From the NCBI GenBank assembly GCA_040767085.1, contig JAXGPF010000009.1:64001-128000 (forward strand): DNA of 64,000 nucleotides, written 5' to 3'. The position numbers were made by a program, and so were the translations under genes. The DNA comes from Kiritimatiellia bacterium (GTDB lineage: Bacteria > Verrucomicrobiota > Kiritimatiellia > JAAZAB01). Below the pieces are notes generated by a model. It was not told the DNA's origin. It saw only the letters and a list, made by a program, of their open reading frames with translations, and did no database searches. Below, one piece after another: positions 1-64,000 of this stretch (position 1 is the first letter of the stretch; each line of letters opens with the position of its first letter).

Positions 1-2497
1 GCGCAGCCAGCGGCTGGCGCACCCGGATACCGAGCTGCTGGCGCAGCGCCAGCCCCAGCGACACCACGAGGCGCGCCAGGCGCGTTTCCTCCACCAAAGC
101 CGGGTTGGCATATGCATCCGGCACGGCGGGCCAGTCGGCCAGGTGCACGGACTCCTCGCCGGTCAAATTGCGGTAAATCACGTCCGTGAGGAAAGGCGCC
201 GCGGGCGCCAGCAGCTTGGCGGTGGTGATCAGCACATAATACAGCGTGTCGTAGGCAGCACGCTTGCCGGGCGTCAGACCGCCGCCCCAGAAACGCTCCC
301 GCGACTGGCGGACATACCAGTTGGTCAAATCATCCAGGAAGTCGAACAGCGGGGCCAGGGCGTGGTTGAGGTAAAAGCCACGGTAGGCTTCCGTTACCCT
401 GCGCTCCGCGTCCTGGAGCACCGCCAGAATCCAGCGGTCCAGCGGATGATCGGGGCTGGGCGCGGCGGCGGGATTGCCGCGGTAACCGTCAATATTGGCG
501 TAAGTGACAAAGAACGAGTAAACATTCCACAGCGGCAGCAGCACCCGCCGCGCCTGTTCCGGCACGCCGGCGTCCTTGAAATTCATATCTTCCATGGCCA
601 CGGCGGGCGAGTTCAACAGGTAGAGCCGCAAGGCATCCGCGCCATGCCGGTCAATCAATTCCATCGGGTCGGTGAAATTTTTGCGCGACTTGGAAATCTT
701 GGTTCCATCCGCCGCCAGCAGCGTGCCGTGCACCAGGCATTGCTTGAAGGCGGCGCGCCCCAGCAGGGCTGCGGCCAGGACGTGCAGGTAATAAAACCAG
801 CCGCGGATTTGCCCCGGATACTCAATGATGAAATCGGCGGGGAAATGAGTTTCAAACCATTCCCGGTTTTCGAACGGATAATGACATTGCCCGTATGGCA
901 TCGCGCCGGATTCAAACCAGCAATCCAGCACTTCCGGCACCCGGTGCATCCGCCCGCCGCAGGCCGGACAGACAGGCACGACCTGGTCCAGGTGTTCCTT
1001 ATGCAGGTCGCTGATCTCCCGGCCGGCGGCCGCCGCGATTTCCGCGCGCGATCCCATCACCAGCCGCCGGCCGCAGGCGTGATTATCGCAGATCCAGACC
1101 GGGATGGGCGTGCCCCAGTAACGCGAGCGCGAGATATTCCAATCTCGCGCGCCTTCCAGCCATTTGCCGAAACGGCCATGCTGAACGTGTTCGGGCACCC
1201 AGCGGATTGTCTCGTTGAGACGCAGAAGCTCGGGCTTGATTTTTTCGACGGCAAAATACCAGGCATCCATCGCCCGGTAAATCAAAGGCGTGCGGCAGCG
1301 CCAGCAATGCGGATAATTATGGTCCAGGGTGCGGTGCGCCAGCAGCAGGCGCCGTTCCTTGAGCGTCCGGATCACATCCCGGTTGCAATCGTGCACATTG
1401 CGGCCGGCGAAATCCGGGACTTCGTCCGTGAAACAGCCGCGGGCGTCCACGGGATTGCGCACGCCCACGCCGTGGCGCTTGCACAGCCAATAGTCCTCTT
1501 CGCCGAAGGCCGGCGCGCAATGCACAATCCCCACCCCGTCGGTCAGCGTCACGAAATCCGCCGGCAGGATGCGAAAGGCGCCCCGTTGGCCATCGGCCAG
1601 GAAGTAAGGGAAAAGCGGGGTATAACGCCGGCCGACCAGGTCCCGGCCGGCGAAGCGGGCGGCAATCCGTGGCGTGGCGCCGAAAATGCCGGACCACTGC
1701 GGCAGGAGGGCCTCGGCCATCACCAGCATCCGGCCGTCATGCTCGAAGGCCGCATACTGGTAGTCCGGCCCGACCGCCAGCGCCAGGTTGGACGGCAGGG
1801 TCCAGGGCGTGGTGGTCCAGGCCAGGTAGTAAGTCGGCAACCCTTCCAGATCATCCTCCGCCTTGAAAGCCACCAGAATTTCCGGGTCCTGGCGCGGCCG
1901 GGTGGAGTCGGATTCGCGGGTGTCGGAAATGGACAAGGCCGTTTCGCAGTGATAGCAATACGGTGTAACGCGGTAATCGCGGTAAATTAAGCCGCGGTCG
2001 TAAGCCTGCTTGAAGACCCACAGCACGGATTCCATGTAATCCGAATCCAGCGTGCGGTAGGCATGTTCGTAATCCACCCAGCGGCCGATCTTGCGGATAT
2101 ACTCCGCCCAGGCCGTATTGCAATCGGCCACCAGGCGCCGGCAGGCATCGTTAAACGCGGCCACGCCGTAGCGGGATTCAATTTCCGTCTTATCGCGGAT
2201 GCCAAGCTGTTTTTCGACGGCGTTTTCAATGGGCAGCCCGTGGCAATCCCACCCCCAGCGCCGCGGCACCGACCAGCCGGCCATCGTGAAAAAGCGCGCC
2301 ATTGCATCCTTGAGGATAGAGACGAAAATGGTGCCGTAATGCGGGGCGCCGGTCGGGAAAGGCGGCCCATCGTAAAACACCATCTCCTTTTGGGAACGGG
2401 CCAGGGATTTCGCGAAGATGCGGCGCTGCTCCCACTCGTCGAGTAATTGGCGTTCCTGCGCGGGGAAATCAACATTGGAAGGGACTAGGTTATACAT
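1..2497 (-). CDS. ileS: Isoleucyl-tRNA synthetase (type 2-like), 3' end outside the window
   Basis: Manual translation from ATG 2497: MYNLVPSNVDFPAQE...FYDGPPFPTGAPHYGT...GWDCHGLPIE...WTTTPWTLPSNLALAV...DWNISRSRYWGTPIP...GQIRGWFY...KISKS. Absent from the ORF track because it has no stop in the window. Confidence 0.95.
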   Translation of the reverse strand, partial: MYNLVPSNVDFPAQERQLLDEWEQRRIFAKSLARSQKEMVFYDGPPFPTGAPHYGTIFVSILKDAMARFFTMAGWSVPRRWGWDCHGLPIENAVEKQLGIRDKTEIESRYGVAAFNDACRRLVADCNTAWAEYIRKIGRWVDYEHAYRTLDSDYMESVLWVFKQAYDRGLIYRDYRVTPYCYHCETALSISDTRESDSTRPRQDPEILVAFKAEDDLEGLPTYYLAWTTTPWTLPSNLALAVGPDYQYAAFEHDGRMLVMAEALLPQWSGIFGATPRIAARFAGRDLVGRRYTPLFPYFLADGQRGAFRILPADFVTLTDGVGIVHCAPAFGEEDYWLCKRHGVGVRNPVDARGCFTDEVPDFAGRNVHDCNRDVIRTLKERRLLLAHRTLDHNYPHCWRCRTPLIYRAMDAWYFAVEKIKPELLRLNETIRWVPEHVQHGRFGKWLEGARDWNISRSRYWGTPIPVWICDNHACGRRLVMGSRAEIAAAAGREISDLHKEHLDQVVPVCPACGGRMHRVPEVLDCWFESGAMPYGQCHYPFENREWFETHFPADFIIEYPGQIRGWFYYLHVLAAALLGRAAFKQCLVHGTLLAADGTKISKSRKNFTDPMELIDRHGADALRLYLLNSPAVAMEDMNFKDAGVPEQARRVLLPLWNVYSFFVTYANIDGYRGNPAAAPSPDHPLDRWILAVLQDAERRVTEAYRGFYLNHALAPLFDFLDDLTNWYVRQSRERFWGGGLTPGKRAAYDTLYYVLITTAKLLAPAAPFLTDVIYRNLTGEESVHLADWPAVPDAYANPALVEETRLARLVVSLGLALRQQLGIRVRQPLAA

Positions 2498-2573
2498 GAT
2501 GCACCGGCCCTTGAGGCGCCGCATGGCCGGATCGTTCGCCGGTCCGGCCAACCGTCGGTAAAAATGGTTTGCG

Positions 2574-2601
2574 ATTGTAGCATATCCCGCCGCGGCTTCA
2601 A
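2574..2601 (-). promoter_or_regulatory. Putative sigma70 promoter for ileS
   Basis: Minus strand TTGAAG-N16-TACAAT with extended TGn, about 75 nt upstream of the ATG. Confidence 0.5.
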
Positions 2602-2624
2602 GTCTTTTTCCAAGGAAAAAATGC

Positions 2625-2654
2625 TTGTGATGCCGGCTGGACGTATGTTATAAA
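2625..2654 (+). promoter_or_regulatory. Putative sigma70 promoter for the ankyrin/nucleoside salvage operon
   Basis: TTGTGA-N18-TATAAA with extended TGn; AGGAG RBS before ATG 2722. Confidence 0.45.
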
Positions 2655-2721
2655 TTCAAGCAAGGCAGGCAGCGCCGCCGATTGCGGCGCCGGCCCAGCC
2701 GGCTATGCGAGGAGAATTGTT

Positions 2722-3423
2722 ATGCGTTGGACACTCATTGCCGCCGCGCTGGCGCTGCTGCTGCCGCTGGCGCGCGCCACGCCCTTGACCGAAACCACGC
2801 TCACCGACGCCCCACCCGCGCCGGAGTTTTCGGCGGAAGGATTCATGCAAGCGTTGCATCATGCCGACAGCCAGGTGGTCCAGGAATACTGCCGCGCCGG
2901 CGGCGATGTCAATGTCTGCAACCAGTACACCGGGATGTCGCCGCTGCATTACGCCGCCGGCAACAACCGCCGCTCAGCCGCCGAATTGCTGCTGAACGCC
3001 GGCGCCAAGGTCAACCAGCGCAACAAGACCGGAGCCACGCCGCTGCATCTGGCCGCCGCCCGCGGCCTGCAAGACATGGCCATCCTGCTGCTGCGCCAGG
3101 GCGCCGAAATTGATGCGCACGACCGGGACGGCTTCACCCCGCTGCACCTGGCGGCCCAGCATAATCACCCGGAAATGGTGTTGCTGCTGGCCGGCTGGGG
3201 CGCAGACTTGGAAGCCCGCACCAATGATCGGGGGCTGACCCCTCTGCATTGGGCCGCATTCATCGGCTGCCCCAACACCGTCAAGGCGCTGATGCGCTGC
3301 GGCGCCAACCTGGGCGCCACGGATAATCTCGGCCGCACCCCGTACGAATGGGCCAGCCACTATCTTCACACATCCTCCGCTCGCATCCTGGCGCGCCGCG
3401 GCGGGCACTGGTTCGGACATTAA
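2722..3423 (+). CDS. Exported ankyrin-repeat protein
   Basis: Signal peptide MRWTLIAAALALLLPLARA; repeats GMSPLHYAA, GATPLHLAA, GFTPLHLAA, GLTPLHWAA, GRTPYEWA. Confidence 0.9.
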   Translation: MRWTLIAAALALLLPLARATPLTETTLTDAPPAPEFSAEGFMQALHHADSQVVQEYCRAGGDVNVCNQYTGMSPLHYAAGNNRRSAAELLLNAGAKVNQRNKTGATPLHLAAARGLQDMAILLLRQGAEIDAHDRDGFTPLHLAAQHNHPEMVLLLAGWGADLEARTNDRGLTPLHWAAFIGCPNTVKALMRCGANLGATDNLGRTPYEWASHYLHTSSARILARRGGHWFGH

Positions 3424-4229
3424 TGCCTATTGCCCTCCCCGATTACCACATCCACACGCCGTTATGCAAGCATGCCGCCGGCGCGCCGGAGGAATATAAG
3501 CTTACCGCCGCATGCCGCGGGATGCCGGAGTTGTGTTTTGCCGACCATGCCCCCGCGCCGGACGGCTACGACGCCCGGTACCGCATGGCGCTGGACGATT
3601 TCCCGGAGTACCGCCGCATGGTGGCCGCGATTCAAGACCATCAGCCGCCGGCCATTGGTTTCGGGATTGAAGCCGACTATTACCCCGCCGGTTTGGATTT
3701 CCTGAAGTCCTGGCTGCCGCGCCAGCAGTTCGACCTGGTGCTGGGCTCCGTGCATTACATCGGCGATTGGGCCTTCGACAATCCCGACGAGCGCCATATC
3801 TGGGAAAGCGCGGGGGTGGCGGCCGCCTGGGAACGCTATTTTGATCTGGTCGGCGCCATGGCCGATACCCGCCTGTTCGATGTGGTTGCCCACCTGGACT
3901 TGCCGAAAAAATTCGGCTTCCGGCCGCCTGAAAACGCCGTGCGCGCCATGGCTGCGCCGGCGCTGGACCGCATCCGGGCGTCTGGCATGGCGATTGAAAT
4001 CAACACCGCCGGCCTGCGCAAGCCGGCGCGGGAAATGTATCCCGCGCCCTACCTGCTGGAAATGGCGCAGGCGCGCGGGATCCCGATCTGTTTCGGCTCC
4101 GATGCGCACGCGCCCGCGGAAGTGGGCTACGCCTTTCCGGAGGCGCTGGCGCTGGCCCGCGCCGCCGGTTATCGCACGGCCGTGCGCTTCCAGGCGCGGC
4201 GCCAGGTTGCCTACGCCCTGCCGGAATGA
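3423..4229 (+). CDS. PHP-family histidinol-phosphatase (HisJ/HisK type)
   Basis: DYHIHTPLCKHA, ADHAP, GIEAD, GSVHY, AHLDLPKKF, IEINTAG, GSDAH; TAATG overlap with the upstream stop. Confidence 0.88.
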   Translation: MPIALPDYHIHTPLCKHAAGAPEEYKLTAACRGMPELCFADHAPAPDGYDARYRMALDDFPEYRRMVAAIQDHQPPAIGFGIEADYYPAGLDFLKSWLPRQQFDLVLGSVHYIGDWAFDNPDERHIWESAGVAAAWERYFDLVGAMADTRLFDVVAHLDLPKKFGFRPPENAVRAMAAPALDRIRASGMAIEINTAGLRKPAREMYPAPYLLEMAQARGIPICFGSDAHAPAEVGYAFPEALALARAAGYRTAVRFQARRQVAYALPE

Positions 4230-4253
4230 ACGCGCCGGACGGACTCCATCCCG

Positions 4254-5582
4254 ATGAATGCCACCGAATCAACACCCATTCAATGGATCATTGAAAACAA
4301 GCGCGACGGCCGGGAACTGCCGGCAGCGGATATCCGCCGGATCATCCGGGGCTATGCCGCGGGCGAAGTGCCGGACTACCAGGTGGCGGCGCTGGCCATG
4401 GCCATCTACTTCCGCGGCATGACGGCCGCCGAGACGGCCGCTCTGACCGCCAGCATGCAGCAGACTGGCGCCACCATGGATTTTTCCGATTTGCCGCAGC
4501 CGAAAATCGATAAACATTCCACCGGCGGCGTCGGCGACAAGATTTCGCTGATCCTCGCCCCGCTGGCGGCGGCGGCCGGGCTGGCCGTGCCCATGATCGC
4601 CGGACGCGGACTGGGCGCCACCGGCGGCACGATTGACAAACTGGAATCCATCCCCGGCTTCCGCACCAACCTGAACACCGCCGAATTTAAAAATGTATTG
4701 CGCCAGTGCGGCTGCTCCATCATCAGCCAATCCGCGGACATTGCGCCGGCCGACAAACGTCTGTATGCCTTGCGCGACGTCACCGGCACGGTGCCTTCCA
4801 TCCCGCTGATCGTCGCCAGCATTCTCAGCAAGAAACTGGCCGCCGGCCTGGACGGACTGGTCCTGGACGTCAAATGGGGCCGGGGCGCCTTCATGGAAGA
4901 TTACGCGGCCGCCCGCCAACTGGCGGCGCGTTTGACCGAGACGGCCGGCGAACTGGGTCTGCCCTGCCGGGCGCTTTTAACCGACATGAACCAGCCGTTG
5001 GGACGCGCGGCCGGCAACGCGCCGGAAGTGGCGGAAGCCGCGGCCGTGCTGCGCGGCCAAGGGCCGGCGGATATCCGGGAACTGGCCGTCGAATTATGCG
5101 CACGCATGTTGTGCATGGGCGCAATTTTTAACGATGCCGCCGCGGCGCGGGAACGCGCCGCGACCGTGCTGGACTCCGGCGCCGCCAGGGAAAGATTCCT
5201 GCGCATGGTGGAATTGCACGGGGGCAATCCGCGGGTTTTCGAGGCCGGTCCGGGCGCCCCGGCTCTGCCCCGGGCCGGCATGCGGCATACCATCGCCGCG
5301 CCGCGCGCCGGTTACATTGCCGGCGTAGATGCCGGACTGATCGGCAAGGCCTGCGTGGCGCTCGGCGCCGGCCGGACGCGCGTGACGGATACCGTTGATC
5401 CCGCGGCGGGGATCACCGGCATCAAAAGAATCGGCGAACCGGTGGAAGCCGGCGCACCGTTGGCGGTGCTCCATGCGCACAACCAGGCCCGGTTGGACGC
5501 CGCGGCGCCGCTGGCGGAACGAGCTTTCGAACTTTCGGAATCGCCGGCCAAACAGCCGGACTTGATCAACGACTGGATCTAG
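4254..5582 (+). CDS. pdp: Pyrimidine-nucleoside/thymidine phosphorylase
   Basis: KIDKHSTGGVGDK, GRGLGATGGTIDKLESIPG, LYALRDVTGTV, SILSKKLA, DMNQPLG. Confidence 0.95.
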   Translation: MNATESTPIQWIIENKRDGRELPAADIRRIIRGYAAGEVPDYQVAALAMAIYFRGMTAAETAALTASMQQTGATMDFSDLPQPKIDKHSTGGVGDKISLILAPLAAAAGLAVPMIAGRGLGATGGTIDKLESIPGFRTNLNTAEFKNVLRQCGCSIISQSADIAPADKRLYALRDVTGTVPSIPLIVASILSKKLAAGLDGLVLDVKWGRGAFMEDYAAARQLAARLTETAGELGLPCRALLTDMNQPLGRAAGNAPEVAEAAAVLRGQGPADIRELAVELCARMLCMGAIFNDAAAARERAATVLDSGAARERFLRMVELHGGNPRVFEAGPGAPALPRAGMRHTIAAPRAGYIAGVDAGLIGKACVALGAGRTRVTDTVDPAAGITGIKRIGEPVEAGAPLAVLHAHNQARLDAAAPLAERAFELSESPAKQPDLINDWI

Positions 5583-6428
5583 ATGAGCGATAATATGCAT
5601 GACAATCCACACCATGTCATATCAAAGGCTTTCCCCGGCGCGCGGCCGCGGACGGCGCTGATCTTGGGGTCCGGTTGGGGAGCGGCCGCTGAAATTTTCA
5701 AAAGCCGCGGCAAACTCGCCTATAGCGCCATCCCCGGTTTAGGCGCCGCCACCGTCAGCGGCCATGATGGCCGGCTGATCTGGGGAGAATGCGCCGGCGT
5801 GGAAACGCTGGTCTTCCAGGGCCGCCGCCATTGGTATGAAAATGCGGGCTGGGATCCGGTGCTCTTGCCCGTGCGGATTTGCCGGCAAATGGGAGTCCAA
5901 TACCTGGTGCTGACCAACGCCGCCGGCGGCATCCGCGCCGACCTGCCGCCGGGCGCCCTGATGATCATCGAAGATCATATCAACGCCATGGGCGTCAATC
6001 CCTTGTCGGCCCGGCGCCCCGATGAATGCTCCCCTTTTTTCACAGACCAATCCGCGGTGTATGACGGGCGGCTGCGCGCTCTCGCGCGGGCGGCCGCCGC
6101 CCAAGGCAACCTGGCGGCCGCCACCGGGATTTACCTGGCCGTCAGCGGGCCCAGCTACGAGACGCCGGCGGAAATCCGGATGTACCGGGCGTGGGGGGCG
6201 GATGCCGCCGGGATGTCCACCGTCCCTGAAGCAATGCTGGCGCATGCGCTGGGTTTGCGGGTATTGGGGATTTCCTGCATCACCAATCCGGCCGCCGGAT
6301 TGCAAATGGCGGCGCTCTCCCATGCCGAAGTCACCGCCCAAGCCGCCCAAGCCATGCCCGCCTTGCGCAAGATGCTGGAGTTGCTGTGGCGGAAGCTTGC
6401 CGGGGAACCGGATCACCCAAGGAGCTAA
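5583..6428 (+). CDS. punA: Purine-nucleoside phosphorylase (trimeric type)
   Basis: LILGSG, QGRRHWYE, LTNAAGG, DHIN, GPSYETPAE, GMSTVPE, CITN, SHAEV. Confidence 0.92.
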   Translation: MSDNMHDNPHHVISKAFPGARPRTALILGSGWGAAAEIFKSRGKLAYSAIPGLGAATVSGHDGRLIWGECAGVETLVFQGRRHWYENAGWDPVLLPVRICRQMGVQYLVLTNAAGGIRADLPPGALMIIEDHINAMGVNPLSARRPDECSPFFTDQSAVYDGRLRALARAAAAQGNLAAATGIYLAVSGPSYETPAEIRMYRAWGADAAGMSTVPEAMLAHALGLRVLGISCITNPAAGLQMAALSHAEVTAQAAQAMPALRKMLELLWRKLAGEPDHPRS

Positions 6429-6440
6429 AGGCGCATTTTC

Positions 6441-6839
6441 ATGATTAACAACCAAACATTACAGGTTATGCGCCGCGCCGCCCGCGCCGTTCGCCGCCGG
6501 GCATATGCCCCCTACTCCGGATTCCAGGTCGGCGCCGCCGTCCTGACCGCCGGCGGCCGGATTTTCACCGGCGTTAACGTGGAAAACGCCTCCTACGGAC
6601 TGACCATTTGCGCCGAGCGCGCGGCAATACAGGCTGCCGTGGCGGCCGGGCAATGCCGTCTGCGCGCCGTTTTAATTGTGGCGCCGCATGCCGCGCCGCC
6701 CTGCGGCGCCTGCCGGCAGGTACTGGCGGAATTTGCCGGACCGGATTGCCCGGTATATCTCGCCGAGCCGGCCGGCCGGACGCCGCCCAAACGGCTGCGC
6801 CTGGGAGAATTGCTGCCGCTGGCATTTAAACTCAAATGA
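6441..6839 (+). CDS. cdd: Cytidine deaminase (homotetrameric type)
   Basis: AYAPYSGFQVGAA, GVNVENASYGLTICAE, PCGACRQ. Confidence 0.95.
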   Translation: MINNQTLQVMRRAARAVRRRAYAPYSGFQVGAAVLTAGGRIFTGVNVENASYGLTICAERAAIQAAVAAGQCRLRAVLIVAPHAAPPCGACRQVLAEFAGPDCPVYLAEPAGRTPPKRLRLGELLPLAFKLK

Positions 6840-8194
6840 CCGATCTTGATTCAACCCAATTACACCAGGGCGCCGTCCATGTCGTCGCCGTGCTGCAAAA
6901 AGCCGGGCACACCGCGCTGTGGGCCGGCGGTTGCGTGCGGGACATGCTGATGGGGCGTCCGCCCAAGGATTACGATATTGCCACCAGCGCCCTGCCCGAC
7001 GAGGTTTTACGGCTCTTACCGCGCGCCATGGCCGTCGGCAAGGCCTTTGGCGTCGTGCGCGCCCCGTGGCATGAGCATTACTACGAAGTGGCCACCTTCC
7101 GGCGGGATTTCGCCTACCGCGACGGACGCCGGCCGGATTTCGTCGTTTTCGCCGATGCGCCGGCCGATGCCCAGCGCCGGGATTTCACCGTCAACGCCAT
7201 GTTTTTCGACCCGGTATCGAAGGAGTTGCATGATTACGTCAAGGGCCAGGCCGATCTGGCCGCGCGCGTGATCCGCGCCGTCGGCGATCCGGCGGCGCGC
7301 TTCGCGGAAGACCACCTGCGCCTTTTGCGCGGCGTCCGGTTTGCCGCCACGCTGGATTTTGCGCTGGACCCGGCGACAGCCCGGGCCATCCGCGCGCATG
7401 CCGGCATGATCACGCGCATCAGCGCCGAACGCATTCAAATTGAAATTACCCGTATCCTGCTGGAATCCGCGCGCGCGGGCGACGCCCTGCGCCAGTTGGA
7501 CGAACTGGGCTTGCTGGGACACATTATTCCGGAGGCATCCGCCATGCGCGGCCAGGCCCAGCCGCCGCAATTTCATCCCGAGGGCGACGTCTTCACCCAC
7601 ACCGTCCTGATGCTGAACGCCATGCCGCCCCATCGGCCGCTGCGCCTGGCCTGGGCGGCGCTGCTGCATGACATCGGCAAGCCCCCCACCTGCCGCCAGA
7701 CTGAAGCGCGCCTGCGTTTTGACGGGCACGCCGCAGTGGGCGCGACGATGGCGGAAGCGGTGATGAAGCGTCTGCGCATGGCCAACGACGACATCAAGGC
7801 CGTGACCTTCTGCATCGCCAACCACATGCGGTTCATGGAAGTACAGCGCATGAAACGTTCGACGCTGCTGCGGCTGATCGGCGCGGACACCTTCCCGCTG
7901 GAGCTGGAGCTGCACCGCCTGGACTGCCTGGCCAGCCATGGCGACCTGTCCAATTACAACTTTCTCCAGGAATTTATCCAAGCCCGCGCGGCGGAGCCCG
8001 CCTTGCCGCCGCCGCTGATCACCGGGCGTGATATCATGGCTCTGGGCATACACAATGGGCCGGAGATCGGGCAATGGAAACAGGCGGCGTATGAAGCCCA
8101 GCTCAACAACCAATTCGCGGACCAGGATGCCGCTCTGGAATGGTTGCGCCAGCAACTGCGCGCTCCCGGGCAGCCTGCCCGGCTGAAAAACTGA
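6836..8194 (+). CDS. cca: CCA tRNA nucleotidyltransferase with HD domain
   Basis: AGGCVRD, KDYDIAT, EVATFR, RRDFTVNA, EDHLRLLR, LHDIGKP. Confidence 0.88.
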   Translation: MTDLDSTQLHQGAVHVVAVLQKAGHTALWAGGCVRDMLMGRPPKDYDIATSALPDEVLRLLPRAMAVGKAFGVVRAPWHEHYYEVATFRRDFAYRDGRRPDFVVFADAPADAQRRDFTVNAMFFDPVSKELHDYVKGQADLAARVIRAVGDPAARFAEDHLRLLRGVRFAATLDFALDPATARAIRAHAGMITRISAERIQIEITRILLESARAGDALRQLDELGLLGHIIPEASAMRGQAQPPQFHPEGDVFTHTVLMLNAMPPHRPLRLAWAALLHDIGKPPTCRQTEARLRFDGHAAVGATMAEAVMKRLRMANDDIKAVTFCIANHMRFMEVQRMKRSTLLRLIGADTFPLELELHRLDCLASHGDLSNYNFLQEFIQARAAEPALPPPLITGRDIMALGIHNGPEIGQWKQAAYEAQLNNQFADQDAALEWLRQQLRAPGQPARLKN

Positions 8195-8401
8195 ATATTT
8201 TACACATCAGGCGGAACAGGGCAAAATAATTTTGTCCGTTTTGGAGTGCGGCGGCGCGACCTGCTTTTCCCGCTTAGGGTGCGAACAAGATTTTTTCCCG
8301 CTGACAAATTTCCATTCTGCCCAGAGAACCCAGTCTCGTAAATTATATCAGCAATGCGCCGATTTCGCCGGCGACGGCAGTTCCGCCCGGAAGGCAGGCA
8401 G

Positions 8402-10849
8402 TCACTTGCCCGCCTTGGCGTCCAAAGGACTTCGCGCCCTACCGATCGAAGCCTTGGACAACGAAACCATCACCGGGCCCGCCAGTCTGCCCCGTGCCGG
8501 CAAACCCAGCAGCTCCGCGCCGGACAAACGGATATCCGCAATGGCCTGCCGGGCATCGAAACGGTAATCCCGGCGGTGGAGCACCACCGATGCTCCAGCC
8601 CGCAGGCTCACATAATAAACACCGTGACGAAGCATAATTTCACGGCGGCGGCCGGCCAGGCGCGCGCCGTCAAACGGGTCCGCCAGCGCCAGCCGCCCGT
8701 CAATACCGGCCGTCACCCGCACCCATGCGGTTTGACCGCCTTGTCGTACAGCCGAAACGATCCAGCCGCCTTCCGCCCGCAAATCGAAAAACGCCGCATC
8801 GCGCCACTGCAGCGGCACGGCGGGAAATATCCGCAGCTTGCCGCCCCACCCCTGCACCAGCATGTCGCCGATCCCGGCGCTGACGGCGTTATTGGATTCC
8901 ATCGTGAACGGCGCTTTGGCGCGTTCGCGGCCTTTGTTCCGGCCTAGCAGCGGCGTAAAGGCGGACGCGCCGGTGGCGCGCCAATCGGAATTGACATGCA
9001 ACCCGTTGGGCATGGTCCAATGTTCCATGAACTGCCGCAGGCTTTCATACGCCCAGCCCGGACAGCCCAGCACGGCAGCCATGCTGATGATCTGCGCATA
9101 AGTATGGCCGGCCCATTGATACTGGCCCAGCCCGAGAAACTGGTTGATGCTGGCGGCAATGATGGCCCGGGCTTGCTCATCGCCTTCAATGGTAAGGTCC
9201 ATCGCCGGATGGATGGCCATCAACTGGCTGGGATGGCGATGCGATTCATCCAGGAGTTTCCCCGGCCAGAGGCACAATTCCTGTTTTTCGGTCAAGGCAT
9301 ATGGCGCCAGCTTCTGCCGGATGTTGCGGGCGTCACTGGTCAGTTCGGCGGTCCCCAGCGCCGCTTCCATTTCCACAATCCAATCGCAGCACTTGCGGAT
9401 CAGGGCCAGGTCAATATTGGGATCTTTGCAAAACGCCTTCCGGGCATCATGCCCGAAATATTCCGGGCTGCTGGAAAGCGGCACATGCAGATAACCGTCG
9501 GACTCCGCCTGCAGGTTGGCGCGCACAAACTTGAAAATTTCCGCCAGCAGGGGATACCCGGTCCGGCGCAGCCAGTCCTGATCCATGCTGTAGCGCCAGC
9601 GCAGCCATACCAGCCAGCCCAGCCAGAGCCCATGGCTCCAGGCGAAATTCAACGCATACCAGACGCTGCCGCTGCCGCCCGGCGGCGCCTTGCCGAACAT
9701 GACGCCCGGCCAGAAGGCGCCTTCCGTGGCGAAAAAGCGCCGGGTATATTGCAGGACCGCCGGCAGACGCTCCACCATGTAATCGCACCAGCAATCCAGC
9801 AAGTCCAGGTGGCCGGAAACGCCCGCCGGCCAGAAGGTTTCCTGGACATTCATGTCGTTGTGATAGTCACCGCGCCAGGGCGGCAGCACGCCGTCCATCG
9901 CCCACACTCCCTGCAAGCCCGGCGGCATGTGCCCGCGCCGGGCCGATGACGCCAGCAGGTACACCCCGTAATACCAGAAAAATTCCGCCGCCGGCTCGGG
10001 CAACACCACGGCCGAGGCGCTCCAGAATTGACGCCACGCGGACAGGTGCTCCCGGTACAGCTTGTCAAACCCGGCGCGCATGGCGGCTGAAAGAGTGCCG
10101 CACGCCTTCTCCGCCGCCGCCGCCGCGGTATCGGCCGTTTCCACCGCCACCAGGATATCATCGCCGGCGATATTCCAAACCACGGCATAACTTAAGCTGC
10201 CCGGGATAGTCTGCGCCATGGCGCGCAACGGCTCCGCCGGAGGCGTCGCCCTACCTGGCGGATTTGCGCCACAAACCGGGGTTGAGTATTCCGGCGGCGG
10301 ATACCCCAGCCCCGCCATGGCCGGACAGATTTCCGACAGCGGCCGCAGTTTCAAACACGCGCGCTTGGGAAGATTCGTCACCCGCACGCATATCACATGG
10401 CGGTCTTTAGCGATAAAGGCGGTCACATCGTGCCGGCCCGTCCGGGTGACAATCCGGCCGGCGACCGCCGCCCGGTCCAAATCCAGCCGGCAGCCATATT
10501 CCCGTGCCGGGCCGATATCAAGTTCCATCCGCCCGATGCTGATCTTGGTTGGATACAAATTATTGGACTTGATGCCTGTCCCGAACACTTGCTGCGCCTG
10601 GTCGAACTCCTGATTGCGGATCAGCCGGCGTAAATTGGCGTAATTGTAATCCGGGCGGTCAAAGGCGGTGGTGCTCCGGCGGTTATCCCACAAGTCCGAG
10701 CAATCCAGGGTGAAATTCAGGGGATGGCCGTCCCCCCATACCATGGCGCCCAGGAAGCCGTTGCCGAGCGGGAACCCATCCTGCCAGATCATCGGCGGAG
10801 CGCTATGTTCAATGAAATGATCGCCGCGTAATTTGATTTTATTGTTCAT
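8402..10849 (-). CDS. GH95/GH65-like glycoside hydrolase (alpha-L-fucosidase-like)
   Basis: GFPLGNGFLGAMVWG, LQGVW..PPWRGDYHNDMNVQ, SSSPE, SHRHPSQL, LRIFPAVP, DLRAEGG. Confidence 0.82.
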   Translation of the reverse strand: MNNKIKLRGDHFIEHSAPPMIWQDGFPLGNGFLGAMVWGDGHPLNFTLDCSDLWDNRRSTTAFDRPDYNYANLRRLIRNQEFDQAQQVFGTGIKSNNLYPTKISIGRMELDIGPAREYGCRLDLDRAAVAGRIVTRTGRHDVTAFIAKDRHVICVRVTNLPKRACLKLRPLSEICPAMAGLGYPPPEYSTPVCGANPPGRATPPAEPLRAMAQTIPGSLSYAVVWNIAGDDILVAVETADTAAAAAEKACGTLSAAMRAGFDKLYREHLSAWRQFWSASAVVLPEPAAEFFWYYGVYLLASSARRGHMPPGLQGVWAMDGVLPPWRGDYHNDMNVQETFWPAGVSGHLDLLDCWCDYMVERLPAVLQYTRRFFATEGAFWPGVMFGKAPPGGSGSVWYALNFAWSHGLWLGWLVWLRWRYSMDQDWLRRTGYPLLAEIFKFVRANLQAESDGYLHVPLSSSPEYFGHDARKAFCKDPNIDLALIRKCCDWIVEMEAALGTAELTSDARNIRQKLAPYALTEKQELCLWPGKLLDESHRHPSQLMAIHPAMDLTIEGDEQARAIIAASINQFLGLGQYQWAGHTYAQIISMAAVLGCPGWAYESLRQFMEHWTMPNGLHVNSDWRATGASAFTPLLGRNKGRERAKAPFTMESNNAVSAGIGDMLVQGWGGKLRIFPAVPLQWRDAAFFDLRAEGGWIVSAVRQGGQTAWVRVTAGIDGRLALADPFDGARLAGRRREIMLRHGVYYVSLRAGASVVLHRRDYRFDARQAIADIRLSGAELLGLPARGRLAGPVMVSLSKASIGRARSPLDAKAGK

Positions 10850-10895
10850 GGATATCCAACCTTATGCAATCTTACAAAGTTGCCCGGAAACACGT

Positions 10896-12365
10896 TTACG
10901 GCTGCCGCGGCGGCCCATCCGTACGGAACGGCACGGCCGGGAATCCGTCCCGGTTAAACAAATTCACGCGCGGATAATCCGCCCAGCCGTAACGAACCGC
11001 CGCCGGCTGCGCCACCTCCGTACTGGAAACATGCACTGCATCGTCTTTAAGCTCCGCATCCGCCCGCACGAATTTGCCGTCCGGCCCGGCGATGGCAAAG
11101 CCCTCCGCCGGCGCGTCGTGCGGCGTCGTCAACCCGCCATCCGCGTGGTTGAAATTGACCACGGCCGTGCTGCCGGAGATTTCCAGTCCCGCGAATTCCG
11201 GGCCGCGCCAGGCGACTTTTTCGCCGTAAACCAGGTTGCGCGCCGCCAGGCTCAGGCGCCGCCCGACGGTTTCCTTGTCCACCGGATGCGGATTTTGCGG
11301 ATCATCCCCCAAGTCCACCGTGCCGGCCATGGCGGTATTGGTTACGGTTGCCGCGACCAGCGCCTGTTCCGCGCGCGCCACGGACCAGGAACTTTCCACG
11401 GGTTGATCGCTGACGGCGCCGTAGGGCGCCAACTGCACAAAGAGAAACGGGAAATCGCCCAGGCCCCAATCAGCGCGCCATTGCCCGATCAAGTCGGAAA
11501 ACATCCCGGCAAAATTTCGGCCGGCGCTCACATTCGACTCGCCCTGGTACCAGATCACGCCGCGGATGGCGTATTTGAGCAGCGGATGGATCATGCCGTG
11601 ATAATATTCGGATGGTTGAAACGGCCGCGCTGGACGCGTCTCTGCGCCGGTCGCCAGGGCCTGTTGATATTGCGCCCAGCGCCGGCGCATGGCTGCCTGC
11701 CGGAGGGGATATCGGCGTTCCAGCAATCCCGGGCTCATCCACACTTCCATGGGCGAGCCGCCGCGGGCCGCCAGAATCAATCCCACCGGCACGTTCAGAT
11801 GCCGGCGCAATTCCCGGCCGAAGAAGTAGCCGGCGGCGGAAAACTCCGCCGCGGTTGGCGGCGTGCAGGCCCGCCATGCGCCGCGCACATCCGCCTGGGG
11901 AACATTGGTGCGCACATCGGCCACGGTAAACAGCCGGAGCAGCGGGTCATCCGCCCGGGCGGCGGCTGCCGCGCCGCCCCGGACATGATAGCCCACGTAT
12001 TTGCGGTTCAGCGGCATGACCATGTTCGATTGCCCGGAACAGAGCCAGACCTCGCCGACATAGACTTTTTCAAGCGCCAGGATGTTCCGGCTCCGGACAG
12101 TCATCGGCCACGGTCCGCCGGCCGTCATGGGGGGCAGCAGGATTTCCCAGCGCCCGTCAACCACCCGCGCGGATTTTTCCAGGCCGCGGAACGCCACCGT
12201 CACGGTCGCGCCTTCTTCGGCCCAACCCCAGATCCTGCCCGGAAGATCGCGCTGGAGAACCATCCCCTCGCCGATCAGCGCCGGCAGTCGGAGTTCGGAA
12301 GCATAAGCCGCCGCGTTCAGCATCACCCACACCGCCATGAACCGTGTTATGCTTCGGGTTGACAT
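10896..12365 (-). CDS. Sialate O-acetylesterase (SASA/SGNH family), exported
   Basis: Signal peptide; GMVLQRD, GEVWLCSGQSNM, FSAAGYFFG, IWYQGESN, PHPVDKETVG, AVRYGW. Confidence 0.88.
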   Translation of the reverse strand: MSTRSITRFMAVWVMLNAAAYASELRLPALIGEGMVLQRDLPGRIWGWAEEGATVTVAFRGLEKSARVVDGRWEILLPPMTAGGPWPMTVRSRNILALEKVYVGEVWLCSGQSNMVMPLNRKYVGYHVRGGAAAAARADDPLLRLFTVADVRTNVPQADVRGAWRACTPPTAAEFSAAGYFFGRELRRHLNVPVGLILAARGGSPMEVWMSPGLLERRYPLRQAAMRRRWAQYQQALATGAETRPARPFQPSEYYHGMIHPLLKYAIRGVIWYQGESNVSAGRNFAGMFSDLIGQWRADWGLGDFPFLFVQLAPYGAVSDQPVESSWSVARAEQALVAATVTNTAMAGTVDLGDDPQNPHPVDKETVGRRLSLAARNLVYGEKVAWRGPEFAGLEISGSTAVVNFNHADGGLTTPHDAPAEGFAIAGPDGKFVRADAELKDDAVHVSSTEVAQPAAVRYGWADYPRVNLFNRDGFPAVPFRTDGPPRQP

Positions 12366-12513
12366 GATGTACTTGCGGGACAAGTCCAGCCCAGCAGGAG
12401 AAGGCCGCAGCCTGCACCCGCACTATGTTTTGTCGCGGACAAAGCTGCTCAAAGCAGTTCGCCTTCCTCGCGACCACGCTCAATATCTAACGACGGCATA
12501 TTAAAGGAAAAAG

Positions 12514-15500
12514 CTATGGCTCAAAATCCGTCGGCTCCGCCCCCGGCTCGATCTGGATGGCGTCCACCCAGACCGCCCCCTCCCCCAGCACGCGCAAGCC
12601 AAAAACGTGGTAAGGACTGATCATGGGCGTCAGCATGCCCGTATGCGAGTAGCGCCGCCATTCCCTGGTCAGTTGGAATTCGGGAAAATCCTTCGCTTCC
12701 GGCGCGTCAAGTTGGGCAGCATCGTCAAATCCGCACAGCCGCACGACCATGCCATCGCGTTCGGCTTTCATGTAAACCGAAAACACATAGGGCGTCGGTT
12801 TTTCAACCCGGGGTACCAGGGTAAAGCCGAAGCCGCTCCACCAGCTCAGCCAGCGCCGCCAGGAACCCTGCTGCGCCTGCACCCGGAAACTCGCCGAGCC
12901 GTGCCAGGCGTTATTTGTATCCACCGCAAACATCCCGGTTCCGGCGCCCAATGGGCCGGTGTCGGTCCGGCCGAACTGGTCATACAGAGCCATATAATAA
13001 TCCGGCCAATCGGGCAGTGTGGCCTCCTCGAACGACGGGTTGCGCACCAGGTTGCGCTTGCCGGGCCGGCCGGCATCCGGCTGGGCCGGCGCGGCATAAC
13101 GCGGATCGGTTTCCGCCGGGAAAGGCTGCATATCCACCTTGACCGCCGCGGGGATGGGCAGGTCCGGAGCATCCACGACATAAGCCCGGACGGCGTAAGC
13201 CGGCAGTTTTTCGCCGAACATGCCGTCCTGCACGGGGTATTTCTCCGGCCCGAACCAGCGCGTCACAACCTGGCCGTCCGGCAATCCGGCGATACCAAAG
13301 CGGACCGCGACGGGACCGGGAGACGCATTGGCGGCCAGCAAGACATATGTCCCGTCCGCGCCGCGGCGGAGCGACACCTGCACGGCGGGGTATTGATCGG
13401 CATCCGGGTCGTACCGGCCGGGTTGATAGGCGATAGTCTGCGGGATTTCCGGCGTGACGGCCAGGGGCCCGATCTGCCGGAACTCGTCGCCCAACTGCCG
13501 CATGGCCCCCATGGATAAGGCGTGCTTGTAAGGATACGCGAAGTAAAACAAGGCCTTGGCGCCGTGAATCACCGCCAGGTACGACTGGCAAAGCTGCTCC
13601 TCCGGCAGGAGCACCCTCCGGCGCATGCCGCTCCATAATTCACCCACCGGCACAATCCAGGTCGGATGCCCGAGGGCATCGCCCCGGCGCCTGGTCCAGG
13701 TGGTGATTTTTGACATCCAGTTCACCGTCCCGCGCACCCCGGTCTTGGGCTGCTCGCCGTTGGGAATCCAGTATGGGTCGGTGCCGACGATGTCGCTCCA
13801 ATCGAGCCATTTCTCGCCGGGTGGAATATGGGAAGAATACAGGACCACCCAGGGATGGTATCCATCCAACGCGTTGACCGCGCGGTATAATTTCCGGCCC
13901 GGCTCGATCTGGTGCTCCCAGCCCGGCTCATCGAAATGGAAATAGGCCATGAGCGAAGGCAGGTTCTTGACATTTTCCACCCCCAACAACATCCGATCCA
14001 TGTTTTTATCCACCAGGGCCGGGAAGTCGGGCGAAGCCTTCTGGCCGATCAGGTTGGCGCCGGCATAACGATCCACCGGCTCCACCACCAGCAGTCCGTG
14101 CCGGGCTGCCTGCTCATGAAAATCCGCGGCATTGGTCGGATTCTGAGAGGAATTCCAGCGCAGCACGCTGTTCATGCCCGCCGCGGCCACCTCGGCAAAA
14201 TGCTTTTCATTCGTGCCGCTGAAAACCACCCCGATCGGGAAAAACGGCCGGCCGTTATTCAGCAACACCAGGTCGAACCGGTCGAGTTTCCATTCCCGGC
14301 CGGGCCGGTGCGCGCGTTTCACGCATTCGAATTCGCGCCGGATGACGGTTTTGCCTGATGCGTCGAGCAATACGAACTCCCAGGCGTGCGCGCCGGCCGG
14401 GATGTCGGTCAGGCTGACGGTCACCGTCGGGCAGGCGGACATGCTTGCCGCCCGGCCCAAAATTCTGCCGGAGGTGTCGCGCACAGCGGCGGTCATGCCC
14501 GCCATGGCCTCCGGCGGCAATGCCACTGCCGCGCGGATGCGGGCCGCGGATTCATCGGTGTAATATGAGCGATCGGCAAACACTCCCGACAGCAAAGTCA
14601 GGTGTTCGGTACGCGTTACATGCACCACCTGCAAAACCTCGCCTGTGGCCGCGTCAGCCAATTCCAGCCTGGCGGTCCGGCTGGACAGGCGGGCCACCGG
14701 CAAAAACAGCCTGACTGCCCGGACGGACGGCCCCTTGACGGACAGGCGCTCGGACAACCGGCTTGGCTCGCCGCCGAGCGGCAGGTCGGCCGCCCGGATT
14801 TCCAGATCCCGTTCGTTCGGGGTCAGCACGCGCAATTCGGCGGATAAGGCATACCCATACCGGCCATTGGTTTGCATATAACTTCCCGCGGCGGCGGCAT
14901 GCAGCGCGGCGAGAAAGGGCGTCCGGGGTATGATCTCTTCCAGGCCGCGCAGGCACCCGAATCGGAACGGCTCGTGGAATTGACGGAACAGCGGCGACCA
15001 GGTAAAAAACAAGCGGTCCTGGTACACCTCCACGCCCTGCGGATCTATCACGGGAATGCAAATGGCGCCGCATAAATTTATGCGCAGCTTGTCCAGCCGG
15101 CCATGGGCGGCCAGGACGCTCAAAGGCAGGGCAATCTCCGCCTGCCATCCTTGCTCGGTTATCCGGACGGCGGACCGCCAGGGGATATCCCAATTCCGGT
15201 CGCCCGCGTAATCGCCGGACGCATTGCGCGTTTTCTGCTGTTCGGCGCGGACATTGGCGGCATTTAACATGTAATGGTAATACAACCGCCCATCCGTGCC
15301 GGGATCTATAAATATTTCCAGCGAATCATCCTGTGTAACGCCTCCGTCCTGCTCCAGCACTTTGGGCTTGATGCGTTCCGGCATGGGATGGCGGATTTGC
15401 GCGGCGATATAGAGCCACTGATTGTCAAATGCCAGCTTGAAGGCAACCGCATCGGTGGTTTCATCTTTGCGATACACATTCAATTTTTCGACCATGGCGG

Positions 15501-15684
15501 CGGTTTTCCAGCAGGCATCATCCAGCACGCCGTCCAGCTTAGGCGGCATCTCACATGCCGAAATTGATATTTCCGGCAACGGCGGCAACTCCGCCGGCGC
15601 GCCGGACGCGTTCAGAATGCCATACAGCAGCATCCCTGCCCACATCCGCATGATCCCGATCGATACTCCGCCTCTGATCATCAT
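12514..15684 (-). CDS. Secreted multidomain glycosidase-like protein, paralog 1 (CBM9-like sugar-binding domain, TIM-barrel-like core, C-terminal CBM-like domain)
   Basis: PKLDGVLDDACW, DDSLEIFIDP, WQAEIALP; NGRPFFPIG, HFDEP, YLAVIHGAK; NLVRNPSFE...WVDAIQIE. Confidence 0.65.
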   Translation of the reverse strand: MMIRGGVSIGIMRMWAGMLLYGILNASGAPAELPPLPEISISACEMPPKLDGVLDDACWKTAAMVEKLNVYRKDETTDAVAFKLAFDNQWLYIAAQIRHPMPERIKPKVLEQDGGVTQDDSLEIFIDPGTDGRLYYHYMLNAANVRAEQQKTRNASGDYAGDRNWDIPWRSAVRITEQGWQAEIALPLSVLAAHGRLDKLRINLCGAICIPVIDPQGVEVYQDRLFFTWSPLFRQFHEPFRFGCLRGLEEIIPRTPFLAALHAAAAGSYMQTNGRYGYALSAELRVLTPNERDLEIRAADLPLGGEPSRLSERLSVKGPSVRAVRLFLPVARLSSRTARLELADAATGEVLQVVHVTRTEHLTLLSGVFADRSYYTDESAARIRAAVALPPEAMAGMTAAVRDTSGRILGRAASMSACPTVTVSLTDIPAGAHAWEFVLLDASGKTVIRREFECVKRAHRPGREWKLDRFDLVLLNNGRPFFPIGVVFSGTNEKHFAEVAAAGMNSVLRWNSSQNPTNAADFHEQAARHGLLVVEPVDRYAGANLIGQKASPDFPALVDKNMDRMLLGVENVKNLPSLMAYFHFDEPGWEHQIEPGRKLYRAVNALDGYHPWVVLYSSHIPPGEKWLDWSDIVGTDPYWIPNGEQPKTGVRGTVNWMSKITTWTRRRGDALGHPTWIVPVGELWSGMRRRVLLPEEQLCQSYLAVIHGAKALFYFAYPYKHALSMGAMRQLGDEFRQIGPLAVTPEIPQTIAYQPGRYDPDADQYPAVQVSLRRGADGTYVLLAANASPGPVAVRFGIAGLPDGQVVTRWFGPEKYPVQDGMFGEKLPAYAVRAYVVDAPDLPIPAAVKVDMQPFPAETDPRYAAPAQPDAGRPGKRNLVRNPSFEEATLPDWPDYYMALYDQFGRTDTGPLGAGTGMFAVDTNNAWHGSASFRVQAQQGSWRRWLSWWSGFGFTLVPRVEKPTPYVFSVYMKAERDGMVVRLCGFDDAAQLDAPEAKDFPEFQLTREWRRYSHTGMLTPMISPYHVFGLRVLGEGAVWVDAIQIEPGAEPTDFEP

Positions 15685-16020
15685 TGCATTTTTCCCTTTT
15701 TGCGATGTTCGACTGATAATAAATCCGGAACAATTTATCCGCCAAATCTCGCATGGATCACAAAGCCCCGATTGTTTTTTCACCATCCGCTACGCTGGAG
15801 GACACGGAGCAGAGCGAGGACGGCATGTTTTCCTTCAGCATCTGCAAATCCGTTCCGCCTTGGCGGCTTAGCGCCTTTGCGAGATATATCCTCTCCGCGG
15901 TAAAGATCCCGATCTCACCACTGACAGACAATTGTTTGCCATAATTATTACGCCTCGGAATTCTTTCTTGGCGTTCCTTGCGATCTTTCGTGGTGAATTA
16001 TTTCCGGTTCCAGACTTCCA

Positions 16021-17361
16021 TTACAGTTTAACTTTCAATACTTCCCAGCTTTTCGCCGGCCGGTAGCCGGTAATTATACTGTCCGCGAATCCATCGGCAT
16101 TAACCGTTATTTTATACGTATATTCAATTATATCAGGTTGGTTTTCGTTGTCGGTCGCCCGCCGGACGAATTCCTTCAACAACAATGCGCCATTTTCGCC
16201 TTTGCCCGGCGTCCGCCCGCCGGCATCCGTCCGCAATCGCGGCGGCGCGGCGGCCGCCAGGTCTTTCTGTTCATTTTCAACACTGACAACCGCGTTGGCG
16301 ATCGGCCGGTCTTGCGCATCAACCACCGCCACGACAATATGCCGATATGAAATCACATGCGGATATTGACGCTTGCCGGTGCGCGGATTATCCCACGCCT
16401 GGATAATATCGCCCGCAGCCGGCGCGGTCCATTGGCAGTCGATCAGGGTCAAACCGCGATTGGAATGGGTTAAAACCCAGTTATGGCGGTTGTTTTCAAA
16501 GACGCAATCCGTCATGGTCAGCACAATCGAACCGCCGTCGCGCACCGCCGAATGCAGGTTGCGGAAGACGCAGCCGAGGATCGGGTTGACGCACCAGGCG
16601 TTATACACTCCCGCCTGGCCATGCTCGAAGGTCGTATGCTCCACCCGGGCCGACTTATCCAGACTTGCGAGGTAATAGCCTTCAGCCCAGGCCAGGCGCG
16701 AGTTGACCAGGACGGGGCTGGCGCCCAGGCGCACTCCAGGCGTGCCGGGCCCGCGCCGGCCGGATATGATGCCCAAAGCGCCTTCCGGAGCCTGGTGCAA
16801 GGCGGAGATCAAGCTGTGATAGGCGTGGATTTCGGCGCCGGGGCCCGTCAGCGCAGCGCCGGTATCTGTGTTGGGCACAAAACCAACGTATAAAGTATGG
16901 GCGGCGTTGGTGGAGCTTTCGATCAGCAGCGTACCGGCCGCGCCCGGATCGTCGGGCCGCCCCAGCGTCAAACGGCTGCGCCCGGCCGGCGTTGCCCGCG
17001 GCGGCAGTTCGCGGTTGATCCCGGGGACATGACAGGGATAAACGATGACATTGCCGCGCACCGTCAGCGTGCAGGATGTGCCTGCGGCGCCGGCGATATC
17101 AAAGCATGTCTCGCTTCCGTCATTCCAACCGATCACCAGGTGCGCGTCCAGGACATAACGCCGCTGCGCTTCGTCAAACTGGACCACATCCCACCCATAC
17201 AGCCGGTCCAGTTGCGCCAGCAGCGCCGGCGTGGCGGGCGCGGCGGCGGGATATCCCATCACGTAAAGGGAGCGCGTGGATTCGTCGTAGGCGACCAACC
17301 CCGCCGAGGCGGTCATGCATCCCAACAAAAACCAAAACGCAATTTTAATCCATGCCTTCAT
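16021..17361 (-). CDS. Exported hypothetical protein with short beta-helix and C-terminal beta-sandwich-like segment
   Basis: Signal peptide MKAWIKIAFWFLLGCMTASA; GCVFRN/DCVFENN repeats; VVDAQDRPIANAVVSV. Confidence 0.6.
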   Translation of the reverse strand: MKAWIKIAFWFLLGCMTASAGLVAYDESTRSLYVMGYPAAAPATPALLAQLDRLYGWDVVQFDEAQRRYVLDAHLVIGWNDGSETCFDIAGAAGTSCTLTVRGNVIVYPCHVPGINRELPPRATPAGRSRLTLGRPDDPGAAGTLLIESSTNAAHTLYVGFVPNTDTGAALTGPGAEIHAYHSLISALHQAPEGALGIISGRRGPGTPGVRLGASPVLVNSRLAWAEGYYLASLDKSARVEHTTFEHGQAGVYNAWCVNPILGCVFRNLHSAVRDGGSIVLTMTDCVFENNRHNWVLTHSNRGLTLIDCQWTAPAAGDIIQAWDNPRTGKRQYPHVISYRHIVVAVVDAQDRPIANAVVSVENEQKDLAAAAPPRLRTDAGGRTPGKGENGALLLKEFVRRATDNENQPDIIEYTYKITVNADGFADSIITGYRPAKSWEVLKVKL

Positions 17362-17409
17362 TTTTCTTTTCTTTCCGGACACGCATGCCGGCGCCGTTAC
17401 GCGCGATTT

Positions 17410-18864
17410 TCAGCGCAGTTGCAACAAAAATCCCGAATGCAGATCCTCGTAGGCGCCGATATCTACCCGGCGAAAAAAGCCGTCTATCCTGCCCGACCCA
17501 TCCAGGTCTGCCGCACCGGCCATCCAAGCCTCGTTCGTGCCGGAATTCAGGCAGGGCGATCCTGAAGCCAACCGGCAATCGCCAAGGTCCATGTTCTTCA
17601 GTTGCGGATGATTGGTAACCAATCCGGCGGCGAAGGCAAGGTTGCTGTTAATGCAGCAATACTCAAAAGTATTGCTGGAAGAAACATCGTCATACACGGC
17701 ATAAATATCGTCGCCGGCTTTACTGGCGCTGTTTGAATATATAATCGTATTTACAAAGATATTGTTGGTGCCGGAGTGCAAACGCAGACCGCCCCCCTGG
17801 CCGGCCGCGCTGTTGCTGACGATGGTGCTGGAGTAAACAAGCACCCGGCTGTCCGGCCTGGACTCAATGCCGCCGCCGCCCAAACCGCTGGATGTAGCGC
17901 GGTTGCCAAACAACAGGCAATTGCGCATGGTTATTGTCGCAGTTCCCCCCAAGTCTATTGCTGCGCCGCGTCCAGCGGAATTGCCGATAAACCGGCAATA
18001 TTCAAATACCGACGACCCGCTGGTCCCAACCGCGCCGCCGACGCCTGCCGATGTGTTGCTGATCAAAGTGCAATGGTACAGTTGGAGATTCTTTCCGTTA
18101 ATACCGCCATGCCTCTGATTGCCGTCATTATACGAAATATTGCAATTGGAAAATACGCCGCCGGCGCTGGAAACATTAATCCCGCCGATCACGCATCCGC
18201 CCGTCTGCCGGTTATTGACGATAAACGATTCGTTTATCCGGGCGGTGCCGGGCATCTGCACCCCGCCGGCCTGCGACGTGTCAGTAAATTTGAAAGGCGA
18301 CTCTGTTCCCGGCACCCGTGAATTGATGTTGTTGCTGACCACCGAATGCGTTATCAGCGCGGCATTCAGCATATACACGCCCCCGGCGCCAGTGTTGGTG
18401 TTTTCGCAATCGGTGATCAAGCAGTTGGTAATCATTCCATTCTGCAAATACACCCCGCCGGCGGAATTAAGTTCAATCGCATAGCCGTTTCTGACCCAGA
18501 CCCGTTGGAGGGAAGCGCCGGTATTGTTCATGAAAACACAGGTGTTGGTGACATCCGGCCCGCCGCCATCAATTACCGTGTTCGTGGGAGCAGGACCATA
18601 TCCGCGCAGGACCACGGCATTGGTTATGCAGACGAAAGCATTGCTGTCATACGCGCCCGTGGAGTAATACACATCATTTGAAAGCTGGACGACATCGCCG
18701 TTAGTCGCGATATTCAGCGCCTCCTGGATATTCGTTGCCGCGGCCGGCCAACTCGTGTACGGTTCAGCATGGGTGCCGGACAATGATACATAAACCGTCC
18801 GCTGCGCAGGCGCATGCAACGCCAGCAAAAAGAAAACGATCAACCATCTTGCCGGATTTTTCAC
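17410..18864 (-). CDS. Exported right-handed parallel beta-helix protein with choice-of-anchor Q-like C-terminus
   Basis: TSWPAAATNIQEA; GGVY/GGAV/NCLLFGN/SSTIVSN repeats; LASGSPCLNSG...DLDG...RVDIGAYE. Confidence 0.75.
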   Translation of the reverse strand: MKNPARWLIVFFLLALHAPAQRTVYVSLSGTHAEPYTSWPAAATNIQEALNIATNGDVVQLSNDVYYSTGAYDSNAFVCITNAVVLRGYGPAPTNTVIDGGGPDVTNTCVFMNNTGASLQRVWVRNGYAIELNSAGGVYLQNGMITNCLITDCENTNTGAGGVYMLNAALITHSVVSNNINSRVPGTESPFKFTDTSQAGGVQMPGTARINESFIVNNRQTGGCVIGGINVSSAGGVFSNCNISYNDGNQRHGGINGKNLQLYHCTLISNTSAGVGGAVGTSGSSVFEYCRFIGNSAGRGAAIDLGGTATITMRNCLLFGNRATSSGLGGGGIESRPDSRVLVYSSTIVSNSAAGQGGGLRLHSGTNNIFVNTIIYSNSASKAGDDIYAVYDDVSSSNTFEYCCINSNLAFAAGLVTNHPQLKNMDLGDCRLASGSPCLNSGTNEAWMAGAADLDGSGRIDGFFRRVDIGAYEDLHSGFLLQLR

Positions 18865-19028
18865 AATGCCTCCCTTATTTGTGATTGCGATATTGTTAGG
18901 GCGGCCAGTCCCGCCAGCGCGGCCCGCGCCTTGGCCGCCCCCGGAACGGCTCGCCCGGCTTGCCCTGCATAGCTTCAGCGACGCAGGGTGGTCTCGCCTT
19001 TCGGCTCAACGAATTCAATTATTGAAAA

Positions 19029-20957
19029 CTACGGTTCATACTCGGTGGGCTCCGCCCCTCTTTCAAACTGAATCGCATCCACCCAGACCGTCGCCGGGGG
19101 CTGCCCGCCCTGCACCACTACGGCCAGCGAATGCCAGTCCGGCAACCCCGGAGGCAGCACGCCTTTCTCCCAGTACCGCTCCCACTTGGTGGTCAGGATG
19201 AACTCCTTGGCGCCGAATGTCGCCTTGGGCACCCGCCAGCCGAACCCCCGGAACCGCGCCTTGACGCCGTCGCGGTCGGCGCGCAGCCAGGCCGACAACA
19301 CGTATTCGGTCGGTTCTTTGACTTTCGGCGAGCAGGCGCCGTAAATCATAATCGGGGCGCCGCGCATCCACCAGCAGTTTTTTCCCTCGTAGGGCTGCTG
19401 CGTGTCAATCCCGCGATTGGAATTTTCGGCTTTGACGCCCAGCCGCGGGCCCCCAGGCAGCAGGTAATAATCCGGCCAGTCGGGCAATGACACCTCCTCG
19501 AATCCGGGGTTGCGCATAATATTCCTTTTGCCGGGCCGGCCGCTGTCAGGCATGGCCGGCGCGGCATAGGCCGGGTCGGCCTGGTCCGGGTGGGACCTCA
19601 TTCCCACGGTGATCGCCACCGGTAAGTTGGCCGGCGCCGGCGCGGCAATCAAATAGGCACGGGTGTCCATGCATTCCAGACGATCATGAAAGGCGCCGTT
19701 GCTGACTTTATGAATTTCCGGTCCGAACAGGCGTTTAACTTCGCCGCCCTTACCCAGCAAATCAAGCCTGAAGGTTGTATCAACCGGATAATACCGGGCA
19801 TTGGCCGCCAGCAAGACATACCCGCCGTCCGGATTGTGGCGGAGTGACACCTGCACATCGGGGAATTGGTCGTTTTGCGGATCAAATCCGCCGGGTGTAT
19901 ATGTAATTGTTTGCGGGATCTCGGGCGTAACGGCAATCGGTCCAATCGTCTGCATTTCCCGGGCCAGATCCTTATGGGTCTCCTCGGTAACCTGCTCGAT
20001 AAACGGCCAGCGGAAATAAATGAGCGCCTTGGCGCCGTGGATCACGGCCAGGTATGTCTGGCAAAACTGCTCCTTGCGCAGGATCGCCCGCTTCCGGACG
20101 CCGCTCCAGTATTCGGCCATGGGAATCACCGACACCACCTGCCCCCGTTCCGCCGCGCGTTTGTTCAGAAGCCAGGTGTATTTTGTAACCTTGTTGACAG
20201 TGCCGCGGAGGCCCTCGTTGCCGGGCGTCCAGTATATGTCGGCGCCCAGGCAGTCGGTCCAGTCAACGTATTCGTCGCCGGGTGGGATGCTGGAGGAATA
20301 AATGACGAAGGCAGGATGATTGGGGTCAAGCTCGCGCGCCAGATGATAAAGCGGACGGCCATAGACGGAACTGAATTTTATCGGCTCATCGAAAAGATTA
20401 TACCCGAGCAGCGCCGGCCGGCCGGAAACCAGCCGGATCGTTTCCTCGTAGCGCGCGCGATTCCCATCGAAATAAAGCCGGAACAATTTTTCTTTCTGCT
20501 CATCCGTGAATAATTTGGCGCCCTCCCCGAACATCAGGCCGCTATTGGCTTTTTTCGGACTGGGATTTTTAAGTATTTTTTTGGCCAAGGCCGCCTGCTC
20601 ATCGTTCAGGCCCAAGCCGTCGGCATTCAAGTCAATTCCCTGCGAATAACCGCCCAGTTCCAGAATCACTTTGACACCGTGTTGTTCGGCGGCCTCGAGG
20701 CATGTTTTGGCCTGGTCCGGCGGTTGCCGCCACGCCCAGGTGTGGACGGTATTGAAGCCCATGTCCGCGGCGGCGGCAATGTCGCCCGTGCTGCCGTGCA
20801 TGATGATGCCGTAAGGGAAAAACGGCGCGCCATTCCTTAAAATCACCCGGTTGGTCCGATCAAGCTCCCATTTGATTCCAGCTTCAGCATACCCGGTGGA
20901 GGTCAACCCGCATGCAAAGAAGATGCCGGCCAGGCTGATGATATTGCGATATTGCAT
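19029..20957 (-). CDS. Secreted glycosidase-like protein, paralog 2 (lacks the N-terminal CBM9-like part)
   Basis: NGAPFFPYG, LFDEP, YWTPG..LRGTVN, YLAVIHGAK, NIMRNPGFE, WVDAIQFE shared with 12514-15684 and 22983-26165. Confidence 0.65.
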   Translation of the reverse strand: MQYRNIISLAGIFFACGLTSTGYAEAGIKWELDRTNRVILRNGAPFFPYGIIMHGSTGDIAAAADMGFNTVHTWAWRQPPDQAKTCLEAAEQHGVKVILELGGYSQGIDLNADGLGLNDEQAALAKKILKNPSPKKANSGLMFGEGAKLFTDEQKEKLFRLYFDGNRARYEETIRLVSGRPALLGYNLFDEPIKFSSVYGRPLYHLARELDPNHPAFVIYSSSIPPGDEYVDWTDCLGADIYWTPGNEGLRGTVNKVTKYTWLLNKRAAERGQVVSVIPMAEYWSGVRKRAILRKEQFCQTYLAVIHGAKALIYFRWPFIEQVTEETHKDLAREMQTIGPIAVTPEIPQTITYTPGGFDPQNDQFPDVQVSLRHNPDGGYVLLAANARYYPVDTTFRLDLLGKGGEVKRLFGPEIHKVSNGAFHDRLECMDTRAYLIAAPAPANLPVAITVGMRSHPDQADPAYAAPAMPDSGRPGKRNIMRNPGFEEVSLPDWPDYYLLPGGPRLGVKAENSNRGIDTQQPYEGKNCWWMRGAPIMIYGACSPKVKEPTEYVLSAWLRADRDGVKARFRGFGWRVPKATFGAKEFILTTKWERYWEKGVLPPGLPDWHSLAVVVQGGQPPATVWVDAIQFERGAEPTEYEP

Positions 20958-20970
20958 GCTGACGGTCCTT

Positions 20971-22986
20971 TCACCTGGTGATTAAATAATAAATTGAAGG
21001 ATGCACTTCGCCGATCTTGAATTTTAACTTACCGTCCGCCACTTCGCCTGGCACCAGGCCGGTATAGGCGCCGTCCTGGTCCACGCTCCAGATTTTCAAA
21101 TGCTCATGGCAGGTTTTCATCTCAAAGGCTGCCTGGATGATTTCAAATATCACCGGCGTATGCCCCATGGCATATCGCGCGGTATGGGCATCGTTATACT
21201 CGGCCCCGGTATTGTCGGCACGGCCAACGGCGGTGACCAGGATTTGCGTTGATTCGGCCAGCGGCTGGTTTGAAAGCGAGGTGAAAGCCACCGTGGCAAA
21301 ATCGGTTTTAATTTTGCACGACATCCCCGTCAGCTCCACTGGATTGGCCGAATTAAAAAATCCGTAAACCACCTTGCTCATGGGCGTATCAATCCAGCCG
21401 TATTTGTCATGCCATGACCGGAACATCTCGCCGGTGTCGGAAGTCACGGCATCGGCAGCGGCGGCGGCCGGGCCGGTCTCGTCCGGGCCGATACGGGCGC
21501 CGGCGCGGCCGGGCAGGCCGGGCAGGCCTGGCAGCTCAATTTCCAGACGGTGCTTCTCGCAGTTCAGCGTAGCGGGAATATTCGGCTGGTTATGATTGGC
21601 CATGCCGTGCACCGGATTAAAAATGTCGGCATCCTTGAGCGCGATGCCGAGGGTTTCACGCGCCGGCGCCACGTCATGCCGGCGGAACATGACGGCGGCG
21701 GCGTAAAACATCCCGAACTTGGCCGGATCCATGAAAGTTTCGAAGTTACGCCGGTACTTGACCCCGCCGAGTATTGTCCCGCCCATGGCGTTGGCCGGCA
21801 AACTGCGGTACCGGTAAGTATGGAGCGCCGCTCCCGCCCATTCCTGGAAATCCGCCATGGCCGCCACCAGCAAGGCGCTCATCGAACGCCACTCATGCGG
21901 CCAGACCATGTCCCATTCGGTGATGAAAAGCGGCTGGTGGGCCGTGCGGATTTTCGCCGGCACCATGCCGAGCGCCTGCCGGCGTTCGGCTACCAGCGGC
22001 CGGTTATGGCCGGTATCGCCCCACAAATCCCAGTAAACGTTGGAAGAAGTGAAATCCATATCCTCCAGCGCCGATACCAGCGTCAAACCCCGGCTCCAGG
22101 AATCCCCGGCAATCGGCGCCTTCACACCGATGGAACGCAGAAAAACATACATTTCCTTCAGGTAATGTTTCTGCAGGGCATGGTAAAAACGCAAAATTTC
22201 CGGGGATGGCAGTTCCTTGCGAAAATCAAACGCGATCCGATCCGGCAGGGGCGACCCGCGGGCCGCCGCCCAGGCGCGGTATTGTTGTTCCAGGCGCGAC
22301 CGGTAGGGCTCGATCAGCACCGGGAACGGCGCATTGAACATGTCGTTTTCGTTGGTGATCAGAACCATGGCCATGGCGGGATCGTCCACGTAAGCCAGGC
22401 CGGTGTAGGAATTGACATGCGTCAACAGATCGCGCGCATACTGCTGCTGCAGTTCAATCAATTTGGGGTCGAAGATGGAATAAGGCTTGGCGCCGTTGGG
22501 CGGCAGTTCCGCGGGGTTGTCCACGCCGTCGCCGGGCTTGAAGGTGCGGTAGATCAGCAAGTCCATGTAAATATAGATGCCATTTTGCTTCAGGCAATGG
22601 ACCAGGTAATCGAAACGATCCATGCTTACGGGGTCAAACGCCAGTGTGTCGCAAAGCTCACGGCCTTTGGAAAATTGAAATATATTGGGCGCGGCCCATT
22701 CCGCGTCAAACTGGTGGAGGCGCACGATATTCACGCCGAATTTCGCCAGGCGCCGGGCGGTTTTCTCCGCCACGTCATGCGGCGGGAAGCAGGCGGCCGA
22801 GTTGATCAGCGTCCCCCAGAACCGGCCCGGCGCGCCGTCGGCGAAAACGAATCGGCCGCCCTCCGCCCGCAGGAACCCGTGTTTGCCCGCCGGGACTTCA
22901 TCCGCGAACATCCAGGAAATGTCCAGCGGCGCATCGTCCCAGTGCATCGTAAATTCCGCGTATCCCGGCTTCATGTAATTACTCAT
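20971..22986 (-). CDS. Clan GH-A (GH5/GH42-like) glycoside hydrolase
   Basis: PAGKHGF, FWGT, GVNIVRLH, LTHVNSYTGLAYVDDPA, ITNEND (acid/base-like), FITEW (nucleophile-like). Confidence 0.7.
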   Translation of the reverse strand: MSNYMKPGYAEFTMHWDDAPLDISWMFADEVPAGKHGFLRAEGGRFVFADGAPGRFWGTLINSAACFPPHDVAEKTARRLAKFGVNIVRLHQFDAEWAAPNIFQFSKGRELCDTLAFDPVSMDRFDYLVHCLKQNGIYIYMDLLIYRTFKPGDGVDNPAELPPNGAKPYSIFDPKLIELQQQYARDLLTHVNSYTGLAYVDDPAMAMVLITNENDMFNAPFPVLIEPYRSRLEQQYRAWAAARGSPLPDRIAFDFRKELPSPEILRFYHALQKHYLKEMYVFLRSIGVKAPIAGDSWSRGLTLVSALEDMDFTSSNVYWDLWGDTGHNRPLVAERRQALGMVPAKIRTAHQPLFITEWDMVWPHEWRSMSALLVAAMADFQEWAGAALHTYRYRSLPANAMGGTILGGVKYRRNFETFMDPAKFGMFYAAAVMFRRHDVAPARETLGIALKDADIFNPVHGMANHNQPNIPATLNCEKHRLEIELPGLPGLPGRAGARIGPDETGPAAAAADAVTSDTGEMFRSWHDKYGWIDTPMSKVVYGFFNSANPVELTGMSCKIKTDFATVAFTSLSNQPLAESTQILVTAVGRADNTGAEYNDAHTARYAMGHTPVIFEIIQAAFEMKTCHEHLKIWSVDQDGAYTGLVPGEVADGKLKFKIGEVHPSIYYLITR

Positions 22987-25900
22987 GGATCGAATTCCGT
23001 CGGCGCGGCGCCCTTTTCCACCTGCAAGGCGTCCACCCAGACCGTCCCCTGGCCATAAACGCGGATGCCGAACTGGTGGTAACGGTTGATCGAAGGCGCC
23101 AGCACGCCGCTTTGTTCGTAACGCTGCCAGGCGGTTGTCAGAGCAAACTCCGGCATGGCCGCGTCCTCCCCGGGGGCGGCTTCCATCCCGATCAGCCGGG
23201 CGACGACGCCCGTCCGGTCGGCTTTCATGTACGCCGAATAGACGAACCGGGTTGGCTGGGTGGTATTGGGCACCAGGGTAAATGAAAATCCATGCCAGCG
23301 GTTAAAGAAGCGGCGGTCCTCGGTGGACCCGCTCGCCATGCGCAGGCTGGCCGCGCCATGCCAGGCGGTATTGGTGTCCTGCGCAATCAAGGCGCTCTGG
23401 GTGCCGATCAGGTTGAAATCCAACGGATCCCCGGCGGGCGGCGGCGCGCGCGAGTATAACCAGATATAATAATCCGGCCAGGCCGGCAGGCTGGCCGATT
23501 CAAAGGAGGGATTCTGCACAATGTTGCGCCGGCCGGGCCGGCCGCTGTCAGGATAACCGGCCTCCGCGTACAGCGGATCGGCCTGGTCCCGCCAGGGCCG
23601 GGTTTCCACGCCGAGTCGGATGGGCGCATCTGCTTCGGCCGGCGCGTCGGCGATGACATACGCCCGCGTGCCCAAACATTCCAGGCGGTCGGCAAACACG
23701 TTGTTGGAAACCGCGCAACTGGCGTCGGCAAACAAGCGCGACACCGGCTGGCGCACTTCCAAGCCGGCGAGTTTGAAAGTCGCATCCACGGGATACGGCC
23801 GGCTGTTGGCGGCCAACAGCGTCAGACCGCCGGCCGGCCGGCGCAGCAGCACAACCTGCACATCGGGAAACTTGTCGTTTTCCGGTTCGAAAGCGACGGG
23901 TGTATATGCAATTTCCTGCGGCAGGGCCGGCGCGGTGATGCTGGGGGCCAGTTCCTGCATTTGCCGCCCCAACTCGCGGTGGGCATCCACGGAAGCCTGG
24001 TGATACAGCGGCCAGCGGAAATACTGAAAGCCCCGGGCGCCGTGGATCACCGCCAGGTAAGCCTGGCAGACAAGCTCACGGGGCAGCAGGACGCGCTTGC
24101 GGACGCCGCTGTACAATTCGGCCATGGGCGTGACAAACAGCGCCTTGCCTTCGGCGCGCGCCCGCCGGGCGGCGATCCAGGTGCATTTCGAGACCCAGTT
24201 GACCGTGCCGCGCAGACCGCGGATGGCATCGCCGCCCGGCGTCCAGTAAGGGTCAATCCCGATGATATCCGCCCAATCCGTCATCTCCGGCGGAAAGCCG
24301 CTGATATCGGAGCCGTAAATCACCCAGACGGGGCGATACCCGTCCATCTCGCGCACCATGCGGTGCAGAATCCGGCCGGCCGCCACCTGCTTGAAGGTAG
24401 GCTCATCCAGGCTGCTGCAGGCCAGCCAGCGGGGGCTCTCCTTCATCACGCGCAAGCCGGCGGCAATCTTCTCGGATTGCTCCTGAAATAATTCGGTGAA
24501 GTTTTCCCGGCCCTTCAGATGCGTCAGGCTGGCGGCGGCAAAGTTGCCCGGATTTTCCACCGCCAGGAGCCCATGCCTGGCGGCCGTATCATGAAACACC
24601 AGCGCCTGTTCCGGCGGCGTGCGCACCCAGCGCGCCGCCGCATTGAATCCCAACGCAGACACCATCTCGAAAGGCGCCTCGTTATCGCCGTGGATGCCGT
24701 ACATGATCATGCCATACGGGAGGAACGGGACGCCATCGCGCAGGACCACGCCTTCAAAACGGTCAACCTTGAACTCATACCCCGGCTTGGGCGCACGCTT
24801 GTACAGGTCGAATTCCCGGCGGATCAACGCCTGGCCGTCCGCGTTGAGCAGCGTGAGCGACCAGCGGTGCTCGCCGGCCGGCACATCCGCCAGGCTGACC
24901 GTCACTTCAGGCGTCGCCGTCAAACGTTCCGCCACGCCCAGGCGTTTGCCGCCGGCATCGCGCACTTCCGCGGACATTTGGCGCAACGCCGCGGCCGGGA
25001 GCGCCACGATGCCGCGCACGCGCGCAGCGCTTTCCGTGGTGTAATAAGAACGGTCGGGAAACACTTCCGACAACAAATTCAAATGCCCGGTATCGGCCAG
25101 GTATTCCACCTGCAGAATTTCGCCGGCGCCGGCCGCCCGCAACTCCAATTCGGCCGTGCGGCTGGCCAGTGTTGCCGCCGGCACGAATAATTCCACCGGG
25201 TACACCGCCGGCCCCTTGACCGTCAACGACGCGGACACCCGCGCCGGATCGGCGCCGAGCGGCCGGTCCACCGCGGTAATCTCCACCGCTTGTTCCACGG
25301 GGGTCAAGGCATGCAGTTCCGCCTGGATCAGGTAGCCATAGGCGCCATTGGTCTGAACATAGTTGCCGGCCGACGCCTGGCGCAACGCGGCCAGGAACGG
25401 CGGGCGGGGCCGGACCGATTCCAGGCCCTGGATATGCGCGAAGCGGAACGGCTCGTGAAACTGGCTGAATACGGGCGACCAGATCAGGGACACCCGTTCG
25501 TAATGCGCAAGTTGCCCCATGGGATCGATCACCGGCACGACCAGGTTGACGCATAGGTTCAGCCGCAGTTTTCCCAGCGACCCATGGGCGGCCAGCACGC
25601 TCAACGGCAGGGCAATTTCAGCCTGCCAGCCGGTATCCGTCACCCGGACCGCCGAGCGCCAGGGCATATCCCACTGGCGATCGGTGTGGTAATCCCCGTT
25701 GTCCTGGCGGGTTTTCTGCTGTTCCGCGCGAACATTGGCGGCGTTTAAAATGTAATGGTAATATAAACGGCCGGCCGTCCCCGGGTCCGCGAAAATTTCG
25801 ATGGAATCATCCTGGTGGACGCTGCCGTCCCGCTCGCGTATCCTGGGTTGGATGGTTGCCGGACGGGGATTCCTGATTTGCACGGCGAGGTACAGCCATT

Positions 25901-26165
25901 GATCATCCCGCGCCAGCCGGAAAGACGCGGCATCGTCGGCGCCGTCCTTGCCGTAAAGGTACAAGCGCTCAATCATCGCCGCTTTTCCCCAGCAGGCATC
26001 GTCCAGCATCCCGTCCAGCGCCGGCGGAACCGCACAAACCGGCACGGATAACTCCGGCGGCGGCGGCAGGTCCGCCGGCGCGGCAAACACCATCCCGCCG
26101 GACAAGGCCAGCGCGACACGCAATACCCGGCGGCAATGAATATATATGCTGGAATGGCTGAACAT
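22983..26165 (-). CDS. Secreted multidomain glycosidase-like protein, paralog 3
   Basis: Same architecture as 12514-15684 with shared blocks (YHYILNAANVRAEQQKTR, WRSAVR, FHEPFRF, SLDEP, YLAVIHGAR); GGGAGG RBS before ATG 26165. Confidence 0.65.
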   Translation of the reverse strand: MFSHSSIYIHCRRVLRVALALSGGMVFAAPADLPPPPELSVPVCAVPPALDGMLDDACWGKAAMIERLYLYGKDGADDAASFRLARDDQWLYLAVQIRNPRPATIQPRIRERDGSVHQDDSIEIFADPGTAGRLYYHYILNAANVRAEQQKTRQDNGDYHTDRQWDMPWRSAVRVTDTGWQAEIALPLSVLAAHGSLGKLRLNLCVNLVVPVIDPMGQLAHYERVSLIWSPVFSQFHEPFRFAHIQGLESVRPRPPFLAALRQASAGNYVQTNGAYGYLIQAELHALTPVEQAVEITAVDRPLGADPARVSASLTVKGPAVYPVELFVPAATLASRTAELELRAAGAGEILQVEYLADTGHLNLLSEVFPDRSYYTTESAARVRGIVALPAAALRQMSAEVRDAGGKRLGVAERLTATPEVTVSLADVPAGEHRWSLTLLNADGQALIRREFDLYKRAPKPGYEFKVDRFEGVVLRDGVPFLPYGMIMYGIHGDNEAPFEMVSALGFNAAARWVRTPPEQALVFHDTAARHGLLAVENPGNFAAASLTHLKGRENFTELFQEQSEKIAAGLRVMKESPRWLACSSLDEPTFKQVAAGRILHRMVREMDGYRPVWVIYGSDISGFPPEMTDWADIIGIDPYWTPGGDAIRGLRGTVNWVSKCTWIAARRARAEGKALFVTPMAELYSGVRKRVLLPRELVCQAYLAVIHGARGFQYFRWPLYHQASVDAHRELGRQMQELAPSITAPALPQEIAYTPVAFEPENDKFPDVQVVLLRRPAGGLTLLAANSRPYPVDATFKLAGLEVRQPVSRLFADASCAVSNNVFADRLECLGTRAYVIADAPAEADAPIRLGVETRPWRDQADPLYAEAGYPDSGRPGRRNIVQNPSFESASLPAWPDYYIWLYSRAPPPAGDPLDFNLIGTQSALIAQDTNTAWHGAASLRMASGSTEDRRFFNRWHGFSFTLVPNTTQPTRFVYSAYMKADRTGVVARLIGMEAAPGEDAAMPEFALTTAWQRYEQSGVLAPSINRYHQFGIRVYGQGTVWVDALQVEKGAAPTEFDP

Positions 26166-26240
26166 GGCATCCTCCCTCAAGGCGGCGGTGATAAAATTTT
26201 CGGAACCGTTATGATAGCCCTCCGGCTGGCGCCGGCCAAG

Positions 26241-26666
26241 TTAATTCATGACCGGGCCTTTCTTCAAGATCAGGTTGCCGTCGCGCTCGGCGGTCATGAC
26301 CACGGCATAGGCCCGTCCAGCCCGCTCGTAAAAGGCGAACCGCTCGACCAGATCAAACGCAGGCACAGGGCATTTTTGCGCCGCGAATGCCTCGCGAAAT
26401 TTTTCGTAAGAAGCCGGCTCCGATGCGCTCCAGGGACGGTAATCCATGACCGCCGCCGGATGCTTGACGAATGAATCCAGCGGGAAGAACGGCAGGATGG
26501 CCGCCAGCAAATCGGTTAAAGGCACTCCGTCGGCCCGGATCAAATGCCGGGCCAGGGTCGGGCCGGGAAAATCGGCGTCGGCCAGCACGATTTCATCGCC
26601 ATGCCCCATGCTCATCAGGGCATGCATCAAGTCCGGGGAAATGCAGGCTGGAATATTGCGTAACAT
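26241..26666 (-). CDS. fucU: RbsD/FucU-family sugar mutarotase
   Basis: MLRNIPACISPDL, MGHGDEIVLADADFP, ERFAFYERA, NLILKKG. Confidence 0.85.
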   Translation of the reverse strand: MLRNIPACISPDLMHALMSMGHGDEIVLADADFPGPTLARHLIRADGVPLTDLLAAILPFFPLDSFVKHPAAVMDYRPWSASEPASYEKFREAFAAQKCPVPAFDLVERFAFYERAGRAYAVVMTAERDGNLILKKGPVMN

Positions 26667-26675
26667 GTTGTGGCG

Positions 26676-26731
26676 GGTTTCGGGTTCACGGTTGCATGGT
26701 TCACGGTTCCAGGTTCACGGTTGCATGGGTT
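26676..26731. repeat. Degenerate 7-8-nt tandem repeat
   Basis: GGTTTCG GGTTCAC GGTTGCAT GGTTCAC GGTTCCA GGTTCAC GGTTGCAT. Confidence 0.7.
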
Positions 26732-26827
26732 GGGCAACATATGGTTCATGCTGAAAACTTTTTTCTTTGCGTTCCTTGTGCTCTTTCGCGGATAAATTTT
26801 TCAGGCTTCTGCGGTTTTCTTCCGTCC

Positions 26828-27955
26828 TCACGGCGCCACCATCGCCTTGACGATTTCCCGGCCGTCCAGAACTCCATCGCCGCCCACGGCGGCCAGCGCG
26901 CGCGGCAAGTCTTCCAGCGCCACCCGGTGCGTAATCAGTTTTTCCAGCGGGATACGCCCGTCTGCGATCAACGGCAAGGCCCGGACGAAATGCTCGGCCT
27001 CGTTGTCAAAACTGCCGATCATGCGAATACCCTTGGCCAGGAGGTCGGTGCAGGGATTGAATGGAAATGTTCCCGAATCAACGAAATTGCCCACTTCCAC
27101 CACCGTCCCGCTGTTGCGCACGAATCCCAGGCATTCCTGGAAGGCGGGCGCCGATCCGACGGTGTTGATCACGACGTCCGCGCCCTTCAGATTCAGCGAA
27201 TGCTCAAAAACGTACTGGCGGCGTTGCCCGGCATCCGGCAGGTCCATGGAACAAATGGTGAAATCGGCGCCCATGGCGCGCGCCAGTTCCAGGCGTTTCC
27301 GGTTCTTGCGCCCGGTGGCAATCACACGCGCCGCGCCGGCCAGTTTGCTGCAGCCGATGGTGAGCAACCCGATCGGCCCGCAGCCCTGCACCACGACGGT
27401 ATCTCCGATTTTTATATTGGCATGCAGCATGGAATGCACCACCACCGCCATCGGCTCGAGGAATGCCGTGCGTTCCGCGCTGGTTTCGGATTTCAGCACC
27501 ACCGAATCAGGATCGTGGATGTAAAGGTAATCGCCGTAACCGCCGGTGAAATGCGGCTCACGGTCGGCGCGCGGCCAGGTGCCGTAGGTCTTCCAGTCGG
27601 TGCATTTCTCGGGCGTCTTGGCGATCGTGCAGAAATAACATTGATGGCAGTGAATGGCGGGACAGACCCCGATCCGGTCGCCGATCCGCAACGGCCGGCC
27701 GATATAATCGCTGGTAACGCCGGCGCCCAGCGCCGCCACCGTGCCGGAGATTTCATGCCCCAGGCTGATGGGATACTCGCAGCCGACCGCCTCGGCCGGC
27801 GCGCGCCAGGTATGGTAATCGGTGCCGCAGATGCCGCACAACTCGATTTTCATCAGGATGGCGCCCGGCGCCGGATCCGGCACCGGATAATTCCCGATCA
27901 CAAAATCACCCTGCGGCGCCGCCAACAAACTCGCCCTGCCCGTATGCTTTACCAT
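26828..27955 (-). CDS. Zinc-dependent alcohol/sugar dehydrogenase (MDR family)
   Basis: CGICGTD, GHE, CHQCYFC..C structural zinc site, GCGPIG. Confidence 0.9.
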   Translation of the reverse strand: MVKHTGRASLLAAPQGDFVIGNYPVPDPAPGAILMKIELCGICGTDYHTWRAPAEAVGCEYPISLGHEISGTVAALGAGVTSDYIGRPLRIGDRIGVCPAIHCHQCYFCTIAKTPEKCTDWKTYGTWPRADREPHFTGGYGDYLYIHDPDSVVLKSETSAERTAFLEPMAVVVHSMLHANIKIGDTVVVQGCGPIGLLTIGCSKLAGAARVIATGRKNRKRLELARAMGADFTICSMDLPDAGQRRQYVFEHSLNLKGADVVINTVGSAPAFQECLGFVRNSGTVVEVGNFVDSGTFPFNPCTDLLAKGIRMIGSFDNEAEHFVRALPLIADGRIPLEKLITHRVALEDLPRALAAVGGDGVLDGREIVKAMVAP

Positions 27956-28089
27956 ATTTTATTATCCTTGCAATTTTAACCACCCGCTGCGCTGGAGTGC
28001 ACGAATCAAAACGAGATTAAAAAAGCATAGATTTCCCATATTCCCGGGCTTCGTACGCTCCGTGTCCTCTGTGGTTAAATTTCCTCAAC

Positions 28090-28674
28090 CTATTCATCCT
28101 CGACATTGAAATCCATGTAGCCGTCCAGGTTGGTATGCCGTTTGGCCATCCGGGCGGCCGTGATGCCTAGTTTTTTCATCAACAACTGGATGACGATGTC
28201 CTCGAAAACAAAAATGGTCTGTTCGAACAGCGCCGCCATGGGCTGGACGGACGGGATTTCATACGGCCGGCCGCCATGCACCTGGCCGCGCAATGACACG
28301 GTGAAATCGCACAAGGCCGCGGCCTTGGAATTTGGATTGGCGGTAATGGCGGCCACCCTGGCGCCGGCGCGCTTGGCAAAACCCATGACCGTGTAGCCGA
28401 TGGTCGTGCAGGCCGCATTGACCAGCAGCAAATCGCCCGCCCCGATATTCGGACAGGTGGTGTCGAACACCACGTGGGCATCCAGGCCCATGTGCATCAA
28501 GCGCATGACAAACGCCCGCACGGCGCATTTCATCCGGCCCATGCCGAAGACCTGGATGCACCTCGCGGCGGCCAGCGCATCGAGCAGTTTTTCGACCTCA
28601 TCGTCCCTGACATCCAGCAGCACCTGGCGGTGTTCTGCCAGCACCATTTCCGCCAATTTTGTATATTCCGACAT
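28090..28674 (-). CDS. SIS-domain protein, 6-phospho-3-hexuloisomerase (HxlB)-like
   Basis: VFGMGR..RAFVMRLMHMG, GDLLLV, ITANPNS, QPMAALFEQ, RHTNL. Confidence 0.8.
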   Translation of the reverse strand: MSEYTKLAEMVLAEHRQVLLDVRDDEVEKLLDALAAARCIQVFGMGRMKCAVRAFVMRLMHMGLDAHVVFDTTCPNIGAGDLLLVNAACTTIGYTVMGFAKRAGARVAAITANPNSKAAALCDFTVSLRGQVHGGRPYEIPSVQPMAALFEQTIFVFEDIVIQLLMKKLGITAARMAKRHTNLDGYMDFNVEDE

Positions 28675-28688
28675 AATCCCTCCCGAAC

Positions 28689-30023
28689 TCATATTTTCCG
28701 GCGTTCCCCGGGCATGGTCGGAAACTCGATTGATTGCGCCAATTCGAGCACGGCGTCCAATTGATCAAACACCTTTCTGAAAGCCGCGGCGATTGCTTCC
28801 ATTAATTCCCGGCCATTGGGCGGGAACACGTAATTGATGCAGAACGACCGGTCGAACATATCCACGCAGACCGGGTAATCGAACGGATCGTATTGGATTT
28901 TGCGGGCCGCCGGCGCGGCGTGCGGGCAGTTCCAAGGGCAACCGTGGTTATACACGTTCTTGTGCAAAAACACCTTCTGGGCCGGCACAGGCATGTTGTG
29001 CCACTCGAAAGTCGGAACTCCCTCCTCAAACAACGCTTGCTGTACGGCCCAGCGGAAGCGTTTTGGATGGATGTTTTGAATGCCCAATTGCTCGGGATAC
29101 AACCGGACCTTGTAAAGGTGCCAGGCATGCACATACCCCTTGGGCGCTGTCGGCGGACGAACCCCCTTGATTTCAGACAATTCCCGGCACAAGTATTCGC
29201 AGTTGCGCACGCGCGCCGCCTGCAGTTTGTCGTAACGCTTCAAAAACGACCGGCACAAGGCGTCAGCCATTTCGTTGTTGCGGTAATTAAATCCCATCAT
29301 TTCGGCGTCATACAGCCGGATCATCCCGCGCGGCACGGCCTTCTCGCCGAACATCGCCATTTTGCGGGCGCGGTCCATCAATGCATCGTCGTTGCTGGCG
29401 ACGATCCCGCCTTCGCCCGCCGGCAGGTTTTTACTGCCATTCAGGCTGAAGCCGGCGATATCGCCCAGCACGCCCGCGCTCCTGCCCCGGTAGCGCGCGC
29501 CCGCGGCCTGGGCGGCGTCTTCGATTACCTTCAGTTTGTATTTGCGGGCAATCCGGTTGATGGCGTCCATGTCGGCGCACAAGCCATGGACATGCACCGG
29601 CAGCAGGGCTTTGGTCTTCCGCGTAATTTTGGCCTCGATTTTTTTCGGATCCATATTCATGGTGTCCGGATCAATATCAACGAACACCGGGATACCGTTA
29701 TGCGCCAGAATCGCCTGGCTGGTGGCCCAAAAGCTGTAGGCCGGCGTCAACACCTCGTCGCCCGGCCCGATCCCGCAGGCGGCCACACAGGCGTGCAAGG
29801 CCGCGGTACCGGAATTCACCACCAGCGCATGCCGGGCGCCGATGTAGCGGGCAAAATCTTCCTGCAAGCCCAGCACCTCGCGTTCCATCGGCCCCCACAG
29901 TACCCCGCGTTCCAGCACTTTGACGACTGCCCGGATATCCGACTGGTTGATAGGCGGCCATTGTTTCAGCATGCCCCTGGGGATGGTCCGCGGCCCGCCG
30001 TTAATCGCCAACTTAACGCTCAT
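28689..30023 (-). CDS. DegT/DnrJ/EryC1/StrS PLP-dependent aminotransferase
   Basis: KLAINGG, VNSGTAAL, PVHVHG, IEDAAQA, FSLNGSKNLPAGEGG, GFNYR. Confidence 0.92.
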   Translation of the reverse strand: MSVKLAINGGPRTIPRGMLKQWPPINQSDIRAVVKVLERGVLWGPMEREVLGLQEDFARYIGARHALVVNSGTAALHACVAACGIGPGDEVLTPAYSFWATSQAILAHNGIPVFVDIDPDTMNMDPKKIEAKITRKTKALLPVHVHGLCADMDAINRIARKYKLKVIEDAAQAAGARYRGRSAGVLGDIAGFSLNGSKNLPAGEGGIVASNDDALMDRARKMAMFGEKAVPRGMIRLYDAEMMGFNYRNNEMADALCRSFLKRYDKLQAARVRNCEYLCRELSEIKGVRPPTAPKGYVHAWHLYKVRLYPEQLGIQNIHPKRFRWAVQQALFEEGVPTFEWHNMPVPAQKVFLHKNVYNHGCPWNCPHAAPAARKIQYDPFDYPVCVDMFDRSFCINYVFPPNGRELMEAIAAAFRKVFDQLDAVLELAQSIEFPTMPGERRKI

Positions 30024-30063
30024 GGTGGCTCCTTGTTTTTATTCCTCAATTTTATCCGCCGGC

Positions 30064-31467
30064 TTAGCCGGCCGAATTTACCCGGCTATGCAACTCGGCC
30101 AGCATGGCCGACACCTTGCCGAACATCATGTCGCCGGCTTCCGGCGCCAGGAAGGTGGACGAGAGCAGCATCGTTTCATAGCCGCCCGCGCGATCAAATG
30201 CCCGCCGGGTGGGCAGATAACCATGGCAGCCATTCGCCAGTGTGACGACGCCGGTATGCTTGAACGGCGAAGCCCTGGCCAGCGCCTCGCCCCACTCCGC
30301 GAATAATTCGCAAGGCAGAAACACCAGCGCCCAGTTGTCCTGCGCCAGGGCGGCCATTTCAAAATCCACCATCGGCGCCGCCTGGCATGTAACGGCCATG
30401 TCTTGTATCTCCCGGGCGTAAAAACCGGCCCAGTAAGCGCTCCGCATGAAATCGGCCAACGACAACTGGTCCGGCGGCAGGGAACCGAACATTTCCACCC
30501 CGTAATCGCTCAAGCGCGGCATGGGGCGACGCTCCTGACCGCGGGAGTGTTGGCGGGCCCAGGCCAGGAGTTCCGCGGGTATCGTCCGGCGAGGAAGCCG
30601 AATCTGCGCTCGGGCTGCCCGCAACCTACCCTGTCCGGGTTCCGCGCATTCCATTTGCCGCCAGGCGGCCGCAGCCAGTGACTCTCCCATGAATTGCGCC
30701 CACGCCGCGCCCACTTCCCGGCGCGATGAATCCAGCGGGTTAACCTGGCAGATGTTGCCGGCCGCGCCCTGCAGGAACATGGCCGGCGCGGCGCCGGTCC
30801 TGGCCATCAGGGCCGACTGGGCATATCCGGGATAATCGGCGCTGATGGCGGTATTGCGGCGTTCCATGACGGTGGCATGGCAGCCGAAATTCATAATTGT
30901 GCCCAAGGGCCGGCCGCCCTGGTCGCGGACCATCAACGTCCAGAGCCGGGATGAGTCGGGCCCTTCCGGCCGGACAATGTGCGGATTGGACTTCAAGGGA
31001 TGGGTTTCAACCGTCCCATCCGACATGATAAACCGGCGGTTGAAAGCCAGTCCGGGCGCCGCGCCGGACTGCGCGGTGATCATGGCGGGCTGCGCAATTT
31101 GCAAGGCTGCCGCCGCCGCCGCGCGCACGCGGTCCCGCACCAGACGCGCGTAACCGGCATCGCATTCCGCGCCGAGCACCGGCGCCAAACTCGGCGCGCT
31201 ATGGGTATGGGAAGCTGCCAGGAGGACGCATTCCGGAGGCACTTCCGCGGCGCGGGCGGCAATGCCGCGCAATTCCGCGGTCAAGTCCACCGGGAACTCC
31301 AGGACATCGGCCCCCATGATCAACGCCGCCGATCCGCCATCCTCCAAACGCATGGCGCAGAGGTGCAGCGGCAGCGCCACGCCTTTGGCGCGGCAATCGA
31401 AGGGCTGGCCGGCCAACGGCGCCGGCAAGGCGGGCGTAATGTCGATCCTGGCGCATCCCACCCGCAT
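30064..31467 (-). CDS. Neutral/alkaline ceramidase-like metal-dependent amidohydrolase
   Basis: DITP, ASHTHSAP, FNRR, NFGCHAT, ISADYPG, FLQGAAGNI, LPCELF, GYLPT..GGYE. Confidence 0.75.
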   Translation of the reverse strand: MRVGCARIDITPALPAPLAGQPFDCRAKGVALPLHLCAMRLEDGGSAALIMGADVLEFPVDLTAELRGIAARAAEVPPECVLLAASHTHSAPSLAPVLGAECDAGYARLVRDRVRAAAAAALQIAQPAMITAQSGAAPGLAFNRRFIMSDGTVETHPLKSNPHIVRPEGPDSSRLWTLMVRDQGGRPLGTIMNFGCHATVMERRNTAISADYPGYAQSALMARTGAAPAMFLQGAAGNICQVNPLDSSRREVGAAWAQFMGESLAAAAWRQMECAEPGQGRLRAARAQIRLPRRTIPAELLAWARQHSRGQERRPMPRLSDYGVEMFGSLPPDQLSLADFMRSAYWAGFYAREIQDMAVTCQAAPMVDFEMAALAQDNWALVFLPCELFAEWGEALARASPFKHTGVVTLANGCHGYLPTRRAFDRAGGYETMLLSSTFLAPEAGDMMFGKVSAMLAELHSRVNSAG

Positions 31468-31498
31468 CAGGTCCCTCCTTCGGCGCCCCACGATGAGA

Positions 31499-31559
31499 CA
31501 ATAACGATTACATAAACGTTAACTAACGGTTAATGTAACACGTCGCGCGAGTATGTCAA
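31499..31559 (-). promoter_or_regulatory. Promoter with overlapping LacI-type operator sites for the catabolic operon
   Basis: Minus strand TTGACA(31559-31554)-N16-TACATT(31537-31532); adjacent imperfect palindrome TTACATAAACGTTAACTAACGGTTAATGTAA with AAACGTT/AACGGTT/AACGATT cores. Confidence 0.6.
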
Positions 31560-31675
31560 TATTTTTTTGTCATGCATTTTTGACACATTTATTGCGGGAT
31601 GCTTTGGAAATTATTTCACCATGTTTTGAAAATCTTAATAATTCCTTCAAGTCATCCGTCAAGTCACAACCAGGG

Positions 31676-32665
31676 TCAGGCGGATGCCCGGGGCAGTAAT
31701 TCCGCCGGCAATCGCACGCCTTCGGGCGCGGCGTCGGGATGGCGGATACGCCGCAACAGCAGCGCAAACGCCCGGGGGCCGATCTCCTCGGTGCGTTCCC
31801 GCACGGTGGTCAACGGCGCCGGCAGCAGATCGCTGCCATGCAAATCGCTGAAGCCGGCCAGCGCCATATCCCCCGGCACGTTCAATCCGCGTTGCCGGAG
31901 CGCGCGGTAGGCGCCGATCGCAACGGCATCGTTCACCGCCACGATCAAATCGGGCGAACTTTCGTCCAGCAGGCGATTGGCAGCATGGAAGCCGCTGGCT
32001 TCATCAAAACCGGCCGCGACGCTTCGCCAATTGCCGTCCGGCAAACCGGTCTGGGCAAATGCGGCGCGCAGGCCGGCGCCGTGTTCCCGCGCGCTGGAAA
32101 TATCCGCCGGCCCCGCCAGGTACCCCCAGTTCCGATAGCCCTTGCCGGCCAGATACTGTCCCAGGATAAACGCGCCGCCACGGGTATCCGAGACCACGTA
32201 ACTGGCATGTACGCGCGGTTTGCACCGGTCGATAAAGACGAACGGCACGCCTTTCTCCGCCAACCGCCGGTAAACGGCCGTGCTTCCCGGCGGGCCGGCC
32301 GGGGCGATGATTAATCCGTCCACCTTGAACTCTCGCAGGAGGTCAATTTGCCGGACTTCATCGGCATACGATTCCCGGCTGTTGGCCAGCAACAGGAGGT
32401 ACCCCGCCGCATCCGCCGCGCTTTGAATGCCGCCGATCAAGTCGGGGAAAAACGAACTGACGATATCCGGCACGATCACGCCGATGACGCGCCCGGACGA
32501 TCCGCGCAAACGGGCCGCCCCGCGGTCGCGCACGTAATCATGCTGGCGCATGGTGCGCAGAATCTTGGTGCGCAGGGCCGGGCTGATGCCCGGGAGGTTA
32601 TTCAGCGCCCGGGAAATCGTCATCTGCGAAACGCCCAATAACCGCGCCAGGTCTTTCTGATTCAT
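31676..32665 (-). CDS. LacI-family transcriptional regulator
   Basis: QKDLARLLGVSQMTISRALN HTH; IGVIVPD, VDGLII, NDAVAIG, PLTTV. Confidence 0.95.
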   Translation of the reverse strand: MNQKDLARLLGVSQMTISRALNNLPGISPALRTKILRTMRQHDYVRDRGAARLRGSSGRVIGVIVPDIVSSFFPDLIGGIQSAADAAGYLLLLANSRESYADEVRQIDLLREFKVDGLIIAPAGPPGSTAVYRRLAEKGVPFVFIDRCKPRVHASYVVSDTRGGAFILGQYLAGKGYRNWGYLAGPADISSAREHGAGLRAAFAQTGLPDGNWRSVAAGFDEASGFHAANRLLDESSPDLIVAVNDAVAIGAYRALRQRGLNVPGDMALAGFSDLHGSDLLPAPLTTVRERTEEIGPRAFALLLRRIRHPDAAPEGVRLPAELLPRASA

Positions 32666-32693
32666 GGTGATAGATGCCCGGATACGCCCGTAA

Positions 32694-33965
32694 TCATGCC
32701 GTCGGAAATTCGCGCAGTTCCACCACGCGGCGCTCGAGGCGCGCCTGCTCGGCGGCGAAAACAATCATGTGCGATTCGCAGGTTTCGGCGGGACCGGAAA
32801 GCAACCCGGCGCCGGCGCCGGCCGACACCGCCGCCACGAACGCCCGCATCAGACCGAAATCTCCGCCGCCGTGTCCTCCCAGGATCGAAGTATCCAATTT
32901 TTCAATCGGGATCGTTTCGGTGGTATCGGTCAGGAAATCGCGGCAGGTCAATGCCGCCGAATCGCCCGCCAGTTCGCCGCGCGACCCGAAGATGCGGGTG
33001 CGCCGCCCGCCCTCGGCAAATGCCGTCATGGTCATTGCCGCGGTGGCGCCGTTGGCAAACTGCATATTCACCACCTGGTGGTCCACCACATCGTTGTCGC
33101 ACTTGTAAACGCAACGGCCGTAGGGCCCTTCGCGCAACGCCCGGGTTACGCCGGCCTCGGTCAAGTCGGTGGTCAAAACGTTCAACGGCCAGGAGGTCTG
33201 GCCTTTCCACAGGCGTCCCAGGTAAATCCGGCGGGCAGAATATGGGCACTGGGCTTCCACCGGGCAATCCAGGCAGCGGTCGGCCGCGCCTGCCGGCTGG
33301 CGTTCGGGCCGGAAATGTTGCAGGCCGCCGAAGGAAGAAACCTGGACGCAAGGAGCGCCGATGAGATAACGGATCCAATCCACATCGTGGCAGCATTTGG
33401 CCAGCAGCATGCAGGATGATTCGCCGGTATTGCGCCAGTTGCCGCGGACAAACGAATGCGCCTGGTGCCAGTAGCCCACGGGTTCGATATGCTGCAGGCT
33501 GACGATTTCGCCGATACGCCCGGAATCCAGCACGGCCTTCAGCGCGCGGGTGTATTGGGTGTAACGCATCACATGACAGACCGCGAAGATGATGCCCGCG
33601 TCCGCCGCGGCGCGCGCGATGCGGCGGCATTCATCCGGCGTCGGCGCCATGGGTTTTTCCAGGAGCACATGATAGCCGCGCGCCGCGAAGGCCAGCGCCG
33701 GCTCGGTGTGCATGCGATCCTGGGTGGCGATGATCACGGCATCGGCCAGGCGCGGGCGCGCGGCGGCCGCCCGCCAGTCATCGAACACCCGGTCGGCCGG
33801 GATTGCGTGCGCCGCAGCCAGGGCGTGGCGATATGGCGTCCGCGGTTCGGCCACGCCGACCACCCGCGCCAAATCGGGATGGGTGGCGGCATAGCGCGCG
33901 TAACCTGCGCCGCGGCTGCCGGCGCCGGCCACCAGCAATGTTACAGTTTTTTTTGGTTTTGGCAT
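32694..33965 (-). CDS. Gfo/Idh/MocA-family oxidoreductase
   Basis: VAGAGSRG, LLEKPMA, HSFVRGNW, LAKCCHDVD, GHGGGD. Confidence 0.92.
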   Translation of the reverse strand: MPKPKKTVTLLVAGAGSRGAGYARYAATHPDLARVVGVAEPRTPYRHALAAAHAIPADRVFDDWRAAAARPRLADAVIIATQDRMHTEPALAFAARGYHVLLEKPMAPTPDECRRIARAAADAGIIFAVCHVMRYTQYTRALKAVLDSGRIGEIVSLQHIEPVGYWHQAHSFVRGNWRNTGESSCMLLAKCCHDVDWIRYLIGAPCVQVSSFGGLQHFRPERQPAGAADRCLDCPVEAQCPYSARRIYLGRLWKGQTSWPLNVLTTDLTEAGVTRALREGPYGRCVYKCDNDVVDHQVVNMQFANGATAAMTMTAFAEGGRRTRIFGSRGELAGDSAALTCRDFLTDTTETIPIEKLDTSILGGHGGGDFGLMRAFVAAVSAGAGAGLLSGPAETCESHMIVFAAEQARLERRVVELREFPTA

Positions 33966-34077
33966 CGTCGGCTTTCCTGTTGAAGGATGTTTTTTGCTTT
34001 GGCCCGGATGATGGCGCAGCGCGCACAGGCACCAGGCGGCAAGCAAGATACCACATTTGGACGCGCATGCAATAGTA

Positions 34078-36768
34078 TCATGCATGGTATTGCAGGGCTA
34101 ACACGGTGATATCGTCAAACTGCTCGCGGCCGGTCTGGTGGGCCTTGGCGGCGCGCATCAGCGCATCTGTCAAGACCGCCGGCGCGGCTTCCGCCTGGGC
34201 GTGCAACAACCGGCTGACGCCCTCTTCGCCAAACATGCGGTCGGTGCGGTCCGGGGCTTCGGTCAGCCCATCGGAATACAGCAGCAGGATGGACTCCCGT
34301 GCCAGGACGAATTCATGCTCCCGGTAAGCGGCATCGGATTCCACCCCCAGGGCCATACCATGGCAGCAAGCTTCGGCCAGCGGCCGCCAGGCGCCGGCGT
34401 CCCGGTAAAACGGCGGAGGATGCCCGGCATTGCAACAGACCGCGTGTCCGGTGGGCACATGGCACACCATGTAAAAAACCGTCACGAACATCAAGGCCGG
34501 ATTATCTTCGGCCAGCGCGCGGTTCACCTCGCTCATCACCGGGGCGGCGTCGCGCCGGCCGCGGGCCAGGCTGCGCAGCAGGGTGCGGAATTCCATCAGG
34601 AACAGGCCGGCGGGCACTCCCTTGCCGGACACATCCGCCACCACAACGCCGAGGTAATCATCATCCACCTGGAAAAAGTCGAAATAGTCGCCGCCGATCT
34701 CGCGCGCCGGCTCCATCTGCGCCACGATCTCGATGTTTTCCAGGCCGGCGCAGGGCGGGAACACCGTCGGCAGCATTTCGCGCTGCATATCCCGGGCGAA
34801 CCGCAATTCGGATTGAATGCGCTCTTGTTCTGAGGCGGCGCGCGCCTGCTCAGCGGTAAAAGTCGCCAGCCGGCCGGACATCTGGTTGAAAGCCAGGGCA
34901 AGATCGCCCAACTCATCCCGGGAGCGCAATTCGATCCGATGGTCGAAACCGCCGGCACTGATGATTTCCGTGGCTTTCATCAGCCGCCGCAGCGGACGCG
35001 TGAACAGGAAGGAAAAAACCAGGATGACCGCGCACAAGAGCAAGCCGGTGCCGCCCACCATGCGCCCCGCGCGGGCGGCGGCGGCGCGGTCGGCGCGGTC
35101 CAAGGTTTCCGTCGGACGGTAAAGTTCCAAGAGGTAGATCACCTCGCCGGCGCGGTTCAGGATCGGGCTGATATGGCTGAACCATTCGCCCTGGTCGTCC
35201 TGGAACCGCCCATACTGTGAAACCTTTTCCGAGACGGCGCGCAGGAAAACTTCCCGGTCCGGGGTGACGATAAACGGCTCGAAAATCGGTCCGCGCCATA
35301 TATTGATGCCGAAATAAAACCGGTTATTGACGATTTTGTGAAGAATCCACTTGGGCGTATGCGGCACCCGCTGGGCATCCAGGATGCGCGATACTTCCAG
35401 GTAGATGCGTTCGTAGATCGGGCTGTTGCGGTCCTCCGGCCGGCTGATCGCTTCCAAATCTTCCAGCGACAGGCTGTTCAAAATGGCGCAAGCCAGGTTG
35501 CGCAGACGCAGGACGGCTTCCTGCTCCTTGTCCTCGCGCATCATCTCGCGCACCTGGCTTTCCACCACCAGGTTGCCGGCCAGCACCAGGGGGACGAACA
35601 AGAGCAGGAGTTTGAAGAAAAGCGGGAAACGCAACCGGGCCAGCCGCCGTTGGAGCCGGCAGACGCCCAGCCAGGCGGCCGCCAGCGCCAGGCCGGCCGC
35701 GAGGATAACGCCCAGGCCGCACCAACAGCGTGTGCGGTAGCGCTCGACCACGCGCAAAGGCGGACCGGGAATCACCAGGCAGCGGTTGACCAGGTCAAAA
35801 GCGCAGGCGCCCAGTTCCGGGTGCGGGAAAAGACCGCCCACCAGGATATCCGCAAAGGGATAGCCTTCCGCCAACGGGTTGACGAGCCGCATGCGCCGAC
35901 CCTGGTCGTTGTATTGCAGCCAGGAACGATTGCCCGTGCTGGCAACGGTCAAAGCCGGCGGCGCGCCGGGATTCAGCGCTACGAAATTCAAATCGTCCGG
36001 CGCCAGCAATCCGCCCGGGTCCAGACTCACCTGGCCGAACTCGCGCAGCCGCCGGCCATCCGGCGCATAAGCCACAATGCGGCCAGCCGATCCGCAGGCC
36101 AGGTAAATCCGCCCGGCCTGATCCACCTGGATGGAATTCCAACCGGCCCAGGCGTTGTTGGTTTCGCCCAGAACAATGATGCCGGGGCCCGGTCCGCCGC
36201 GCGCCAGGACGGCAGGCGTCCCTGCCGGCAATTTCCAGATATTATGTTGCCCGACACAGGTATTGACAAAATAATGATCGCCGCGGCTGGAGCAGGCGTA
36301 GCGCATTTCCGGGTAAAGCGCCGGGTCGCTGAATAAAACCAGTAAAATTTCACGGGGCGGCGCACGGGGTCCCGTGTCGTACGCGCGGAACCGGTAGCCG
36401 GCGAATGAACGGGTTGCCCGGTCGTAGACATAGCTCTGAACTACGAGGCAACCGTCCGGGCCGGGGTAAAGCTTGCGGACCATGTAGAAATAATCCGCGT
36501 CGTCCGGCTCAATCCGCTGCGCGGACAGCAATTGCAGGGGCCGGTCTGCGCCGGCATAGCTCAATTCCAGCAGCCGGTTGTCTTTTTTTTCCAGAACATA
36601 CAGGCGGCCGCCGATCATCGTGCAAGCGACAGGATTGACAAATTCCCGCGCGCTGTAATTGGCGCGGCATACCAGCCAGCCGGCCGCCGCGAGGGTGGCC
36701 AGTAAAATCGCCGACAGCACACAGCGCCACAGACAAGATAACAACGAGATGCCACCCCGGTTAAGCAT
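34078..36768 (-). CDS. Membrane SpoIIE/PP2C phosphatase with NHL-like beta-propeller and HAMP domains
   Basis: TM segments; propeller-like VDQAGRIYLA..AYAPDGR; HAMP TRPLRRL..SRDELGDLALAFNQM; IGGDYFD, VADVSGKGVPA, NAGH, YSDGLTEA, DDIT. Confidence 0.88.
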   Translation of the reverse strand: MLNRGGISLLSCLWRCVLSAILLATLAAAGWLVCRANYSAREFVNPVACTMIGGRLYVLEKKDNRLLELSYAGADRPLQLLSAQRIEPDDADYFYMVRKLYPGPDGCLVVQSYVYDRATRSFAGYRFRAYDTGPRAPPREILLVLFSDPALYPEMRYACSSRGDHYFVNTCVGQHNIWKLPAGTPAVLARGGPGPGIIVLGETNNAWAGWNSIQVDQAGRIYLACGSAGRIVAYAPDGRRLREFGQVSLDPGGLLAPDDLNFVALNPGAPPALTVASTGNRSWLQYNDQGRRMRLVNPLAEGYPFADILVGGLFPHPELGACAFDLVNRCLVIPGPPLRVVERYRTRCWCGLGVILAAGLALAAAWLGVCRLQRRLARLRFPLFFKLLLLFVPLVLAGNLVVESQVREMMREDKEQEAVLRLRNLACAILNSLSLEDLEAISRPEDRNSPIYERIYLEVSRILDAQRVPHTPKWILHKIVNNRFYFGINIWRGPIFEPFIVTPDREVFLRAVSEKVSQYGRFQDDQGEWFSHISPILNRAGEVIYLLELYRPTETLDRADRAAAARAGRMVGGTGLLLCAVILVFSFLFTRPLRRLMKATEIISAGGFDHRIELRSRDELGDLALAFNQMSGRLATFTAEQARAASEQERIQSELRFARDMQREMLPTVFPPCAGLENIEIVAQMEPAREIGGDYFDFFQVDDDYLGVVVADVSGKGVPAGLFLMEFRTLLRSLARGRRDAAPVMSEVNRALAEDNPALMFVTVFYMVCHVPTGHAVCCNAGHPPPFYRDAGAWRPLAEACCHGMALGVESDAAYREHEFVLARESILLLYSDGLTEAPDRTDRMFGEEGVSRLLHAQAEAAPAVLTDALMRAAKAHQTGREQFDDITVLALQYHA

Positions 36769-36828
36769 GCTGCCAGTTTAGCGTTTACCGGCCGCCCCCG
36801 GCAAGCGTAAATATAACGTCATCGCAGG

Positions 36829-36857
36829 TTGACAAGCGCGTAAGAATTGGCAATACT
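36829..36857 (+). promoter_or_regulatory. Putative sigma70 promoter
   Basis: TTGACA-N17-AATACT upstream of the 36969 gene. Confidence 0.45.
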
Positions 36858-36968
36858 GACCGGGTATCAATGCGCTTCCCCCCCGCTGGCACACTTGCGT
36901 CCGCAATTCTGTGGGCCGCCGGCAGAATGGCGTTCAAAACGCGAATCTTGAAATTTGCATCGAATCAT

Positions 36969-39230
36969 ATGCAAAAAAATCATCCCTTCAACAATCCGCT
37001 TTACGGCGATGAACGCAATCCTCAAATTCTGCGCATGGCGCAGGACGTCCATGCCTTTGCCAGCCCCCTGAAGCCATTCCGGGCCCTTTCCGGCGAAATC
37101 CTCTGCGGCGAATCCTGGCGCCTGGAATGCCCCAACCGCGCCTGGCGGCATTGTCTGAATGACTTCGCCGGTTTCCTGGACCGGATGGGATGCGCCCGTT
37201 CCAGCCGGGCCGCCACCCGGCTGCGCCTGGCAAAGCAGGCAGTCCCCGGCGGCGGCGCGGTGATTGATGTCGCACCCGCCGGCATTGATATCGCCTGCAC
37301 GGACCTGCATGGCGCCTGGCGGGCAATTGTCCGGCTGGAACATGAAATGGCCTGGCGCCATGCGCCGATTCTGCCGGCGGGGCGGATCGTTTTGCCGCCC
37401 CCGGCGGCGGAGCGCATCACCACCAGCCTGTTCGCGGCCGGGCTGGAAGACCCCGCCGACCCGCACGCTTACACGGCGCCATACCTGCGCAGCATGGCCC
37501 ATTATGGTTATGACGGTTTTTTCCTGTATATCAACCTCTGGGATTACACCGCCAGCCGGATTTTGCCGGAAATGAATGCCCCGCGCGCCGGTCAAAAACT
37601 CGCCGCGCTCGCCGCCCTGGCCGGCCGGGCGGAAGCGGCCGGCCTGAAAATTTACCTGCTGCCGGCGGCGCCGGGTTTGCCGGCGGATCATCCGGCGCTG
37701 CAAGCCCATCCCGCGGCCGCCGGCGGCACGGTGGGCAGCGCGCGCCGGCGCGCCCTCTGCCCGTGCGCGCCGGCTGTGCGCGCTTTTTACGCCGAGCAAC
37801 TGGAGCGGTTATGTTCCATCCGTCCGGCTTTGGGCGGACTGATCTTCATCATCGGCGGCGAAGGATTCCGGCATTGTTATTCCACGCCGATCCCCCGCAC
37901 CGAACGCGTCACCAATTGTCCCCGCTGCGCGCGCCGGGGCCCGGCCAAGGCGCTGGCGCCGATGTTCAACGCCATGACGGCCGCGATCCGGCGGGCCGCG
38001 CCGGAGACGCGCGCCGTTTACTGGCCCTACTCCAGTATTATCTGGCAGGTTAAAAGCCATGGCGCATACCGCTGGGAAGAGGACCTCGCCCTGATCAGAC
38101 AACTTGACCGCCGAGCCGTCTGGATGCTGGAAATCGAAAAAGATGCTCCTGCCTCCATCGCCGGGGTCGGTCCGACGCAGGTTTACGATTACAGCATTCA
38201 ATACATCGGTCCCTCGCCTAAATTCAAGCTGGAACGTCAGGCGGCGCGCCGGCGCGGGCTGCCCATCGCGGTTAAAACCGAGACCACCCAGACCATCGAA
38301 TTATTTGCCCTGCCCTATATCCCCGTCATGGGGCGCTGGGCGGCGCGCCGGGAAGCCATCCGCCGGACGGCGCCGGCCCTGATCATGGATACCTGGCGCT
38401 TGAACGGCTTCTGGCAGGCGCCCAGCGTGGAATTGGCTTACTGGCAGGCGGAACCGCACAATTTCACGCCGGACCGCGCGCTGCGGCGCGTCGCCTGCCG
38501 GTTGTACGGCGCGCGGGCCGCCGATGCGGCGCTGCGCGCCTGGTCGGATTTTTCCGCGGCCTGGGAAACCTCCCATGCGCGTTATGGCACCTACTGGGAT
38601 GGGCCGCTGGTGCTGGGTCCCGCGCACCCGTTTGACATCGGCACGGCGTTCCTGTCGCGGCCTTTCTATTCTCCGGCATTCTATCACCCCTCTCCCGCCA
38701 TGCGCGAACATGGCAACGAAGCCGCCTTGCGGGATCCCTGGCGCCTGCGCCCGAAATTTCATTTGATGCCCGGCCGCTGGGCCAGGGCGCGCCGCCGTGA
38801 TTTCGGACGCGCCGCCGCCCGCTGGCGCAAAGGCATGCTGCACCTGCGCCGCGCGCTGGACTGCACGCCCCGTCCGCTTTACCAGCGCGCGCGCGATGAT
38901 TATGAAATGGCCGAGATGGTCGGCATCTTCCTGGAGGCGGACCTGGCGTTCAACACCTTTGCCTGGCAGCGCGACATGCTTAACCAGACTTACGTCACCA
39001 GCCCGGCCTACCGCCGCCGCCTGCGGGAGATTGCGGCCATTCTGGAAGCCGACCTGGTCCGCAGCCGGCGCGGATTGGAAATTGCCGAACGCCAGCCTTT
39101 CATCGGCTGGGGTTATACTTTTGGCACGCGCTTTACCGCCGCCATGATTGCGGAAAAAATTAAAAAGACGGAGGGACTCCTGGCCAAAGTCAAAACCTGC
39201 ATCGCCGGCAAAACCGCGCTGCTGGTGTAA
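36969..39230 (+). CDS. Large hypothetical protein, possibly glycoside hydrolase-like (start uncertain, 36870 or 36969)
   Basis: Long ORF with host-like codon use; N-terminal IDIACTDLHGAWRAIVRLE, barrel-like YGYDGFFLY, FIIGGEG, Cys cluster LCPC/HCY/NCPRC. Confidence 0.55.
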   Translation: MQKNHPFNNPLYGDERNPQILRMAQDVHAFASPLKPFRALSGEILCGESWRLECPNRAWRHCLNDFAGFLDRMGCARSSRAATRLRLAKQAVPGGGAVIDVAPAGIDIACTDLHGAWRAIVRLEHEMAWRHAPILPAGRIVLPPPAAERITTSLFAAGLEDPADPHAYTAPYLRSMAHYGYDGFFLYINLWDYTASRILPEMNAPRAGQKLAALAALAGRAEAAGLKIYLLPAAPGLPADHPALQAHPAAAGGTVGSARRRALCPCAPAVRAFYAEQLERLCSIRPALGGLIFIIGGEGFRHCYSTPIPRTERVTNCPRCARRGPAKALAPMFNAMTAAIRRAAPETRAVYWPYSSIIWQVKSHGAYRWEEDLALIRQLDRRAVWMLEIEKDAPASIAGVGPTQVYDYSIQYIGPSPKFKLERQAARRRGLPIAVKTETTQTIELFALPYIPVMGRWAARREAIRRTAPALIMDTWRLNGFWQAPSVELAYWQAEPHNFTPDRALRRVACRLYGARAADAALRAWSDFSAAWETSHARYGTYWDGPLVLGPAHPFDIGTAFLSRPFYSPAFYHPSPAMREHGNEAALRDPWRLRPKFHLMPGRWARARRRDFGRAAARWRKGMLHLRRALDCTPRPLYQRARDDYEMAEMVGIFLEADLAFNTFAWQRDMLNQTYVTSPAYRRRLREIAAILEADLVRSRRGLEIAERQPFIGWGYTFGTRFTAAMIAEKIKKTEGLLAKVKTCIAGKTALLV

Positions 39231-39332
39231 GCATTATCAGCCACGCGCCCCCCCCCGGCAATTTTTTAATGGACAACCGTCCGATTATCGCCATAATGCC
39301 CCAAAACTTTATTTAGCAAGGAGTGGTCCACG

Positions 39333-39800
39333 ATGCAATTAACCGATGCCCAGAAAACGGCGGTCAAACAGTGGGTGGCCGACGGGTGCACCCTCGCGGA
39401 ACTGCAGCGCAAAATCAACGAGGAATTTAAACTATCCCTGACTTTCATGGACGTGCGCTTCCTGGTGCTGGACCTGAATCTAAAAATCAAAGACCAGGCC
39501 GCCGGCGGCGGCGCGGTGGATTTGTCCAAGGCGCCGCCCCAGCCGGCCGCCGCCGCGGCGGAAGCCGATGAGCCGCCGGCCGGAGGCGGGGTGACGGTAA
39601 GCCTGGACCGCGTCGTCAAACCCGGCGCAGTCGCCAGCGGACAGGTTGCTTTCAGTGACGGCGTCCGCGCCGATTGGATGTTGGACCAGATGGGCCGGCT
39701 CGGATTGAGCGCTACGCGCCCGGGTTACCGCCCCAGCCAGGAAGACTTGCATTCGTTCCAGGAAGAACTGGCCAACCTGCTGCAGAACCACGGCATGTAA
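39333..39800 (+). CDS. Hypothetical protein
   Basis: AGGAG RBS; MQLTDAQKTAVKQWVADG..FMDVRFLVLDL..KPGAVASGQVAFSDG..WMLDQMGRLGL. Confidence 0.75.
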   Translation: MQLTDAQKTAVKQWVADGCTLAELQRKINEEFKLSLTFMDVRFLVLDLNLKIKDQAAGGGAVDLSKAPPQPAAAAAEADEPPAGGGVTVSLDRVVKPGAVASGQVAFSDGVRADWMLDQMGRLGLSATRPGYRPSQEDLHSFQEELANLLQNHGM

Positions 39801-40022
39801 ACCCGCGGTGTCCAGGTTAACAGTTATGCAATCGGTTTGCGAGCATGTTTGATTCCTGGAGGGCGAACCTGCGGTGAGCCGATCGGGAGTAAGTTTTAAG
39901 GGTTACGGTTTTAAGGTTTTACGCCTGAAAACTGAATACTTTCCCCTTTGTGCCTCTGCTCCTTTGCCCCCTGCCCCTTTGCATCCCAATCGCGTCGAGC
40001 CGCCGCATCACAAACTTCGGTG

Positions 40023-40048
40023 GTAGGGCGGCCAGTCCCTTGGCCGCC
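40023..40048 (+). repeat. GTAG-type REP-like hairpin
   Basis: GTAG-GGCGGCCA-GTCCCT-TGGCCGCC; a near-identical interrupted copy lies at 18896-18939. Confidence 0.7.
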
Positions 40049-40079
40049 GCGTTCCGCATCAATCGCCTTCAACGCTGCG

Positions 40080-41207
40080 TCACAAACGCCCAAACAGCCT
40101 GTCCAGCATCCAGCGCACATGGCCGGCATTCAATGGCAGCGGATTGGCCTTGCCTGAGGCGGAAGCCAGCGTCTCGTTGACGATATCGTCCGTATCCCGT
40201 AATTCCAAGCCATCAAACGGATTTTGCACCGCCAGGCGGGCCAGCAGCGATGACGTCCACTCCCGCAAGTCGCCGCCTGCCAAGCGGCTTAATTCCTGGT
40301 AACGTCCGGAGATGGCATCCCGGTTGATTTCCAGCGCCAGCGGCAGGCAGACGCCGCAAACCTGGCCGTGGGGCACTTTGTAGCGGGCGCCCAGGGGATG
40401 CGCAATGCCGTGCACCACCCCCAACCGGGCGATTGAAAGCGCCAGCCCCGCAAAATAACTGCCCAAAAGCATGTTTTCCGCCGGATCGCCCGCGGTATCC
40501 GCGCGCGGCAAGGCAAAATCCTCCAGGTTGCCCGCAATCAGCCGGAAACCGCGCCGGGCAAAATCGTCGCTCAACTGCGAAGATGCATTGCAGAAATACG
40601 CCTCCACGGCCTGGGTCAGGGCGTCCAACCCGGCATGCGCGCGGACGCGGGGCGGACATGAATCCAGCAATCCGGCATCCAGCAGCACGAGGCTCGCCAT
40701 CATGTGGGGATGCCTGATTGATTTCTTCACCCCGGTGCGCAGGTTGGTCAGCACGGCGTTCATGGTGGCTTCCGAGCCCGTGCCGGCGGTGGTGGGCGCG
40801 GCGATGAACGGGACGGCGGGCGTTTCGATCGGCCGTCCGTCATGGTATTCCTCCACCGGCCCGTCCGCGCGCAACAAGCCGGCGCAAGCCTTGGCCGCGT
40901 CCATGACGCTGCCGCCGCCGACGGCGGCGATCCAATCCGCGCGCTCATGGCGGGCGGCCGCAAGCAAATCCGCCAGGTGTGCCAGCGTCGGTTCGCCGCC
41001 GGGATGTTCGGCGGCAAAGATATGCATGCCGGCCGGAATTTTGTCCAGAATCTGCCGCAGCGCGCCGGCGCCGCGCAGCGAAGCGCCATGCACCAGCAAT
41101 CCGCGCCGGCCATATGCCGCGGCCCGCGCGGCCAGTTGCGCGATGACGCCGCGTCCGCTGACCGTGCGCGCGGGCAGCGCCATATCGGGAGGAATGATTT
41201 TCTGCAT
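40080..41207 (-). CDS. Iron-containing alcohol dehydrogenase
   Basis: AVGGGSVMDAAK, PTTAGTGSEAT, DALTQAVE, VHGIAHPLG, PHG. Confidence 0.92.
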   Translation of the reverse strand: MQKIIPPDMALPARTVSGRGVIAQLAARAAAYGRRGLLVHGASLRGAGALRQILDKIPAGMHIFAAEHPGGEPTLAHLADLLAAARHERADWIAAVGGGSVMDAAKACAGLLRADGPVEEYHDGRPIETPAVPFIAAPTTAGTGSEATMNAVLTNLRTGVKKSIRHPHMMASLVLLDAGLLDSCPPRVRAHAGLDALTQAVEAYFCNASSQLSDDFARRGFRLIAGNLEDFALPRADTAGDPAENMLLGSYFAGLALSIARLGVVHGIAHPLGARYKVPHGQVCGVCLPLALEINRDAISGRYQELSRLAGGDLREWTSSLLARLAVQNPFDGLELRDTDDIVNETLASASGKANPLPLNAGHVRWMLDRLFGRL

Positions 41208-41239
41208 ACTTCGGCCCTTTCCGTGATATCCGCCGCGCC

Positions 41240-41590
41240 TCACGCGTAACACATAATCACCGCCAGCATTTCCAGCGGCGCGTTGCTTTCGTTGCGCACT
41301 GCATGCGTGCCGCCGCGGCCGGTCAGCACGGCGTCGCCGGCGGCGACGCGCACGGCCCGGCCGTCTTCTTCCACCACCCCTTCCCCGCTGACCACCACGA
41401 ACAATTCGTCTTCCCGCTCGTGGCAGTGGGGGCCGATGCCCGCCCCGGGCGGAATGATCAGGCGGGCGCACAGGCGTGTTTTCGCCTGGATTTCATCGGA
41501 ATTGAAGATGTGGCGGATGGAGACCGCGCCGGCCCCGCCCCGCATATTTTCCCTGACCTCGCTGCGCATTTCCGCGGCTTTGCGAATCAT
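41240..41590 (-). CDS. Cupin-domain protein
   Basis: PGAGIGPHCHEREDELFVVVSGEG, GDAVL..GGTHAVRN. Confidence 0.88.
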   Translation of the reverse strand: MIRKAAEMRSEVRENMRGGAGAVSIRHIFNSDEIQAKTRLCARLIIPPGAGIGPHCHEREDELFVVVSGEGVVEEDGRAVRVAAGDAVLTGRGGTHAVRNESNAPLEMLAVIMCYA

Positions 41591-41792
41591 GATTACCCCT
41601 GGTATTTCTTGATTTCCGATCAATGGCCGGCGGCAAAATATTATTGCGCGCGCCGTTTTTTTAATTATCATTAATTGAGTTCGCAGTCAATGTCGGAAGC
41701 GCCGATGTCGTAAACAAATGACTTGGCCGCATAATTAACAAATGATTTGTCCGCTTAAAGCTGTCAGGATGGTGCATTCAAAGGGGGGTTAT

Positions 41793-42977
41793 ATGGATGA
41801 ATATCCGAAGGCAGCACTGGAGCGGGCAATGAAGGTACAGGAAGTGATCTTGCGTGCGATTGAAGGGCGGTTAATGTGGTGGGAGGCGGCGGAGATACTA
41901 GGTGTGAGCTACCGGACCATGCGGCGCTGGAAAGGGCGCTACGAGCGGTATGGTTACGACGGGCTGCTGGATCGTCGGCGGAAGATACCGGGGCCGCGGC
42001 GCGTGCCCCTTGCGACGGTGAAGCAGGTGCTGAGGTTGTACCGAGAAGAATACATGGATTTCAATGTGAGGCATTTTCACGAGAAGCTGCAGGCGGAGCA
42101 TGGGATCGAGCTCAGTTATCAGTGGGTCAAGAGCGCCTTGCAGACGGCCGGGTTGGTGGCGAAGGCCCGGAAACGAGGGCCGCATCGGCAGCAGCGGGAA
42201 CGGCGACCAATGGCGGGGATGATGTTGATGGTGGATGGCAGCACCCATGCCTGGTTGCCCCTGCTGGCGGGCCAGAAGCAGGATCTGATCCTGGTGATGG
42301 ACGATGCCACCAGCGAAGTCTACACGGCCTATCTTGTGCCCCAGGAAGGGACATTAACGGTGATGAAGGGGTTGAAAGAAGTCATTATTAAACATGGGGT
42401 TTTCTGCAGTCTGTACACGGATCGTGGCAGTCATTTCTTTTATACGCCCAAAGAAGGCGGGGCGGTGGACCGGCGTCAATTGACGCAAATTGGACGGGCG
42501 TTGCAACAGTTGGGGATCGAACATATTCCGAGCTATAGCCCCCAGGGACGTGGGCGAATAGAGCGGATGTTTAAGACCTGGCAAGGGCGCCTGCCGCAGG
42601 AATTAAGGCAGGCGGGAATCCGGACGATGGCCGAGGCCAACGTCTATATTCAACAACAGTTTCTGCCTTCCTTCAATCGCAACATGAAGGTGAAGGCGCG
42701 GGAAACAGGAACGTGTTTCGTGCCTTGCGGTGAGCAGGATTTGGACAGCATTTTCTGTGTGCAGCATGCGCGAGAGGTTCAAAATGACAATACCGTGGCT
42801 GTCGGGAGTCGCCGCTTGCAGATTGGACCATCAAAATGGCGTTTCAGCTTCGCCAAGTGCCGGGTTAAAGTCTGCGAGCACCTCGATGGCACGGTGTCCA
42901 TCCGTTATGGCCCGCATGTGGTTGGCCGCTACCAAGGACCGTTGAACATTTCGGCGTCGCTGGAGGACGTCGCATAA
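41793..42977 (+). CDS. DDE transposase (IS1202/IS481-like)
   Basis: HTH WEAAEILGVSYRTMRRW; MVDGSTH, VMDDATS, LYTDRGS, SPQGRGRIERMFKTWQGRL. Confidence 0.92.
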   Translation: MDEYPKAALERAMKVQEVILRAIEGRLMWWEAAEILGVSYRTMRRWKGRYERYGYDGLLDRRRKIPGPRRVPLATVKQVLRLYREEYMDFNVRHFHEKLQAEHGIELSYQWVKSALQTAGLVAKARKRGPHRQQRERRPMAGMMLMVDGSTHAWLPLLAGQKQDLILVMDDATSEVYTAYLVPQEGTLTVMKGLKEVIIKHGVFCSLYTDRGSHFFYTPKEGGAVDRRQLTQIGRALQQLGIEHIPSYSPQGRGRIERMFKTWQGRLPQELRQAGIRTMAEANVYIQQQFLPSFNRNMKVKARETGTCFVPCGEQDLDSIFCVQHAREVQNDNTVAVGSRRLQIGPSKWRFSFAKCRVKVCEHLDGTVSIRYGPHVVGRYQGPLNISASLEDVA

Positions 42978-42980
42978 ACT

Positions 42981-43006
42981 TTTTCCTCCCCCGCGGGGGA
43001 GGAAAA
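42981..43006. terminator. Perfect 26-bp palindrome after the transposase stop (possible terminator)
   Basis: TTTTCCTCCCCCGCGGGGGAGGAAAA. Confidence 0.6.
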
Positions 43007-43161
43007 TCCTCACCCCAGGAGCAACAACACACAATAACAAATCGGACAGATCACTTGTTACAAAAAGCGGACACTTGACTTGTTACGAACATGTCGGAAG
43101 CGCCGACGGCGCCCGGAGCGCGGCGGCATTTGTGTTGCATTCGAAAAGAAATGGAGACATT

Positions 43162-44607
43162 ATGCAAATCAAAATCAACCTTTATCCCGCAGCCGCCATC
43201 GTGGCCGCCGCCTGCTTGCTGGCAAATCCCTTCCCGGCGCGCGCCGCGGCTGCAGCTCAGGACGTTTCGCCGGAAACCCAGGCGCTGCGCCAGACTTCCA
43301 AGGCTTTCGCCGCCGTCGCCCGCCAGGCCATGCCCGCTGTGGTGTTTATCCGCGTGGAAAAAACCGTGACGCAGCCCGGCCTGCCGCAGGGATTGGATCC
43401 CAACGAACTGCTGGAACAGCTTTTCGGCATCCGCCAGCGGCGCGCGCCGGCGCCGGAACAGCGTTTACGCCAGGCCGGCACGGGCACCGGGTTCATTGTC
43501 ACCAAGGACGGCTACATCCTGACGAACAATCACATCGTCGGCGATGCCGACCGCATTACCGTGCGCACGCACGACGGCCGCGAGTTCCAGGCCGAACTGG
43601 TGGGCAGCGATCCGCGTTCGGAAGTCGCGCTGATAAAAATTCCAGGCGGCGATTTTCCGGTGCTGCCGATCGGCGATTCCGACGCGATTGAAATCGGCGA
43701 ATGGGTCATTGCCATCGGCAACCCATTCGGTTTTTCCGAAACCCTGACCGTCGGCGTGGTCAGCGCCAAGGGACGCAACAACATCGGCATCACCGACTAC
43801 GAGGATTTCATCCAGACCGACGCCGCCATCAATCCCGGCAATTCCGGCGGCCCGCTGTTGAACATCGAAGGCAAGGCCATCGGCATCAACACCGCCATCT
43901 TCAGCCAGATGGGCGGCTCGCTGGGCATCGGGTTTTCCATCCCTATCAACATGGCGATGAAAATCAAGGAGCAGTTGATGACCAGCGGCACAATCACCCG
44001 CGGCTTCCTGGGCGTGGTGCCCCAGGACCTGACCCCGGAACTGGCCGAACAGTTTAAGTGCCCGCAGTCCCGCGGGGTGCTGATATCCAGTGTGGCCAAG
44101 GGTTCCGCCGCCGAAAAGGGCGGCCTCCGCATCGGTGACATCATTCTCGAACTGAACGGCAAAAGCGTGGCCGGCGCCGGCGCTTTCCGCAATCAGATTG
44201 CCCTGACGGCGCCGGGCACGGCCATCAAACTGACCATCTGGCGGGATGGCAAACGCAGCGAACTCAAGGTCAAAGTGGGCAGCCAGGAAGGCGGGGCGGA
44301 AACGCCGCTGTCGCTGACCGCGATCAGCGAAAAAATCGGCCTGGTGCTGGAAGACCTCACGCCGCAGTGGTCGCAGCGGTTCGGCTACACCGAAAACGGC
44401 GTGCTGGTCACGCGCGTCCGACCGGACAGTCCGGCGGCGCAAGCCGGCATCCAGCCGGGCCACCTGATCACCGCGGTCAACCACCGCGAGGTGCGCAACG
44501 TGGAAGAATTCAACGCGGCTCTGGCGCAGTCCGCGCAATCCGGCATGCTGCTGCTGCTGGTGCGCGATCCGCAATCCTCCCGGTTCGTGGTGATCCCGCT
44601 GAAATAA
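43162..44607 (+). CDS. degP: Do/DegP (HtrA) periplasmic serine protease with two PDZ domains
   Basis: Signal peptide; GTGFIV, LTNNHIV, IAIGNPFG, IQTDAAINPGNSGGPL; PDZ RGFLGV, PDSPAAQAG. Confidence 0.93.
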   Translation: MQIKINLYPAAAIVAAACLLANPFPARAAAAAQDVSPETQALRQTSKAFAAVARQAMPAVVFIRVEKTVTQPGLPQGLDPNELLEQLFGIRQRRAPAPEQRLRQAGTGTGFIVTKDGYILTNNHIVGDADRITVRTHDGREFQAELVGSDPRSEVALIKIPGGDFPVLPIGDSDAIEIGEWVIAIGNPFGFSETLTVGVVSAKGRNNIGITDYEDFIQTDAAINPGNSGGPLLNIEGKAIGINTAIFSQMGGSLGIGFSIPINMAMKIKEQLMTSGTITRGFLGVVPQDLTPELAEQFKCPQSRGVLISSVAKGSAAEKGGLRIGDIILELNGKSVAGAGAFRNQIALTAPGTAIKLTIWRDGKRSELKVKVGSQEGGAETPLSLTAISEKIGLVLEDLTPQWSQRFGYTENGVLVTRVRPDSPAAQAGIQPGHLITAVNHREVRNVEEFNAALAQSAQSGMLLLLVRDPQSSRFVVIPLK

Positions 44608-44674
44608 ATTTGCCGGCGATGCAGATTTAATTTGACTCCGCCGCCATTTCGTATATCTTGTTGACTTTCCGACA

Positions 44675-44751
44675 CGGGGCGTAGCGCAGACTGGTAGCGC
44701 GTTTGGTTCGGGACCAAAAGGCCGAGGGTTCAAATCCCTCCGCCCCGACCA
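44675..44751 (+). tRNA. tRNA-Pro (anticodon CGG)
   Basis: Acceptor stem CGGGGCG/CGCCCCG, D stem GCGC/GCGC, anticodon arm TTTGG-TTCGGGA-CCAAA, T arm GAGGG-TTCAAAT-CCCTC, encoded CCA. Confidence 0.97.
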
Positions 44752-44764
44752 CTTTTCCTTAGAT

Positions 44765-44800
44765 AAAAGGCGAATTCACACGAATTCGCCTTTTTTATTT
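44765..44800 (+). terminator. Rho-independent terminator after tRNA-Pro
   Basis: AAAAGGCGAATTC-ACAC-GAATTCGCCTTTTTT. Confidence 0.85.
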
Positions 44801-44888
44801 CCATGTGTGTTGGTGGTTGTGTTGGTTTTGGGCTTGCATTTGTCCGGCCTGCGGCGTAGTGTAAAGGCATGTAATGGGAGGATCCATC

Positions 44889-46517
44889 ATGCCTCTGGAA
44901 CTACGCAAAAATCGGGATGGGACACTACGCCCCACTTTTTACGGACGCTTCACCGACAAGCACGGCAAGTTGAAGTGCATCAACCTGGGGATCCCTGTCC
45001 GAGGCAACCCGCCCAAGACCCTCCACGAAACAGGTGACAGGAATTTTGAGGATTCACGCAAGGACGCGGCACAAAAGCTCGCTGAGTACGTTGAGGAAGG
45101 CCGCACGATACGGCATCAGCGCTACTGGGCAGAGAAAGTCTATGAACTAAAAAGCGGCGGCAAGTTGACGTCGACGCCTTTGGAAAATTTCGCCGAGGCG
45201 TCATGGGCCTCCATTGACCACCGTAAGCACCACGTCTCCAAGTCCCACCATTATTATTTTTTGCTCGTTCTGAACCGCTTTACGCGCTTTATGCGGGATG
45301 CATTTCCAAAAGTGAAGGACGCTGCTGCCGTGAGGAGCGAACACGTTCGCGCTTTTATGCAGACGGAGGATAAGCGCGGGGTTTCGGTCCGCACCTGGAA
45401 TGGAACGCTCAGTATTCTGAAATCAGCCTTCCGTAATCTGGAGCCAAGTGCTGACGCCTATACGGCCTATTTGATGAATGCCAAGGGCCACACCCGGGAG
45501 ACAGTTCATCGGGAACCATTCAGCCCGGAAGAGATTAAGGCGATTCTGGAGGCGGCAAAGGGTGATGAACTCATGCGGCCGCTCATAACAACGGCGCTGT
45601 GTACCGCCATGCGGCGTGGCGACTGTGCCCTACTCCAATGGTCAAACGTCAACCTGACCGATGGTTTTATCACCGTTAAGACAAGCAAGACCGGGGAGAC
45701 GGTAGAAATTCCGATCATGCCGGCATTGCAGGAGGAACTGGTCCGGCTGCCCCGCGGATCGGACGTTTATGTTTTCCCCACAGCGGCAACCATCTATCGG
45801 CAGAACCCGGACGGGCTTAATCAGCGTTTGCGCGCAGTGCTGGCCAGGGCCGGGTTTGTTGACGCCGACACCGCCACCCGTGTGGAACATAAAACGCCCA
45901 AGCCGGCGTTGCCGGTTTTACCGCAGGCGGATGTCCGGCAGCACGGTCTGGAATGGATCGAGGGCGCCAATATGACCGCCGGAAAACGGACACGGCTGCG
46001 AACAGTGTTTTCTCTATACATGGACGGATGGTCCATGCCCCGTCTCGCACGCGAGCTTAACGTCAGCAAGGGAACTGTCTCCGGACACATCAGCGAGGTC
46101 GCCAAGGCCATCGGCACGGCCGTAGTGCGCGGTCAACCGGCCCGGCCATTGCCCAATTTGATTCTGGGGGTCACGCAGGCAAAAAATGGAGACGCACAAC
46201 GATGCAAGCGGGCAAACCTGCGTGGCTGGCACTCGTTTCGGACGACCTTCATCACCCTCGCGCTTTCCGCCGGGATGCCGATGGAACTGGTGCGGCGCGT
46301 GACTGGCCACACAACGGTTGAGGTGGTCCTCAAACATTACTTCCGCCCGGATCGTGAGGAATACCGGAAAGCGATGCAGGCTGCCATGCCGAAGCTGTTG
46401 ACGAACGGGAGCAAGACCCCGCAAGATGAAGCGCGGGAGATTCTCGATGGAATGACGGCAAAGACCTGGGAAGAGGATCGGACGCGCCTGCTGGCGATCT
46501 TGGACGGACGGGTATAA
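44889..46517 (+). CDS. Tyrosine recombinase/integrase with an internal HTH insertion
   Basis: Catalytic motifs TAMRRGD, VKTSKTG, WHSFR, TGHTT, HYF; GGAGG RBS. Confidence 0.9.
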   Translation: MPLELRKNRDGTLRPTFYGRFTDKHGKLKCINLGIPVRGNPPKTLHETGDRNFEDSRKDAAQKLAEYVEEGRTIRHQRYWAEKVYELKSGGKLTSTPLENFAEASWASIDHRKHHVSKSHHYYFLLVLNRFTRFMRDAFPKVKDAAAVRSEHVRAFMQTEDKRGVSVRTWNGTLSILKSAFRNLEPSADAYTAYLMNAKGHTRETVHREPFSPEEIKAILEAAKGDELMRPLITTALCTAMRRGDCALLQWSNVNLTDGFITVKTSKTGETVEIPIMPALQEELVRLPRGSDVYVFPTAATIYRQNPDGLNQRLRAVLARAGFVDADTATRVEHKTPKPALPVLPQADVRQHGLEWIEGANMTAGKRTRLRTVFSLYMDGWSMPRLARELNVSKGTVSGHISEVAKAIGTAVVRGQPARPLPNLILGVTQAKNGDAQRCKRANLRGWHSFRTTFITLALSAGMPMELVRRVTGHTTVEVVLKHYFRPDREEYRKAMQAAMPKLLTNGSKTPQDEAREILDGMTAKTWEEDRTRLLAILDGRV

Positions 46518-46625
46518 ATGTGATTTCGCGGGATTAAACTCAAAATCCAGGCAGGCCAAACACTTTGATCCCACGTCTTTGAAGACGGGTGCGGCCACTT
46601 TATCGAAGTATCTGATTAAGGCAGC

Positions 46626-47810
46626 GTGATGCTTCATTTATCCATCGAACAGACAAAGGAATTAAAAATTCTTTGTAAAGCAGGCCGGTTATACGACATA
46701 GAGAAACTCGCTTCCTTGTGGGGCACACTCACACCAAATCCAGAAATCCGTCGCCCCCCCATCCAAATTGCCCTGGAAATCGGATTTCACAGCCTGATAG
46801 AATTGTTAATTCGGCACACGACTGATACGGCGGTCAAGAATCATGCCCTGGAACAGGCGGTCAGGAAATCACGATTCGACATTGTTCAGATGCTTGTGAA
46901 TTATGGCGCCGAGCCACTGTCAGTCCCATTCCAGGATGTGCTCTGTTCCTATCTGCCAGATATGGCCCGCTACTTCATATCGAAAAAAGCCGATCTCCTG
47001 ACTGGCAATCCATTTACCGTCGCATTTCGATACAAAGTAAGGCCGGCATTGGGAGTTTATCTGGATTCATCCCGTCAATTTCCTGAGCTAAAAAATGCGC
47101 TCCAGCGTCAACTCGACATGGCACTCGCCTATCACTGCGGGGAGGGTTCCATGAAATGGGTGCGTCTGCTTATGTGGGCGGGCGGCAATCCGCTCGCCAC
47201 CGTTCCCAACATCGAATATCCAAAATACATGGATGATCCGGAGATGTGGCATTCCGGCGCGGAGGCCGCCGCTTTAAATGGACATCTGGATGTAATTAAA
47301 AAGATTTGTATTAATCCACGTAACCACATATGGCAGAAAGCACTTTGTTCTGCCTCAGCGTTTGGACATTCTCAAATCGTCCAATTTTTGCTGGAAACTT
47401 GTGTGCCCCCAAACGATATGACCAACGGCGGCAGTTCTTCCTTAGATGAAGCAATCCGATATGTCGGCTGGGGTGCCAACCTATCCAAGATATTCCCTGG
47501 ACGCTCGACAGCCAGCGTGGGGATCAGCATTACTAGAGCACTGATTAAGCATGGCGCCAAATGGAAGCCCGAAACACTCAGCGACTCATCTGCTGCCAGG
47601 CGATCTCTTTATGCCGTTGACAAACACGATGTTGCGGAGATAATAAGCATCCTGGTCAAACACAATGCCTGCGACAATGATTTCTTACTCCGATTCGTCT
47701 CGACGCCCAAAATGACCGAACGCCTCGGGGGCAAGGCAGAGGTAGAGAATATCCTCCGTTGCGCCAAGAAAACCCGGCAGAACCCAAAAATGACCGGTAA
47801 AACTCTTTGA
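46626..47810 (+). CDS. Ankyrin-repeat-like protein, AT-richer than the host genes
   Basis: PIQIALEIGFHSLIELLI, ALEQAVRKSRFDIVQMLVNYGA, AAALNGHLDVIK, SASAFGHSQIVQFLL. Confidence 0.7.
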   Translation: MMLHLSIEQTKELKILCKAGRLYDIEKLASLWGTLTPNPEIRRPPIQIALEIGFHSLIELLIRHTTDTAVKNHALEQAVRKSRFDIVQMLVNYGAEPLSVPFQDVLCSYLPDMARYFISKKADLLTGNPFTVAFRYKVRPALGVYLDSSRQFPELKNALQRQLDMALAYHCGEGSMKWVRLLMWAGGNPLATVPNIEYPKYMDDPEMWHSGAEAAALNGHLDVIKKICINPRNHIWQKALCSASAFGHSQIVQFLLETCVPPNDMTNGGSSSLDEAIRYVGWGANLSKIFPGRSTASVGISITRALIKHGAKWKPETLSDSSAARRSLYAVDKHDVAEIISILVKHNACDNDFLLRFVSTPKMTERLGGKAEVENILRCAKKTRQNPKMTGKTL

Positions 47811-47985
47811 CTTTAGCCTTGCGATGTTATAAAAATAGATTTTGCTGTGGGTAATTATCAATGCCAAGGTAAATCGGGGTGCTAGTGAACAATCGGCGTG
47901 CTTTGGCGAAGTTCAACAGTAACTAAGACAGGTGGCTGTCTGTTGAAGAAATCGCAGCGCATCCATGTCCGCCGTAGTTCTTGGC

Positions 47986-48185
47986 ATGTAGACTAGATAG
48001 CCGTCAGATGGGATACGGTTTTCACTTAAGCAAACGAAAAGGGTAACTCGTCCGCCGTAGCCAAGCATAACAGAGGCCGGATGCCGGCCCATAAAGTCGG
48101 CAAGCTCTGGAAGTTTCGGACGGAAGATGTGGACAAATAGGTGCGATTGAGAAGAACCAGCGCCAAGGGCAAGAAGAATAAGTAG
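47986..48185 (+). pseudogene. Decayed excisionase/MerR-type HTH gene
   Basis: 48081-48146 reads MPAHKVGKLWKFRTEDVDK*VR, with TAG (48138-48140) where Xis-family proteins have Trp; upstream part disrupted by stops. Confidence 0.7.
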
Positions 48186-48207
48186 AGCCTGCCGGGAAGG
48201 ATACGGT

Positions 48208-51200
48208 ATGCCACGGATATTCGACAATATTGAAGATAAACTGCTACCCGCGCTCTCCGCCATGCTGGAGGTGTCAAACCGGAGTGACTTCTGTGTCGGC
48301 TATTTCCGTATGCGCGGTTGGAATACCCTCGCCCCATTTATCGAAAAATTCAAAGGCGGTCACGATACTTGTTGCCGGGTACTCGTCGGCATGCACCGCC
48401 CCCCGGAAGTGGCGATGGAAGAGGCCCAGAAGATCATCCAGAAAAACCTATATCTGGACGGCCCCACCGTCGCCCGGCTTCGTCGAGACGCCGCCGAGAG
48501 CTTCAAACAGCAGATCGAGTTCGGCATCCCGTCGAACGAGGCGGAGTCCGCGCTCCGTACACTCGCTCGCCACATCCGTGAACGCAAGGTGCGAGTTAAG
48601 CTTTTCTTGCGCTATCCCCTCCATGCCAAGCTCTACCTCACACATCGCCATGATCCGGCTGCTCCGATCGTAGCCTTTCTCGGAAGTAGCAATCTGACCT
48701 TTGCCGGTCTCTCCCATCAGGGCGAGCTGAACGTAGATGTCGTTGAACATGACGCTGCCGAGAAACTGCAGAAGTGGTTTCTGGACCGTTGGGAGGACAA
48801 ATTCGCCTTCGACATTTCTGACGAACTCGCCGAACTTATCGAGACAAGCTGGGCCAGCGAGAAACTTGTCCTGCCTTACCACGTCTATCTGAAGATCGTG
48901 TATTATCTGTCCGAGGAAGCCCGCCGGGGCGAAAGGGAGTTCAAGCTACCGAAAGTCTTCCAGAACGTCCTGCTTGATTTCCAGGAACGGGCCGTCTCGC
49001 TTTCCGCCCACTATCTCCATGCCCGTGGAGGCGTCATGCTGGGCGATGTGGTGGGCCTTGGTAAGACTCTCATGGCCACCGCCATCTCTCGAATCTTCCA
49101 GGAGGATGACGGAAGCAACACCCTCGTCATCTGCCCGCCCAAACTGGAGAAAATGTGGCGGTGGTACATGTGCGAGTACGGTATCACCGGCGATGTTCTT
49201 TCCTTAGGCCGTGTCACTCAAGACCTGGTGAATCTGCGGCCCTATCGCCTGGTGATCATTGACGAAAGCCACAACCTCCGTAATCGCGAGAGCAAACGCT
49301 ACCGGCACATTCGGGAGTATCTGGAACGGTGCGAGCCACGGGTCATGCTCCTGAGCGCCACGCCCTATAACAAGCATTTCACGGACCTGAGCAACCAGCT
49401 TCGCCTGCTCGTGGACGAGAACCTGGACATCCATGTCCGCCCCGAGCAGTATTTCAAATGGTGGGCTTCCCAAGGCAAGACGGAAGCCGATTTCATCGCC
49501 CAGTACCAGACATCGCCCCGTTCAATCCGTGCCTTCGAGCAGAGCGAGTTCGATGCCGACTGGCGCGATCTCATGCGTCTCTTCCTGGTCCGCCGCACCC
49601 GCCAATACATCATGGAGAAGTACGCCAAGTTCGATCCTGAAAAGCAGCGCTACTTCGTCATGCTGAAGGGTGAGCCGTTCTACTTCCCGAAACGCCAGCC
49701 CCGCACAGTCGAGTTCAGCCTCGATCAGGACAACCCGAACGATCAATACGGCAGCCTCTATCGGGATGCGATCGTGGATCAGATCGAACACCTCTTCCTC
49801 CCGCGTTATGGGCTGGCCCACTACCTTGACTTGGCAAAGGCCCGGAAGGCTTCCGATGCCGAGAAGCGCATCCTGGACAATCTGAACCGCGCAGGCCCTC
49901 GGCTACGCGGTTTCTGCCGGACAGGCATCTTCAAGCGCTTGGAGTCCAGCGGGCATTGTTTCCTGCTCTCCCTTCAGCGTCACATCCTCAGGAACATGGC
50001 AGCTATCCACGCGCTGGAGAACGACTTGCCGCTTCCCATCGGCACCCAGGATGCCGCTCTACTCGACGAAGCCATAACGGATACCGATACAGACGCTGAT
50101 CCCGATGAGAACGGCGGCGGTGGCGGATCCAACGGGACTCCCGCTGTGGCACCCAGCCTTGCCGCATTCAAGAAGCGCGGGGCGGAGATCTACAAGGAAT
50201 ACCGAGAGAACCAGGAATCTCGATTTTCATGGCTCCCGGTAAAATTCTTCAAGAAGGATCTCAAGGCCAACCTACTTGCCGACTGCGAGGCTCTACTGAG
50301 CATCCTCAAGAATGCTGGCCCATGGAAACCAGAGTCAGATGCCAAGCTCGCAATGCTCCAGAAGTTGATCGCCAAGACCCACCCAAAGGATAAGCTTCTC
50401 GTCTTCACGCAGTTCGCCGACACCGCCGAGTATCTGGGCCGCGAACTCGCCTCGCGCGGTGTCCAGTCGCTCCAGGTTGTCAGCGGTAACAGCGACGATC
50501 CCGTCTCCCTTGCGCGCAGATTCAGTCCAGAGAGCAACGGTGGCCTTAACGTCAATGACGAGGAAGTGCGCGTTCTCCTTGCCACCGATGTGTTGGCTGA
50601 AGGGCAGAACCTGCAGGATGCCCACATTGTGGTCAACTATGACCTGCCTTGGGCCATCATCCGGCTTGTCCAACGTGCCGGCCGCGTGGACCGCATCGGC
50701 CAGAAGCATCACACCATCTCGCTCTACTCATTTCTGCCGGCTGACGGGGTCGAGGCCATCATCCGGCTGCGTTCGCGCCTGAGCTTGCGCCTCAAGCAGA
50801 ACGGGGAAGTCATCGGTACGGACGAATCTTTCTTTGGCGAGGATGCCGCAAGCAAGTTGCGCGACCTCTATGCTGAGAAGTCATCGGCTGTCGACGAAGA
50901 CAAGGATGAGGACGTTGACTTGGCCAGCCGGGCTGAGCAGATATGGAACAGCGCGCCGGAGGAGCATCGCAAGGTTGCCGAGAGCTTGCCGCCAGTGATC
51001 TCAGCGACCCGCCCCGCGCCGATCGAGCCGGAAGGCCCGCCACACCCAGGCGGGGCCATCACCTATCTACGTTTCCCGGACGGCAGCGACGCCCTGATTC
51101 ATGTGGATGCCCGCGGAAATCTCGTCTCCCAGTCCCTGTGCGCTCTGTTCAACGCCGTTGCCTGTGGCCCCGAAACTCCGGCGCTTCCTCGCGCAGATAA

Positions 51201-51612
51201 TCACCATGATCTGGTCGCCAAGGCCGTGGAATGGGCCACGGAGGAGCAGAATGCTATGGGCGGACAACTCGGAACCGCCCGGAACATCCGCCGCAAGGTC
51301 TACGACCGCCTGAAGAACTACCGTCAGATTCTGAAGGAGCAGCCAACGCTGTTTTCGAAGGGTATCCTCCAGCATCTGGAGCCGACGTTCAACCATATCT
51401 TCCGCTTCCACCTCCGCGAAAGTGCCCGCGACTCGCTTTCCCGCCAGATGAAGTTGGGCATCACTGACGAGGGCCTGGCCGACATGGTCACCAAGCTGCA
51501 CGAGGAAGAGAAGCTCTGCATCGTGACCGACGAGATCAAGGAACAGGAACCCCGCATCGTCTGCTCCATGGGGTTTGCAGTCGGCACCGCCGGTAAGAAA
51601 GGGGTCAAGTAG
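48208..51612 (+). CDS. PLD-nuclease/SNF2-family helicase fusion
   Basis: VGYF, HAKLY, GSSNLT, GELN (PLD); DVVGLGKT, IIDESH, LSATP, VFTQFADT, EGQNLQ, QRAGRVDRIGQ. Confidence 0.9.
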   Translation: MPRIFDNIEDKLLPALSAMLEVSNRSDFCVGYFRMRGWNTLAPFIEKFKGGHDTCCRVLVGMHRPPEVAMEEAQKIIQKNLYLDGPTVARLRRDAAESFKQQIEFGIPSNEAESALRTLARHIRERKVRVKLFLRYPLHAKLYLTHRHDPAAPIVAFLGSSNLTFAGLSHQGELNVDVVEHDAAEKLQKWFLDRWEDKFAFDISDELAELIETSWASEKLVLPYHVYLKIVYYLSEEARRGEREFKLPKVFQNVLLDFQERAVSLSAHYLHARGGVMLGDVVGLGKTLMATAISRIFQEDDGSNTLVICPPKLEKMWRWYMCEYGITGDVLSLGRVTQDLVNLRPYRLVIIDESHNLRNRESKRYRHIREYLERCEPRVMLLSATPYNKHFTDLSNQLRLLVDENLDIHVRPEQYFKWWASQGKTEADFIAQYQTSPRSIRAFEQSEFDADWRDLMRLFLVRRTRQYIMEKYAKFDPEKQRYFVMLKGEPFYFPKRQPRTVEFSLDQDNPNDQYGSLYRDAIVDQIEHLFLPRYGLAHYLDLAKARKASDAEKRILDNLNRAGPRLRGFCRTGIFKRLESSGHCFLLSLQRHILRNMAAIHALENDLPLPIGTQDAALLDEAITDTDTDADPDENGGGGGSNGTPAVAPSLAAFKKRGAEIYKEYRENQESRFSWLPVKFFKKDLKANLLADCEALLSILKNAGPWKPESDAKLAMLQKLIAKTHPKDKLLVFTQFADTAEYLGRELASRGVQSLQVVSGNSDDPVSLARRFSPESNGGLNVNDEEVRVLLATDVLAEGQNLQDAHIVVNYDLPWAIIRLVQRAGRVDRIGQKHHTISLYSFLPADGVEAIIRLRSRLSLRLKQNGEVIGTDESFFGEDAASKLRDLYAEKSSAVDEDKDEDVDLASRAEQIWNSAPEEHRKVAESLPPVISATRPAPIEPEGPPHPGGAITYLRFPDGSDALIHVDARGNLVSQSLCALFNAVACGPETPALPRADNHHDLVAKAVEWATEEQNAMGGQLGTARNIRRKVYDRLKNYRQILKEQPTLFSKGILQHLEPTFNHIFRFHLRESARDSLSRQMKLGITDEGLADMVTKLHEEEKLCIVTDEIKEQEPRIVCSMGFAVGTAGKKGVK

Positions 51613-54600
51613 TGGCCATCAGATTCCAGCATGCCCGTCAGCTCCTGCAACAGTTCAATTTCCGCCAGTTGTTCGCCGAGGAACTCAACTGGGCAACCCC
51701 CTCCGCAAGGCCCATCAGCGTGGATGCGGACGGCGAAACGTTCGTGGCCACACCTATTGCTGAACAGGGCGGCATGATGGTGTTCGAGATCACCTCCAGG
51801 AAAGACGGCCTCATCCCTGGCCGGAGTGTCCAACTGAAGCTTCATCGCCGCATTGCCCAGACCTACGCCGAGCACATACTCGTCTTCGTGAACACGCCCC
51901 GCTCCTCGTCGCTATGGGTATGGGTCAAACGACAGGATGGCCGCCTGCAAACGCACGATCACTGGTACCACTCCAGCCAGCCGGGCGACTCCCTGCTGCA
52001 GAAGCTCAATGGAATCGCGTTCACCTACGACCAGCTCGACGAAGACGGCCGGATTGCCATTGGACCTGTGCTGGATGCCGTTGAGGCGTCCTTCCGGGCC
52101 GAGCGAGTCACGAAACGCTTCTACGAGCAGTTCGAGAAGGAACACGCTGCCTTCCTGAAGTTCGTCAGCGGCATTCCCGACGAGGCTATGGAGAAGTGGT
52201 ATGTCTCGGTCATGCTCAACCGGCTAATGTTCATCTATTTCATCCAGCGAAAGCGATTCCTGAGTGGAGACCGTGACTATCTCCGGCACAAGCTGACAGA
52301 AAGCGAGTATCCGCAGGGCTTCTACCGTGGCTTCCTGTGCCCGTTGTTCTTCAGGGGTTTCGCACTGAAGGAAGCAGAGCGCTCGGAAGCCGACCGCAAG
52401 CTCTTGGGGCCGGTGCCCTATCTGAATGGGGGCATCTTCCAGCAGCACGAGATCGAGCGTCAGTACGGCAAAGTCATCGAGATTCCTGACAAGGCATTCG
52501 AGCGGCTCTTCGACTTCTTCGACCGCTGGCACTGGCAGCTCGACGAACGGCCGCTCCGGCGGGATGACGAAATCAACCCGGATGTCCTGGGCTACATCTT
52601 CGAGAAGTACATCAACCGCAAGCAGATGGGCGCCTACTACACCAAGGAGGACATCACCGGGTACATCTCCCGCAACACCATCCTTCCGTTCCTGCTGGAT
52701 GCGACCCGCGAGAAATGCCGTGCTGCCTTTGAGAGTGGCACGGGCGTCTCGCCTGTGTGGGGATTGCTCCGCGACGATCCGGATCGCTACATCTACGAAG
52801 CCGTCCGCAAGGGCGTCGAATTGCCGTTGCCCCCTGAGATTGAAGCGGGCATCAAGGACGTCTCGAAACGTGGCGGATGGAACAAGCCGGCGCCGGAGCC
52901 GTACGCGCTCCCGACGGAGATATGGCGCGAGGTCGTCGCGCGCCGCAAGAGATACCATGAGTTGTTTTGTCGTCTTTCTGTAGGGCCACGCTCCGTCGTG
53001 GCCGAATACCCGGACGCGACGGAGCGCGTCCCTCCAATTCACGAGATCAACGATCTGATCACACTGAATCTGGACATCGAGCGATTTGCCCAGGACGTGG
53101 TTGAGAATGCTGAGCCGGACCTACTCAATGCCTTTTACAAGGAACTCAAGGCAATCACGGTTCTCGACCCGACCTGCGGCTCGGGAGCATTCCTGTTTGC
53201 TGCGTTGAACATCCTCTACCCCCTATACGAAGCCTGTCTCAACCGTATGCGTGTCTTCGTAGAGGACTGGCAGCGGGTCGGCGACAAAACGCACCGCAAC
53301 TACGCCAAGTGGTTCGCATCTGAGATCCAGGCCGTCGAGGAGGACCACCCGAACCAGCGCTACTTTATCCTCAAGACCATCATCTTGAACAACCTCTACG
53401 GCGTGGACATCATGAAAGAGGCCACGGAGATCTGCAGGCTCCGGCTCTTCCTCAAACTCGCTGCGCAAGTAGAACCCGACTCTGCGAAGCCCAATCTCGG
53501 CATTGAGCCTTTGCCGGACATAGACTTCAACATCCGAGCGGGGAACACCCTCGTCGGCTTTGCGACTGCGAAAGAGGCCGAAGATGTGATCCGGCAGGAC
53601 CTTCTAGCCTACAACACCGTGTGGCCCGTCATTCAGCAAAAGGCTGCGGATGCGGCCCGACACTATCAGATGTTCAGGGATCAACAGACCAAGCACGGTG
53701 GCGATGTCACGGCCGATGACAAGAAAGTGCTCTCAGAGAAACTCGGAGCACTGGACGACACATTGAGCCTGTACTTGGCTACGGAATACGGCTGTGATAC
53801 GCGCAAAAAGAGAGACTACAAAGCATGGCTAACGTCGCACCGTCCCTTTCACTGGTTCGTTGAGTTCCACGGTACGATGTCCTCTGGCGGGTTCGACGTA
53901 GTCATCGGCAACCCACCATGGGTCGAGTTCGCTAAGGTGAAAAACGAATACTCAGTACGCGGCCTATCTACCATAGAATGCGGTAACCTGTGGGCGTTTG
54001 TCGCAGAACGGTCCTATGCGCTGCTCGGCGTGACCAGTCGAATTGGCCTCATCGTCCCGATGAGCTTAGTGTGCACTGACCGCATGAAGCCGATCCAGAG
54101 CATTGTCAAGGCGGCTGGCCTGTCGTGGGTGGCCAACTTTGAGAGTGACTCGAATCCAGGGCAACTGTTCGACGGAGTGAAGCAGAACGTTACGATAGTG
54201 CTCAGTAAGCGGAGTTCAGAGTGTTCGCTTCATACAACACGGCTCCTCCGCTTCTTTCAGGAGTTTCGAGACAAGGTCTTTGCCGCCGTCGAATATACCC
54301 AATGTCCGCCGAATCCTCTCCCCTTTGGATTTCCAAAGGTAGGTTCGCTTCGCGAGTCTCTGCTTCTCAAGAAGTTGTTCGCCAAGAAGCCGCTTGCAGC
54401 CAGGATGGTTCACTCTTCGGGCAAGGCCATTCTTGTTCACCGGATTGCTCACTACTACATTAAGTGCTTCGACTTCGCACCCTATTTCAAGAGCGACCGA
54501 GACGGCGTGAAGAAGTCGGAGGACTATAAGGAGTATCCACTTGCACCGCCACTCGACCAATACGTTGCTGCAATCAACAGCTCGGCATTCTACTTCTACT

Positions 54601-54947
54601 GGCAGGTGTTCTTTGACGCGTTCAAGGCAGGCAAGCTGTGTGTGGAGTCCTTTCCTTTCGGTGAGGCATCAACGACAGGAACCCTGGCCGAGTTGGAGCG
54701 CCTAGCTCGTGCCCTTATGAAAGACATGAAGGGACACGCGACCAGGCTCAAGGCGGAATATGCGGCAACGGGCAGCGTTGAGTATGACCAGTTCTGCCCA
54801 CGGAAATCCAAAGCCATAATGGATCAGATTGACCGAGTTCTGTCCACGCACTACGGCTTCACGGCTGAGGAAGTCGATTTCATTATCAACTACGACATCA
54901 AGTACCGCATGGGTCTTGCGGGCGGCAAAGAGGACGGTGAGGAATAG
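51612..54947 (+). CDS. Eco57I/type IIG-like adenine DNA methyltransferase with C-terminal target-recognition region
   Basis: YLNGGIF, LGYIFEK, GAYYTKE, LDPTCGSGAFL, LYGVDI, FHWFVEF, FDVVIGNPPW; GTG start overlapping the helicase TAG. Confidence 0.9.
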   Translation: MAIRFQHARQLLQQFNFRQLFAEELNWATPSARPISVDADGETFVATPIAEQGGMMVFEITSRKDGLIPGRSVQLKLHRRIAQTYAEHILVFVNTPRSSSLWVWVKRQDGRLQTHDHWYHSSQPGDSLLQKLNGIAFTYDQLDEDGRIAIGPVLDAVEASFRAERVTKRFYEQFEKEHAAFLKFVSGIPDEAMEKWYVSVMLNRLMFIYFIQRKRFLSGDRDYLRHKLTESEYPQGFYRGFLCPLFFRGFALKEAERSEADRKLLGPVPYLNGGIFQQHEIERQYGKVIEIPDKAFERLFDFFDRWHWQLDERPLRRDDEINPDVLGYIFEKYINRKQMGAYYTKEDITGYISRNTILPFLLDATREKCRAAFESGTGVSPVWGLLRDDPDRYIYEAVRKGVELPLPPEIEAGIKDVSKRGGWNKPAPEPYALPTEIWREVVARRKRYHELFCRLSVGPRSVVAEYPDATERVPPIHEINDLITLNLDIERFAQDVVENAEPDLLNAFYKELKAITVLDPTCGSGAFLFAALNILYPLYEACLNRMRVFVEDWQRVGDKTHRNYAKWFASEIQAVEEDHPNQRYFILKTIILNNLYGVDIMKEATEICRLRLFLKLAAQVEPDSAKPNLGIEPLPDIDFNIRAGNTLVGFATAKEAEDVIRQDLLAYNTVWPVIQQKAADAARHYQMFRDQQTKHGGDVTADDKKVLSEKLGALDDTLSLYLATEYGCDTRKKRDYKAWLTSHRPFHWFVEFHGTMSSGGFDVVIGNPPWVEFAKVKNEYSVRGLSTIECGNLWAFVAERSYALLGVTSRIGLIVPMSLVCTDRMKPIQSIVKAAGLSWVANFESDSNPGQLFDGVKQNVTIVLSKRSSECSLHTTRLLRFFQEFRDKVFAAVEYTQCPPNPLPFGFPKVGSLRESLLLKKLFAKKPLAARMVHSSGKAILVHRIAHYYIKCFDFAPYFKSDRDGVKKSEDYKEYPLAPPLDQYVAAINSSAFYFYWQVFFDAFKAGKLCVESFPFGEASTTGTLAELERLARALMKDMKGHATRLKAEYAATGSVEYDQFCPRKSKAIMDQIDRVLSTHYGFTAEEVDFIINYDIKYRMGLAGGKEDGEE
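52980..53035. repeat. Inverted REP-like doublet inside the MTase CDS
   Basis: GTAG-GGCCACG-CTCCGT-CGTGGCC on +, and GGAG-GGACGCG-CTCCGT-CGCGTCC on -. Confidence 0.75.
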
Positions 54948-54949
54948 CA

Positions 54950-55771
54950 ATGGCGGCAATCCCTGAAATTGACTGCGGGGTGCTGGAGCGCGTCTGCGAC
55001 GTGCTCGCCGACACTTCGACCGGTCTGACGGGGTCTGAAATAGACAAACTGCTGCGGCGCTTGGGGATTGCGGATCCAGCACCAACAATGACCAAACGGG
55101 TCCGCCTGTGCGACGCCCTCGGCCAGAGACAGAAGTCTGATCATTGCGGCAATCTAGTCGCCGCATTTATCCAAGAAGCGATGAATCCGGTCCGCCATAC
55201 CGGGAACCGTGAGTACTTTGAACAAAAACGGCGTGAGTTGAATGAGGTCCTTGCATTTGCGGGCTATGACTTGGGTGAGGACGGCAAACTGCGTGTGTGC
55301 CAGTCGGCCAAGACGTTGACGGAAGCAGAAGCGCGTGCCGACCGGTTGAGGGCGGAATTGCAGAAACGCGGGGTACATGCGGACGTCTTGCGATTCTGTC
55401 GGGCAGAATTTGTTCAAGGCAACTGCTTCCATGCAGTGCTTGAGGCAACGAAGAGTGTGGCGGACAAGATTCGGAACAAGAGTGGGCTGACTACCGATGG
55501 AACGGAACTCGTGGACCAAGTGTTCGGGTCGGGCAAAGCTGGTATGCCTTTCTTGGCGTTCAATAGCCTGGGATCGGAAACTGAGCGGGGTGAACATTCA
55601 GGGCTGATGAATCTGATGAAGGGTGTCTTTGGCACGTTCCGCAATCCTACAGCTCATGCCCCGAAGATCTCCTGGAACATCAGCGAGCAAGACGCCCTTG
55701 ACCTGTTGACCATCACCTCATTCCTGCATCGCCGCCTAGACAATGCCGTTCGAACCCAGAGGACAACGTGA
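54950..55771 (+). CDS. TIGR02391-family protein with AbiJ-like N-terminal domain and HEPN-like Rx4H motif
   Basis: GLTGSEIDKLL..TKRVRL..FIQEAMNP; HADVLRFC..FHAVLEATK..DGTELVDQVF..FRNPTAH. Confidence 0.75.
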   Translation: MAAIPEIDCGVLERVCDVLADTSTGLTGSEIDKLLRRLGIADPAPTMTKRVRLCDALGQRQKSDHCGNLVAAFIQEAMNPVRHTGNREYFEQKRRELNEVLAFAGYDLGEDGKLRVCQSAKTLTEAEARADRLRAELQKRGVHADVLRFCRAEFVQGNCFHAVLEATKSVADKIRNKSGLTTDGTELVDQVFGSGKAGMPFLAFNSLGSETERGEHSGLMNLMKGVFGTFRNPTAHAPKISWNISEQDALDLLTITSFLHRRLDNAVRTQRTT

Positions 55772-55879
55772 CCGAATCCAGAGTCTCAACGCGGCACATC
55801 GTAGAGAAGGCAAGGGTATGGGAAGTCATTGTGAACTGCGCGCTCAAGCACCGCATGGAGTGTGATACGGAGGCTGGCG

Positions 55880-57808
55880 ATGAAACTGAGGCACGTTAAG
55901 ATCGCGAATTTCCGTAATCTGGTTGACGTATCGTTCCCCGTCTCCGACACGACCATCCTTGTGGGGGAGAACAACTGCGGCAAGACGGCACTGCTCGATG
56001 CAATTCGGACTGCGCTCACGAGACAGCCAACCAGCAAGGCGCTGCCCTTTACCGAGTACGACTACCACATGAAGGGCGCTGCGGATACACCACAGACGAG
56101 CCCCGGCATTTCAGTCGAGCTTTGGTTTCGCGAGGACATGACCGACGAATGGCCCAATGAAGTGACCCAGGGGCTTAGCGAGATCATCCAGACCGACCCG
56201 GATGCAGACCTGGACTACATCGGTCTTCGGCTGACAAGTCAGTATGACGCGGCCGCGAAAGAGATGGTCGCAAAGACAGAGTTTCTGGCACTGGACGGTC
56301 AGCCGCTGGGCGGTCGGGCGGCCCAGCCGTCGAATTTTCCGAAGTTCACGAACTACGTGCGTGTGTTCTATCTGTCGGCACTACGTGACTCTGATGATGA
56401 GTTCTCCCCAAGATCGCAGTACTGGGGGCGTATACTTCGTGATCTGAAGTTGACCTCCGAACAACAGAAGGAATTCAAAGATGCTCTGGGCAAGTTGAAC
56501 GAGGATCTGCTGACGGCCGATCCGAAGCTTGAGAAGGTCCGTGCGTCCCTTGACAAGGTGCAGAAGGTGCTTGCCCTGGGCTCGGGCCAGGTAGCGTCCA
56601 TTCAAGCCCTTCCTGTGCGACCCTGGGACCTGATGGCGAAGGCAGAGGTTATTGTTAAACCTCGCGGTGCCGATACGAGCTTCCCTCTCTCCAGGCATGG
56701 CCAGGGGATGCAGAGTTTGGCCGTGCTGTTCTTGTTCCAGGCATACATAGACGTGCTTCTGAAGCCTTCATTCACGCCACATACAGAGGCGCTGCTGGCG
56801 CTCGAGGAACCCGAAGCGCATCTGCATCCACAGGCGACCCGAGCACTGGCGGCAAGTCTGAATGAGATCACCAGTCAGAAGATCATCTCTTCGCATTCTC
56901 CCTACTTCATTCAAGAAATGCCATTCTCTCAGATACGGATGTTCTGCCGGTCAGGTTGCGGTGTCAAGGTTGCCTACGTGAAACGCTCGTTTGCGGTGGA
57001 CCTCCCCACGCATGCTGATCTGCTGACGTTTGTGAAGGAAAAGGGCGGCAAGTATCGATACAGCAAGACGCGCTCCATTCTGGAGGTAGGGGGTCCGGTC
57101 ACCGAGAAAGAGTACCGCGCGCTTGCCACAATCTACAGCAAGGACGTGGCCACTATGAAGCGGCTCAAATGGTTCGTGAGCGACTCTCTGACTTATCTGA
57201 CGGACGACGAACTGGAGGATTTAGATACGTGGGCGAAGAGGATTCGAGGGGAAGTCCTATTTGCCCGCGCATGGCTGTTGTGCGAGGGCCAATGCGAGTA
57301 CCTGCTGCTCAGGTACTTCGCCGAACTCATGGGTACTCCATTTGACAATAGCGGTGTGTCGGTCATCGATTTTCAGAACAACGGTTCTGCCGGCTCGTTT
57401 GTGGCCCTTGCCACTGCTTTCGACATCCCCTGGCTGCTGGTCTGCGACAATGATCCTGCTGGACAGGGCTATGCCAAGGAGGCGGAGAGATCTGCCCTGC
57501 CGCCAGCTGAGATGCAAAAGCGCCTCAGGCTTCTTCCGAACAACGGCACTGATCTGGAGAAGTATTTGGCCACCACTGGTCTCATAACGCATCTGGTCGA
57601 AGTCTTTCACCAACATGGGATTGCCCCAACTCTCAAGCAAGCGGATGCCGGATTTGCGGATGAGGTCGCGTCACTATTGCGGAAGAACAAGTTCACCTAC
57701 ATCCAAGCCCTCATCCAGCGGCTTCGGAACGCGGGAGCAGACGCAACCGCTGTTCCCGGTTCTCTGAAGTCGGTGATCGAGGACATTACAAAGGTGGCCC
57801 AATCATGA
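55880..57808 (+). CDS. OLD-family ABC-ATPase/TOPRIM nuclease 1 (GajA-like)
   Basis: IANFRN, GENNCGKT, LSALRD, HGQGMQS, LEEPEAHLHPQ, SSHSP, LCEGQCE, VCDND. Confidence 0.9.
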   Translation: MKLRHVKIANFRNLVDVSFPVSDTTILVGENNCGKTALLDAIRTALTRQPTSKALPFTEYDYHMKGAADTPQTSPGISVELWFREDMTDEWPNEVTQGLSEIIQTDPDADLDYIGLRLTSQYDAAAKEMVAKTEFLALDGQPLGGRAAQPSNFPKFTNYVRVFYLSALRDSDDEFSPRSQYWGRILRDLKLTSEQQKEFKDALGKLNEDLLTADPKLEKVRASLDKVQKVLALGSGQVASIQALPVRPWDLMAKAEVIVKPRGADTSFPLSRHGQGMQSLAVLFLFQAYIDVLLKPSFTPHTEALLALEEPEAHLHPQATRALAASLNEITSQKIISSHSPYFIQEMPFSQIRMFCRSGCGVKVAYVKRSFAVDLPTHADLLTFVKEKGGKYRYSKTRSILEVGGPVTEKEYRALATIYSKDVATMKRLKWFVSDSLTYLTDDELEDLDTWAKRIRGEVLFARAWLLCEGQCEYLLLRYFAELMGTPFDNSGVSVIDFQNNGSAGSFVALATAFDIPWLLVCDNDPAGQGYAKEAERSALPPAEMQKRLRLLPNNGTDLEKYLATTGLITHLVEVFHQHGIAPTLKQADAGFADEVASLLRKNKFTYIQALIQRLRNAGADATAVPGSLKSVIEDITKVAQS

Positions 57809-59757
57809 ACTCACGCGAACTGGATAGGGCTTGGGCGGAACTATGGCCAATCCAACGGGAAGTGGCCGAATGGGCTGAGGGGCCGTTGCTCGTTCTGGCC
57901 GGACCTGGTTCGGGTAAGACACGCGTATTGACGTGTCGAATCGCCCGGTTGCTTGACAGCACACGCGACAAAGTGTTTCGCATTCTTGGGTTGACGTTCA
58001 CAAACAAGGCAGCAGACGAGATGCGGTCGCGAGTCAGCCGGTTTGTGCCCGGACAGGAGGGGCGATTGTTCCTTGGGACTTTCCATTCGTTCTGTGCCGA
58101 TGTCCTGCGGCAGCACGGCGTCCACGTGGGGATCAACCCTAATTTCACGATCTACGCCCAAGACAACGACCTGCAGTCTATTCTTGACGATGCCATAGCC
58201 GAAGCTCGGAAGGAATGTGCGGTAGTCAGCGATCTCGACAGGAGCGTGCTCCCCGTGATCCAGCGCCTCAAGGCCCAACTCATTTCACCTCAAAACTGCA
58301 AAGAGGTGTTCCGAGATCCGCAGATGGGCGAGAGAATGGCGGCAGTCTACCCAGCCTACGAAGCACAGTTGGCGAGACGAAATGCTTTGGACTTCAACTC
58401 CCTGATACAGGCCACCCACCGCCTTTTCGTCGAGTTCCCGGCGTTTGCGAAGCGGTACCGGTCAGTCTACCCTTACATCTGCGTAGACGAGTTCCAGGAC
58501 ACGAACAAGGCACAGTCCGAACTCATCCGTGCATTCACGGGTGCCCAATACAGGAACGTCTTTGTCGTGGCAGACGACGACCAGATCATCTATCAGTGGA
58601 ACGGGGCTAGCCATCAGAGGATTGAGGAATTCGTCAAGGAGTACTCCCCGAAGATCGTGCAATTGCCGATGAACTTCCGGTGTCCCCCTGAGGTGGTCGA
58701 TCTTGCAAACAACCTGATCAGGCACAATTTCCTTCGTACTTCTCAGAAGGCGCCATTGAAACCGACACGAACCAGTCCCGGTGCAGATGTCGTACGATTG
58801 CTGCCCGTGTTTGACGATTGGGATGCTGAGGCCGAGGGCGTGGCGAGCGACATATCCGCCCGGCACGCGGATCATCTGGGGTCCGTGGTCGTCCTCGCGA
58901 GGAGCCGTCGCCTTCTGGAAGGAGTGGCACATGCGCTAGAGGGTCTTGGAGTCGCGGCTACCATCGCACAAAGGAAGGATGAGTTCCAGAGCACCCCCTT
59001 GGTGTGGCTGCACTCCGTTCTGCGACTTACGAATGAGAAGCGTGATCGCGGAAGTCTTGAGTCTCTTTGCGGGGCCTTCGCGCAGATGACAGGTGTCCAA
59101 GTTGACCCGGATGAAATATTGACCCAGGAGCAGGCATCGGGGATCGGATTCCTTCAGGAGTGGATACGTCGTGCCCAGTCGAGCACTGGCGACCGCAGGG
59201 TGCCGAACGTGGTTTCAGAAGTCTCCACCAAGCTGGTGGTCAAGCGAGAGTACGTGACGTTTTGCAGAACCGCCTTCGCCTGGATTGATGGACTCATAGA
59301 GGAACAGAGAAAGACCGCCGCAGATCCATCGGAGGAGGTATTCGCTGGCTATGCTGCGGAGAAAGCCGTCTGGAATGAACTGAGTCGTGAGATCGTCTCA
59401 TCACTGGGCGAAGACATCTCTCTTGAGGCTTTTCTGCAGGAGTTGCAGATGCACTCAAAGGAGCCGAAGCCAAAGCCAAACTCTACGGTCCTGATGACCA
59501 TACACGGATCCAAAGGGAAGGAATTCGATCATGTCTATCTCGTGGGCCTCGTCGATGACGAATTACCGTCATTTCAGAGCAAGAAGAAGGGAGACCGCAG
59601 TCCCGAGATGGAAGAAGAGCGACGAAACTGCTTTGTCGCTATCACCCGGACGATAAGCACGCTGACGTTGAGCTATGCGGAGAAGTACCGCGGTTGGCCG
59701 AAGAAGCCGTCACGGTTTTTGTTTGAAATGGGTCTGCTTGGAGGGGAACATGGCTGA
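57805..59757 (+). CDS. UvrD/Rep/PcrA-family helicase 1
   Basis: AGPGSGKT, LTFTNKAADEM, TFHSF, DEFQD, ADDDQIIY, NFRC, TIHGSKGKEF, EERRNCFVAITR; ATGA overlap. Confidence 0.92.
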   Translation: MNSRELDRAWAELWPIQREVAEWAEGPLLVLAGPGSGKTRVLTCRIARLLDSTRDKVFRILGLTFTNKAADEMRSRVSRFVPGQEGRLFLGTFHSFCADVLRQHGVHVGINPNFTIYAQDNDLQSILDDAIAEARKECAVVSDLDRSVLPVIQRLKAQLISPQNCKEVFRDPQMGERMAAVYPAYEAQLARRNALDFNSLIQATHRLFVEFPAFAKRYRSVYPYICVDEFQDTNKAQSELIRAFTGAQYRNVFVVADDDQIIYQWNGASHQRIEEFVKEYSPKIVQLPMNFRCPPEVVDLANNLIRHNFLRTSQKAPLKPTRTSPGADVVRLLPVFDDWDAEAEGVASDISARHADHLGSVVVLARSRRLLEGVAHALEGLGVAATIAQRKDEFQSTPLVWLHSVLRLTNEKRDRGSLESLCGAFAQMTGVQVDPDEILTQEQASGIGFLQEWIRRAQSSTGDRRVPNVVSEVSTKLVVKREYVTFCRTAFAWIDGLIEEQRKTAADPSEEVFAGYAAEKAVWNELSREIVSSLGEDISLEAFLQELQMHSKEPKPKPNSTVLMTIHGSKGKEFDHVYLVGLVDDELPSFQSKKKGDRSPEMEEERRNCFVAITRTISTLTLSYAEKYRGWPKKPSRFLFEMGLLGGEHG

Positions 59758-60397
59758 TCTCGCGAATCAACGCCTTACCAGCAGGGCGCTGCCAACCGGC
59801 CACCTTGACCATGGGGGACTGCATCCCTATACGCCGAAGATCCGGACTCTTTGTGACGCCGTGATCCGCAATGGCCAAACACTCGCCTTGTTTTGCTCCG
59901 TTCGATGCCCTGGCAAGCTAATCCTAGACACCTACGACGCTGTGCAGCGGTTGCGCAATGCTGGAGTCACTGTCATCAGCGGGTTCCATTCGCCAATGGA
60001 GAAGGAATGCCTGACCGTCCTCCTGCGTTCCCCAAACCCGGTAATCTGGTGTCTTGCACGTGGCAAACTGACACGTATCCCACCGGATATCAAGGAATCG
60101 ATCGCCGCCGGCCGCCTACATATTATTGCACCATTCCCGGGAAAAGTCCGCCGCCACACCGCGGCCACATGCGCCAAACGAAACCGCATCGTCGCCGACA
60201 TGGCCAATGCCGTCATTGTCGTCCACGCCGCTCCCGGTAGCAAGATCGAAGCGCTCAGCCTGTCTCTCCTCGCCGCCGGCAAACCCGTTTACACATTCGA
60301 TCACCCAGCCAACGTTGCCCTGCTTCAGGCCGGGGCGAAGACTTTGACTCCAGACACCAATTGGAAGTGGATGGCGAAAGACGGTAGTGCAAAATGA
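59750..60397 (+). CDS. Short DprA/SMF (SLOG Rossmann-like) protein
   Basis: LALFCSVRCP, VTVISGFHSPMEKE, IWCLARG, RNRIVADMANAVIVVHAAPGS; GGAGGG RBS; overlaps the UvrD stop. Confidence 0.75.
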   Translation: MADLANQRLTSRALPTGHLDHGGLHPYTPKIRTLCDAVIRNGQTLALFCSVRCPGKLILDTYDAVQRLRNAGVTVISGFHSPMEKECLTVLLRSPNPVIWCLARGKLTRIPPDIKESIAAGRLHIIAPFPGKVRRHTAATCAKRNRIVADMANAVIVVHAAPGSKIEALSLSLLAAGKPVYTFDHPANVALLQAGAKTLTPDTNWKWMAKDGSAK

Positions 60398-60408
60398 GGT
60401 AAACTCCC

Positions 60409-62469
60409 ATGTATTTGGCCGAGATACGAATTGACAGTTTTCGATTGTTCGGCACCGATGACCAAGCTCTCGTACTCCCCCTCAAGGCAGGCCTCAACGT
60501 GCTAGTTGGTGAGAACGATGCCGGTAAGACTGCGGTGATCGACGCCATTCGGTTGGCGCTCGGTACGACGAGTCAAGAGTTCCTTCGGGTCGAAAATGAC
60601 GACTTCAACCTCGCAGGAGGTAAACAGGCCTCCGAATTCACAATTCGCTGCAAGTTCGCGGACCTTGACAGGGAGACCGGAGGTTCCCTTTTGGAGCACC
60701 TCTCGTATGAGGACGGGAAGCCTTGCCTTTACGTGACGTTCCACGCAACACGCAACGAGGTGGTGAGTCCCCGGCGGCGGATCACCGTGGATGTGCATTC
60801 CGGGAAAGACGGAACCGGGCCACAGATGGATGGGAATGCTCGTCTTCTTCTCCAGGCGACATATCTTCGTCCTCTACGCGACGCCGAGCATGAACTTGCC
60901 GCCGGCAGAAACTCGCGCTTGTCCCAGATTCTCCAGTACACCAAGGAGATCGCAGAACACAAGGATGAAGTGTTCGACCCGGTAACGTTCGTGGATGCAG
61001 TGCGAGCACAAAAAAAGACGGAGTTTCCCAAGAGCATCGCCAACGTCTCACGTCTTACCGACCACTTAATCCAAGAGAACGAGGGCGTTAAGCAGGCCAG
61101 TACCCGCTTGGACAGCAGTTATCTCGTGAATCTCAATTTAGGTGGCGATAGTCTGGGGAACAGAGTCTCCGTGGGAAATGAAGCGACCGCAGATCAAAGA
61201 ATCCGGGCGGTTTTGGAGAAGCTTGATCTGCGGCTCTGCACAGTCGGCGACACCTCTGGACAACTTCCCCACGGTCTAGGCTACAACAACCTGCTATTCA
61301 TGGCCTGCGAGCTCCTTCTCCTGGGGCAGGATCGCGATACGCTACCACTTCTGCTTATCGAGGAACCGGAGGCACATCTGCATCCGCAGTTACAGTTGCG
61401 GTTGGTAGAATTCCTCCAAGAACAGGCCGACAGTACGGACGAAAGGCAAGTGCAAGTCATCATTACCACGCACAGCCCGAACCTGACATCGAAGGTGAAA
61501 CTGGCCAGCATGGTTCTCGTGTGCAAGGGTCGGGCGTTTCCGATGGGACCGGAATATACGCTGCTTTCCGAGACAGACTACCGGTTTTTGGAGCGCTTCC
61601 TCGACGTTACTAAAGCCAATCTTTTTTTCGCCCGCGGCGTCCTGATCGTTGAAGGCGATGCCGAGGCTTTGCTCCTACCCACACTTGCCCACCTTCTTGG
61701 GCGGGACCTAACCCGATACGGTGTGTCGATTGTGAATGTGGGCAGTCGCGGCCTGCGTCGCTACGCGCGAATCTTCCGCCGCCGGGCGCTTATGGATCAC
61801 AAACAGGCGCCAACTATCCCGATCCGAGTGGCATGTCTTGCGGATCGAGACATTATGCCGGATTGTGCCAGAGAAGCTTTTGGCATGAAGGATGACGGAG
61901 AAGGGCAAATCAAACGCCAGACTGGCCCAAAGTTTGAAGCTGACCTGCGCGATGACGCCGCACGTGACAGTTGGGTCAAAGCAAGGTCTCGCGACGATGG
62001 CGAAAACGTGCGAACATTTGTGTCGGACCATTGGACACTAGAATACGACCTTGCCCATGCCGGCCTCCGTTGCAGTCTGTGGAAAGCCGTTGCATTGGCG
62101 AAGGACGAGGCACGGCAGGACGCAAAGCACGGAACAACGCCTACGGACAAAGGCTCGGAGGTGCTTCAGGCGGCCGAGACATCCTGGCAGAAACTGAAAG
62201 CCAGCGTCGAAGACCGGATCGACGCACGTGAGTACCTTGCTTGCAAGGCATACAAACCTCTCTTGGACGACGTTTCGAAGCCGACAACCGCACAGCATCT
62301 GGCTTCCTTGTTGGATGTACGCTATGGCCCAAATGGCAAGCCGGAAGATCGAGACAAGTTCATCGGACTTGTTCCTGGTTACATTCTTGATGCAGTCGAT
62401 TATGTGACCGGGGGCGATCACGCGCCTGGGAAAGCCAAAAGGACCACGTGCACAGAGGATACCGTTTGA
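60409..62469 (+). CDS. gajA: OLD-family ABC-ATPase/TOPRIM nuclease 2 (Gabija GajA-like)
   Basis: GENDAGKT, YLRPLRDAE, GLGYNNLLF, IEEPEAHLHPQ, TTHSP, LERFLDVTKANLFFARGVLIVEGDAE, LADRD, WTLEYDL. Confidence 0.85.
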   Translation: MYLAEIRIDSFRLFGTDDQALVLPLKAGLNVLVGENDAGKTAVIDAIRLALGTTSQEFLRVENDDFNLAGGKQASEFTIRCKFADLDRETGGSLLEHLSYEDGKPCLYVTFHATRNEVVSPRRRITVDVHSGKDGTGPQMDGNARLLLQATYLRPLRDAEHELAAGRNSRLSQILQYTKEIAEHKDEVFDPVTFVDAVRAQKKTEFPKSIANVSRLTDHLIQENEGVKQASTRLDSSYLVNLNLGGDSLGNRVSVGNEATADQRIRAVLEKLDLRLCTVGDTSGQLPHGLGYNNLLFMACELLLLGQDRDTLPLLLIEEPEAHLHPQLQLRLVEFLQEQADSTDERQVQVIITTHSPNLTSKVKLASMVLVCKGRAFPMGPEYTLLSETDYRFLERFLDVTKANLFFARGVLIVEGDAEALLLPTLAHLLGRDLTRYGVSIVNVGSRGLRRYARIFRRRALMDHKQAPTIPIRVACLADRDIMPDCAREAFGMKDDGEGQIKRQTGPKFEADLRDDAARDSWVKARSRDDGENVRTFVSDHWTLEYDLAHAGLRCSLWKAVALAKDEARQDAKHGTTPTDKGSEVLQAAETSWQKLKASVEDRIDAREYLACKAYKPLLDDVSKPTTAQHLASLLDVRYGPNGKPEDRDKFIGLVPGYILDAVDYVTGGDHAPGKAKRTTCTEDTV

Positions 62470-62477
62470 CCGTGAGA

Positions 62478-64000
62478 ATGACCCGGCACAACCTGACCGA
62501 CTATATCCCCGAGGTCACTGACGCCGATATCGACGTGGCTCAGCGGTATTTTGGCGTTTCGTTCGACGCTGCCAGACGAGATGTCTTACGGTCGCACGAG
62601 AGCTTCGATGTTCAGGCCTGCCCCGGCAGTGGGAAGACAACATTGCTGGTGGCGAAGTTGGCGATATTGGCGGAGAAGTGGCCGCATACACGACGCGGCA
62701 TCTGTGTTCTCTCCCACACAAACGTGGCACGACTGGAAATTGAGAAGAAACTCGCGGGGGTAGCAACCGGGCAACTACTGCTTGCATATCCGCACTTTGT
62801 TGGCACGATCCACAGCTTCGTAAACGATTTTCTTGCGCTTCCCCGTCTGCGTTCGGAGGGACAGTCCATACGCTTAATCGACGACGATGCATGCGGAGAG
62901 TTCTGTCGCCGTCTGCTCTACTCGAACTGTGCCTATACAACGGCAAAACAGTTCCTCGCCCAAAAGGAACAGCATACCCCGGACCGGACCGTACGTGCTC
63001 TGAGATGTGAGGGAATGGACCTCACCCTGTGTTCCGCAGCAGGAAAGTTGCCTTGCGGGCCGTCATCAGAGAGCTACCGAATCCTTTCGGAGATCAAACA
63101 GAAAGCCTCTGGCCGTGGTCTTTGGCGCTTCGACGACATGTTTGCTTGGGCGGAAAGGCTGCTGGCGAAACACCCTGAGGTCGCGGAGTTTGCGCGTTGG
63201 CGCTTCCCTGTCGTCTTTCTCGATGAGATGCAGGACACGTCGGAACTCCAAGGACACTTGCTGGCCAACGTTTTCCCTGTCACCGCGTGCGGTCTTCGTC
63301 AGCGATTTGGCGATTCCAATCAAGCCATCTTCGACTATGGCGGGTCAAGGGCCGAGACAGATCCGTTTCCGGGAGAGACTGTCCGATCAATCCCCAATAG
63401 CCAACGGTTCGGCCCGATGATCGCCGCGAAGGCGGATCCCTTAGCACCTAACCCTCCTCATCCGGCGCTCTTGGGGGAAGGGCCGCGGCAGAATCTTTTC
63501 TCTGTCGCTATCGACACCACTCGCATGCAACACACGATTTTTCTGTTCGCCGCCGATTCGGCGAATCGCGTGCTTCCTGCTTTCGGTAAGCTCCTCCTGG
63601 AAACCTTCCCCGACGAAGTTCTGCGCTCCGAGGCATTCGTAGCGCGGGCGATTGGCCGAGTCGGGAAGTCTGACACGGATGGCAGCAAGCTTCCCAGGCA
63701 CTTAGGCGATTACTGGGTGGACTATGAACCGCGCTCGGCGAAACTGGAAGTGCGGCCTTCAAAGCTGGCTGATTACGTGCACCTTGCTCAGAGAAAGCGC
63801 GTTAACGCAATTGATTGTGCTGAGTCGGTGAAGATTGCGTTCAAGGGGATATGCGGATTGGTTGATGTTATCGCACCCGACACTGTCTCTGCTGGTGGGC
63901 AATCGATTCGGTGGCTGTGGGATGCACTCGGGGTAAACGAGGCAGCGGCAAGTATTCTTCGCAATCTTGTATGGGATTGGTGTATCGACTTGGTAACCAT
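62478..64000 (+). CDS. gajB: UvrD-family helicase 2 (Gabija GajB-like), runs off the window
   Basis: Manual translation from ATG 62478 (in-frame TTG 62466 also possible): QACPGSGKTT, LSHTNVA, FVGTIHSF, FLDEMQDT, RFGDSNQAIF, SQRFG. Confidence 0.85.
   Translation, partial: MTRHNLTDYIPEVTDADIDVAQRYFGVSFDAARRDVLRSHESFDVQACPGSGKTTLLVAKLAILAEKWPHTRRGICVLSHTNVARLEIEKKLAGVATGQLLLAYPHFVGTIHSFVNDFLALPRLRSEGQSIRLIDDDACGEFCRRLLYSNCAYTTAKQFLAQKEQHTPDRTVRALRCEGMDLTLCSAAGKLPCGPSSESYRILSEIKQKASGRGLWRFDDMFAWAERLLAKHPEVAEFARWRFPVVFLDEMQDTSELQGHLLANVFPVTACGLRQRFGDSNQAIFDYGGSRAETDPFPGETVRSIPNSQRFGPMIAAKADPLAPNPPHPALLGEGPRQNLFSVAIDTTRMQHTIFLFAADSANRVLPAFGKLLLETFPDEVLRSEAFVARAIGRVGKSDTDGSKLPRHLGDYWVDYEPRSAKLEVRPSKLADYVHLAQRKRVNAIDCAESVKIAFKGICGLVDVIAPDTVSAGGQSIRWLWDALGVNEAAASILRNLVWDWCIDLVT

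Follow-up and report, generated by a model that had tools for sequence, protein, structure and literature searches.

The five genes that span positions 55880-64000 of the window (the whole 64,000-nt stretch of Kiritimatiellia DNA analysed here) comprise two ordinary Gabija pairs carried on a genomic island rather than one new system, and the small DprA-like gene between them appears from sequence comparison to be the terminal accessory of an RM-like unit that starts further upstream, not a Gabija component. The right-hand part of this tRNA-Pro defence island probably consists of that unit, namely an HKD-nuclease/Snf2 helicase gene (SNF), a methyltransferase gene (MT), a variable slot and the DprA-like gene (DPR), with a Ymh/HEPN gene and a first Gabija pair (Gabija-1) embedded in it, and of a separate second pair (Gabija-2). 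This reading rests directly on what was observed: which genes these are, the order that recurs across loci, the varying cargo, the lack of Gabija at the other DprA-like loci compared and the fold of the DprA-like protein.

Two Gabija pairs in a probable tRNA-Pro island

GC content drops from about 0.63 to 0.51-0.60 between a tRNA-Pro gene (CGG; 44675-44751, + strand; ARAGORN) and the end of the window, and this tRNA is likely the integration site and left end of the island. No second copy (repeat) of the tRNA-Pro was found within 44600-64000, and the right end therefore lies beyond the window. Next to the tRNA are the island's tyrosine recombinase (44874-46517, + strand; Pfam Phage_integrase, E 4.4e-12), homologues of which (cluster c14) also occur near the DprA-like gene in loci L033 and L047, and an island-borne ankyrin-repeat protein (46626-47810, + strand; Pfam Ank_2, E 1.1e-13) that had no PADLOC match.

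All five genes are genuine open frames on the + strand, and their coordinates, co-orientation and tight junctions agree with the first-pass annotation. The gajA1 gene (55880-57808; ATG at 55880 preceded by GGAGG) encodes a class-2 OLD nuclease (ABC ATPase plus TOPRIM) and shares a 4-nt ATGA overlap with gajB1 (57805-59757), which encodes a UvrD/PcrA-like SF1 helicase. The start of the single-domain DprA-like/SLOG gene (DPR, P0001; 59750-60397), an ATG preceded by GGAGGGG, overlaps the gajB1 stop by 8 nt, and a gap of 11 nt separates the gene from gajA2 (60409-62469), the OLD nuclease gene of the second pair, which is a Gabija of another subtype. The UvrD-like helicase gene gajB2 is cut by the window end at 64000; it begins either at a TTG (62466), giving a TTGA overlap with gajA2, or at an ATG (62478), leaving an 8-nt gap.

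Pfam and PADLOC agreed with the gene identities proposed earlier (OLD, UvrD, DprA/SLOG, OLD, UvrD). Both GajA proteins matched AAA_15/AAA_21 and OLD-like_TOPRIM, and both GajB proteins matched UvrD-helicase, with UvrD_C additionally in GajB1. PADLOC matches were full length for GajA1 (GajA PDLC00062, 672 bits, the alignment beginning at residue 7 of the longer ORF), GajB1 (GajB PDLC00114, 848 bits) and GajA2 (GajA PDLC00099, 662 bits), and the truncated GajB2 matched GajB PDLC00147 (441 bits) over model positions 3-478 of 637. The motifs quoted in the first-pass annotation were all found: TFTNKAA in GajB1, ACPGSGKT and SHTNVA in GajB2, which also carries DEMQD. As it had stated, both OLD proteins retain Walker A (GENNCGKT in GajA1, GENDAGKT in GajA2), Walker B (EEPEAHLHPQ in each), the TOPRIM glutamate (LLCEG and LIVEG) and DxD (CDND and ADRD). 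Among PDB sequences, GajA1 matched OLD 6p74 and GajA 8jq9, and GajA2 matched the class-2 OLD structures 6njv and 6nk8. The divergence claimed for the two pairs was likewise seen, with 26% identity between the GajA proteins (374 columns) and 24% between the GajB proteins (262 columns).

A search of 72,556 plasmids returned GajB1-like genes in 44 records and GajA2-like genes in 58. Both Gabija subtypes are plain two-gene units there, including a stand-alone pair on Methylocystis plasmid p1 (GajB1 homologue, 47% identical) and another on a Bosea plasmid (GajA2 homologue, 46% identical), and the DprA-like family had no match in the same plasmids.

The DprA-like protein and its recurrent partners

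The assignment of the small protein to the DprA/SLOG fold held up. Its AF2 model (pLDDT 83) found DprA structures as the top Foldseek PDB matches (3uqz, 3maj and 4ljk, E down to 5e-9), with ShosA (8zva) at rank 14 and then MCP/LOG/YpsA. Sequence models gave lower scores: Pfam DNA_processg_A reached 31.9 bits against a cut-off of 29.6, the NCBIfam dprA equivalog 30.7 bits against a cut-off of 191, and PADLOC returned a partial match to PsyrA at 37 bits. The family comprises at least 1317 proteins; only two longer proteins were found, so fused forms are essentially absent. The protein is short (about 190-215 aa) and consists of one Rossmann domain, with no effector domain attached. Three loops are invariant in the family (alignment A1, with the window protein as first row and for residue numbering): CSVxCPG, GFHSPME and HAAPGSK, which align with the GSR..., GxxxGID and E...SG segments of DprA. 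The conserved core of the window protein is typical of the family. Conservation does not extend to its first 33 residues, for which disorder is predicted; P0002, the nearest relative in the database (70% identity over 96% of the query), has this N-terminus too.

We compared eight window proteins by tblastn with 80 loci that carry a DprA-like relative, the best 80 of 377; many of the locus contigs are short metagenome-assembled pieces, and locus ORFs came from our own simple caller. A GajA or GajB match of at least 60 bits was present at none of these 80 loci. What recurred across them was SNF and MT, both encoded upstream on the strand of DPR and arranged as SNF-MT-...-DPR. Where 5 kb or more of upstream sequence was available (38 of these loci), MT lay upstream on the same strand at 26 and SNF upstream at 24, and with at least 8 kb the counts were 22/33 and 21/33. 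When 891 ORFs were clustered de novo, just three clusters recurred, namely DPR (65 loci), MT (30) and SNF (22), every other cluster being confined to at most eight loci. The MT-bearing loci include members of Verrucomicrobiota, Lentisphaerota, Kiritimatiellota, Planctomycetota, Acidobacteriota, Nitrospirota, Cyanobacteriota, Thermodesulfobacteriota, Aminicenantes and Hydrogenedentota; flanks vary from locus to locus, and the SNF-MT unit therefore moves as a block.

In the window these partners occupy 48208-54947, outside the region to which the system had originally been drawn. SNF (48208-51612, + strand) is a fusion of a PLD(HKD) nuclease with a Swi2/Snf2 helicase (Pfam PLDc_2, RE_NgoFVII, SNF2-rel_dom and Helicase_C; motifs HAK...GSSN, GLGKT and DESH) and matched PADLOC C3a139 'HKD+Snf2' at 145 bits, along with partial DrmD matches. 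Its stop is overlapped by the start of MT (51612-54947, + strand), a type-IIG-like N6-adenine DNA methyltransferase (Pfam Eco57I and MmeI_Mtase; motifs DPTCGSG and NPPW) that matched PADLOC REase_MTase_IIG PDLC03628 over its full length (909 bits).

The space between MT and DPR held at least one ORF of at least 100 aa at 25 of the 30 MT-bearing loci, while the two tblastn matches lie 96 nt apart at L077, 115 nt at L073 and 602 nt at L048. Pfam families were assigned to 28/43 slot proteins and include AAA_21/AAA_15, RhuM, kinase, DUF4276, SIR2-STAND, DarT with Macro, MNT with HepT, EVE, YhcG, Schlafen with HATPase_c_4, and RT. PADLOC matched 21/41, among them HEC-01A/B, HEC-04, PDC-S05, PDC-S02, PD-T4-6, DarT/DarG, PD-Lambda-5A/B, PDC-M04A/B and the reverse transcriptase DRT UG19. 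The slot holds a variable set of known or candidate defence genes. In the window it contains a PD-Lambda-3_B-like Hypoth_Ymh (HEPN-type) gene (54950-55771, + strand; Pfam Hypoth_Ymh, E 2.7e-42; PADLOC PD-Lambda-3_B, 288 bits, full length) followed by the two Gabija-1 genes, and Gabija-2 falls outside the unit. Downstream of DPR at the compared loci, 57 co-oriented proteins included none that was recurrent and none that was Gabija-like, and many were housekeeping proteins.

DPR is not confined to this context. Of the 38 loci with 5 kb or more upstream (from the best 80 of 377), 12 lacked MT, and in at least four of these (L024, L037, L053 and L064) the neighbours were metabolic or unrelated only. 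DPR also follows a Type I system (L062, HsdM-Schlafen-x-HsdS-HsdR-DPR), ends two Type III-like loci (L003 and L078) and follows a DUF1156 methylase and DUF499 in an Hma/BR locus (L006). In the tree, the DPRs of these loci nest among the SNF-MT ones, with L003 as nearest relative of the window DPR (70% identity). SNF homologues, for their part, occurred in 32 of the plasmid records, none with DPR. Three records were inspected, and none had a DprA-like gene. SNF is accompanied by a DNA methyltransferase in Pelobacter pPRO1 and Synechocystis pSYSX; in Nostoc pNPUN01, which has no methyltransferase, SNF is followed by a gene whose annotation says no more than RNA-binding-domain protein. Because SNF-MT pairs exist without it, DPR is optional rather than a core subunit; it is an optional accessory of several types of ATP-dependent restriction-like system.

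DPR tracks the lineage of its host more than the type of its partner. Its tree mirrors the host phyla, with the SNF-MT context dispersed over it (26 label changes across 30 rows; shuffles were as low in 429/500). Distance matrices for DPR and MT were uncorrelated (r=-0.03; 1202/2000 permutations as high), and the value for DPR and SNF was r=0.29 (106/2000 permutations), both to be read against r=0.02 for MT and SNF themselves. Co-orientation with DPR was not significantly higher for the upstream (54/69) than for the downstream neighbour (48/73; Fisher p=0.135).

Proposed mechanism and rival explanations

We infer the activity of every protein in the region from its family. The unit runs from the PLD(HKD)+Snf2 helicase-nuclease through the type-IIG-like N6-methyltransferase and the variable cargo slot to the small terminal DprA-like gene. 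MT, as the putative self-marking component of an RM-like system, would mark self DNA, and SNF, as its putative restriction component, would attack unmarked DNA with an ATP-driven Snf2 translocase and a single-HKD nuclease. Gabija-1 is most likely a Gabija that works on its own. Systems embedded in BREX, Hma and Type I loci offer an analogy: it may be a second line that fires once the restriction layer has been disabled or evaded by a phage. Gabija-2, of the other subtype and just beyond the unit, would be an independent second Gabija. Our best guess for the DprA-like protein is that it may bind ssDNA and/or RecA, like ShosA/PsyrA, and may buffer or report DNA damage from the translocating nuclease. 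Its role would then be self-protection, an antitoxin-like alleviation of restriction.

The first-pass annotation had instead read the five genes as one composite OLD-UvrD-SLOG-OLD-UvrD system in which two Gabija modules are coupled by the DprA/SLOG protein as a sensor of ssDNA or nucleotides. Spacing between the five co-oriented genes is tight, down to the 8-nt overlap and the 11-nt gap around DPR, and no convincing promoter or terminator was found between them in a scan that performed at chance (7 promoter-like sites versus 7.3 expected). However, unrelated cargo genes are also tightly spaced with the DprA-like gene at other loci, the gene has other conserved partners, Gabija is absent at all 80 loci (best 80 of 377), and both Gabija subtypes stand alone on plasmids that lack DPR. 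Recurrence of the five-gene order, the check named in advance, was not seen at those loci. We therefore regard the composite system as extremely improbable, and a DprA-like sensor bridging both pairs was rejected, since the other loci compared have no Gabija and the recurrent partners are SNF and MT. The gene identities and the two stacked Gabija stood, and the bridge did not; the fallback offered alongside it agrees with the data, namely that two Gabija variants, divergent and independent of each other, are stacked within a single island. A narrower version, in which the DprA-like protein has been recruited to Gabija-1 in this genome only, for example to handle ssDNA made by GajB1, is very unlikely. 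The 8-nt overlap means that the DprA-like gene may be co-translated with Gabija-1 here, and the non-conserved, disordered N-terminus common to the window protein and P0002 would suit such a recruitment, but the conserved core is typical of the family and the 80 loci (best 80 of 377) offered no comparative support.

A more serious rival, possible although we consider it rather unlikely, is that DPR is an autonomous single-gene module, whether a small defence gene, an antitoxin-like one or a paralogue of DprA adapted to the host, that accumulates beside restriction-like systems with no functional tie to SNF-MT. Consistent with this, it occurs with four kinds of restriction-like system and at some loci alone beside metabolic genes, SNF-MT is found without it, its tree tracks host phyla as the SNF-MT context scatters, fused forms are essentially absent and no co-evolution signal was detected (a measure that also gave no signal for MT and SNF themselves). 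Yet SNF and MT are its only recurring neighbours, it always lies downstream of them on the same strand, and defence cargo sits between MT and DPR and not beyond, where the sequence is mostly non-defence. Moreover, a single Rossmann domain of about 190 aa without an effector domain is an unlikely stand-alone defence.

Comparison with known systems

Both window pairs are Gabija-like in every respect compared: they fit PADLOC GajA/GajB models, retain the helicase motifs as well as Walker A/B, the TOPRIM glutamate and DxD, and have homologues that stand alone on plasmids. They differ in subtype only, as members of different PADLOC subfamilies at 24-26% identity, and pair 1 differs in placement, embedded within another system.

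Defences embedded in other systems are already in print. According to bioRxiv 10.1101/2024.01.29.577857 and PMC12839542, Hma, BREX and BR loci carry embedded defences, with Gabija and PARIS among them as backup layers. Like 'guilt by embedding' in Hma, the auxiliary or backup effectors of BREX and BR, and PrrC in EcoprrI, the unit described here has a variable slot between conserved core genes and the same kinds of cargo: HEC-01/HEC-04 ATPases, RhuM, YhcG, Schlafen, HEPN, DarTG and Gabija-type OLD nucleases, comparable to that in those two sources. The host of the slot is different, being HKD-Snf2 plus a IIG-like methyltransferase plus the DprA-like gene rather than Hma, BREX or Type I. We found no RM-linked DprA-like accessory in print, and the role given to it here is a proposed one; the word 'DprA' is absent from both sources.

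The type-2 BREX-related (BR, formerly Hma) system consists of an HKD-Swi2/Snf2 helicase, an N6-MTase, a DUF499 ATPase and DUF3780. According to PMC12839542, its helicase carries an N-terminal HKD nuclease fused to Swi2/Snf2 and it has embedded backup effectors; the window resembles it in this fusion, in the adjacent N6-adenine methyltransferase and in the embedded effectors. Neither DUF499 nor DUF3780 was found among the window genes scanned, and the DprA-like gene stands in their place, while one related locus, L006, joins DUF1156 and DUF499 with a DprA-like gene.

ShosA (ShosTA), described in PMC12961424 as a DprA-like antitoxin that binds ssDNA and RecA, and PsyrA (PsyrTA/RqlHI) share with the window protein the DprA Rossmann fold (8zva as a structural match for ShosA, a weak 37 bits for PsyrA) and a genetic tie to DNA-acting enzymes. 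Unlike them, it has no PRTase or RecQ-type toxin partner but restriction-like helicase-nucleases, and it is much shorter, at about 190-215 aa, than the ShosA chain (308) or the PsyrA model (398). Canonical DprA/Smf, the recombination mediator of natural transformation, provides the best structural match through its Rossmann-type domain and a Pfam family match just over the cut-off. The window protein differs from it in lacking flanking SAM or winged-helix domains, in its equivalog score of 30.7 against a cut-off of 191, in its CSVxCPG, GFHSPME and HAAPGSK loops, and in a gene context of defence rather than competence.

Two Gabija pairs around a DprA-like gene

Between 55.8 and 64 kb, the + strand carries five tightly packed open frames, whose starts we set by Shine-Dalgarno-like sequences and the onset of family alignments: an OLD-type nuclease gene (GajA1, 55880-57808), a UvrD-family helicase gene (GajB1, 57805-59757), a DprA-like gene (hereafter DPR, 59750-60397), a second nuclease gene (GajA2, 60409-62469), and a second helicase gene (GajB2) that begins at 62466 or 62478 and runs to the window end. 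The helicases are co-oriented with and adjacent to the nucleases: GajA1 and GajB1 overlap by 4 nt, and GajA2 and GajB2 either overlap or are separated by an 8-nt gap. PADLOC assigned GajA1 and GajA2 to GajA over their full length (672 and 662 bits), GajB1 to GajB over its full length (848 bits), and GajB2, a partial gene, to GajB (441 bits). Pfam found AAA_15/AAA_21 and OLD-like_TOPRIM in both nucleases, UvrD-helicase in both helicases, and DNA_processg_A in the DPR product at 31.9 bits (cut-off 29.6). By both Pfam and PADLOC, each GajA fuses an OLD-family ABC ATPase to a TOPRIM nuclease, and a PDB sequence search grouped both with class-2 OLD and GajA structures. Walker A/B, the TOPRIM glutamate and DxD, and helicase motifs I, Ia, and II were all kept in a pattern search of the translations, which for GajB2 covers the N-terminal 507 residues inside the window. 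The first-pass annotation had given this layout and its junctions exactly, the motifs it quoted are present in the translations, and its OLD and UvrD identities resolved under PADLOC into GajA or GajB models for all four outer genes; the divergence it described between the two pairs is real, at 24-26% identity. A promoter and terminator scan gave an outcome no better than shuffled sequence.

The same annotation had proposed that the five genes form a single composite defence system, OLD-UvrD-DprA/SLOG-OLD-UvrD. Scanning one genome per species with an alignment of the DprA-like family (A1) yielded 377 relatives, and we took genomic context from the best 80 loci, against which eight proteins of the window's island were compared by tblastn. 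Neither the five-gene order nor the OLD-UvrD-SLOG triplet recurred in any of these best 80 of 377, and none held a match of at least 60 bits to GajA1, GajB1, GajA2, or GajB2. Gabija genes were found elsewhere: of 44 plasmid records with a GajB1-like gene, three reach about 47% identity, and GajA2-like genes are present in 58, of which 52 span at least 80% of the query. Those of Methylocystis bryophila p1 and of a Bosea plasmid are plain ATPase-helicase pairs with unrelated neighbours and no DprA-like gene, and the DprA-like family had 0 matches in 72,556 plasmids. Two genes are enough for Gabija, without a third conserved partner. Judged on the best 80 of 377 loci and the plasmid set, the five-gene composite does not exist as a conserved entity and the proposal is not supported; as first posed, the finding is an ordinary one, two Gabija systems within a defence island.

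A helicase-methyltransferase unit with a variable slot

The partners that do recur with DPR are two window genes outside the span reported in the first-pass annotation: a PLD(HKD)-Snf2 helicase gene (SNF, 48208-51612) and an N6-adenine methyltransferase gene (MT, 51612-54947). SNF carries a single HxK...GSSN PLD motif (H139, K141) and the Snf2 motifs GLGKT and DESH, and its relatives in the PDB by sequence are Snf2-family remodellers and RapA; MT contains DPTCGSG and NPPW. Homologues of both lie upstream of DPR on the same strand in many loci, at 40-55% identity and full length. Many loci are short metagenome-assembled contigs ending near the gene, with ORFs taken from a simple longest-ORF caller. 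Where no less than 5 kb of upstream sequence was available, MT was present in 26 of 38 loci; raising this minimum to 8 kb gave 22 of 33, and to 9.9 kb 18 of 25. The corresponding counts for SNF were 24/38, 21/33, and 17/25. When 891 ORFs of the window and the 80 loci were clustered de novo, only three clusters recurred, DPR (65 loci), MT (30), and SNF (22), and the order was invariable: helicase, methyltransferase, variable genes, DprA-like gene.

Genes downstream of DPR were not recurrent; many were housekeeping (P-type ATPase, sulfatases, glycosyltransferases, sensor kinase) and occasionally one was a defence gene. The conserved unit therefore ends, on its 3' side, with the DprA-like gene, and the second Gabija pair lies past that end as an independent system. 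Co-orientation did not differ significantly between the upstream and downstream neighbours of DPR (p=0.135), and a mirror-tree/Mantel test of DPR against MT and SNF was uninformative because the obvious pair, MT and SNF, also gave r=0.02. At two loci (L011 1460-5495, L062 10695-14527), DPR is followed by a Snf2 helicase with DUF3670 and a Pfam-less protein of about 320-330 aa, which may be another helicase-based system.

Between MT and DPR lies a slot whose contents vary. At least one ORF of at least 100 aa occupied it in 25 of 30 MT-bearing loci, and at three loci the tblastn matches of MT and DPR were merely 96 (L077), 115 (L073), and 602 (L048) nt apart. Pfam matched 28 of 43 slot proteins, among them OLD-type ABC ATPases (AAA_21/AAA_15), RhuM, Ser/Thr kinase, DUF4276, a SIR2-STAND-TPR protein, DarT with a macrodomain partner, MNT with HepT, EVE, YhcG PD-(D/E)XK, Schlafen/AlbA_2 with HATPase_c_4, a reverse transcriptase, and a LexA-like repressor with a second IIG-type methylase. 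PADLOC matched 21 of 41 slot proteins to known or candidate defence proteins (HEC-01A/B, HEC-04, PDC-S05, PDC-S02, PD-T4-6, DarT/DarG, PD-Lambda-5 A/B, PDC-M04 A/B, DRT UG19, ThsA-like SIR2) and the other 20 had no match. The slot of the window unit contains the gene of a Hypoth_Ymh/HEPN protein (54950-55771) and the first Gabija pair.

The Hypoth_Ymh/HEPN protein matched PD-Lambda-3_B over its full length at 288 bits, and PD-Lambda-3_A was not among the matches listed (top 25 per protein) for its scanned neighbours; PD-lambda-3 serves as an abortive-infection control in the available text of PMC13190303. A cluster of 186-199-aa proteins (c11) stands directly upstream of DPR at three loci that differ in host-system type (L003 7137-7697, L006 9138-9737, and L021 from 365), and neither the L003 nor the L006 copy is matched by Pfam or PADLOC. 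The slots of L013 (5496-9983) and L022 (4231-8679) share a cassette of three genes, encoding a LexA-like repressor (S24 peptidase), a ~1060-aa second IIG-type methyltransferase, and an unknown protein of 211 aa.

The unit sits in an island whose left end we place at a tRNA-Pro gene (44675-44751) followed by an integrase gene (44874-46517), given that GC falls from there; the island measures at least 19 kb and its right end is past the window end. A search of 44600-64000 for att sites found no repeat of the tRNA-Pro end, the sole notable direct repeat being a Walker-B coding stretch common to both gajA genes. The remaining window is ordinary chromosome, with a class-I aminoacyl-tRNA synthetase (tRNA-synt_1), nucleoside phosphorylases, GH95 and CBM9 proteins, and a LacI-type regulator. 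GC already dips in 41742-44607, just before tRNA-Pro, where an HtrA-type protease (Trypsin_2, two PDZ) is encoded together with an IS481-type HTH/transposase-like gene. Two ankyrin-repeat proteins are encoded, one in the chromosomal part (2722-3423) and one in the island beside the integrase (46626-47810), an unusual cargo for a bacterial defence island. Four consecutive large ORFs on the - strand (16021-22986; 453, 484, 642, and 671 aa) had no Pfam match at E<=1e-8 and are flanked by two CBM9-containing proteins of >1000 aa.

The DprA-like protein and its distribution

The window DprA-like protein (P0001, 215 aa) is a member of a large, well-conserved family of at least 1317 proteins, the number with E<=1e-3 among 1829 candidates. 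The best 120 relatives show 56-74% identity across 69-96% of the query, most being 170-300 aa long; the closest (P0002, 70% identity) is encoded on a 3.5-kb contig. Aligned members, drawn from several phyla, were 54-71% identical to the window protein, and across the 33 members of A1 we found invariant C53, G78-F-H-S-P-M-E84, H159-A160, and S164, with C49 near-invariant. About 90 additional, conserved N-terminal residues (consensus like MKRLTxEQQK...GLVEMQKWFMK...) are present in 8 of these 33, or about a quarter of the family, with L008, L012, L009, and L018 among the loci that show them, and are absent from the window copy. At L029 (8467-9555; also L027 3-1070), a 362-aa cargo protein directly upstream of DPR includes a stretch of 99 aa that is itself DprA-like, at 36% identity, which suggests tandem DprA-like paralogues in some loci.

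A fold search was needed because the family profile gave merely a marginal DprA match against PDB sequences (E 0.12). The AF2 model built on A1 (pLDDT 83) is disordered over residues 1-33 and then forms a single Rossmann-type strand-helix domain. Foldseek against the PDB ranked DprA structures first (3uqz, 3maj, 4ljk, 5mll), the first three of these at E 5e-9 to 3e-7 and a query-normalised TM of about 0.60; ShosA (8zva) ranked 14th, and Moco-carrier, LOG, and YpsA proteins came lower. The DprA/SLOG call that the first-pass annotation had made for this gene was thus correct, and the ESM Atlas returned the same label again, 'DprA family'. The protein did not pass the NCBIfam equivalog TIGR00732 dprA (30.7 bits vs cut-off 191.15). 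In a profile alignment against S. pneumoniae DprA, CSVxCPG, GFHSPME, and HAAPGSK replace three loops at strand ends, so that the family keeps its own invariant motifs in place of the canonical pocket and loop motifs of DprA. The replacements give the family its own invariant Cys/His/Glu pocket, and the alteration leaves room for a ligand-binding or enzymatic role in place of the ssDNA/RecA role discussed below. A homodimer prediction with two cores (residues 34-215) gave two scores of 0.00, where the mark is 0.42, and bears neither way; fused ('Rosetta stone') forms of the domain were essentially absent, the 2 longer proteins found not being informative.

Among the loci that lack the SNF-MT pair, DPR also closes other types: a Type I locus (L062: HsdM, Schlafen, one unknown, HsdS, HsdR, DprA-like), two Type III-like loci (L003, with ResIII helicase, Schlafen, and N6_N4 methylase, and L078), and an Hma/BR locus (L006, with a DUF1156 methylase and then a DUF499 ATPase). 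Elsewhere it lies beside Dnd genes (L067) or has a TOTE-type primase-helicase in the same defence island (L020), and in at least four loci (L024, L037, L053, L064) its neighbours look metabolic. We placed 79 DprA-like cores in a quick maximum-likelihood tree with SH-aLRT support only. The SNF-MT context was scattered over this tree (26 label changes over 30 rows, as low in 429 of 500 shuffles), and DPRs from the Type I, Type III-like, and Hma/BR loci were nested among those of SNF-MT loci; the nearest to the window DPR was L003, at 70% identity and in a Type III-like context. DPR clades instead track host phyla, for example a PVC clade with SH-aLRT 99.

The reverse case, a helicase-methyltransferase pair without DPR, occurs on plasmids: SNF homologues were found in 32 records of the 72,556-plasmid set against none for DPR, a set that is a poor proxy for the share of genomic SNF-MT pairs carrying the gene. 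None of the three plasmid contexts we opened (pPRO1, pSYSX, pNPUN01) had a DprA-like gene. Pelobacter pPRO1 and Synechocystis pSYSX have the helicase with a DNA methyltransferase, and on Nostoc pNPUN01 the protein after the helicase is annotated solely as RNA-binding. The DprA-like gene is an optional accessory because SNF-MT pairs exist without it. In Synechocystis PCC 6803, a tractable organism for the host system, the homologous pair (L083, pSYSX 43696-51513) is followed by a DUF2513 gene, and a VapC-family TA toxin gene and a small hypothetical ORF separate helicase from methylase.

Proposed roles and comparison with known systems

Together, these data describe the region as a restriction-like unit of an HKD-Snf2 helicase and a methyltransferase, in which a DprA-like gene is the terminal accessory and one Gabija is embedded; a second Gabija, independent of the unit, comes next. 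The anatomy, the gene order and its conservation, the variability of the cargo, the independence of Gabija, and the DprA fold are shown by the data; the activities rest on family knowledge: the methyltransferase would mark self DNA, the Snf2 motor and HKD nuclease would restrict unmarked DNA, and the first Gabija pair would work alone in the Gabija manner. Gabija is a nucleotide-sensing nuclease-helicase complex. Embedded here, the first pair is a plausible second line once the restriction layer is inhibited; embedded PARIS and Gabija are argued to act as backup in the available text of bioRxiv 10.1101/2024.01.29.577857, where Ocr is cited as a Gabija trigger, and section 35 of PMC12839542 makes the same argument for BREX and BR loci.

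The DprA-like protein may act on ssDNA and/or RecA, buffering or reporting damage from the translocating nuclease. That DPR follows host lineage and not partner type would fit an interface with a host factor (RecA or SSB on ssDNA), through which self-damage by the nuclease might be restrained or signalled. Given the accessory model, we consider this ssDNA/RecA role possible but doubtful; were it true, it would matter for the way in which these systems keep clear of autoimmunity. We likewise offer only tentatively, as a somewhat unlikely generalisation, that the family is an undescribed accessory class of ATP-dependent restriction-like systems, closing HKD-Snf2/MTase, Type I, Type III-like, and Hma/BR operons beyond the defence-cassette slot. 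In open-access full text we found no description of a DprA-like last gene of restriction-like systems, and the word 'DprA' does not occur in the available text of bioRxiv 10.1101/2024.01.29.577857 and PMC12839542. Should the accessory reading be true, the locus would combine three layers (restriction, embedded Gabija, and a safety module) and would not be a new Gabija variant. The present data point to a DprA-like protein, widespread and strongly conserved, that recurs as the last gene of ATP-dependent restriction-like systems.

We considered whether known systems account for the unit. A Type IIG enzyme has a methyltransferase and its own nuclease in one polypeptide; MT has the methyltransferase motifs and a full-length match to the PADLOC IIG model (REase_MTase_IIG PDLC03628, 909 bits), and Pfam recognised no nuclease domain in its residues 1-500, and neither a simple PD-ExK pattern nor a PDB sequence relative was found. 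Type-2 BR, as set out in sections 28 and 30 of PMC12839542, has an HKD-endoDNase N-terminal to a Swi2/Snf2 helicase and an N6-MTase, and the window HKD-Swi2/Snf2 fusion and N6-MTase resemble this effector and modifier; however, the defining DUF499 AAA+ ATPase and stand-alone DUF3780 had no match in any island gene scanned (40080-64000), and we rejected a Type-2 BR/Hma assignment. DISARM, which comprises DrmA helicase and DrmB (DUF1998) with DrmD, DrmMI, and DrmC, was rejected as well, with partial matches to DrmD (130 bits, C-terminal helicase lobe) and DrmMI and none to DrmA or DrmB.

For the DprA-like gene itself, the nearest precedents are toxin-antitoxin pairs: to our knowledge, the defence-linked DprA-like proteins known so far are antitoxins. 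The partner of PsyrA is a RecQ-family helicase. DPR in the window neighbours GajB1, of the UvrD family, and GajA2, and its match to the PsyrA model is partial (37 bits). We rejected a PsyrTA/ShosTA assignment, as neither a PRTase (ShosT) nor a RecQ-family (PsyrT) toxin adjoins DPR, and no ShosT- or PsyrT-type partner recurred in the 80 loci. ShosA, in the available text of PMC12961424, forms a dimer, binds ssDNA as well as RecA, and neutralises ShosT although it does not bind this toxin, and an annotation table in PMC11232893 lists a PsyrA-RecQ-type pair between BREX genes. Gabija, a complete known system, is here embedded in a restriction-like locus type outside the Hma, BREX, and Type I embedding studies, which makes HKD-Snf2/methyltransferase loci a further scaffold for discovery through 'guilt by embedding', with about half of the slot genes examined unmatched by PADLOC.
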